This document shows, in pieces, positions 1-32,505 of a DNA stretch of 32,505 nt (position 1 is its first letter; the number at the start of each line of letters is the position of its first letter). The notes under the pieces are model-generated. The model searched no databases. It was not told the DNA's origin and saw only the letters and a program-made list of their open reading frames with translations. This stretch comes from a virus. The position numbers and the translations under genes were made by a program. The DNA lies in IMG/VR virus record IMGVR_UViG_3300027840_000004. One strand, written 5' to 3'.

Positions 1-127
1 CGCGCATATGATATTTCATCAATTCGCTCGCCTCGTAAATTTTTATATTATCCGAAGCTGTATAACTTGACACTCCTAGTATTTCATTTAATTCGGCATA
101 AGTTATATATGCTGTTCTTGTAATTGC
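1..127. repeat. Terminal direct repeat identical to 32379..32505 (circular overlap of the contig)
   Basis: Bases 1-127 (cgcgcatatgatatttcatc...gttcttgtaattgc) recur exactly as the last 127 bases. A gene reads continuously through the junction. Confidence 0.95.
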
Positions 128-130
128 CAT
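1..130 (-). CDS. Start codon and N-terminal part of the head-tail connector gene (same gene as 32143..32505, across the circular junction)
   Basis: The ATG at 128-130 (rc) is preceded by the SD AAAGGAG (135-141). It is in frame with the ORF running off the right end and translates as MAITRTAYITYAELNEILGVSSYTASDN... Confidence 0.8.
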   Translation of the reverse strand, partial: MAITRTAYITYAELNEILGVSSYTASDNIKIYEASELMKYHMR

Positions 131-161
131 ATTACCACTCCTTTATTTGTGTTTTAGTTAA

Positions 162-992
162 TTACGCTGCTCCGTTATCAACTTGGATTAAAGTAGGTCT
201 AACTGCCCCAGTTACATAAGCCCAACGACCTTGTACTGCTGCGTCTCCGATATAAGTTCCTGAACCATCTAATGATTGGATCATTACTTCTCTTGTGAAA
301 GCCATTCCGAATACGAATGCTCTTTCTTGCATTGCTATAATGTTAGTTCCTGCTGGAAGTAAAGTTGTAACGAATACGTCAAATCCTAAAACACGTCCAA
401 TGTAACCATCAGTTTGAATGCTATCTCCACGAGTTGTATCTAAAACTAATTTGCTATCTACTGATAACATAAGTCCTTGAACTTCTGGTGTAATTACTAA
501 TGCGCGTCCTTTTTGAGGTGCTTTTGCATTATCTAATGCTACTTTAAGAGCTATGATTTTTCCGTAAAGGTTTGCTGCTGTTGGTGCTGCTCCTGCTGCT
601 GCTACTAATTCAGTTCCGTCAGCTTCCATTTTGATAAATCCATCTTTGTCAATTTGCTCACCAGCTGAACCCATCGCTGCCATAAGTCTTTGAACTACGT
701 AATCTGATGGTGCAGTTTCTACTGTGAACCCATCCATAATTTCGTTGATTGCTTTTTCTTTAAGGTTTGCGATTGTTACATAAGCACTTCCGTCTGCTGA
801 TAAAGCAACGCCAGTACCTGGAACATAGTCAGCTATTGTTGCAAGTTCATTTACATAAACTTTAACGTTAGTTGAACCAGGAGTTCCCACGATATCTTTT
901 CTTGAAACTTGTCTAATAATTGAACTTTCTGCTAATACTTCTTCCGAGATATTTGAATACCCCTCAACTTTTCTTGCTGTTGTTACTGCCAT
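162..992 (-). CDS. Major capsid protein
   Basis: A 276-aa ORF with SD AGGAGATG sits directly after the scaffold gene in the canonical terminase-portal-MuF-scaffold-capsid order. The composition is Ala/Gly/Thr-rich. Confidence 0.75.
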   Translation of the reverse strand: MAVTTARKVEGYSNISEEVLAESSIIRQVSRKDIVGTPGSTNVKVYVNELATIADYVPGTGVALSADGSAYVTIANLKEKAINEIMDGFTVETAPSDYVVQRLMAAMGSAGEQIDKDGFIKMEADGTELVAAAGAAPTAANLYGKIIALKVALDNAKAPQKGRALVITPEVQGLMLSVDSKLVLDTTRGDSIQTDGYIGRVLGFDVFVTTLLPAGTNIIAMQERAFVFGMAFTREVMIQSLDGSGTYIGDAAVQGRWAYVTGAVRPTLIQVDNGAA

Positions 993-1012
993 AATATTTC
1001 ATCTCCTATTTC

Positions 1013-1573
1013 TTATTTTTTAAGTTTTTTATATGCCTCTAAAAATGAACTATCTTCTTTTCGCTGATAAGTTTCATCTTGTTTTTCCACTCCGACTTTC
1101 GGCATAGTTTTTTTAAGTTCCGGCAATTCTTCTTCAATTACTTTTGCAATTCTATTCTGCAATTCTTCATTGTTGATACCAGCCTCATTAAATAAGTCGT
1201 TCGTGTCGATTAGTTTTTTAACTAATCCCAGTTTGCTCGTGTCAACTTCTAATGATGATAAAGTAGTCTTGATACTTTCATCTAGTTTAGTTTCCTGAAC
1301 TTGTTTCTCTAATGTTGTGTATTTCGTTTTCCAGTCTTCAAGTTCTTCCGATTTTCTTTCTAAATCCGTTTTTTGTGCTTCTTGAAGTTCTTTAACTTTT
1401 TTAAGTCCATCTTTCGCACTTTTAACATCTTCGATACCCAATTCTTTTAGTAATTGTTCTTGTGCCGATTTTCTTTCTTTGGCAATAAGTCCGTTTACTT
1501 GCGATTGCGGTAACATTTCCTCTGATTTCGTTTCTACAACTGGTTCAGTAACCAAAGTTTCGTTATTTTCCAT
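1013..1573 (-). CDS. Capsid scaffolding protein (acidic coiled-coil, DUF4355-like)
   Basis: A 186-aa protein that is highly charged (E/K-rich), has heptad character, and lies immediately upstream of the capsid gene. Confidence 0.7.
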   Translation of the reverse strand: MENNETLVTEPVVETKSEEMLPQSQVNGLIAKERKSAQEQLLKELGIEDVKSAKDGLKKVKELQEAQKTDLERKSEELEDWKTKYTTLEKQVQETKLDESIKTTLSSLEVDTSKLGLVKKLIDTNDLFNEAGINNEELQNRIAKVIEEELPELKKTMPKVGVEKQDETYQRKEDSSFLEAYKKLKK

Positions 1574-1652
1574 AACTTGCCTCCTCCTCCGATTAAAGTG
1601 TCGGTAACTATGTGTTCCTCATACCTACAAAGCCGATAAGTGGGCTTGATTT

Positions 1653-2348
1653 TTATAATCCGTTTTCGTACCAAGAGTGTGTTAAATTAACATTGTTGAC
1701 AACTCCAACTAGGTTTTGCATTGTTAATAAATATTTTGTATTCTTTTTAAAAATAACTTCATTTTTTCTTTCAACGCTTCCGCCGACTCTTTGTCCTGCT
1801 CCACCAGCAACACCAATTCTTCCACATCTTAGTTTAGTTGCTCCAACAGTTGATATGCCCGTTGGATTTAATCTCATTGTTGCTGTTGATGTATTGCTTG
1901 ATAAACGATTATTGTTTAATAATAATTGTAATGTTCCATTTGCGTTTGCAGTTATTGTTTCATAAGTTTCATAAACAAGCGCTCCGTCGTTCGCAGTAAT
2001 ATCAAATATCATATGCAATCCCTTGTCGCCCGTTTCAATTACCCAATTCCAAGTTGTATTTGCAGGTATTGGCAAACATTGTGTATTAAAGAAGTGATAT
2101 CCTTTATGTATAAACCAGTGCTCTACATCAAGTGTTGCTATTGAATTGGAAATATCTTTGGCATTTTCTAAAACTAATGCCGTTCTTTCCATTTCTTGTC
2201 CGAACGACTTCATTGTTATTTCGCCATTTGCTAAATAAGGCAATAAACTTGGTGCGATGTCCGGAGACATCTCTGCGTTTTCGGTATCTAAATAACCATT
2301 TTGTGTTAGCACATCGCCGACTTCTAGTCCGTGTGATTTATTTCTCAT
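1653..2348 (-). CDS. Hypothetical beta-rich protein inserted in the head module
   Basis: A 231-aa ORF between the MuF-like and scaffold genes. I recognise no motif in it. Confidence 0.6.
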   Translation of the reverse strand: MRNKSHGLEVGDVLTQNGYLDTENAEMSPDIAPSLLPYLANGEITMKSFGQEMERTALVLENAKDISNSIATLDVEHWFIHKGYHFFNTQCLPIPANTTWNWVIETGDKGLHMIFDITANDGALVYETYETITANANGTLQLLLNNNRLSSNTSTATMRLNPTGISTVGATKLRCGRIGVAGGAGQRVGGSVERKNEVIFKKNTKYLLTMQNLVGVVNNVNLTHSWYENGL

Positions 2349-2365
2349 TTTTCCCCATCTCCTAT

Positions 2366-3145
2366 TTATTCATCAATTACATCTACACGCATAATGCAAT
2401 GACAGTTAATATCTTGGTTCGCTTTTCCAAAGTGCTGGGGTGCTATTGTTTTTATGCCACCTACATTAAACATAGTGTCGCGACCTTTGACAGTCTGACC
2501 GTTTGCATTCTTGTGTGTTTCTCTCGCTTCTTCTCCGCGCCCTGTGTGTATCCAAGTTTTTTTAATATTTAAATCTTTTGTCGCTTCAAGTTGTGCTTCT
2601 GATTTATAAAAGTTTTTCTCGGTAATTGCGATTGATTTCGCCTTGCCTTTACTGTAACCATATAAGCGTTGAAGTTCTTTCGCTGTTTGCTTATAATTTT
2701 TGCCGTCGCGATACATCTGCATTACTGTATTTTGTACTCGTTTGTTTAAAATCTTGGCATTGCCTTTTATAACTTGCTTGATTTTTATCTTTTGCTGGCG
2801 TTGTTTTATCAACTTATCAACTATGGCATTCCACTCTTTAACAGATATAGCCTTTTTTGGCACTTTTAAGCCTTTTTTAGCGAAGTTAAAGTATTTATTA
2901 ACCCCAAACATCACTTTATAACTTCCGTCCATTGTGATGGCTAAATTGCGTTCCCACAGTACTAATAAAATTGGGAGGATTAACTTTAACGAATTTTTTA
3001 CTTCTTTTTCGTTAGTTAATTCCCCGTCCTTATTATATTCCGGCTCTGCTATTGGTAAGTCTAGTTTGGCATAATTGTCATCAATATTCTTCAACATCAA
3101 TTTCGTTTCTTCGTTGTCTAATTTTTCCAATTCCTTTTCAGTCAT
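2366..3145 (-). CDS. Head morphogenesis protein (SPP1 gp7 / Mu F-like)
   Basis: The C-terminal signature HTGRGEEARETHKNANGQTV...PQHFGKANQDINCHCIM is typical of the Phage_Mu_F domain. The gene follows the portal gene. Confidence 0.8.
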   Translation of the reverse strand: MTEKELEKLDNEETKLMLKNIDDNYAKLDLPIAEPEYNKDGELTNEKEVKNSLKLILPILLVLWERNLAITMDGSYKVMFGVNKYFNFAKKGLKVPKKAISVKEWNAIVDKLIKQRQQKIKIKQVIKGNAKILNKRVQNTVMQMYRDGKNYKQTAKELQRLYGYSKGKAKSIAITEKNFYKSEAQLEATKDLNIKKTWIHTGRGEEARETHKNANGQTVKGRDTMFNVGGIKTIAPQHFGKANQDINCHCIMRVDVIDE

Positions 3146-3158
3146 TTTGTATCACTCC

Positions 3159-4598
3159 TTATTCGGTAGTGTTTTCTTCTTCCTCGAAAGTTACATTTCC
3201 ATTGTTGGTAAGTATACGCACTTTATCTTCTTCGCTTAATTCATCGCCATAAACATCGTCAAGCGCTTTCTCGTTATCAATAATGCTCGCGTCTATCAAC
3301 ATTTTAACTTCTTCAATTACTTCTTTTCTACTTGGTGTGATATACTCGCCGAATTTAACTTCAACATACATTTCTTTCTTATCAATGCCATGCACATTTA
3401 ATAATAGTAAGAATAGTTTTTCCAAAAATTCTTCCCAAGTTTCAATCATATTCTTTCTTGTTCTTAATGAAACAACTTCGCGTCTTGCGATATTTTCGCC
3501 CGATGCATTTGCTCCTGTGTTTTCATCAATACCAACAGTGATTGGAGATAGTCCAAATCCCGCTAAAATATTGTTCGTGATTGCGTTGATCGCTTTTGTA
3601 TATTCTTCGGTTCTTATTGCTGGCTGATTATGTGTAATTTCGCTTTTCGCTGTTTCGCGTAAATCCGTACCAGTAACAACATATTTCTTTTTAAATGCGT
3701 TGAACTGCTTGTTGTCCATTAAAATGTCCGGTACATAAGTTTCAGCGCGTCCATTTCTTATTTCATCACTTAATTGCGACCAAGTTTCATCTAAACTATC
3801 GAACTCGGCAATAAGCCCCTCATAATCGCTCTTGTTGGCAACTTTTTCCATCGCCCACATTTGATTGTTTGGGATTATTACGTTTACAATGTCCGCCGTT
3901 TCCGGTAGCGCATTCATATTTACTTCCGTAAGTCCGTGTTGTGTTTTTTTGTAAAGATTATATTTAACATAGCCTTTTCCATAATGCTCGTGAAGTTCAA
4001 ACTTCCCGTCATCGTATTTTTCAATGAATATTAACTCTTGTAAACGTCCGCGTTTATAAACTGCTCTATAAGATAGTGGACTATACTTCTCAATTATCGG
4101 GTATTCGCTAATTTCTTTATCAATACTTATTTTAACTGCAAATCTTCCAGCCCAACTTTCGGTAGTAATCATATTAGTTACTTGTTTTCTAAAATCATTG
4201 TCGTCAAGTATATCTTCTAAAACGATAGTTTCTTTTTCAACTTCTTTTTCTTTCATCATTACTTTATAATCCATACCGCCACTTTGTAGCAAGTTAGATT
4301 TTGCGTAAGAGCAGAAGCTTGGAAGTCCACTGTGTATAATTCTCATTGTTGCGTCAAGGTTTGAATAATAATAACTTGACTTCGTATCAATTGTTAATGA
4401 ACTTTGTGTTCTAGTGGCATAAAAGTCGGCTAGCAACTCCTCATTACCTAAAAACCACAAATATCGTTCTTGTAAATTGTATAACTCATTTTGCATTGCT
4501 AACTTCGGCATAGAACCACCACTTTCTCTTGAATAATTTTGAATATACGGATAAAGGAAGTTTGTTATTCCTTGCCCGAACTTATCTTTTAAATTCAT
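3159..4598 (-). CDS. Portal protein
   Basis: A 479-aa ORF immediately downstream of the large terminase, with an acidic C-terminal tail. Size and position are typical of an SPP1 gp6-type portal. Confidence 0.8.
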   Translation of the reverse strand: MNLKDKFGQGITNFLYPYIQNYSRESGGSMPKLAMQNELYNLQERYLWFLGNEELLADFYATRTQSSLTIDTKSSYYYSNLDATMRIIHSGLPSFCSYAKSNLLQSGGMDYKVMMKEKEVEKETIVLEDILDDNDFRKQVTNMITTESWAGRFAVKISIDKEISEYPIIEKYSPLSYRAVYKRGRLQELIFIEKYDDGKFELHEHYGKGYVKYNLYKKTQHGLTEVNMNALPETADIVNVIIPNNQMWAMEKVANKSDYEGLIAEFDSLDETWSQLSDEIRNGRAETYVPDILMDNKQFNAFKKKYVVTGTDLRETAKSEITHNQPAIRTEEYTKAINAITNNILAGFGLSPITVGIDENTGANASGENIARREVVSLRTRKNMIETWEEFLEKLFLLLLNVHGIDKKEMYVEVKFGEYITPSRKEVIEEVKMLIDASIIDNEKALDDVYGDELSEEDKVRILTNNGNVTFEEEENTTE

Positions 4599-4602
4599 AT
4601 AA

Positions 4603-5904
4603 TCACTTCCCTATCTCATTTTTGTAAGGTAGCCACCCATATTGTCCTGCTTGTATAAGGTGGTCGTTTCCGTCTTCTGGTTCATCTTTCGTTTCTTTCC
4701 ACGAATAAATGTTCAATTCTTTTTGCATTGGCTTCGTATCTTCTTCAACAAGGAAGAATTTTCCGATAGCGAACCAACCGCTTTGCATATTTATACGGTC
4801 AATATTCTTTGTTTTTTTGTAAGCGTCGAATACGTTGTATATCTTGCCCGTCATTTTTATATATTTACGAACTTCTAATATAGTCGCTTGATCCGCGCTG
4901 TCTATAAATATATTTTTAGTAAAGCCCCATTTTTCAAAACACATTTGTAAAAATAAATCTATCTTGACCGGCATATCGCTCGGCGTTAGTGGGACGACTA
5001 AATCTTTGTTGTTATATTCTCGGCAGTCTAGGACAACCCACTCGTTGTCGGTAGTTAAACCGCCATAAACAAGTGCGAATGTATCTTTTGAATTGCTTGA
5101 ATAAGATGTGTCAACTCCAAGGCTGAATAGTTTATAAGACTTTTTCTTTGCTTCTTCGCGTGTGATTAAATGGCGTGCTTCAAGATTAAATATCAATCCG
5201 CTTGCTCGACCGCGCAATCCCAACACTTTATTTTTATAAATCTTTGTTCCTTTCGGATAAGACCTTATCTTCTTTTCTTTTTGTTCTTGTGTAAGTCCGG
5301 CATTATCATCAAACATAAAATACCAGTGTACCCAACCATTTTCGGCTGGCTCATTTAACATCTCTAATAATTCCGTCGGATAATCTTTTTCATATTCCGG
5401 TAATGGTCTTGACTTGTTGATATACTCTTTATAAACATCTAAATCGGGATTGTCCGGATTTAATGTCGCCATAAGATAATCACAACGTCCTGATACTTCT
5501 CTTAAATAGTCCATATCTGCAATGTTGACCTCATCTATATAAACGCAACCAACTTGACCACCAAGGACTTTTTTCCATCTTGCTCGGTCGGAGTATCCTA
5601 AAACATATATGATTTTATTCTTTATTTGTAAGTGGGGCATATTGATTGGTCCTCGACCATTTCCATAATATGCAATGTTGTCGCCAAACACATCGAGTAT
5701 TCCCAACTCGGCATTGATAATATTTTTTTCAATAACTCCTAAATCAAGTCCGCTCAATATATGGTCTTTTTTATCACTTTTTAATACTTGGAATATGTAT
5801 TTAATAACGCCTGTTGTTGTTTTACCACTTGCAGTCGAACCTTCAAGGAACTCGAACTCGGCGTCCGTCTTTAAAAAATGCTTGTATTTATCACTAAATT
5901 CCAT
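4603..5904 (-). CDS. terL: Terminase large subunit
   Basis: Walker A is GSTASGKTT near the N-terminus and Walker B-like is VGCVYIDEV. A C-terminal acidic nuclease-type region is present (FIDSADQA), and the 433-aa size fits. Confidence 0.9.
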   Translation of the reverse strand: MEFSDKYKHFLKTDAEFEFLEGSTASGKTTTGVIKYIFQVLKSDKKDHILSGLDLGVIEKNIINAELGILDVFGDNIAYYGNGRGPINMPHLQIKNKIIYVLGYSDRARWKKVLGGQVGCVYIDEVNIADMDYLREVSGRCDYLMATLNPDNPDLDVYKEYINKSRPLPEYEKDYPTELLEMLNEPAENGWVHWYFMFDDNAGLTQEQKEKKIRSYPKGTKIYKNKVLGLRGRASGLIFNLEARHLITREEAKKKSYKLFSLGVDTSYSSNSKDTFALVYGGLTTDNEWVVLDCREYNNKDLVVPLTPSDMPVKIDLFLQMCFEKWGFTKNIFIDSADQATILEVRKYIKMTGKIYNVFDAYKKTKNIDRINMQSGWFAIGKFFLVEEDTKPMQKELNIYSWKETKDEPEDGNDHLIQAGQYGWLPYKNEIGK

Positions 5905-5908
5905 ATCA

Positions 5909-6277
5909 TCACTTCATCGCTTTTAAAATATCGTCCAATTTTCCGTCATTAAATTCGATTTTACTTTCGCTGCGGTCAACTGGTTTCTCGCCTATTGTAT
6001 CTCTCAATACCTCGAAAGCTTTGACGTTTCCGTTAAGTGCCTCGCCGATAAGTGCCATTGATACTTTTTCTTGCGTGTCGCCCATTTGTAAAAGTTTGAT
6101 TAAATCGTGTTTTAATAAAGTGTTGCGCTTGCGTGCAATGTGAGAGGCATATGCTCCCTTGCTTTGTATCGCTTTTACTTCTTCTGGGTCTCTTTGGTTT
6201 AATGGTATCAAATTATTATTAACTCCTGCCACATTTCCACCTCGCTTTTTTTTACCCTCTACTATTAAATTACCCAT
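5909..6277 (-). CDS. terS: Terminase small subunit (start uncertain)
   Basis: A basic N-terminus (GKKKRGGN..NNLIPLNQRDPEEVKAIQSKGAYASHIARKRN) resembles the common small-terminase motif, and the gene abuts terL. The track's TTG start at 6298 lies inside the upstream terminator. Candidate starts are the ATG at 6277 or the GTG at 6232 (SD GAGGTGG). Confidence 0.6.
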   Translation of the reverse strand: MGNLIVEGKKKRGGNVAGVNNNLIPLNQRDPEEVKAIQSKGAYASHIARKRNTLLKHDLIKLLQMGDTQEKVSMALIGEALNGNVKAFEVLRDTIGEKPVDRSESKIEFNDGKLDDILKAMK

Positions 6278-6295
6278 AACAAAATAAAAAGGCAA

Positions 6296-6321
6296 CAAAA
6301 AAAGTGTATTTTCTACACTTA
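6296..6321 (-). terminator. Intrinsic terminator between the sigma gene and terS
   Basis: On the minus strand the hairpin is AAGTGTA-gaaaa-TACACTT followed by TTTTTTT. The sigma stop codon lies inside the stem. Confidence 0.7.
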
Positions 6322-6855
6322 ATTGTTATTTATCGTTGATTTTATCTTTTTCATTGCCTTGTTATTTATATTTGTAATATGTGTTTGTGATAATTCGTAC
6401 TTTTCAGCTAACTGCTTGCGTGAAAGGTTAGCACTTCGCAAGTTCCACATATTAGTCAAAACATCTTGCTCTCGGTCGGTTAATAGAGATATGGCGTTGT
6501 ATAATTCTTTTTTTGTTTCATCAAACACCATATCGTCCTCTATTTTGCCATTTTCAGCCATTTCTAGCGACTTTAAATCGTTTTGAGTATAAATACACTC
6601 GTCGAGGCTAACATCTGTCCTAAGGCGTTTTTGTGCTGTTTCTCGCTTTATCTCTTTTAGCAATTCATTCTCCATACATTTATAAACGTAATTGGAAAAT
6701 GTCGATTTATTCTCATCGTAGCTGTTCAGCGCCTTGGCATAGCCGATATAACATATGTCCAAGTAGTCGTCTTTCTTATCATACAAGTGATATTTCTTCA
6801 AAATAGAGAACATCAGCGGGTGGTAGTCTTTCTCTTTGTAGTCATCAGTTCTCAT
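6319..6855 (-). CDS. Sigma-70 family (ECF-like, regions 2 and 4) RNA polymerase sigma factor
   Basis: The region-2-like segment is YIGYAKALNSYDENKSTFSNYVYKCMENELLKEIKRE. The region-4 HTH is LTDREQDVLTNMWNL...SRKQLAEKYELSQTHITNINNKAMKKIK. Confidence 0.8.
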   Translation of the reverse strand: MRTDDYKEKDYHPLMFSILKKYHLYDKKDDYLDICYIGYAKALNSYDENKSTFSNYVYKCMENELLKEIKRETAQKRLRTDVSLDECIYTQNDLKSLEMAENGKIEDDMVFDETKKELYNAISLLTDREQDVLTNMWNLRSANLSRKQLAEKYELSQTHITNINNKAMKKIKSTINNN

Positions 6856-8039
6856 TTTTTAATCATAACCTTTTCCTGCCCTCTATTCATCTTCATATAA
6901 TTATCATATTTATTATTATAATCATTATTCTTCGTATTGTAATAAGGTATTGCCTCCGGTAATATTGAAACAACATTTCCTTTGGTATCTAGTTTAATAG
7001 TAATAATCCACGCCCCAACATCATTTGATAATCCCTTGCCATCAGTAAATGGCGTGCGGTCTTGAAAACTCGGAACTTCAAAATAATGAATATTTCTATA
7101 AAGCATATAAAATAATTTGTGATGATGTCCACATAAAACAACATTTGGCTTTTTCCCACCACGAATTACATCTAAATGTTTTTGCCCACGATATGAATAA
7201 GCATAAGAACTTCCATCTTGCGGGTGCATTAGCAAAATCTCGCATTTATTTATATTTACAGTCGCCCTATCTTGCCCAAGATAAATCATATCACTTCTTC
7301 TATCAGCAATTACTCGCCCGATATCAGCCATTCCGTTTCTTTGGTGCGTATAGTCATGATTTCCTGTAAGAAAATATGTAGTCATTCCCTCGCGTTTAGG
7401 ATAAGCATTGACAACATAGTCCGCTTGATCGTCAAAGCCTAACATAAATATACTTCCTAATCTATCTTTATAAAATCCGTCCGAGATGTCGCCGGCGTGT
7501 AAAACTGTATCAATGCCACGCTCTTGGAATAAATCATAAGTCTTGTGTAGTAATTCAAGTTGTTGCCATTTACTGCATAAGTGCGTGTCTGATACAACGC
7601 CAAGCGTGATTGTAGAAGCAACATCAGGAAGCCTCAACTCGTTATCTTCAATATCGCTCTTGCCAAGTTTAATCTTGATATCATCATCAACTTTATAAAC
7701 TTGAATGTTATAATGCGACAATTTCAATTCTTCAACAATGCCAAGTATTTCAATTTTTGTCATTTCAAAGTATTTTTCAAGTTGCTCAATATCTTTTTCA
7801 GCTTTGATAAGTTTCAATAAGTTGGTCTTTGTATCTTCCAAACTTTCTTTCTCGCTGCGAAGTGGAAGCACATATTTTTTATAAGTACTTCTCCACGCCT
7901 CAAATCCTATGCTTGTATCAAACTCCTCGTTCGCCTTTTTAGTCGCCTTTTCCCAATAGCCATATCCATTTTCTTTTTTCTCGTCCTCAATAATCCTTTT
8001 TAACTTTTCGATGTGGTCAATATTATTTTTGTCAAACAT
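6852..8039 (-). CDS. Calcineurin-like metallophosphoesterase with a roughly 140-aa helical N-terminal extension
   Basis: MPE motifs appear in order: GVVSDTHL, HAGDISDG, LTGNHDY, LLMHPQDG, LCGHHH. The ATG at 8039 has better SD spacing (AAGGAG + 8 nt) than the ATG at 8045. A 4-nt overlap with the sigma gene implies coupling. Confidence 0.8.
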   Translation of the reverse strand: MFDKNNIDHIEKLKRIIEDEKKENGYGYWEKATKKANEEFDTSIGFEAWRSTYKKYVLPLRSEKESLEDTKTNLLKLIKAEKDIEQLEKYFEMTKIEILGIVEELKLSHYNIQVYKVDDDIKIKLGKSDIEDNELRLPDVASTITLGVVSDTHLCSKWQQLELLHKTYDLFQERGIDTVLHAGDISDGFYKDRLGSIFMLGFDDQADYVVNAYPKREGMTTYFLTGNHDYTHQRNGMADIGRVIADRRSDMIYLGQDRATVNINKCEILLMHPQDGSSYAYSYRGQKHLDVIRGGKKPNVVLCGHHHKLFYMLYRNIHYFEVPSFQDRTPFTDGKGLSNDVGAWIITIKLDTKGNVVSILPEAIPYYNTKNNDYNNKYDNYMKMNRGQEKVMIKK

Positions 8040-8084
8040 TTGCATTTCTCCTTTTCGTAGAAGTCCATTCTACCCTCTAATTAT

Positions 8085-8112
8085 ATTATACCACTAATTT
8101 GTGTGTTGACAA
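8085..8112 (-). promoter_or_regulatory. Sigma-70-type promoter for the MPE-sigma operon
   Basis: On the minus strand: TTGTCA, 16 nt, then TGgTATAAT (extended -10). A 5'UTR hairpin GTAGAA-tggac-TTCTAC precedes the SD. Confidence 0.65.
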
Positions 8113-8116
8113 CACA
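8102..8116. promoter_or_regulatory. Perfect 15-bp palindrome overlapping the -35 (candidate operator)
   Basis: TGTGTTG-N-CAACACA. The half-site GTGTTG also overlaps the -35 regions of the promoters at 8711..8739 and 14897..14925. Confidence 0.45.
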
Positions 8117-8134
8117 TTTTACATAAAAAGGCAT

Positions 8135-8704
8135 AAAAAAACCAAACTTTCGTTTGATCGTTTTATACTTGGCTAATATGTCCATCGCTTTCGCTTCTCA
8201 ATGCAAGTCATTTTAAATAATAAATACAAGTCGGTCAAGTCTACTCCAAATTTTACAATTGATATTATTTTAGGCATTTACTACTATTTCCAATGCGGAT
8301 ACCTCTTGTATTTGTGCAAAGTTATTAACCCTGCTTGTAAGATATCAACGAGTTGACCTACTCTACATTCCGTGGATTTATAGTCCATTCCGCAGATGAT
8401 TTGATACCCTACAAGCAAGATTTAACTCTTGCCCATCATTCTCTCACAAGCCATCTACATTTTCTATCGTGGCTTTCACAATGTTTATTTTAAGTGTCCC
8501 TTGCTAGCATTTAACACTAATATAAATAGAGAACGATAATTTGGAGTTATTCGCTCCTTTGTGAAATGTAATAATCACACTTTGACCAGACGACCTTGTT
8601 AGATATTTGTCCAGTTATAGTAATCTACATCTCACAAAGCAAGGAACAAGTCCGTTGCTCGAAAGGGGTTTTCAAAGGTTGTCAGAGAAGTAATTTACCT
8701 CTCT
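8135..8704 (-). ncRNA. Large (about 570 nt) structured noncoding RNA candidate, class unknown (ROOL/GOLLD-like size and context)
   Basis: No ORF of 60 aa or more exists in any frame across 8046..8769. The unit begins at a consensus promoter and ends at a hairpin plus U7 tract (8135..8157). There is a 5' hairpin at 8684..8704. Long-range helices are 8625-8639/8557-8571 (15 bp), 8401-8416/8333-8348 (16 bp) and 8528-8537/8435-8444 (10 bp). Every non-Watson-Crick pair in them is G.U only on the minus strand. Confidence 0.6.
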
Positions 8705-8710
8705 AATGAT

Positions 8711-8739
8711 ATTGTATCATCAACACAAAGAAGTGTCAA
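8711..8739 (-). promoter_or_regulatory. Near-consensus sigma-70 promoter driving the noncoding unit
   Basis: On the minus strand: TTGACA (8734-8739), a 17-nt spacer, then TACAAT (8711-8716). The predicted TSS is near 8704. Confidence 0.75.
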
Positions 8740-8769
8740 CACCTTTCGCACATTTTGTATAATTTATTT

Positions 8770-8946
8770 TTAATCTTTAAATGTTGATAAGATTTCAAGC
8801 GCCAGTTCTTCATCAGTTCCTAAATATTCCTCGGCGATGTGTTTGATTTCTTCCAGTTGCTTACTCTCTTTTCGCACGATATAAATTATTGCTGTGATTA
8901 AAACTAGTAGCCCAATGGCGATTATATCAAATACCGATATCATCAT
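8770..8946 (-). CDS. Small membrane protein (58 aa, one N-terminal TM helix)
   Basis: It falls below the track cutoff. It translates as MMISVFDIIAIGLLVLITAIIYIVRKESKQLEEIKHIAEEYLGTDEELALEILSTFKD. The start overlaps the HNH stop (ATGA). Confidence 0.55.
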   Translation of the reverse strand: MMISVFDIIAIGLLVLITAIIYIVRKESKQLEEIKHIAEEYLGTDEELALEILSTFKD

Positions 8947-9332
8947 TTTCTTCTTCTCCCTTTTTTATCTTCTCTGTGGTAGGTTAGTAAATGGTCGCGT
9001 GTGTAGGTCGGTTGATATTCCATTTCAGTTAAACATCTCTCTAACCACTTATAAAACTCGTATCTCATCTTGTCATCACAAGTTGCTTTGTACTCATAAA
9101 GAAATTGCTTGATTAGTTTCAGTTTCTTTATGTCATCATCAATTAGTATATGAAGCCCGCTATGTTCGAGGTGTGCGACGAGTGATCCATTTTCGGTACT
9201 CGTTGCGCCACCTTTACTTCTCGGCTCTATATGGTGCATTGTAATAGGGTTGCTAGTGCGGATTATTCCACCGCACATACAAATTGTCCCGTAGTCGTAA
9301 ACAAGTAAATCCCTAACTTTCTTGTTGTCCAC
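8943..9332 (-). CDS. HNH endonuclease
   Basis: The motif CMCGG...ITMHHIEPRSKGGATSTENGSLVAHLEHSGLH is an HNH/Zn-finger signature. The start is GTG. Confidence 0.85.
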   Translation of the reverse strand: MDNKKVRDLLVYDYGTICMCGGIIRTSNPITMHHIEPRSKGGATSTENGSLVAHLEHSGLHILIDDDIKKLKLIKQFLYEYKATCDDKMRYEFYKWLERCLTEMEYQPTYTRDHLLTYHREDKKGRRRK

Positions 9333-9705
9333 CGGTGCAAGACCCCTTTCCAGTTGGTTTGTTATCTTTGAACCAGCCCGTCATATCACATATAAGCGGG
9401 TTTTCAGCGTGGTATTCCTCATCATTGATTAAACATAAGGCATTCCAAACAATGGCGCTTAAATGGTCTTCTGTGCGGTCGCCTTTCGCGTATTTGGACG
9501 CGTGGCGCATTAAACTCCCAAACACCGCACTTTGTGGCTGACCTTTGCGCCAGTTGTTATCGCCGTATTTATCAGCACCTAATCCATACCAAATCGCAAC
9601 GCGTTCTAGTAAGTCAAGTGGTAATAATTCCATTCGTGGTTTGTGGTCGGCGAAGTCTCGTTTACTTCCTGAGCTGAACTCTCTTGTTTTTCCGCTAGTT
9701 TCCAT
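9313..9705 (-). CDS. DUF5664-like protein (family annotated as dATP/dGTP diphosphohydrolase N-terminal domain)
   Basis: KRDFADHKPRMELLPLDLLERVAIWYGLGADKYGDNNWRKGQP...RHASKYAKGDRTEDHLSAIVWNALCL matches my memory of that family's consensus. This is not verified by any search. Confidence 0.55.
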   Translation of the reverse strand: METSGKTREFSSGSKRDFADHKPRMELLPLDLLERVAIWYGLGADKYGDNNWRKGQPQSAVFGSLMRHASKYAKGDRTEDHLSAIVWNALCLINDEEYHAENPLICDMTGWFKDNKPTGKGSCTGGQQES

Positions 9706-9734
9706 ATAATGTTACTCTCTCTTTCTTTCTATTC

Positions 9735-10214
9735 TTATTTCGTATCAGTCAATAACTCATAAACTACTTTGCCCATTGATACTTTTGAGCAGAATATGAA
9801 CTCAATTCCGTATCGTTTACTCATTGTTTCCATAATCCTTTGTAATGTGTCGGATTTTACTTTTGTTCGTGGAAGTCCGGTTGTTGAACTCTTTGGCACT
9901 TTCCAAGTATAGACCTCATCGACAAATCGGATTTGCGCGTGGGCGATTAGGAAAATGAAACGCTCGCAGCCGATATCTTTGGCACGCTGGATTTCTCGTT
10001 TAATGCGTTCGTGGTTGGAAGAGTTGGCAAGGTTTCCGCAGACTTCCATCAGGTCTTTTTTTGTGTCTATTATGACGCGATTGGAGTTGGTAAGTTTGTA
10101 GTCGCCGGCATATAACTTGTTGCGGATATATCTTATCTCGTTGCGTTCGAAGTAGTCGATGATGTGTTTATCTTTTTGTTGGCGAGTATCACATTCGATA
10201 ATTATATTATTCAT
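9735..10214 (-). CDS. ERCC4/XPF-type nuclease (possible resolvase)
   Basis: YAGDYKL...VIIDTKKDLMEVCGNL...ERIKREIQRA resembles the ERCC4 GDY..ERK..DL..S motif. The ATG at 10214 has an SD (GGGGA) and an ATGA overlap with the upstream stop. Confidence 0.55.
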   Translation of the reverse strand: MNNIIIECDTRQQKDKHIIDYFERNEIRYIRNKLYAGDYKLTNSNRVIIDTKKDLMEVCGNLANSSNHERIKREIQRAKDIGCERFIFLIAHAQIRFVDEVYTWKVPKSSTTGLPRTKVKSDTLQRIMETMSKRYGIEFIFCSKVSMGKVVYELLTDTK

Positions 10215-10498
10215 ATAATCCCCATTTCTTTGAATTGATTTAAATAATAAGTTTCGCATTGATCATCTTCCTCGAAGCGGTGAAAGTATTTCGTTAGTTC
10301 ATCAGGATATTTTTCATAATAACTTTTTAAATATTTTGAATAAAGTGAATTGAATAATTTTGTATTTACTTTTGTTTTGTCCGTAATTGTTATACAGTCC
10401 TTATTTTTCCATAAATAGTTCAATAAAACGGTCATCGAGATTGGCGGTTGTTTTATCTGTGCGACTTCGTCGCGGTTTGTAAGGTTGTGGTTATTCAC
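10211..10498 (-). CDS. Hypothetical protein
   Basis: A 95-aa ORF, translationally coupled in the operon. Confidence 0.5.
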   Translation of the reverse strand: MNNHNLTNRDEVAQIKQPPISMTVLLNYLWKNKDCITITDKTKVNTKLFNSLYSKYLKSYYEKYPDELTKYFHRFEEDDQCETYYLNQFKEMGII

Positions 10499-10718
10499 TT
10501 ATCGCACCTCTTTTTGCTAATTTTTCGATTTTTTCGTATTTTTCTTTCATCTTTTGAAAATCACAATCTTCTTTATAATTAAAATCAATAATATCTAATA
10601 AGTATTTAGTTAATTCTTTGTTGGTGTTTCCTATGTTGTCAATAAGGTCAATAATGCAATATTTTATTTTGTAATTTTCTTTTAATAATCGTAACTTTTC
10701 TTTTTCATTTAGCGTCAT
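10491..10718 (-). CDS. Hypothetical protein
   Basis: A 75-aa ORF that overlaps its neighbour. Confidence 0.5.
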   Translation of the reverse strand: MTLNEKEKLRLLKENYKIKYCIIDLIDNIGNTNKELTKYLLDIIDFNYKEDCDFQKMKEKYEKIEKLAKRGAISE

Positions 10719-10726
10719 ATCTTATT

Positions 10727-10927
10727 TCACTCCTTTGATTTCTTTATCGTATCTATAAACTCATTGATACTCGCATATAATTCGCGCTTGCCTTTGTTTC
10801 GTTTTGCCTTGTTAATATCAATATTCATATCTCGGTAGAATTGCGCAACATCTTGCTTATCTAATTCGACTACTACTGAATTGAAGTAAGGATCGATTAT
10901 GATTAAACTTAATTTTGGTGTGTTCAT
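10727..10927 (-). CDS. Hypothetical protein
   Basis: A 66-aa ORF with a 4-nt overlap with the upstream gene. Confidence 0.5.
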   Translation of the reverse strand: MNTPKLSLIIIDPYFNSVVVELDKQDVAQFYRDMNIDINKAKRNKGKRELYASINEFIDTIKKSKE

Positions 10928-11337
10928 ATCTTCTCCACCTCATTTCTAAACTCCTCAACACTAATCTCGCGACTTTTTAATTTCGTTGCCAAATTAAGTA
11001 TTGCTTGAATATTCTTCTTTTCTTCAATCTCCCCATTATACAACTTAATCAACTGCTCTTGGTATTGGTTAAAATGCGCCGTTGTAGGCTCGATTTGTAC
11101 CAACTCACATATATCGCCAACTATGTTGTATTTATCCACACACACGACCGCCATTAGGTTGAAATCGTAGTTTTTAAAGTTTTTGTAGAATTGTTTCATA
11201 AATAATAATAAACTGCGGTATTGTTTGAAGTGTTTTGGCTCGACAATCAGTTGGTCTGTCAATTCAGGTTTAATAAGTAGGCAGGATATAATTGCTCTTT
11301 CAAGCGTTGTGAAGTCGTTGTATAAAAGTTCGTTCAA
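10924..11337 (-). CDS. DnaB N-terminal-domain-like protein
   Basis: LERAIISCLLIKPELTDQLIVEPKHFKQYRSLLLFMKQF resembles the start of the DnaB N-terminal domain. No ATPase domain is present. Confidence 0.45.
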   Translation of the reverse strand: MNELLYNDFTTLERAIISCLLIKPELTDQLIVEPKHFKQYRSLLLFMKQFYKNFKNYDFNLMAVVCVDKYNIVGDICELVQIEPTTAHFNQYQEQLIKLYNGEIEEKKNIQAILNLATKLKSREISVEEFRNEVEKI

Positions 11338-12453
11338 CTAAATCCACTCCTTATCCCACAAACTTACATCTTGTGGTAAATGATCCGTTCCATAAATTGC
11401 ATTGTATGAAGCTACTAGGAATTTATCATATTCAACATAATCAAATATGTTATGTGATTTTCCAATATTTATAAGTGCTTTTCTTGGTGCGCCAATTCCT
11501 CCAAATAGTTCGATCATTTCAATGTGTTCTTCGTTTTTAAATAGTTCGGTAAATATTGCCTCTAATAAATTTACAACAATACTATTTCCTGCTTGTTTAT
11601 AAAGTTGTCTATTGCTGTTTACTTTAGCCGCTTTTTCAAAATCGGCATCATCAAATCCCATTAGTCGCCAACATTCTTTTGGTGTTAGTTTTCTTATCTT
11701 ATAATTTGTAAATACAGCTTGATTGCATGATGTTGTCAATGTTTGTGCTACTTGATGATCTACACGACCTCTTCTTGTTTTTGAGTTAGGATGTTCTAGG
11801 TTAATACTGTCTCCATCCTTTGCCTCGGCATATCCTTTTTTTGTAGCTTCTTTCACAATCATAATTTGAAGATTTGTTGTTTCCTCTAACTGTTCGCAAT
11901 AAGTAATCATTCCACTATGTTCTTCTCCAGCACCCCTTGCAGTAAGTGTTGGACAAATACTATTATTACCTTGTACTTTTTCAAAAGGTTTTTGATATGC
12001 TTTCCAATTTGCAATCTTACCGATTTTTTTTTCACTTAAATAATACTTCTCATCAACTTTATCTTCTAATAAGTCTTTTAATTTAAGTTGTAGTTCTTGT
12101 TTTGGTGGAAATACAAAATTATTAACATCACTTAAAATTGATATACAAAAAACTCTTTCTCTATTTTGAGGTATTCCATAATCTTTTGCATTAAGCACCT
12201 GATAATAATTTTTATAACCTAGTTGTTCCATTTTTGTTAAATAATCATCAAACACTTGTCTATGTTTCTTACTTATAACATTTTTAACATTTTCCCAAAT
12301 AACATAATCTGGTCTAGTCTTTTCCACTATTCTAATTGTTTCATAAAGTAGCGAACTTCTTGTTCCACTCCCTTGTTCTCCACCTGCTTGTTTTCCTGCA
12401 AGACTGAAATCTTGACAAGGACTTCCGTGAAATATTACTTTTGCTTTATTCAT
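11338..12453 (-). CDS. DNA (cytosine-5)-methyltransferase with circularly permuted motif order
   Basis: Motif IV (GSPCQDFSLAG) is at residues 10-20, followed by VI (ENVKNV), VIII (QNRERVF), IX (RKLTPKECWRLMGF) and X (QAGNSIVV). Motif I (ELFGGIG, nt 11491-11508) and motif II (VEYDK...N) come at the C-terminus. A strong SD GAGGAGGAAG precedes the ATG. Confidence 0.8.
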   Translation of the reverse strand: MNKAKVIFHGSPCQDFSLAGKQAGGEQGSGTRSSLLYETIRIVEKTRPDYVIWENVKNVISKKHRQVFDDYLTKMEQLGYKNYYQVLNAKDYGIPQNRERVFCISILSDVNNFVFPPKQELQLKLKDLLEDKVDEKYYLSEKKIGKIANWKAYQKPFEKVQGNNSICPTLTARGAGEEHSGMITYCEQLEETTNLQIMIVKEATKKGYAEAKDGDSINLEHPNSKTRRGRVDHQVAQTLTTSCNQAVFTNYKIRKLTPKECWRLMGFDDADFEKAAKVNSNRQLYKQAGNSIVVNLLEAIFTELFKNEEHIEMIELFGGIGAPRKALINIGKSHNIFDYVEYDKFLVASYNAIYGTDHLPQDVSLWDKEWI

Positions 12454-12724
12454 TTTCTTCCTCCTCTATTTTAATAACTATAATTCTTTGGCTGTACTCA
12501 TCTTTAACTCGGCGGGCATATGCTGGCATTGTATAAAAATAAAATGTATTAGGACTAACTCCTAAAAAAGTCGCACACTGCCATTTATTGCCGATAAATA
12601 AAAATTGATCGCCCTTGTAAATTGCATAATCTTGTGAAGTTACGATAATAATCCCCTCTTTTTCTTTATAATATATAATCAAACTAACAATATAATAGCA
12701 CCTATTATAAGTACAGTCTAACAT
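12446..12724 (-). CDS. Small putative DNA-binding protein (start uncertain)
   Basis: YAIYKGDQFLFIGNKWQCATFLGVSPNTFYFYTMPAYARR resembles small phage HTH proteins. The listed ATG lacks an SD and lies inside an iteron. An internal SD AAGAGGGG is present but no canonical start follows it. Confidence 0.4.
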   Translation of the reverse strand: MLDCTYNRCYYIVSLIIYYKEKEGIIIVTSQDYAIYKGDQFLFIGNKWQCATFLGVSPNTFYFYTMPAYARRVKDEYSQRIIVIKIEEEENE

Positions 12725-12978
12725 TTTGTATTTTTTAGTCTAACATTTATCTAACATTTATCTAACATTTTTATTGGCACTTTGCCCTTATTTTTCAACA
12801 AAGTCTAACATTCTAACATAAAAGTCCGGCATCGAGCCTTACGCGAGAAAAATATTTATAAATTATTTCTATTATAGGGTGTGTAGTTGGAAAAAAATGT
12901 TAGAATGTTAGACACCTATATGAAATAAGGTCAAACTAGGCGTTTTTCTTGTAGAATTACGTTAGAATAATGTTAGAC
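12716..12978. repeat. Iteron array, putative origin of replication
   Basis: CTAACAT occurs 6 times directly (12718, 12740, 12751, 12762, 12805, 12813; three of them at 11-bp phasing). ATGTTAG occurs 3 times inverted (12897, 12905, 12970), plus a partial copy at 12960. A perfect 17-bp inverted repeat, GTCTAACATTCTAACAT (12803-12819) and ATGTTAGAATGTTAGAC (12897-12913), flanks a 77-bp core with an AT-rich stretch. Confidence 0.6.
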
Positions 12979-12986
12979 TTTTGACT

Positions 12987-14732
12987 TCAAGCCACAATTT
13001 CGTCGATTTTTAGGTAAACGTAGTTCCCTTTTTCTTTTCGAACAATCGTGTTGTGATAGTATCGACCTTGCGAATTTGTCTTCAAAAAGTCCATTTCTGC
13101 CCACTCTTTTTTGATTGTGTCAAACTCATAACCGCCTTTTGAAAGCTCACGACTTAAAACTTGCATATTTATTACGTAGTTAAACTCGTCCTTACGCCCC
13201 CAAACTTCGCCATAGCCCATATCATCAAAACGTTTATAATTGGCATTAAATAGTCCAATAATGAACTCTTTGGCTTTCATACAAGTTCTAATTTCGTCTT
13301 TGTCGTTGATATATTCTTTTATATCATCTATTTCAAGCGATAGTTCGTTATCAAACATACACTCGCCCGCCAATTCATCAGCTAGGAGTAGGCTAGCAAG
13401 CGATCCAGCCTGCTTATCAGTCGCCTTGGTAGTATTAAGTATCTCATTATAAATAACGTTGTAGCGGTCTTCTAACACGCCTGATTTAAGTGATTGAATG
13501 TACTTGATATAAATCTCGCCGGCAAATCCATAGTTGCGTTTGATGATTGAGGCGATTTTCGTTCCGTCCTCGACAATCTTTCCGCGTATTTCCATATCAA
13601 TAACACGATTATAAACTTGCTCGCCGGCATTTTCCTTAACCAATTTATCATTATTAGTAAATAAAAAGTTGCAGTACCAAGTTTTAACTTCTTTTGCTTG
13701 CGAGTTCTTATTCAATCGCCCTTTTTCCGTTTGACCGGATAAATCCATTACTAAACTATCCATATCTAAATGTTTATTTTTCTTCACGATTTGCAACTCG
13801 TCAAAGTAGCAAGTTAAGTTTCGCATAAACGAAGCGACTGTTATATAGTAGTTTTGAGTGTTATTACTTGATAAGCGCAGCGCCCCAGTGTCCGGATTTC
13901 CGAATATTGACATCGCCACCATACAAGACAGTGTTTTACCATTTCCCGATAGTGATGACCACGCATTTACTAAATAAGGCTGTAAAGTCAACTTTTCCAA
14001 TAATGGAGAAGCAAAAACAGTTGCCATAAGTAAACGAACTACTTTGTTGGCGCGTAATACATCGACCGTTTCTTTCCAAGTGTTGTAATCGCCCTTTGTA
14101 TCTATCGCTTTATAAATAGATTTGAAATCATCTGCTCCGTCGAACATCGCCCCGCTGTCGTAAGGAATAAACTTATCGTCTTTCCAGCCGAGATGTGAAA
14201 CGGAAGATAATGTTTCAATTTTGTTGATATTCATAATCTCGTTGAAATAATTTACATAGTGTTTAACATTTTCGCTCGTAACATCAAGACCATAATCGGC
14301 AAGTCGTAGAAGCTTTACGCCAACTACCAACTCACTTTTATCAACGATCATTTCTTGCCACTTGTTTTCTTTATAAAATATTATCTTAATTTTTTCTTTA
14401 TAAGTGTCCTCGTTTATAAATCTCTCGACCGGAATAACCGGTATAAAAGAGAACTTCAAGTTTTGATTATCTGTGATACCGTTGATGTCTACTTTATAAA
14501 TCCCAAAATTGAAATTTTGTACGTTATATTTGGTCGGTGGCAGATCGCCATTATTGACAAACATCTTTGTTGATTTGATTTTCTTTTCCCATTGTTTTAA
14601 TAATTTTTTAAAAGTAGGTTCAACGCCGTCAAGTTTTGCTTGGCGCAACATCTTCGCCTCGACTTTTGTTCGTTCGATATCGTCTGTTATTGCTAACAAC
14701 TCTATAAAATTTTTATCTTCTAAAATGTCCAC
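12987..14732 (-). CDS. DUF927-type replicative helicase/primase (SF3-like)
   Basis: Walker A is SLSGNGKTL and Walker B-like is CYFDELQ. The 581-aa size fits. The start is GTG with SD AAGGGGA. Confidence 0.65.
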   Translation of the reverse strand: MDILEDKNFIELLAITDDIERTKVEAKMLRQAKLDGVEPTFKKLLKQWEKKIKSTKMFVNNGDLPPTKYNVQNFNFGIYKVDINGITDNQNLKFSFIPVIPVERFINEDTYKEKIKIIFYKENKWQEMIVDKSELVVGVKLLRLADYGLDVTSENVKHYVNYFNEIMNINKIETLSSVSHLGWKDDKFIPYDSGAMFDGADDFKSIYKAIDTKGDYNTWKETVDVLRANKVVRLLMATVFASPLLEKLTLQPYLVNAWSSLSGNGKTLSCMVAMSIFGNPDTGALRLSSNNTQNYYITVASFMRNLTCYFDELQIVKKNKHLDMDSLVMDLSGQTEKGRLNKNSQAKEVKTWYCNFLFTNNDKLVKENAGEQVYNRVIDMEIRGKIVEDGTKIASIIKRNYGFAGEIYIKYIQSLKSGVLEDRYNVIYNEILNTTKATDKQAGSLASLLLADELAGECMFDNELSLEIDDIKEYINDKDEIRTCMKAKEFIIGLFNANYKRFDDMGYGEVWGRKDEFNYVINMQVLSRELSKGGYEFDTIKKEWAEMDFLKTNSQGRYYHNTIVRKEKGNYVYLKIDEIVA

Positions 14733-14736
14733 GTGC

Positions 14737-14862
14737 CTATTCCCCTTTCCATAACATAACTAACGCATATCTTATATACTCACTTACGCTCATATGAAGT
14801 TCTTTCGCCTTTTGTTGCAGTTTTTTATGCAGTTCTATCGGCATACTTATATTAAATTTCAT
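14737..14862 (-). CDS. Ribbon-helix-helix (CopG/Arc-like) protein, 41 aa
   Basis: It falls below the track cutoff. It translates as MKFNISMPIELHKKLQQKAKELHMSVSEYIRYALVMLWKGE. The SD is AGGGGG. It lies directly upstream of the helicase/primase gene. Confidence 0.6.
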   Translation of the reverse strand: MKFNISMPIELHKKLQQKAKELHMSVSEYIRYALVMLWKGE

Positions 14863-14896
14863 ATTTTACCCCCTATCTTTGTGTACTATGAACTAA

Positions 14897-14925
14897 TTAT
14901 ATACCTTATAACCACTAAAAGCAAC
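14897..14925 (-). promoter_or_regulatory. Sigma-70-type promoter of the RHH/replication operon
   Basis: On the minus strand: TTGCTT, 17 nt, TATAAT. The -35 is preceded by GTG, giving a GTGTTG motif. Confidence 0.6.
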
Positions 14926-14935
14926 ACTTTTTTAC

Positions 14936-14961
14936 AAAAAAAAGAAGATTTTACACTTCTT
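14936..14961 (-). terminator. Weak intrinsic terminator after the DUF669 gene
   Basis: On the minus strand: AAGAAG-tgtaaaat-CTTCTT followed by T6. Confidence 0.45.
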
Positions 14962-14969
14962 ATTTATGA

Positions 14970-15578
14970 TTAGTCTAAATCGAAATCATTATCAGCAATA
15001 TTTACATATTCACCAAATGTTTTTTCGATTGAATTTTTGTTTTTATTGGCCACATATTCTTCGTAAGCAACAAATGTTCCGTTTAATAATTTAACTCTTG
15101 GCACCCTTACTTCACTTAATTTATCAAGCGATCTAAATTGTGTAAGTTTAGTTGAAGTTTTTAATTCGCCTTTGTTATTAGTATATTCTTCAAGTCCAAA
15201 TACTCCTACCAACTTTTTACCAACTAACGTTTTTTCTTCAAAATTCCATTTATAACCAGCGTTTGAATTTTCAACTGTTGTAATAAATCCTTTAAACATT
15301 GCAACATTTTTTTCTTCTTCACTTAAAGAAATATATTTAATCGCCCCGTTTGGCCATTTCTTATCTGCATTGGTATTATTATCAAATTGTTTTTGGAAAT
15401 AATCCTTTTGGTCGCCACTAGCAATATCAACTTCAATTCTTAATGATGTGTTGCCAGTCATTCCTGTGTACTCGTACGCTTTCTTAATTACAACGATATG
15501 TCCTCCAAGTTCAAGACTTTCAAATCCTCCGAACTCTGCTGCTGCTTCTACTGTTTCCCAATTTTGTGGTTTTTGCAT
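14970..15578 (-). CDS. DUF669-like protein (ssDNA-binding partner in Sak4-type recombination modules)
   Basis: The N-terminal FGGFESLELGGHIVVIKKA resembles the DUF669 F.PLP.G.Y.v.I motif. The gene directly follows the Sak4-like ATPase gene. Confidence 0.5.
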   Translation of the reverse strand: MQKPQNWETVEAAAEFGGFESLELGGHIVVIKKAYEYTGMTGNTSLRIEVDIASGDQKDYFQKQFDNNTNADKKWPNGAIKYISLSEEEKNVAMFKGFITTVENSNAGYKWNFEEKTLVGKKLVGVFGLEEYTNNKGELKTSTKLTQFRSLDKLSEVRVPRVKLLNGTFVAYEEYVANKNKNSIEKTFGEYVNIADNDFDLD

Positions 15579-15579
15579 A

Positions 15580-17028
15580 TTATTTTTCCTCTTCTTTCTT
15601 TTCTTCTTCTATTTTATCTAAATCATAATATTCTCTAATAACTTTGTCAATTTCATTTAAGTCATTTTCAACTTCTTCGTTTTCAAACATTCCAATTGGT
15701 GTTTTAACAACGTCATTTCCATTTGTTTTTGTTCTCATAATATATTTACCGTCTTTATATTCAGTTCTTAAAACAACTGTAAACATACCCTCAATACAAA
15801 CTTTTTCATCAAGCATTTTTCCTATTGATTTTGGTTTTATTTTACCAAATTCATTGACATCTTCGTGCATAAAGAAATAAACTATTTTTCCACCGTCAAC
15901 GTTTTTTATTTGACTGATTAAATTCCAATAGTTATCTCCAAGTTCGTTATAAAGTCCAAAGATAGCATTTCCTCCACCACCTTTTGAATGGTTTTTCATA
16001 AATTGATTTGTAATTAAATAACCTGCGTCATCTAAAACGATCAATTTTCTTTTTGTTCCTGCTATTGTTTTTAAAACATCTGCATATTCATCAGTTATTT
16101 TAATATTTTTAAATGTGTTTTTAAAAGGTAATTGTTTACCTAAAACATTTATCAATGTTAGTTTACTATCATCAACATTTCTCAATGAAGCTGACTTTCC
16201 TGAACCTGATGGACCAATAACTAATACTGCCATACTTTTCATATTTCTAATCCTCCTATTTTCTAATATTTGCCTTGCTTCTTTCATCAAGTCTTTTGGT
16301 TCTATAATTTCGTAGTTATTATTTTGTAGTCCGAAATATATAATAATCTTCTCATCAACTTTTAAGCCTGTGTTCTTTTCGATTTTAAAACTGTAATTGC
16401 ATAACTGTAAAGAATAATGAATAAAATTGACATCATCTAAATCTTGTAAAGGGACTTTCATTCGTTGATTATATTTTGTCTTATAAACTATTTCTTTATT
16501 TGTTTTAAAATCGGCAACAACAATTCCGCCCGTGTAGTTGTTTAAAAATACTATATCAGTCGCACCGCACTCGTCAAACTCCTCATCTCCCAAGTATATT
16601 TCAATTCCAATAACCGAAAACATATCTTTATAATCATTATAGAAATTGTCAGCTTGTGGAATAAGTTGCTCAACATCACTTTTTAATCGTTCAATATCAA
16701 TTTCGCTTGGCACTTTTGAATAATCAAAGATGTATTTTTCATTTGCCCATAAACTTTGTGCGTATTCGTGGATCATTGTGCCTTTTATTGTAGAGTGTAA
16801 GTTTTCAATTCGCCATTCTTCGAGTAATTCTTGTTGCGTTATTCCACGCTTTTTAGCCACTCTCTCGCTCATTGTATCACTATCAAACTCATTGCCATAC
16901 TGATGTATTAAACCTGTTGTTGATATACCTACACGCTTGCCAGCGATATGATAATAGTGTCCCTCATCTACAAAACTATATTTCCCAAACGCTTGTTGAA
17001 ATTTGTTTTTAATTTCTTGTAGTTCCAT
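15580..17028 (-). CDS. PD-(D/E)XK nuclease fused to a Sak4-like (AAA_24) recombination ATPase
   Basis: The N-terminal half contains GATDIVFL...VVADFKTNK (D...DxK). The C-terminal half has Walker A VIGPSGSGKSAS and Walker B LIVLDDAG. An in-frame internal SD AGGAGGA (16251-16257) plus the ATG at 16242 sit at the domain boundary. Confidence 0.7.
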   Translation of the reverse strand: MELQEIKNKFQQAFGKYSFVDEGHYYHIAGKRVGISTTGLIHQYGNEFDSDTMSERVAKKRGITQQELLEEWRIENLHSTIKGTMIHEYAQSLWANEKYIFDYSKVPSEIDIERLKSDVEQLIPQADNFYNDYKDMFSVIGIEIYLGDEEFDECGATDIVFLNNYTGGIVVADFKTNKEIVYKTKYNQRMKVPLQDLDDVNFIHYSLQLCNYSFKIEKNTGLKVDEKIIIYFGLQNNNYEIIEPKDLMKEARQILENRRIRNMKSMAVLVIGPSGSGKSASLRNVDDSKLTLINVLGKQLPFKNTFKNIKITDEYADVLKTIAGTKRKLIVLDDAGYLITNQFMKNHSKGGGGNAIFGLYNELGDNYWNLISQIKNVDGGKIVYFFMHEDVNEFGKIKPKSIGKMLDEKVCIEGMFTVVLRTEYKDGKYIMRTKTNGNDVVKTPIGMFENEEVENDLNEIDKVIREYYDLDKIEEEKKEEEK

Positions 17029-17166
17029 TTAACTGCTCCTATCTATAAGTTCAGCAATTGCTATTCTCACAAGGGCATTTAATGAAATGCGTTTTTTATC
17101 AGCAAGTTCGACCGCCTTTTGTTTTAATTCATCCGGAAGAACCACTGAAATCGGTTTCATCCTCAT
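17029..17166 (-). CDS. Ribbon-helix-helix (CopG-like) protein, 45 aa
   Basis: It falls below the track cutoff. It translates as MRMKPISVVLPDELKQKAVELADKKRISLNALVRIAIAELIDRSS. The SD is AGGAGG, and its stop abuts the next ATG. Confidence 0.6.
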   Translation of the reverse strand: MRMKPISVVLPDELKQKAVELADKKRISLNALVRIAIAELIDRSS

Positions 17167-17188
17167 TCTTAACCTCCTATCTATACTT

Positions 17189-17217
17189 ATTTTATCATAA
17201 AAATAATGTTAAGTCAA
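17189..17217 (-). promoter_or_regulatory. Sigma-70-type promoter of the RHH/recombination operon
   Basis: On the minus strand: TTGACT, 17 nt, TAAAAT. Confidence 0.65.
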
Positions 17218-17232
17218 CCACAACTTAACATT
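17205..17232. promoter_or_regulatory. Perfect 10-bp inverted repeat straddling the -35 (candidate operator)
   Basis: AATGTTAAGT, 8 nt, ACTTAACATT. The -35 hexamer lies between and within the arms. Confidence 0.5.
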
Positions 17233-17246
17233 AAATACGATTTATT

Positions 17247-17462
17247 TTATCTTCTTTTCATTGTATAAACTTTTGGTCTTTCAACTTCTTCAAGACTGAT
17301 GTATCTTTTTGAACGATCATCAATCGTTGCTTCAACACAATCGCTACAAAGTTCTTCGATAACTTGTTTTCCAGCTTTTAAAAATGTGAACTTCCACTCT
17401 TTTAAATTATCGCAAGATGATGTTTGGCACTTTTCGTTTTCATCTAGATTTTCTTTGGTCAT
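17247..17462 (-). CDS. Hypothetical Cys-containing small protein
   Basis: A 71-aa ORF with CxxxxC...CxxC spacing, suggestive of a Zn-binding motif. Confidence 0.45.
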   Translation of the reverse strand: MTKENLDENEKCQTSSCDNLKEWKFTFLKAGKQVIEELCSDCVEATIDDRSKRYISLEEVERPKVYTMKRR

Positions 17463-17631
17463 TTGTAATACCCTCCTTTTTCATTCTAATGGCCTGTAAG
17501 CAATGAATTATCAACTCGGTATCAAATATATAAGATACCCCGCTTTCATGCGCTGTATAGTGCTTGTGTCGTGTTATACCCATATTCATTAGCATATGCA
17601 GGAAGTCATCAGTTGTTATTAACTTGCACAC
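17440..17631 (-). CDS. Hypothetical protein (GTG start, weak SD)
   Basis: A 63-aa ORF. Its start is ambiguous. Confidence 0.35.
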   Translation of the reverse strand: MCKLITTDDFLHMLMNMGITRHKHYTAHESGVSYIFDTELIIHCLQAIRMKKEGITNDQRKSR

Positions 17632-17701
17632 GCCATCTTTTTCAAATATGATATGGTCGGTTTCTATTAAGATTAAGTTCGTGGTGGTTCATCTCCTTTT
17701 A

Positions 17702-19147
17702 TTAAAATAGTGGTAATGCTTTTTCTTGGTTTTCCTTCATTTCTTTTTCCGATTCATTATTCCAATATTCTATTCTTGCTTTTGCTATTTCAACATATTC
17801 GGTATTAAGTTCACACGCTTGCCAATTTGTAAAGCCTGCTTTTAGTCCGCCGATGACCTCGCTTCCCGAACCTGCGAATGGGTAGCATATTTTTTGGTCG
17901 TTTGGTGTTTTGAATAGTGATAGGATTTTATTATTTAGGGCGATTGGTTTTAGTGTTGGGTGGTTGTTGATCGCCACGCTATTATTTCGTTGGTAAGGGT
18001 TTTCAATGTCTTTTTCCCTGCCATCGTGCGAATATTGTTTTTCATCGCCTTGACACCCCGCATTCCTTTCACTCTTGCTAACCTTTGGATTATAAAAGTA
18101 TAAGTCGTGGTCTTCTTGTTCGTAGTTGCATTTGTGTAGGATTTTAGAACAACCAGCAATATTGCCATAACCTCGGCTAACTTGTTGTGAATTGCCTGTT
18201 GTCCATATTCCGCCATTTCCACCACCAACTGAATTATTACCCTTACTAATCCCGCTCTGTCTATCTAACACTTCTGCCGTTAAGTCGTTGCAGAATGTTT
18301 GGGCTGGGTATCTGCCATCTGGTTGTATAAACTTGTCTTTAATATACCTTTGACCGCCACCGTAAAACTCTGCTAATTTACTTTTACCTTCTTTGTTTTG
18401 ATAAGTTCCACCGTTAAGATTATCACTCGTTTCCACTCTATTCCCATCTATATCAAACGCTCCACAACAACAAGTATCATCTCCGTTTTCATAAGCTAGT
18501 GTATCGTGTAAACAACTACCCGTCTTATAAGGCTTCTGAAATACCATTATTGTTTCGTTAGTTTGTTTTAGTGGAGATATAGAGTATTTATAACCTTCAT
18601 ATTTTTTAGCAAGGTCGGTTGAGGGTGCTGTTAATAATCCTTGTGTATTTTCTTTTTTTTCTTTATTACCTGCATAACCAGTAATGTCGCCATTTGGTCT
18701 TCTTTCACTCCATTTTTTTCCATCAGGAGTTTTCTTTTCGCCCGTAACTTCTCTTTCAGCACCCGCATTTTTATCTATCTGTTTACTTAAATCAGTTGCC
18801 TTTGGAAAGTTACTTATAAAATACCAATACAAACTTTGTTGTTCAGTAAACCCTGCTAAATTAGCATAATACTTAAACAATAGTAATTGTCTGTCCATAC
18901 CATACATCACGCAGTAGCCACCGTGTTTAAGTGTTCTAAACGCCTCTTTGAACCATTGTTCCCAGTACTCGCCCGTTGGCATTTCCCACTTATTCATAAA
19001 GTCGTTTGCTTTCTTATAATCTACTTTGCCATCAGGTCTTATAATAACCTCACTGCCCAAGGCATATGGCGGGTCAGAAAAGTTTATATCAAACTCAAAG
19101 TCCGCCTTGCTTCTTAAATATTCTAAACTATCTTTTGTTTCTATCAT
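17702..19147 (-). CDS. Beta-class N6-adenine/N4-cytosine DNA methyltransferase with a large central insertion
   Basis: Motif IV (SDPPY) lies near the N-terminus. NHPTLKPIAL and motif I (YPFAGSGSE) lie near the C-terminus, which is the N6_N4_Mtase order. About 250 aa of Gly/Asn-rich insertion separates them. Confidence 0.8.
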   Translation of the reverse strand: MIETKDSLEYLRSKADFEFDINFSDPPYALGSEVIIRPDGKVDYKKANDFMNKWEMPTGEYWEQWFKEAFRTLKHGGYCVMYGMDRQLLLFKYYANLAGFTEQQSLYWYFISNFPKATDLSKQIDKNAGAEREVTGEKKTPDGKKWSERRPNGDITGYAGNKEKKENTQGLLTAPSTDLAKKYEGYKYSISPLKQTNETIMVFQKPYKTGSCLHDTLAYENGDDTCCCGAFDIDGNRVETSDNLNGGTYQNKEGKSKLAEFYGGGQRYIKDKFIQPDGRYPAQTFCNDLTAEVLDRQSGISKGNNSVGGGNGGIWTTGNSQQVSRGYGNIAGCSKILHKCNYEQEDHDLYFYNPKVSKSERNAGCQGDEKQYSHDGREKDIENPYQRNNSVAINNHPTLKPIALNNKILSLFKTPNDQKICYPFAGSGSEVIGGLKAGFTNWQACELNTEYVEIAKARIEYWNNESEKEMKENQEKALPLF

Positions 19148-19355
19148 ATAATGTTACTTTCTCTCTTTCTTCGATTTCACGATCAAACTTAACTCGTTCA
19201 ATCATCTCTACCAACTGCAATAGTCGGTCTTTCGTGTTTATCTTGTATTCGTATAATACCTTACCGCATAAATCGCATATATCTATTTCCTTGCAGTCAA
19301 CTAATTTGTATTTATATTTTGCCTCGTGTGTTTCACATAAGTAGCATTTAGTCAT
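19128..19355 (-). CDS. Hypothetical Zn-ribbon-like protein
   Basis: A 75-aa ORF containing CYLC...CDLC. Confidence 0.45.
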   Translation of the reverse strand: MTKCYLCETHEAKYKYKLVDCKEIDICDLCGKVLYEYKINTKDRLLQLVEMIERVKFDREIEEREKVTLYDRNKR

Positions 19356-19511
19356 TTATTTACCATTTTTATTAGTGGTTAAATCTAATATTTCTATAAA
19401 TATTAAACTCAACATACATATTATCGTGCTTTCAAAACCAGTGAGATAAGATAATCCTGTAAAGAGAAAACAAGCAAGCATATAACCAGTAAGTTTTATT
19501 ACAAAATCCAT
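19356..19511 (-). CDS. Small membrane protein (51 aa, 2 predicted TM segments)
   Basis: It falls below the track cutoff. It translates as MDFVIKLTGYMLACFLFTGLSYLTGFESTIICMLSLIFIEILDLTTNKNGK. The SD is GGAGAG. Confidence 0.45.
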   Translation of the reverse strand: MDFVIKLTGYMLACFLFTGLSYLTGFESTIICMLSLIFIEILDLTTNKNGK

Positions 19512-19596
19512 TTTATCTCTCCTTTTCCATACCGTTTATAATGTCGCAAAGTTCGTTGAGTTTATTTGCTAATTTTATTTTTTCACTCATTCTCAA

Positions 19597-19830
19597 TCAC
19601 TCTCCTAACTTTTCTACAAGTCCTGCTTGGATTAGATCGAACAGTGCTTCTAATTCAAACGTTGCCTTACAAGCATTTAAACTTATATTTCTGTGTTCAT
19701 TTATAAATATTGTAGTTGTATCAATTTGTTTTAAAAAACAATTATAATAACTACTTTCTTTATCTCTATAATATCTAAATCCTAATTCTTCAAGTTGTTC
19801 TATTTTTACATTATATTTTATCTTTAACAT
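19597..19830 (-). CDS. Hypothetical protein
   Basis: A 77-aa ORF packed within the operon. Confidence 0.5.
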   Translation of the reverse strand: MLKIKYNVKIEQLEELGFRYYRDKESSYYNCFLKQIDTTTIFINEHRNISLNACKATFELEALFDLIQAGLVEKLGE

Positions 19831-20097
19831 CTACTCAACCTCCTTAATATTGTGTTTTTGTACAAATGACTTTTCCATTTCTTCCATTTCTAGTTGTAAT
19901 AATTTCATATTTGGTATTTTCAATAATAAGTTTTTAGCATATAGTTTTTCCCACATCTTCTTATAAACATCTTCTTGGTCTTGGTATTTTTCTAGGATTT
20001 TAAATACATCTTCAAGTTGAACTATTTTTGTATAGAAGTTTTCGTTATATGCTTCTTGTTCGATATTTTTCTTAATCTCATCTATAATGTTATTCAT
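19831..20097 (-). CDS. Hypothetical protein
   Basis: An 88-aa ORF abutting its neighbours. Confidence 0.5.
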   Translation of the reverse strand: MNNIIDEIKKNIEQEAYNENFYTKIVQLEDVFKILEKYQDQEDVYKKMWEKLYAKNLLLKIPNMKLLQLEMEEMEKSFVQKHNIKEVE

Positions 20098-20536
20098 TAT
20101 TTACCTCCTTGTCGTGAATTGTTCCTATTACTTCAAATAATTTTCCTTCATCATTTGGGATTGATACTAACCAACTACTATGACTAGCATATTTATTTGT
20201 ACCTTTAATTGTTTCAAAATAGAAACCTGTATTTTTAAACGATATAATTCCTTTTTCATTTGCTATAAAATAACCATAGTCTTGTTTACCGCTTGGTTCA
20301 TAAATATAATCAACAATATCTCCCTCATAAATTTCTTTACCATTCTTATCAAGTAGTCCTGTAAATTGTCCTAGTGTTTCAGGTTCTATCGTAAAATATA
20401 AAGATGGGTAGTCCTCAGTATGAGGAAACATATTGCAAAATTGTTTTTCGTTTGATGTTGGAAAACCATAAACCCATACACCGTCGTTTATACACTCGCA
20501 GTTTTTTGTTTTTGCTCTAAACTTAATTTCCCTCAT
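20090..20536 (-). CDS. YopX family protein
   Basis: MREIKFRAKTK...WVYG...TLGQFTGLLDKNGKEIYEGDIV is the classic YopX signature. Confidence 0.85.
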   Translation of the reverse strand: MREIKFRAKTKNCECINDGVWVYGFPTSNEKQFCNMFPHTEDYPSLYFTIEPETLGQFTGLLDKNGKEIYEGDIVDYIYEPSGKQDYGYFIANEKGIISFKNTGFYFETIKGTNKYASHSSWLVSIPNDEGKLFEVIGTIHDKEVNNE

Positions 20537-20736
20537 TCGTTTTCACTTGTCCTTTCAATGATTTTAAATATAATATATGACAAAACTTCTAGTGGTAAAA
20601 ATAATATATCTAATATCAATAACGGTATGCATAATATTGTTTTTAAAATATAAATAAACATTCCGTAGGAACTTAAATCACTAAATGTATAATAACCCAA
20701 ATTGTTTAAATCACTTAATACGCTTTTGAATATCAT
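20533..20736 (-). CDS. Small membrane protein
   Basis: A 67-aa ORF with a hydrophobic core (ILKTILCIPLLILDILFLPLEVLSYIIF). Confidence 0.5.
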   Translation of the reverse strand: MIFKSVLSDLNNLGYYTFSDLSSYGMFIYILKTILCIPLLILDILFLPLEVLSYIIFKIIERTSENE

Positions 20737-21326
20737 TCTTTCCCCTCCAATTTGTTTAAAATTTCTTGATAAAACGGTCTTCCCATCGAATATAAAGTTT
20801 CAGGTGTTCCTCCAAAGCAATTGTTTTGAACCATTATTGATTTTGTTTCTTCACATCTATTTTTAACAAACTCAATCAATTCCTGCTTTTCTTTTTCTTT
20901 AACATATAATTCGGATTTTAAATCTGCAATTTGTTTCATTAAATCTAACGTTGGTCGCATTTTGATTTCTATTTCTTTTGCTTGTTCATCTTTTTCAATA
21001 ATTTTTTTACCAATTAACATATCGCATTTTATTTGTAATTTTTCATTTTCTTTTTTCAATTTATTAACTGAAAACTCGGATGATGCCACAAATGCTTTTG
21101 CAATTTCGTAATTATTTTTCAATTTATTCTCCACTTCATCACGTGCATTTTGAAGCATAACATAATCGGCTTTCAATCGCTCGTTCTCTTGTTGGAGTTG
21201 ATTAGCACCATCAATCAATATTGTTAAACTTTTTGGGTGTAATACATCTTCTGGATAATATGTAGCACTTTTGATATTGTCATATTCCTTGTTTAATTCA
21301 TTTAATACTTCATTAAATTCTTTCAC
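20733..21326 (-). CDS. Coiled-coil hypothetical protein
   Basis: A 197-aa ORF with E/K/L-rich heptads. The GTG start overlaps the upstream stop (GTGA). Confidence 0.5.
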   Translation of the reverse strand: MKEFNEVLNELNKEYDNIKSATYYPEDVLHPKSLTILIDGANQLQQENERLKADYVMLQNARDEVENKLKNNYEIAKAFVASSEFSVNKLKKENEKLQIKCDMLIGKKIIEKDEQAKEIEIKMRPTLDLMKQIADLKSELYVKEKEKQELIEFVKNRCEETKSIMVQNNCFGGTPETLYSMGRPFYQEILNKLEGKE

Positions 21327-21520
21327 TTTCTCATCTTCCTTTCTAATTTCCTAATCTTCATATTTATAAGCATTTTACCAAACTCGCTAGCAAACGCTCT
21401 TTGTCGTTCTAGGTCGAATATTTGTAGGTGGATCGTTTTAATCATCTTCTTCATTTATTCCTACCAATATGGCAAGTATTCCAAAAGCTGCTATAAGTAT
21501 AAATACAATTATTTTGCCTG

Positions 21521-21673
21521 TCATTTATGCTTTACGACCTCCTTGACCGGTTTTAATATAATTTCCTTGTCATTGTACTCCATTGTCATTTCGTGTCCGT
21601 TGGCGTCCGTAAACACCTTTGGAATGCGTATTTTTCGTGTTGTCTTTTCTGCCTTGACTATTTTTTTAAACAT
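21521..21673 (-). CDS. AbrB/SpoVT-like small DNA-binding protein (50 aa)
   Basis: It falls below the track cutoff. It translates as MFKKIVKAEKTTRKIRIPKVFTDANGHEMTMEYNDKEIILKPVKEVVKHK. IRIPK...IILKP resembles the looped-hinge-helix motif. Confidence 0.45.
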   Translation of the reverse strand: MFKKIVKAEKTTRKIRIPKVFTDANGHEMTMEYNDKEIILKPVKEVVKHK

Positions 21674-21676
21674 ATT

Positions 21677-21928
21677 TTAATCAATCCCCCTCCTGTGATA
21701 ATTTTGATCTTCGGTGTCTTTGTAAATTCTTCTTTCCTCGTCGTCTTTTGCTTGTTCTTTTGCCTCGTCAATATCAGCTTGTAATTTGTAAATGATGTCC
21801 ATTGCCATATCAATAACCTCATCAATAGTAATTAAATCCTTGTCCCAACTTTCCAATAATACCTCTTTTGATATTTTATTAAGTTTTTGTAGTTGTTCTT
21901 CTTCTTTTAAATTAAATAATAAATTCAT
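21677..21928 (-). CDS. Hypothetical acidic protein
   Basis: An 83-aa ORF. Confidence 0.5.
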   Translation of the reverse strand: MNLLFNLKEEEQLQKLNKISKEVLLESWDKDLITIDEVIDMAMDIIYKLQADIDEAKEQAKDDEERRIYKDTEDQNYHRRGID

Positions 21929-22193
21929 ATTTACTAATCTCCTCTCCTAATTTGTTCGTAAGTCTTGTGTACTCGGTTCTTAATTCAACGAACCTTGCAA
22001 TTTCTAATAACATAATTGTAAATAGTACGATACATAATCCTAACACAATTAAACCTCCCAACCTTTCATTTCAATTAACTTGCGTGAATATCGTAGTTGC
22101 TTTCTATATTTATAAAGAGCAAATTCAGTTTTAAACTCTTTTATAAATTCCTTGTTTGTAGTCATATCTAATAACTTAATTCTTAAACTCATT

Positions 22194-22466
22194 TTATCTC
22201 GCCCCCAATACTTGCTCGCAATAATCTTGCGAATTAGTTTTCAAACAATTTTCTATAGCGTCCTTTGTTGAATAATGCGAAATAATTAAAACACCAACTA
22301 CAAATATAATTCCGATAAAAACCATTTCTACAAATGTTTTAATTCTTTCTTTCTCATCAATTTGCTTTTGGATTTTTAATCCTGTACGTAGCGCCTTGCT
22401 TCTTGCTTTAAATAATGCGTTTGACACCTCGTGTCTTTCGTCAATAATTTGTTGTAATGTTTTCAT
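22194..22466 (-). CDS. Hypothetical membrane protein
   Basis: A 90-aa ORF with a central TM segment (FVEMVFIGIIFVVGVLIISHY). Confidence 0.5.
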   Translation of the reverse strand: MKTLQQIIDERHEVSNALFKARSKALRTGLKIQKQIDEKERIKTFVEMVFIGIIFVVGVLIISHYSTKDAIENCLKTNSQDYCEQVLGAR

Positions 22467-22467
22467 A

Positions 22468-22680
22468 TTATTTACTCTCCTTTTCTATATAAATCCAATA
22501 TTTATTATTTAAATGTTCGTTATGTTCAATGTTTTTTTCATTTAATAAAGATAATACATTGAATTGGTCTTCTTTTTTAATTTCTACATAAATTTTTTTT
22601 TCGCTTTTAAAGTTTTCTAATTCTTTTAGTTCAATTTTTAATTGATATTTTATAAAATCTAATAATTCTTGTTTTTTCAT
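22468..22680 (-). CDS. First early gene, hypothetical
   Basis: The ATG at 22680 follows the SD AGAGGGA. The track's upstream start is a TTG without an SD. Confidence 0.5.
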   Translation of the reverse strand: MKKQELLDFIKYQLKIELKELENFKSEKKIYVEIKKEDQFNVLSLLNEKNIEHNEHLNNKYWIYIEKESK

Positions 22681-22715
22681 TTTATTTCCCTCTTTCTTTC
22701 TTGCCAACTCTTTGG

Positions 22716-22744
22716 TTGACTGTCTTAATTATAGCACCTATAAT
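22716..22744 (+). promoter_or_regulatory. Opposing near-consensus promoter interleaved with the early promoter
   Basis: On the plus strand: TTGACT (22716-22721), 17 nt, TATAAT (22739-22744). It would transcribe antisense into the 3' end of the lysin gene. Confidence 0.5.
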
Positions 22745-22756
22745 AGCACTTGTCAA
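22728..22756 (-). promoter_or_regulatory. Perfect-consensus sigma-70 early promoter
   Basis: On the minus strand: TTGACA (22751-22756), 17 nt, TATAAT (22728-22733). It lies at the boundary between the lysis genes and the early genes. Confidence 0.8.
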
Positions 22757-22816
22757 CTACTAATTTTATTTATTTTTTACTTTACATTTTGGCATAGAAA
22801 AAGACTAGTATTTCAA

Positions 22817-23644
22817 CTAATCTTCCTTTATATATAAGACATCTCCCTTTTTGATTATTATATGATATAGTTTTGTTTTTTTACTTGTAAATATTTGTTT
22901 CGGCATATTTGCAACTTGCAATTCGCACAAATGTAATTTATCTTGCAACGCCGTTTTTTCCTGCGTCTGTTTAATAACAATTGCGTTTAACTCGTCGATC
23001 GTTTTTGTTTGCTCACTTTCAATATGCTTGTATCGGTCTAATTCCTTACTTAATAACCTTTTTTCCTCACTTTTAGCAACTATCTCACTTGATAACATCT
23101 CATTAGTGCGCTTATATGCCTCTAATTCTTGTTTTAACGCCTCTATCTGCTTTGTTAAGTCATTTATAGTACTAGCACTAGGTTCGTTGTTAAAGTCGCT
23201 TAAATCGGTTAATTTAGTGGTTTTAGAGTATACTACTATAACATAGTTTCCATAACCAGTCGGCGAATTGCCAACTGCGACTACTAATCCAGGATATGAT
23301 CTATTCCAAACTAATTGTCGGCTGTTTTTTATTCCGTTGATAATGTCGTACGCATAATGGTTTTCATAGCCTAACCAATTTGTCGTGATTTTCGTTTTAC
23401 CATTTTCCCAAATATCGTTGCTTATGAAATACTCACATTCTTGCTTGTTCGGTTTATAAATATCTTTCATACTAGCCAAAGTCCACGATTTTGTCATTAT
23501 GCCCTCAATGACCATTAAGTGCAAATGAACCCCATTAGATTTGCCTGTATTACCCTCTATACCGATTTTATCGCCGTATTTGAGTGTTTGTCCAAGTTTC
23601 GCATTTACACTATTTAAATGCCCGTATAACACACTATAAATCAT
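22817..23644 (-). CDS. M23 (LytM-type) peptidase lysin with permuted motif order, plus a coiled-coil C-terminal half
   Basis: YGHL...GNTGKSNGVHLHL (residues 7-43) precedes HYAYD (96-100) and GLVVAVGNSPTGYGNYVIVVY (119-139). This is the reverse of the canonical order HxxxD ... GYGN ... Y.HL ... HxH. A strong SD AAAGGAGG is present, and the gene sits next to the holin gene. Confidence 0.7.
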   Translation of the reverse strand: MIYSVLYGHLNSVNAKLGQTLKYGDKIGIEGNTGKSNGVHLHLMVIEGIMTKSWTLASMKDIYKPNKQECEYFISNDIWENGKTKITTNWLGYENHYAYDIINGIKNSRQLVWNRSYPGLVVAVGNSPTGYGNYVIVVYSKTTKLTDLSDFNNEPSASTINDLTKQIEALKQELEAYKRTNEMLSSEIVAKSEEKRLLSKELDRYKHIESEQTKTIDELNAIVIKQTQEKTALQDKLHLCELQVANMPKQIFTSKKTKLYHIIIKKGDVLYIKED

Positions 23645-23774
23645 ATGTTCCTCCTTTTGTTGACAAATCTACTTATAAAAAGAATTTTGTCCGTAAGTTT
23701 GCCAATATATCATAACTTATTTTGTAACTTTTTATGCAATTTAGGAATTGTATTCCCAATTTACATAACTTTTG

Positions 23775-23811
23775 ACAAAAAATGCACAAAATATTCAAAA
23801 GTTGTGCATTC
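23775..23811 (-). terminator. Intrinsic terminator between the holin and lysin genes
   Basis: On the minus strand: AATGCACAA, a 12-nt loop, TTGTGCATT, followed by TTTTT. Confidence 0.7.
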
Positions 23812-23820
23812 TATGTCAGT

Positions 23821-24201
23821 TTAATATTTTATTTCAGTAATTTCTTCTTCTAATTCGTCATCAATCTCTTGCTCAATCTCTTTTATCATTTTCTCAACTT
23901 GTAAAATGTCTTTCAGATTAAGCAATGCTTTTCCAACATACATTACAATTGCCGATTTGATAAGCAAGTCAGGTGCAAGTTCTATATCGCCAACACTTAC
24001 TAATCCAAATATCTTATCATACACAACCGCAGTTGCAATGAATGAATATGAAATAATAAATGCTTTACCAATTCCGATTAACAATTTTTTCAAGTCAAAT
24101 TTATAACTCATTGTTTCTAAATTGAAATATAGTCCCGTCATAATGTTCGCCGAAATTGCGATGAATAAATATGGTAGTAAATCTAATATTATTTTAATCA
24201 T
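23821..24201 (-). CDS. Holin (LL-H / Phage_holin_4-like, 3 TM segments, acidic C-tail)
   Basis: A 126-aa ORF with three hydrophobic segments and the C-terminal EIEQEIDDELEEEITEIKY. It lies upstream of the lysin gene. Confidence 0.7.
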   Translation of the reverse strand: MIKIILDLLPYLFIAISANIMTGLYFNLETMSYKFDLKKLLIGIGKAFIISYSFIATAVVYDKIFGLVSVGDIELAPDLLIKSAIVMYVGKALLNLKDILQVEKMIKEIEQEIDDELEEEITEIKY

Positions 24202-24210
24202 AAATCCTCC

Positions 24211-24993
24211 TTATAAATAAGCACATACTGCTTTGATTATCAATGGTGATAAAGAACCAGCTGCTATCAAGTTAGCTCCGTTTGTTCCAGTTGTTCTTGA
24301 TAAAAAATAGTATGTTGTTTTAGATGCTAAGATAACTGGTTTTACTTTATATAATTGGTTATACATATCCAGCGTTGCAGAAGCACCACTCATTCCCGAA
24401 AATGTTGTAAATTCTGTATCGCTTTCACTATTATTTGCAGTTGATAAAGTCGCTTGATATCTCATTGTTGTTTGCGCTGCTGTTGTCGACATTGCAACTG
24501 GCGCTTCAAAACTAACATTCCAATTTCCTATTGGTATTGAAATTGTTGTTGTTCCTAAATTATACCAAACATTTTGTGTCGGCGTTGCTTGAGAAATATT
24601 ACTTGTTATTTTTGTAATTACACTCCATTTATTAGGGTTCATTGGAAATCCTTGTGGCGCTTTCCCTGCACTAAACCATACACTCGTAATCGCTGTGTTT
24701 GTAAGTGTGTAGTCAGTTCCACCATACATAGTTACGTAAATATCACTACCAACTAATTGTGTTGCTGTAATTATAAAGTATTTATAACTCGCACCTTGTA
24801 GTACCCTTACTTTCATACCTATACTTATGTCATCAATAAAATCATTGTTAAGTATCATTATAAATGTAGGCGCGTCAGCACTTGAATAACTTGCCGTCCA
24901 CTGACTTGACATTTTAGTCCAACCGCCCGCAAACATATTCATCGCTATTTGGTCAATCGGCGTATTTGTACTTGGTTCATTTTCCCAAAACAT
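24211..24993 (-). CDS. Tail fibre / receptor-binding candidate
   Basis: The N-terminal W.N.PSTNTPIDQIAMNM resembles the TPI.A..LN motif of XkdV-like fibre proteins. It is the last structural gene before the lysis genes. Confidence 0.45.
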   Translation of the reverse strand: MFWENEPSTNTPIDQIAMNMFAGGWTKMSSQWTASYSSADAPTFIMILNNDFIDDISIGMKVRVLQGASYKYFIITATQLVGSDIYVTMYGGTDYTLTNTAITSVWFSAGKAPQGFPMNPNKWSVITKITSNISQATPTQNVWYNLGTTTISIPIGNWNVSFEAPVAMSTTAAQTTMRYQATLSTANNSESDTEFTTFSGMSGASATLDMYNQLYKVKPVILASKTTYYFLSRTTGTNGANLIAAGSLSPLIIKAVCAYL

Positions 24994-25102
24994 ATAATCA
25001 TCTCCTTATCTATGTTTTCCGCAACGGATACAAACATTGTTTATATCGTATAAATGCCCGAACAATAAACATTGTAAATTGAACGCTAGCATTGCGAATG
25101 GT

Positions 25103-25513
25103 TTAAGAAACATTTTTATAAATCTCATATGTTTCCACCTCCTCTTTTATATTTGACTTTATTTGGTTAGTAGTTAGCGCCAAATAGTTGTTTAAAAAAC
25201 TTAATATAATCCAACCTGCTGTGGTCGTGATTATTGTTTTTGTTATCGTTTTTAACAACATTTGCGACTTTTTTGCGTCTTGGTTTTCCAGCTCGCAAGT
25301 GCGCATATCTAGTCCTTTTATCTTTTCGTCAAACTTCATCTCGAACTTCTCGAATAATTCAATAGTTTTGATGTTCCCGTCGGCGACCGCTTTTGTTATC
25401 ATTGTTGACAATTCAAACTTATCTTTTAGCGCTTGCTTGTCTTGATTATGATAATTTTCCTCTAATCGTCTTACTCGCTCATCAAGTCCTAGCATTGTTT
25501 GTGTATCATTCAT
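25103..25513 (-). CDS. Coiled-coil protein with a C-terminal TM anchor (XhlA-like?)
   Basis: LDERVRRLEENYHNQDKQ is followed by the TM segment IITTTAGWIILSFLNNYLAL. Confidence 0.35.
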   Translation of the reverse strand: MNDTQTMLGLDERVRRLEENYHNQDKQALKDKFELSTMITKAVADGNIKTIELFEKFEMKFDEKIKGLDMRTCELENQDAKKSQMLLKTITKTIITTTAGWIILSFLNNYLALTTNQIKSNIKEEVETYEIYKNVS

Positions 25514-25519
25514 ATGTTG

Positions 25520-26497
25520 TTACCCTCTATCACACTTCCATAATATTTTAAATTCTTTTCCGCTAAAATCCATATCTAATTCTGGAACATTCAAATAAGT
25601 AATTGTCGTAAAACTTTGCCCCGTTGGATAAGTTGCATTATACAACATTCCGTCATATTCAAATTTAACCGATTTTATTGCTCTATACTTCTGCGTTGGA
25701 TATAATGTCGAACTTGGATAAAGTGTTGTCTTTGGATACAATATATTATTTTCAATATAATAATTAGGAAATCCGCTAAACTCCAACTGACCCGCTGCGG
25801 TTTTAGTAATTGTTAAATCATAAATGCTATATTCCTCGCAGACATCATCTCCGTCAGCTTCTCCACACAAGTAAATTTTACTCAACGCAGTCGTTCTAAA
25901 ATCAACTTCATCACTCGTTGGTAAATATCTATAATCCGGTGTTACTTGAAGCACTCCGTTTACATACAACTCTTTTATATTCTCGTTTGTTGATATTTCA
26001 TCAGTCCTCGAAATATATAAAGCGTCAAAGAAACGATAAATAAAATCTAACTCGCGAATATCCAAATAAGACATTAAATAGTCATCTAAATATGTGCCAC
26101 GACCAAATCCTAAATAAGTTAATTCATTGCCTGTTTCAAATACTCCGCCAAAATTAAATGTACTTGTAATAACTCTCGTTTTATCAGTCAAATATTCCGT
26201 AACATTTTTAAACGAACTTTCGGTATCATACAACATAGTTGTTGAAGCGTCCGTCAGCGTGTTTGCCTGTGTCGTAATAAACGCGCTATAAAATAATTTT
26301 AAGTTTGGTTTTGTATAATCGCCAACAAATTGCGGGAACAAACTTTCGCCCAAATCGGTCGGCAACATATAAAACAATACATAGTCCAAATAATTATCAA
26401 GCAGCCTATTTTTCAAGGTCAACTTTTTAACTATTTTTCCGTCTTTTTCAAACAGCAAGTCAACTTGCTTATTCTCCATTTTAAACATTAACTTCAA
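25520..26497 (-). CDS. Tail tip / baseplate protein (unassigned)
   Basis: A 325-aa ORF downstream of the Dit-like gene. The call rests on synteny only. Confidence 0.4.
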   Translation of the reverse strand: MKLMFKMENKQVDLLFEKDGKIVKKLTLKNRLLDNYLDYVLFYMLPTDLGESLFPQFVGDYTKPNLKLFYSAFITTQANTLTDASTTMLYDTESSFKNVTEYLTDKTRVITSTFNFGGVFETGNELTYLGFGRGTYLDDYLMSYLDIRELDFIYRFFDALYISRTDEISTNENIKELYVNGVLQVTPDYRYLPTSDEVDFRTTALSKIYLCGEADGDDVCEEYSIYDLTITKTAAGQLEFSGFPNYYIENNILYPKTTLYPSSTLYPTQKYRAIKSVKFEYDGMLYNATYPTGQSFTTITYLNVPELDMDFSGKEFKILWKCDRG

Positions 26498-28010
26498 CTC
26501 CGTCCACTAATACATTTTGAGATAATACAGTCTTCTCATCTTGACTGTATAATACCTGCATTATATTCTTGATATCATTCTCGTCAACTTCGACATCCGG
26601 CTTCCTAAATATATCAATATAATTCTCTTTTAAATTACTTGACCTCGTTTCAATTCGTAAACTTTCAACTCCGCCATTGTTCATATATTCAATATCGGTA
26701 ATTATATAACTGCCCGCATTTATAAAAAACTGCGGTAAATCTATTGTTATCTTATTAGTAAGTTTTATTTTGTTTTTCAATGTTGTAAAGCTCGCATTAT
26801 CGCTATTCCCTTTTAGTCCAATTTCAACAATATTATTTTGTCTATTATTTTGACTTAATAAAGACTTCGCATATTCGGTTAACTCCGCAACTGTAAAATA
26901 CTTACCATACATCTGCACCGAACTTTCAACAATTCCAGAAGTGTTTAAAACTCCCTTGTTTGCCTCAATCTCAACTGGATCGATATATGTTGCTTTAAAC
27001 TTTTCTAAAACACAAGCTGAATATAGTAACTCCAATATTCCGTCCGGACCGCGATATTTAAATCCCACAATCGTATTATCGTTGTTCTGACTTTTTTCTA
27101 ATAGTATCAACTTCGCTGCGTCCTCATCATCAACGCCTAATATTCCGATATCGGCAGGAAATACTATAACTCCCGTACTAAATGATAAAGTGTAATTCTT
27201 TGGTGTAAATCCACCCTCTAACACTTCAAATCTTAATGCCAAGTCGCTGTTTTTAACTCTGCTAACTGCGTTGTTAGAAATAGTAACCGGTGTGTTAAAT
27301 TTATAACTTTCGCCTTGTGTCAATTCACTTATAAAATAGTTTGGATTTCCATCATTTATTAAATAGAAGTTGTTTAGGCTTAACTTATTCGTATAATCAA
27401 CCGCCTCGAACTTTGGTATTAAATATTCAATTCCGCTTTCTTCAATAGTTCCCGAAATATCAAGCACCGCTTCCGAAGCAATAATTCCGTCAATAGTTCT
27501 TAAATAAATCTTTTTCAACTCATCTACATAATAAGTAAACGAAAATCTATTTGCCAACTCATCAAGCGCCTTTTCAACTATCTGCGAAGAATATATCTTA
27601 CTAAAAGACAAGTTTTCCGGCAAGTCGTTATATTCTATTGTAAATCCGTCCTTACTTACTAAATCAGCAAGTATCGAAACAACACCCGCTTTTACAGTCA
27701 AGTTTGTGATGGTCTTTGATACAGTTCTTTTTGAAAAGTAGGTCTGTGGTGTCAACAAACTTATTGATAAGATCGCCGGAGTTTCCGAAGAAACGAACTT
27801 TGGAAGCGCAAAACTATCAACATACCCGTAAAAAATAACTGTGCTATCTTCCAAAATCTTAACTTCCTGATATTTGACCGGTAAATCTGCAACAACTTTA
27901 TCTCTAAAATCTATTTGTATATCGCTGAATTTCGTTTCTCGGCTCGAAGTACTTATTGTCGGTCTATTTAATAAACAATAATCGGTGTCGTTAAATCTCG
28001 CTACTATCAT
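26481..28010 (-). CDS. Distal tail protein (Dit-like, extended)
   Basis: A 509-aa ORF immediately after the tape measure gene, with start and stop overlapping. Confidence 0.5.
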   Translation of the reverse strand: MIVARFNDTDYCLLNRPTISTSSRETKFSDIQIDFRDKVVADLPVKYQEVKILEDSTVIFYGYVDSFALPKFVSSETPAILSISLLTPQTYFSKRTVSKTITNLTVKAGVVSILADLVSKDGFTIEYNDLPENLSFSKIYSSQIVEKALDELANRFSFTYYVDELKKIYLRTIDGIIASEAVLDISGTIEESGIEYLIPKFEAVDYTNKLSLNNFYLINDGNPNYFISELTQGESYKFNTPVTISNNAVSRVKNSDLALRFEVLEGGFTPKNYTLSFSTGVIVFPADIGILGVDDEDAAKLILLEKSQNNDNTIVGFKYRGPDGILELLYSACVLEKFKATYIDPVEIEANKGVLNTSGIVESSVQMYGKYFTVAELTEYAKSLLSQNNRQNNIVEIGLKGNSDNASFTTLKNKIKLTNKITIDLPQFFINAGSYIITDIEYMNNGGVESLRIETRSSNLKENYIDIFRKPDVEVDENDIKNIMQVLYSQDEKTVLSQNVLVDGVEVNV

Positions 28011-29488
28011 TATAAATTACCTCCTCCAAGTTTTACTGTTTGCGTGATGTAAGGTGTTAAGCCTCTACTAACAACGCGTCCGTCCAACTCGATATTTGGC
28101 TGTTGAACATAAATCGTTGTCATTCCGTTTATGCCACTTCCACCCGCTGCTGGATTATATTTTTTAGGTACGACTGCTTCGCCTTGGTGTAAGAATGCAA
28201 GTCCGTCTCCTTGTACCATATTTGTTCCAACATCTAACATTGGTATTTTAGGTATTGAAAATGTTAAGTTTTTAATTTTCTTTTGTCCAAGTCCTTCAAG
28301 TATTCCGTTCATACCATCTATTAAAACGTTCAAAGGTGTTAAAGCGTTTTTAACAAAAAAGTTAATTCCACCCACTAAATTATTTATCATACTATTAAAC
28401 ATATTTGTAATGCCTTTAAAAATATTCCAAAGTCCGGTTTTTAACCAATTGAACGAAGTCATAAATGCTTTTGCGACTTCATTAGCAGCCCATTTAACTT
28501 TATCAAAATGTTTTACTAATAATATAATTGCAATTATAATTGCTCCTATAACTAGAACAATCGGGTTCATCGCTAAAAAGTTTAATGCAAGTGAAACACC
28601 TTTTATTACTGTTATTAAGTTTCCAAAAATAACTAACAATGGTCCCATAACTGCAATAACACCAAGAATAATCAATATAGTTTTCTTTTGTCCATCAGTC
28701 AATTGACTAAACCACGAAACAACACTTGATAATCCTGTAACTAATTTCAACGCAATTGGTAATAATATAGCGCCCATTTGTGTTGATAATTCTTTTATCT
28801 TCTCGCCGGCCATTCTACTTTGGTTCGCCATTCCGTCGCTAGTTCTTGCAAAGTCGCCTTGTGCTTTTGAAGTCTTTTCCATTACAAATTGATATCTCAA
28901 TTGTACTTTTTCCGCTTGTGTCATTTTGTCTATTGTTTTTTTTATCTTTTTAACGCGTCTAAACTCCTCTAAATTTGTTTCGGTCATTACTATTCCTAAA
29001 CCTTTTAAACTCTCTGTCTCGCCCGTAAAAATGCCTTTTAACGCGGTAGAAGCTACATCTTGTCGAACATTCTTAAACGAAGCTAAGTCAGCTGATAATT
29101 GTGTCAACTCCATTGCCATATCCGCAGCGCCATCTTCGGCAATTCCCATACCTGTACCCATATCGCCGAATAACGCTGCGCTATCTAGTGCTGTTTGTTG
29201 TGCTAACCCCATTGATTTGATAGAAGTTTTCGCCCAATTTTTTACACCTTGTGCACTGTCGCCGAACGAAACATTTACTTTATTTATTGTTTCATCTAAA
29301 TCGCTCGCCATTTTAACACTTGCAACGCCTAAACCAACGATTGGCAAGGTCAATCCCATTGTCAATCCTTTTCCTGCATTTTTAAACTTATTGCTCAAAG
29401 CGTCGGCTTTTTGTCCAAGACTATCCATATGCTTATTAGCACTTGTTTCGTCCAAGGTAACTTTTATTTTTAATTCTCCGTCATTCAT
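28010..29488 (-). CDS. Tail tape measure protein
   Basis: A 492-aa ORF with a helical N-terminus, the core MGLAQQTALDSAALFGDMGTGMG, and hydrophobic segments. It follows the G/GT chaperones. Confidence 0.8.
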   Translation of the reverse strand: MNDGELKIKVTLDETSANKHMDSLGQKADALSNKFKNAGKGLTMGLTLPIVGLGVASVKMASDLDETINKVNVSFGDSAQGVKNWAKTSIKSMGLAQQTALDSAALFGDMGTGMGIAEDGAADMAMELTQLSADLASFKNVRQDVASTALKGIFTGETESLKGLGIVMTETNLEEFRRVKKIKKTIDKMTQAEKVQLRYQFVMEKTSKAQGDFARTSDGMANQSRMAGEKIKELSTQMGAILLPIALKLVTGLSSVVSWFSQLTDGQKKTILIILGVIAVMGPLLVIFGNLITVIKGVSLALNFLAMNPIVLVIGAIIIAIILLVKHFDKVKWAANEVAKAFMTSFNWLKTGLWNIFKGITNMFNSMINNLVGGINFFVKNALTPLNVLIDGMNGILEGLGQKKIKNLTFSIPKIPMLDVGTNMVQGDGLAFLHQGEAVVPKKYNPAAGGSGINGMTTIYVQQPNIELDGRVVSRGLTPYITQTVKLGGGNL

Positions 29489-30110
29489 TTATATCACCCG
29501 CTTTCGTCTTTACGTAATTGTATAATCTTTCAAGTCCGCTATCTATTGACTTTGGATTTGGAAGAGCATATTGTCTTTTTTTATCCATATTGAACTTGTG
29601 TTCTTTTTGTTCGGCAGTTTTATAACTTCCGCTCGGTTTCTCATAAGTCCTATATTGAATAACTTTTCCTATTGTTGAATGTTCTTGTAAAAATATTCCC
29701 TCCAAAATTGTATCGAACTCCCACCAAGATATATTATCTTTGTTTAAGTCAATCCCCATTTTTTTAAAGTCAACATAATAATATTTAAAATCAAGTTCAA
29801 GGTCAAAGACTTTTTCGCCTCCACCTTTATTATTCGTATTAAATAAATATTTTGCTATTTCATCAAGAACGAAAGACCTATCTTTCTCCTCAATTTCTAT
29901 TTTTAATAATTCCATACCTTTTCGTACTTTAAAATTATTGTCAAAATCACTAGAAAACAGATTTAAAAGGCTTAAAACAACCTTAAAAGATAAATCAATT
30001 TTATATATTCTATCGTCAATTTTTAAGGTGTCTAATTGCCCGAAATCTTGCGTAGGTCGGAAATCATAGTATTTGAACGTTCTGCCTTTTTCCCTATAAA
30101 GGCTTTCCAA
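29481..30110 (-). CDS. Tail assembly chaperone, -1 frameshift extension (GT-like)
   Basis: The ORF is in the -1 frame relative to 30032..30451 and overlaps it by 79 nt. It has no independent ATG or SD, and it is reached from the T8 slippery run. Confidence 0.65.
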   Translation of the reverse strand: MESLYREKGRTFKYYDFRPTQDFGQLDTLKIDDRIYKIDLSFKVVLSLLNLFSSDFDNNFKVRKGMELLKIEIEEKDRSFVLDEIAKYLFNTNNKGGGEKVFDLELDFKYYYVDFKKMGIDLNKDNISWWEFDTILEGIFLQEHSTIGKVIQYRTYEKPSGSYKTAEQKEHKFNMDKKRQYALPNPKSIDSGLERLYNYVKTKAGDINE

Positions 30111-30451
30111 AAAAAATCAAACATTGCCTCGGTCATTTCTAAATACTTAAACTCGCCTACTGCCTCTTTAAATGGTGCTTTATGTTCTTTAAAACATATG
30201 TCCTCGAAGCGTTCTTGATTTGCAATTGTTATTTCGTTTATTCTTTGGTCGGCTTTTTCTTTATCTTCATCATTCAACTTATTATAATTTTTAGCAATTT
30301 TTAAACTTTCCTCGTTTATAATAATTTCGTTAATCTCTTTATTCTCCGCTCCTGTCAATTGCATTTGAAATTCGTAAATTGTTTCCCCGTTCTCATTTTC
30401 TGCCTTTATAGTTTCATCAACTTCGTATTTTTTACTTGTTAATACTATCAT
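30032..30451 (-). CDS. Tail assembly chaperone (G-like)
   Basis: A 139-aa acidic protein between the major tail and tape measure genes. The SD is AAGGAGGAAAAG. Confidence 0.7.
   Translation of the reverse strand: MIVLTSKKYEVDETIKAENENGETIYEFQMQLTGAENKEINEIIINEESLKIAKNYNKLNDEDKEKADQRINEITIANQERFEDICFKEHKAPFKEAVGEFKYLEMTEAMFDFFWKAFIGKKAERSNTMISDLRKISGN
30109..30116 (-). promoter_or_regulatory. Programmed -1 ribosomal frameshift slippery site
   Basis: On the minus strand: GAT TTT TTT TGG (T8, heptamer T_TTT_TTT). A -1 slip continues TTG GAA AGC, the start of the 209-aa frame. Confidence 0.65.
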
Positions 30452-30469
30452 TTCTTTTCCTCCTTATAT

Positions 30470-30499
30470 ATAAAAATAAGAGAGCATAATAGCTCCCTT
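30470..30499 (-). terminator. Hairpin plus U-tract after the major tail gene (partial terminator)
   Basis: On the minus strand: AAGGGAG-ctattatg-CTCTCTT followed by ATTTTTAT. Confidence 0.45.
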
Positions 30500-30935
30500 A
30501 TGCTGAATAATCAGTCTCTACAAATGTTGCGTTGTCATAAACTTTTAAATCAAAGTCAATTTGTAAAACTTCTTCGGTAACTGCTGAATAAGTAATTCCG
30601 CTTAAAGTTGCTGTGAAAACTAATTGTTTTCCACTTGTTCCTTTTAGTAAGTTAACAATTTTAACATCTGCTGTTGCTGCTGAACCTACTGCGTACTCTT
30701 TCGCAATTATAAATTGTGCTACTGCGTCAGATTTTGCAAATTTGAAACTTGTTGACCAAGTTGGATCAATTGCAGTTTTAACATTGTTTGCTATTGCTGA
30801 ACATAAATCATTCCAAGTATCTAATGTTTCTCCTTGGTCATAATCAAGGTTAAGTGGGCAAAGTTCTGTAAATGCTGGTGTCTCAGTTGCAGATATATCA
30901 AAAAATAATTTGAATTTTGTTGCTGAACTTTCCAT
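30498..30935 (-). CDS. Major tail protein
   Basis: A 145-aa ORF upstream of the chaperone pair, followed by a hairpin. Both the position and the size are typical. Confidence 0.65.
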   Translation of the reverse strand: MESSATKFKLFFDISATETPAFTELCPLNLDYDQGETLDTWNDLCSAIANNVKTAIDPTWSTSFKFAKSDAVAQFIIAKEYAVGSAATADVKIVNLLKGTSGKQLVFTATLSGITYSAVTEEVLQIDFDLKVYDNATFVETDYSA

Positions 30936-30948
30936 AAAATCTTCCTCT

Positions 30949-31344
30949 CTATATTACCTTTGCGCGAAAAGTAATATTATATACATTTCGTTGGTTTTCG
31001 TCTTTTCCAACATAAGTTGGAGTGGTGTTTGCTAGTATCATAATAATTTTATTTCCTGTGCCAAACGATACATCTTGTTTTCTATCTAATGAATTATAAA
31101 TTTCATCACATAGAGTTCTAGTTGTATTATCATTTTCGCTACCTCGGACAATAACTCTGAAAGTTTGGTCAAAGTAATTCACGCCACACAAGTTGTAATC
31201 TGGTGTACCACCTAATAAGGTTACGGCACAAATGTTATCGCCCGTCTGGGGCAGTTGTGGGGTAAAAACTTGCGTAAGTACCAAACTTGTATTATCCGCA
31301 ATAATGTTTCTAATTTTAGTTATAAACGCTTCCGTATCTAACAT
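30949..31344 (-). CDS. Tail completion / tail terminator-like protein
   Basis: A 131-aa ORF. The call rests on synteny only. Confidence 0.4.
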   Translation of the reverse strand: MLDTEAFITKIRNIIADNTSLVLTQVFTPQLPQTGDNICAVTLLGGTPDYNLCGVNYFDQTFRVIVRGSENDNTTRTLCDEIYNSLDRKQDVSFGTGNKIIMILANTTPTYVGKDENQRNVYNITFRAKVI

Positions 31345-31348
31345 AACA

Positions 31349-31705
31349 TCACTCTTTCTTTTGTTGATTTATTATTTCGGCGATCATTTTTAAATATTTC
31401 GCCTTGTTTTCAATTTTAGTTCGCTCAAACCATTGAGGAACTGCACTTCTATTACCTGGACCGGCATTTATACCACTCGTATAATATAACCAGCGCACTT
31501 GTGGGGCTTTAATAAGTATAAGACCTTTCTTGAAGTCGCTTCTAGTTTCTCCGCTGTCATACATAGTTTGCGTATCTATATACGTAAACTCTTTGCTGTC
31601 TTTATAATACTGCTTTGTAACTTTCGGCAATGCTTTTTCGACCGATTTTTTTACTACATCGTCCACCCACTTGAACGCTTGATTGAAACTAGTGAATTGC
31701 TTCAT
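31349..31705 (-). CDS. Head-tail joining protein (gp10-like position)
   Basis: A 118-aa ORF. The call rests on synteny only. Confidence 0.4.
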   Translation of the reverse strand: MKQFTSFNQAFKWVDDVVKKSVEKALPKVTKQYYKDSKEFTYIDTQTMYDSGETRSDFKKGLILIKAPQVRWLYYTSGINAGPGNRSAVPQWFERTKIENKAKYLKMIAEIINQQKKE

Positions 31706-32034
31706 TATTTCAACATAATTTCGTAGTGGTGTGCCTTGTCCGTGTATAGTGTTTCAACATCAATAATATGGTAAATATGGCTATCAAATGTTATCTTGCT
31801 TCCCACAATAGGTTCTTCGGTAAATCCGCCCGAGTTTACTAAATCATAAAACATAAGCGCGTTGCCGATTATCTCGTTGCCGTCTAATGCTCTAAAACTT
31901 TGCTTTTTCTTTTCAATGCGTATATCAGTTAAACTGACATTTGCGCCGAATGAAATTCCCTCGCCCGTATCTCCTAAATACTTATTATATGTCGCTGTGT
32001 GTATTAAAAGATTTTTCGGAATTGGTTTTACCAA
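31705..32034 (-). CDS. Head closure / head-tail adaptor protein
   Basis: A 109-aa ORF with a TTG start preceded by the SD GGAGGA at 8 nt. The functional call rests on synteny. Confidence 0.45.
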   Translation of the reverse strand: MVKPIPKNLLIHTATYNKYLGDTGEGISFGANVSLTDIRIEKKKQSFRALDGNEIIGNALMFYDLVNSGGFTEEPIVGSKITFDSHIYHIIDVETLYTDKAHHYEIMLK

Positions 32035-32146
32035 TTTTCTTGTCCTCCAACACTTTCCAACCCGCCATTAAATACCATTTTAAAGCCCCCTCAGGCACTT
32101 CTCTTATTACTGCTCCTATTTTTACCTTGAACATTTTATCTTTCAT
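31985..32146 (-). CDS. Small hypothetical protein (53 aa)
   Basis: It falls below the track cutoff. It translates as MKDKMFKVKIGAVIREVPEGALKWYLMAGWKVLEDKKIGKTNSEKSFNTHSDI. The SD is AAGGAGG, and the start overlaps the connector stop (ATGA). Confidence 0.45.
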   Translation of the reverse strand: MKDKMFKVKIGAVIREVPEGALKWYLMAGWKVLEDKKIGKTNSEKSFNTHSDI

Positions 32147-32505
32147 ATGACCCTCCTTGTAAGCCCTGCGTCAACAAGATATCTTCTCGACTTCGGACTT
32201 ATTTTATAGTAGCCATCTTTTCCCGCTGTGTTTCCCTGCGCTGATGAAAATTTGCCAATTGTAAAACTTTCGCTATCATAACTATTATCGTCGTTTTCTT
32301 CATTGAATAAAACTTGATAAGCAGTCGCTAGCTTTAAATTTGTAGGAGCGTTAGAAGTGTCGTAAAGATTATAATTGTCGCGCATATGATATTTCATCAA
32401 TTCGCTCGCCTCGTAAATTTTTATATTATCCGAAGCTGTATAACTTGACACTCCTAGTATTTCATTTAATTCGGCATAAGTTATATATGCTGTTCTTGTA
32501 ATTGC
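32143..32505 (-). CDS. Head-tail connector (gp6-like) protein; runs off the window, with its start codon at 128-130 after circularisation
   Basis: The frame is open to the last base and in frame with the ATG at 128-130. The full product is 121 aa. The gene follows the capsid gene in transcription order. Confidence 0.65.
   Translation of the reverse strand, partial: AITRTAYITYAELNEILGVSSYTASDNIKIYEASELMKYHMRDNYNLYDTSNAPTNLKLATAYQVLFNEENDDNSYDSESFTIGKFSSAQGNTAGKDGYYKISPKSRRYLVDAGLTRRVI
32379..32505. repeat. Second copy of the 127-bp terminal repeat
   Basis: It is identical to 1..127. Confidence 0.95.

Follow-up and report, generated by a model that had tools for sequence, protein, structure and literature searches.

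The question and the locus

What does the largest gap between genes in a small lytic phage genome encode? We addressed this question in the window, the whole 32,505-nt stretch of IMGVR_UViG_3300027840_000004, which holds a complete phage genome of 32,378 bp. This is apparently the genome of a virulent siphophage (32.4 kb) with a low-GC Bacillota host. Its largest gap spans 724 nt (8046-8769), and the runner-up measures 265 nt (coding strand, 50-aa cut-off). An earlier note on this DNA, made without database searches, had proposed that the minus strand of the gap carries a promoter-to-terminator unit of about 570 nt (8135-8704) encoding a large structured phage RNA. Consistent with that note, the gap has no ORF of at least 60 aa in any frame, and small ORFs within it, on either strand, have no convincing ribosome-binding site. 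A type I toxin-antitoxin system or a small protein was rejected, as neither strand offers a credible ORF or ribosome-binding site. We conclude that the most likely product of the region is a noncoding RNA that is highly folded and belongs to a small family not described before.

The gene order around the unit is as first described: an HNH gene lies upstream, and genes for a metallophosphoesterase (MPE), a sigma factor and terminase lie downstream. The HNH neighbour is a 129-aa protein with a single HNH motif. The MPE and sigma genes separate region 8135-8704 from terS, and the gaps between sigma, terS and terL are each at most 20 nt. The packaging and head proteins include an SPP1-type portal, a MuF-type head protein, a GP3/SPP1-like terS and a PBSX-like TerL. 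An iteron origin adjoins the primase/helicase gene (12725-12986) and folds equally on the two strands (z = -7.0 and -8.35). ARAGORN finds 0 tRNA genes in the 32.5-kb genome, and a tRNA- or tmRNA-like element was rejected on this result. We found no relatives of the MPE among cultured bacterial phages. When used as IMG/VR queries, the sigma protein and a 130-aa protein of the related phage L015 (described below) retrieved 0 relatives.

A promoter-to-terminator unit

The unit and its boundaries comprise the following features, in the direction of transcription:

8711..8739, minus strand: promoter P1, 11/12 with TG; predicted transcript start near 8704
8684..8704, minus strand: hairpin AGAGAGG-UAAAUUA-CUUCUCU at the 5' terminus (predicted +1); all MFE and centroid folds contain it
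8655..8670, minus strand: conserved block AACCCCUUUCGAGCAA, common to L014 and part of a 34-nt blastn alignment with 79% identity
8545..8651, minus strand: long hairpin P1a, helix 1 extended to about 27 columns; inverted repeat I1 with 28-nt arms
8433..8539, minus strand: core three-way junction of about 105 nt, matching L015 by nhmmer and blastn
8318..8427, minus strand: long hairpin P1b, helix 2 with 22 uninterrupted pairs; inverted repeat I2
8158..8326, minus strand: A/U-rich 3' segment, without significant secondary structure or a credible ORF
8135..8157, minus strand: weak intrinsic terminator UCAAAC-GAAA-GUUUGG followed by U7, seen in the sequence and forming in the 8135-8326 fold
8085..8112, minus strand: promoter P2 of the MPE-sigma-terminase operon, the 3' boundary of the unit

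Both promoters that had been proposed are present. P1 (TTGACA-17-TACAAT, 8739-8711) additionally has a TG extension, and P2 (TTGTCA-16-TATAAT with TG, 8112-8085) precedes the downstream operon. These are the only minus-strand sites scoring 11/12 with TG in positions 1-12500. The rest of the genome has one further such promoter (22756-22728), bringing the coding-strand total to three. P1 and P2 are paralogous, a relationship that includes an upstream TTATRYAAAATGTG and a downstream ATTAGAG (repeat families D2 and D5).

The hairpin said to open the transcript, AGAGAGGUAAAUUACUUCUCU, is found in the sequence at 8704-8684 and would be expected to stabilise the RNA. Its counterpart in the related phage L014 is GUAGUU-GAGA-AAUUAC. 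At the other end, the proposed terminator hairpin and its U7 run are present (8157-8135), but the terminator is a weak one, with 2 G-C pairs. The hairpin is missing from the list produced by our terminator scan because its stem has just these two G-C pairs. The unit is discrete and has what a noncoding-RNA gene generically has: a promoter and a terminator that belong to it, and the absence of a conserved ORF.

A strand-specific fold

All three long-range helices drawn in the earlier note are present in the minus-strand sequence with 0 mismatches. Helix 1 (8625-8639 with 8557-8571) has 15 bp (13 Watson-Crick, 2 G.U), helix 2 has 16 bp (14 Watson-Crick, 2 G.U) and helix 3 (8528-8537 with 8435-8444) has 10 bp (9 Watson-Crick, 1 G.U). 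Helix 2, described as extendable, grows to 22 uninterrupted pairs (8401-8422 with 8327-8348), and helix 3 extends to 12 bp. Every non-Watson-Crick pair of the three helices is G.U on the minus strand. G.T wobbles would stabilise single-stranded DNA equally.

Two mismatches in the P1a hairpin, C.C and G.G, are conserved, and its apex holds an insert of 55 nt. The 52-nt loop of P1b contains two AUC(U/C)(G/A)CGGAAUG direct repeats (D7). P1a and P1b are paralogous, as seen with their pairing laid out base by base; they flank the three-way junction, lack a large central bubble, and have arms that can cross-pair in an alternative 12-bp helix (8627-8638 with 8334-8345). Inspected by eye, the hairpin arms could also form competing local hairpins (GCAA..UUGC and GGAG-CGAAUAA-CUCC).

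Helix 3 had been thought to close a junction holding two hairpins, and the same three-way junction folds from the window and L015 sequences. This core consists of helix 3 (8528-8539 with 8433-8444), a UUUAU/AUAAA stem with hairpin A (8490-8520), and hairpin B (8448-8475). Its unpaired strands, CUAUUUAU, GGACACUUAAAAUAAACA and UGUGAGA, are invariant between phages with almost nothing else in common. The motif formed by a hairpin followed by UGUGAGA corresponds to the 5' arm of the long hairpins; we rejected it as a repeated regulatory signal, its third copy (17071) being inside a 45-aa RHH-like ORF. A pseudoknot suggested between 8389-8394 and 8294-8299 was not borne out: the 6-bp complement exists but is within chance, and its 3' partner lies in a segment without significant structure.

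Comparison with shuffled sequences places this fold beyond chance and on one strand. The minimum free energy of 8135-8704 is -153.1 kcal/mol on the minus strand (z = -5.89) and -117.6 kcal/mol on the plus strand (z = -2.03). Across 500 dinucleotide-shuffled sequences, the longest helix had a mean length of 12.2 bp and never exceeded 17 bp, versus 22 bp in the minus-strand RNA, and the second-longest never reached the 15 bp of the RNA's second helix. The longest plus-strand helix is 11 bp. A helix of 12 bp, the length of helix 3, is the third-longest in about 10% of shuffles. In a genome-wide 300-nt sliding scan, the z-score of this region is the second most negative. Strand-specific structure, as claimed in the earlier note, is thus upheld. 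The claim that the whole ~570 nt is a structured RNA is upheld in part: the 5' ~380 nt (8327-8704) are significantly structured (z = -6.02 on the minus strand vs -2.98 on the plus strand), but the 3' ~190 nt are not (8135-8326, z = +0.21). Imperfections that are exclusively G.U, together with this strand asymmetry, are not expected of neutral DNA palindromes.

Two relatives define a modular family

A search for homologous regions yielded two relatives, L014 and L015, both from Logan assemblies (SRR23967305 and SRR21915725, respectively), but with a family of three members (the window phage, L014 and L015) covariation rests on pairwise comparison. L014 is the closest phage (MPE 83% and TerL 76% identical). 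Its unit has the same layout of promoter, 5' hairpin, terminator and P2, and the terminator-P2 junction is homologous (72% over 39 nt, blastn). The L014 unit measures about 180 nt and contains a P1-type hairpin, homologous to P1a, without the core, helix 2 or helix 3. These three elements are therefore dispensable in a sister phage.

L015 is more distant: beyond the unit, the MPE (48% identical) and a methylase are all that it shares with the window. The core matches L015:3763-3854 at 77-85% identity (nhmmer, blastn), and the two phages have in common a hairpin of about 27 columns and the three-way-junction core. Two single-stranded motifs of 18 nt and 7 nt are invariant between them. The 3' arm of P1b aligns with the 3' arm of the L015 hairpin (blastn). 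The L015 hairpin encloses the core; the window hairpin stands beside it.

We tallied base-pair changes between the window and L015 on a hand-anchored alignment. With n = 3 members in all, this comparison gives 5 both-sided changes that keep the pair and 4 wobble changes on one side, while 1 terminal pair is lost and 1 pair is gained. P1a accounts for 3 both-sided and 3 one-sided pair-preserving changes, with 1 pair lost and 1 gained. In hairpin B, 6 bp are kept through 2 both-sided changes; these pairs were counted on the hand-anchored alignment because RNAalifold misaligned hairpin B in the two cores. Helix 3 shows one G.U to G-C change. No change occurs in hairpin A or in most of helix 3, which are therefore uninformative for covariation. 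The P1-type hairpin has four occurrences whose distal sequences differ, and the distal parts are paired every time. Two structural elements, the P1a hairpin and the core, are kept in L015 through compensatory changes. The L015 unit has no clear strand preference (z = -5.49 antisense, -4.63 sense). No sense-strand ORF of at least 25 aa was found in the homologous units.

These comparisons do not support a fixed large architecture, as the closest relative has a hairpin-only version of about 180 nt, nor do they support a shared topology, given the different placement of hairpin and core in L015. The hairpin module is found in 3/3 members and the core in 2/3, and lengths range from about 180 to 570 nt. 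A hairpin-only unit in L014 and a hairpin-and-core unit in L015 therefore indicate an RNA family that is modular and variable, in place of a large ornate RNA with a fixed form.

Searches beyond these relatives found no further members. The region, its structured part and the L015 unit had 0 blastn matches among 50,697 GenBank phage records. We scanned IMG/VR, JGI metagenomes and GTDB genomes for exact or degenerate patterns (the conserved 18-mer, a junction pattern, the hairpin with UGUGAGAU, and the AACCCCTTTCGRGCAA block) and obtained none or chance matches, as checked by nhmmer. No RNA homologue lies near MPE relatives (L001-L013, L155-L157), TerL relatives (L174-L177) or ERCC4 relatives (L178, L179). 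The MPE relative in L001 has a 600-nt gap nearby, which was rejected as a homologue because it is an unrelated iteron origin. The core 18-mer occurs once in the window genome, and was rejected on this count as a repeated late-promoter motif. Absence of the module elsewhere in the genome and in the searched databases argues against a spreading MITE-like element.

Variation of this kind could also arise if the region were a mosaic of palindromic and duplicated modules without a function of its own, grown beside a terminator in permissive intergenic DNA. Its fold statistics would then mirror a history of duplication and insertion, not selection for a large RNA. The paralogy of P1a and P1b, with arms able to cross-pair over 12 bp, is consistent with such a history, as are the length differences among sister phages (180 to 570 nt), the unlike module order in the window and L015, and the unstructured and unconserved 3' third; blastn of the 3' segment (8158..8326) against L014 and L015 found no homology beyond short words. 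We nevertheless consider a functionless mosaic unlikely. Changes between the window and L015 keep pairing although these phages otherwise share just the MPE and a methylase, and no change is seen in the single-stranded motifs of 18 nt and 7 nt. G.U-only imperfections and strand asymmetry would be unexpected for neutral palindromes, and patterns and BLAST detected the module nowhere else in the genome, IMG/VR, JGI metagenomes, GTDB or GenBank phages.

Position at the late operon

In all three genomes, a terminator ends the unit, and directly after it comes the operon containing the MPE gene; in the window and L014 this operon also includes the sigma gene. A promoter and a terminator stand directly upstream of the late operon, as in a lambda-type leader. 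The L015 unit has a different 3' boundary: 17 nt separate the U-run from the start of the next gene, too little space for a second promoter, and none is present.

This position raises the possibility, our main alternative but one to which we give limited credence, that the unit is a long structured 5' leader or attenuator of the MPE-sigma-terminase late operon and acts in cis. The weak terminator would halt transcription from P1, or read-through from early genes upstream, until read-through is permitted by a factor of the phage or host or by an RNA element acting on RNA polymerase. Such a leader would time sigma and late expression, like lambda PR'-6S-tR' with Q or HK022 put. L015 suits a leader better than a stand-alone RNA, since the missing second promoter and the 17-nt spacing mean that its operon must be transcribed through the terminator. 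The conserved terminator position (3/3 genomes upstream of the MPE operon; sigma too in the window and L014), the 2 G-C pairs of the window terminator and the ability of the hairpin arms, judged by eye, to form competing local hairpins also fit a leader. In addition, the gaps of at most 20 nt between sigma, terS and terL are too small for a late promoter, which places late-gene control upstream of the MPE gene.

The operon of the window and that of L014, however, each have a strong promoter of their own past the terminator (P2, 10-11/12 with TG), and therefore need no read-through. Inspection revealed no obvious antiterminator segment competing with the terminator stem, and Pfam and PHROGs recognised no antiterminator of the Q or N kind in the neighbour proteins. 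About 190 nt of unstructured, non-conserved sequence also separate the conserved domain from the terminator, which counts against a leader.

The region could also act at the DNA level, as a cos or pac site, a replication origin or a single-strand initiation site, with the hairpins serving as DNA structures or as repeats bound by protein. Some phages are known to cleave cos with the help of an HNH protein, and this region has an HNH gene on one side and the terminase genes on the other. It contains long inverted repeats, and G.T wobbles stabilise single-stranded DNA as well. Several observations make a DNA-level element very improbable. First, an SPP1-type portal, MuF, GP3/SPP1-like terS and PBSX-like TerL are typical of headful packaging with pac at terS, and the packaging proteins here are of these SPP1-type and PBSX-like kinds. 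A cos site with HNH-assisted packaging is thus disfavoured, as the MPE and sigma genes intervene before terS and portal, MuF and terS are SPP1-type. Second, the L014 and L015 units adjoin neither an HNH gene nor terS. Third, a classical strand-symmetric iteron origin is located elsewhere (12725-12986), and the region is free of iterons; an iteron-type replication origin at the unit was rejected for this reason. Finally, a flanking promoter and terminator and strand-specific pairing suit a transcript.

Proposed explanation

We favour a stand-alone, early and stable phage RNA that is transcribed from P1 to the terminator and acts in trans, a reading that we consider slightly more likely than not. 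Host sigma-A RNA polymerase would start at P1, near 8704, and most transcripts would stop at the weak hairpin-U7 terminator at 8135, giving a noncoding RNA of about 570 nt. The 5'-end hairpin and the terminator hairpin may protect this RNA against exonucleases. Its 5' ~380 nt fold into a rigid scaffold, with the long hairpins P1a and P1b around the three-way junction. As an abundant early RNA acting in trans, it could present the conserved single-stranded motifs and the two helix mismatches to a host or phage protein partner. Contact with this protein would fall around the switch to sigma-factor-driven late expression.

A bolder proposal, which we put forward tentatively, is that the RNA is the founding member of a new modular phage RNA class, and that its long hairpins, with their two conserved mismatches, hold a conserved junction that binds or assembles with a specific partner. 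That partner might conceivably be RNA polymerase or the sigma factor, a nuclease, a defence protein or the RNA itself. Such an RNA might, speculatively, be expressed at very high levels as soon as infection begins, and either parallel ROOL and GOLLD or switch the sigma-driven late programme while being unrelated to described families. For now, with three sequences, this is a good candidate for a new RNA class that has yet to be established.

Phages are known to encode few structured RNAs, and what these do is poorly understood even for the large classes ROOL and GOLLD. One of only three strong host-type promoters of the small lytic genome apparently drives this candidate, which stands at the entrance to the sigma and packaging operon. 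If real, it would offer a compact system for RNA function, with a conserved core of about 100 nt in a 32-kb genome. Natural variants exist in a sister phage with the hairpin module alone and a distant phage with hairpin and core.

Comparison with known systems

The earlier note had likened the unit to ROOL and GOLLD and named OLE, HEARO, raiA and group I/II introns as models for comparison. A cmscan of the entire window against Rfam gave 0 matches at the gathering threshold. A scan of 7950-8850 (901 nt, relaxed filters, E<=10) gave 7 far-sub-threshold chance matches (snoRNAs, a microRNA and small sRNAs). Rfam thus yields no match to any of the named classes, at gathering score or at E<=10, and on this ground we do not assign the unit to them. 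Models for 6S RNA and phi29 pRNA were likewise unmatched at both levels.

Other RNA types were also considered and rejected. The adjacent HNH protein has just 129 aa and is not an IscB-size RuvC-HNH protein, contrary to a HEARO/IscB omega-RNA. No reverse transcriptase and no IscB- or TnpB-size protein was recognised, which speaks against a retron, a DGR or an omega-RNA. For a base-pairing sRNA, RNAduplex against 42 translation-initiation regions gave no outlier, but unrealistic loops dominated its energies and make the comparison uninformative.

ROOL is phage-associated, about 570-580 nt long and often located beside tRNA genes. GOLLD is a large structured RNA of about 800 nt in phages of low-GC Gram-positive bacteria. 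One account counts ROOL, GOLLD and OLE among the large ornate bacterial RNAs and has them assemble into homo-oligomers of RNA alone (PMC12286853). The unit resembles ROOL (RF03087) in being phage-encoded, noncoding, of similar size (~570 nt) and rich in helices. It differs from ROOL in having no model match, no tRNA genes in the genome, a structured part of about 380 nt and an architecture that is not conserved in a sister phage. With GOLLD (RF01998) it shares a large structured RNA in the phage of a low-GC Gram-positive host; unlike GOLLD, it has no Rfam match and no tRNA association, and is much shorter than ~800 nt.

Two further comparisons concern packaging and sigma factors. Phi29 pRNA is a structured RNA of a Bacillota phage, driven by an early promoter and encoded near packaging genes. 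Like phi29 pRNA (RF00044), the unit is a promoter-driven structured RNA close to packaging genes in a Bacillota phage, but it has no Rfam match and accompanies a classical terS/TerL/SPP1-type portal packaging machine; machines of this type are not known to employ a pRNA. A 6S-like RNA is an attractive idea because the unit adjoins a phage sigma gene, and 6S RNA (RF00013) is likewise a stable structured RNA tied to sigma-factor competition. The unit differs from 6S RNA in lacking an Rfam match and in its long hairpins, which have no large central bubble of the kind that mimics an open promoter.

The remaining comparisons concern leaders. HK022 put, EAR and LoaP leaders are processive-antitermination RNAs in nascent leaders. 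The unit resembles them in layout only, with a conserved two-hairpin element of about 100 nt in a leader upstream of a terminator. No sequence or model similarity to them was detected, and its core is absent from L014 although the promoter-terminator layout is kept there. In lambda, the late leader consists of PR', 6S RNA and tR', with antitermination by Q. A strong constitutive promoter, a short noncoding transcript and a terminator directly upstream of late or packaging genes are common to lambda and the unit. The transcript here is three times longer and highly structured, 2/3 genomes have a second strong promoter past the terminator, and a protein resembling Q was not recognised. In this phage a sigma factor of its own takes part in late control.

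A non-coding unit in the largest coding gap

We show that the minus-strand interval 8135-8704 of this phage genome is a non-coding promoter-to-terminator unit whose sense-strand helices lie far beyond chance and are kept by pair-preserving substitutions. The unit occupies a 724-nt coding gap (8046-8769), by far the genome's largest; the runner-up measures 265 nt (coding strand, 50-aa cut-off). As the earlier note had stated, the ORF listing contains no ORF of at least 60 aa in any frame of this gap (minus strand re-read over 7900-8900), and its ORFs of 20-51 aa all lack a convincing ribosome-binding site. The two promoters and two hairpins described at its ends are likewise present.

Boundaries of the unit
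8739-8711, minus strand: promoter P1, TTGACA-17-TACAAT with TG (promoter scan)
8704-8684, minus strand: 5' hairpin (read in the sequence)
8157-8135, minus strand: GAAA-loop hairpin with U7, the terminator (read in the sequence)
8112-8085, minus strand: promoter P2 of the downstream operon, TTGTCA-16-TATAAT with TG (promoter scan)

Just two G-C pairs in its stem caused the 8157-8135 hairpin to be missed by the terminator scan and make it a weak terminator. Promoters P1 and P2 (8711-8762 and 8085-8126) are paralogous well past their -35 and -10 hexamers: each is preceded by TTATRYAAAATGTG and followed by ATTAGAG and a leader hairpin. This paralogy suggests either that a promoter cassette was duplicated or that the two share a regulator site. 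Genome-wide, only one more minus-strand promoter is equally good (22756-22728, score 12/12). This perfect sigma-A promoter with TG overlaps an 11/12 plus-strand promoter (22716-22756), the sole hint of plus-strand transcription in a genome with all genes on one strand. The 22716-22756 region is probably the early control region.

Genome context

An identical 127-nt direct repeat at the window ends (1-127 = 32379-32505) indicates a circular assembly and thus a complete genome of 32,378 bp; the repeat length suggests an assembler overlap (k=127). Upstream of the unit are genes for a cytosine methylase, an ERCC4 nuclease, a protein with a MazZ-like dATP/dGTP diphosphohydrolase domain, a 129-aa HNH protein and a 58-aa ORF. 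Downstream genes encode a 397-aa metallophosphoesterase (MPE), a sigma-70-family protein, a small-terminase-like protein, TerL and an SPP1-type portal. The 12-19 kb stretch holds the replication genes and a probable origin, and a lysis gene sits near 23 kb. None of the genome's proteins was recognised as an integrase, a reverse transcriptase or a large HNH/RuvC protein.

The MazZ-like protein (9313-9705, 130 aa) carries the N-terminal domain of dATP/dGTP diphosphohydrolases (PF18909, E = 1e-20), a domain linked to phages with modified purines. The MPE gene (6852-8045) belongs to a family with ~395-aa and ~680-aa forms (relatives include database proteins P0037, P0064 and P0073), some with N-terminal HTH domains (PF08279, PF13542). 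Among cultured viruses, MPE relatives occur only in a Halorubrum tailed virus. The family is one of uncharacterised phage proteins adjoining sigma and terminase genes. Contigs of close TerL relatives start ~20-200 nt from the TerL start (23 nt in contig L175, 206 nt in that of protein P0124), which may mean that phages of this group have genome ends, or sites where packaging starts, near terS/terL.

Folding of the unit

Helices 1 (8625-8639 with 8557-8571), 2 (8401-8416 with 8333-8348) and 3 (8528-8537 with 8435-8444) pair exactly as first noted, over 15, 16 and 10 bp, with five G.U pairs and no mismatches in total. Folding of the unit exceeds chance. The minimum free energy of the 570-nt minus-strand RNA is -153.1 kcal/mol (z = -5.89), and that of the plus strand -117.6 (z = -2.03). 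Uninterrupted minus-strand helices (Watson-Crick and G.U) reach 22, 15, 12, 12 and 12 bp; in 500 dinucleotide-shuffled sequences the longest run is 12.2 bp on average (maximum 17) and the second-longest is always below 15, while the longest plus-strand run is 11 bp. A sliding scan (300 nt) along the entire minus strand gives a more negative z at only one other place.

Structure is uneven along the unit. The proposal of a structured RNA across ~570 nt holds for 8327-8704 (z = -6.02) and not for 8135-8326, which is unstructured (z = +0.21). A proposed 6-bp pseudoknot, with one partner in this unstructured part, gained no support.

Related units in two contigs

DNA searches of GenBank phages for the region gave no match. 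Two related units, in Logan contigs L014 and L015, were reached through an MPE protein search. Only chance matches or loci without the RNA came from pattern scans of IMG/VR, JGI metagenomes and GTDB genomes, from contigs of TerL, ERCC4 and MPE relatives, and from searches seeded by the sigma protein or an L015 neighbour protein.

L014 shares 83% (MPE), 76% (TerL) and 84% (primase) identity with the window. Its ~180-nt unit lies between the ERCC4 and sigma genes in a matching layout, which runs from a TTAACA-17-TATACT promoter with TG through a 5' hairpin, the block AACCCCUUUCGGGCAA, one long hairpin and a terminator to a second promoter. It has neither helix 2, helix 3 nor the core described below. 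The L015 MPE is 48% identical, and one methylase is the only other common gene. Its ~400-nt unit has an extended -10 promoter (TGTTATAGT) and a hairpin-U7 terminator 17 nt from the next gene; it matches window 8533-8442 at 77-85% identity, and the hairpin arms match too.

The main rival to a stand-alone RNA is that the unit works in cis, as a leader or attenuator of the sigma/late operon. The unit constantly precedes this operon, L015 has no second promoter, and the sigma gene and terS lie too close together to leave room for a late promoter between them. Against such a role, which we consider possible but doubtful, stands the strong P2 of both the window and L014.

Conserved pairing in rearranged modules

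A ~27-column hairpin, hairpin P1 (separate from promoter P1), has helix 1 as its distal part. Each of the three genomes carries this hairpin, and the window has two copies (P1a, helix 1; P1b, helix 2). The distal 9-12 pairs are fully paired in all four copies despite differing sequence. The alignment of P1a with the L015 hairpin, used for the pair tally, is unambiguous: 17 pairs are identical, three changed on both sides with pairing kept (C-G to U-A, U-A to A-U, G-C to A-U), three switched between G.U and Watson-Crick, one terminal pair was lost and one gained. A C.C and a G.G mismatch are both conserved. The apical loop of P1b (8366-8397) holds two 12-nt direct repeats, AUC(U/C)(G/A)CGGAAUG, 20 nt apart, which could be a candidate binding site for a dimer.

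The core has an identical fold in the window and L015.

8433-8539, minus strand: three-way junction of a closing helix, a UUUAU/AUAAA stem stacked on hairpin A, and hairpin B

Between the two, hairpin B differs by two double changes that leave its 6 bp intact, and in the closing helix one G.U pair becomes G-C. No differences occur in hairpin A or in the joining strands CUAUUUAU, GGACACUUAAAAUAAACA and UGUGAGA, which are therefore uninformative on pairing; the invariance suggests that the joining strands may themselves be recognised. The genome's third TGTGAGA copy, which initially resembled part of the RNA motif, lies in an unlisted 45-aa ribbon-helix-helix-like ORF (17029-17166, ISLNALVRIAIAELI) directly upstream of an exonuclease/Sak4-like gene.

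Topology differs: the core lies inside the hairpin in L015 but is flanked by two hairpins in the window. The window's hairpin arms can also cross-pair into an alternative 12-bp helix, and the L015 sense strand has no better z-score than its antisense. The family is therefore modular and rearranging. This variability would fit a functionless mosaic of duplicated palindromic modules, but the compensatory changes and invariant strands do not, and we judge that explanation unlikely.

Probable replication origin

The top outlier of the sliding scan, 12706-13005, folds alike on both strands (z = -7.0 and -8.35), unlike the strand-asymmetric and iteron-free candidate region. It covers an intergenic element (12725-12986), just downstream of the primase/helicase gene, with dense direct and inverted TGTTAGA(C/T)AAA iterons around an AT-rich centre. 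This element probably serves as the replication origin. In IMG/VR contig L001, a non-coding gap of 600 nt (2110-2709) close to an MPE relative, with ATGAACAACAAA-type iterons and an AT-rich block, also looks like an origin and bears no relation to the RNA.

That the unit acts as a DNA-level site is very improbable, given its strand asymmetry, the separate iteron origin, the SPP1-type packaging genes and the different neighbours in L014 and L015.

A candidate phage RNA and its relation to known families

We put the probability that the unit encodes a stand-alone structured RNA at about 0.55. As promoter P1 is among the three near-consensus sigma-A promoters, host RNA polymerase would transcribe the unit early, and the terminal hairpins would make the RNA stable. 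The RNA may then act in trans, its rigid scaffold offering conserved single strands and helix irregularities to a protein partner; our guess for such a stand-alone RNA is a decoy or scaffold role. Only tentatively do we propose that it is a modular phage RNA of a new type, which at the early-to-late switch would assemble with a specific partner or sequester it. With three sequences behind it, the structured RNA itself counts as a well-supported candidate rather than an established class.

Rfam 15 gave no match to the whole window at the gathering threshold, and at E<=10 only chance snoRNA, miRNA and sRNA matches to 7950-8850. The genome has no tRNA genes. Within the models' reach, no Rfam match was found to OLE, HEARO, raiA, group I/II introns, 6S RNA or pRNA, nor to ROOL or GOLLD, so the suggested membership in these last two is not borne out. 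The candidate belongs to no described RNA family. The idea of a structured phage RNA keeps the backing of the pair-preserving changes relative to L015, but its modular and rearranging architecture is unlike that of ROOL and GOLLD. In kind, it would be one more structured phage RNA.
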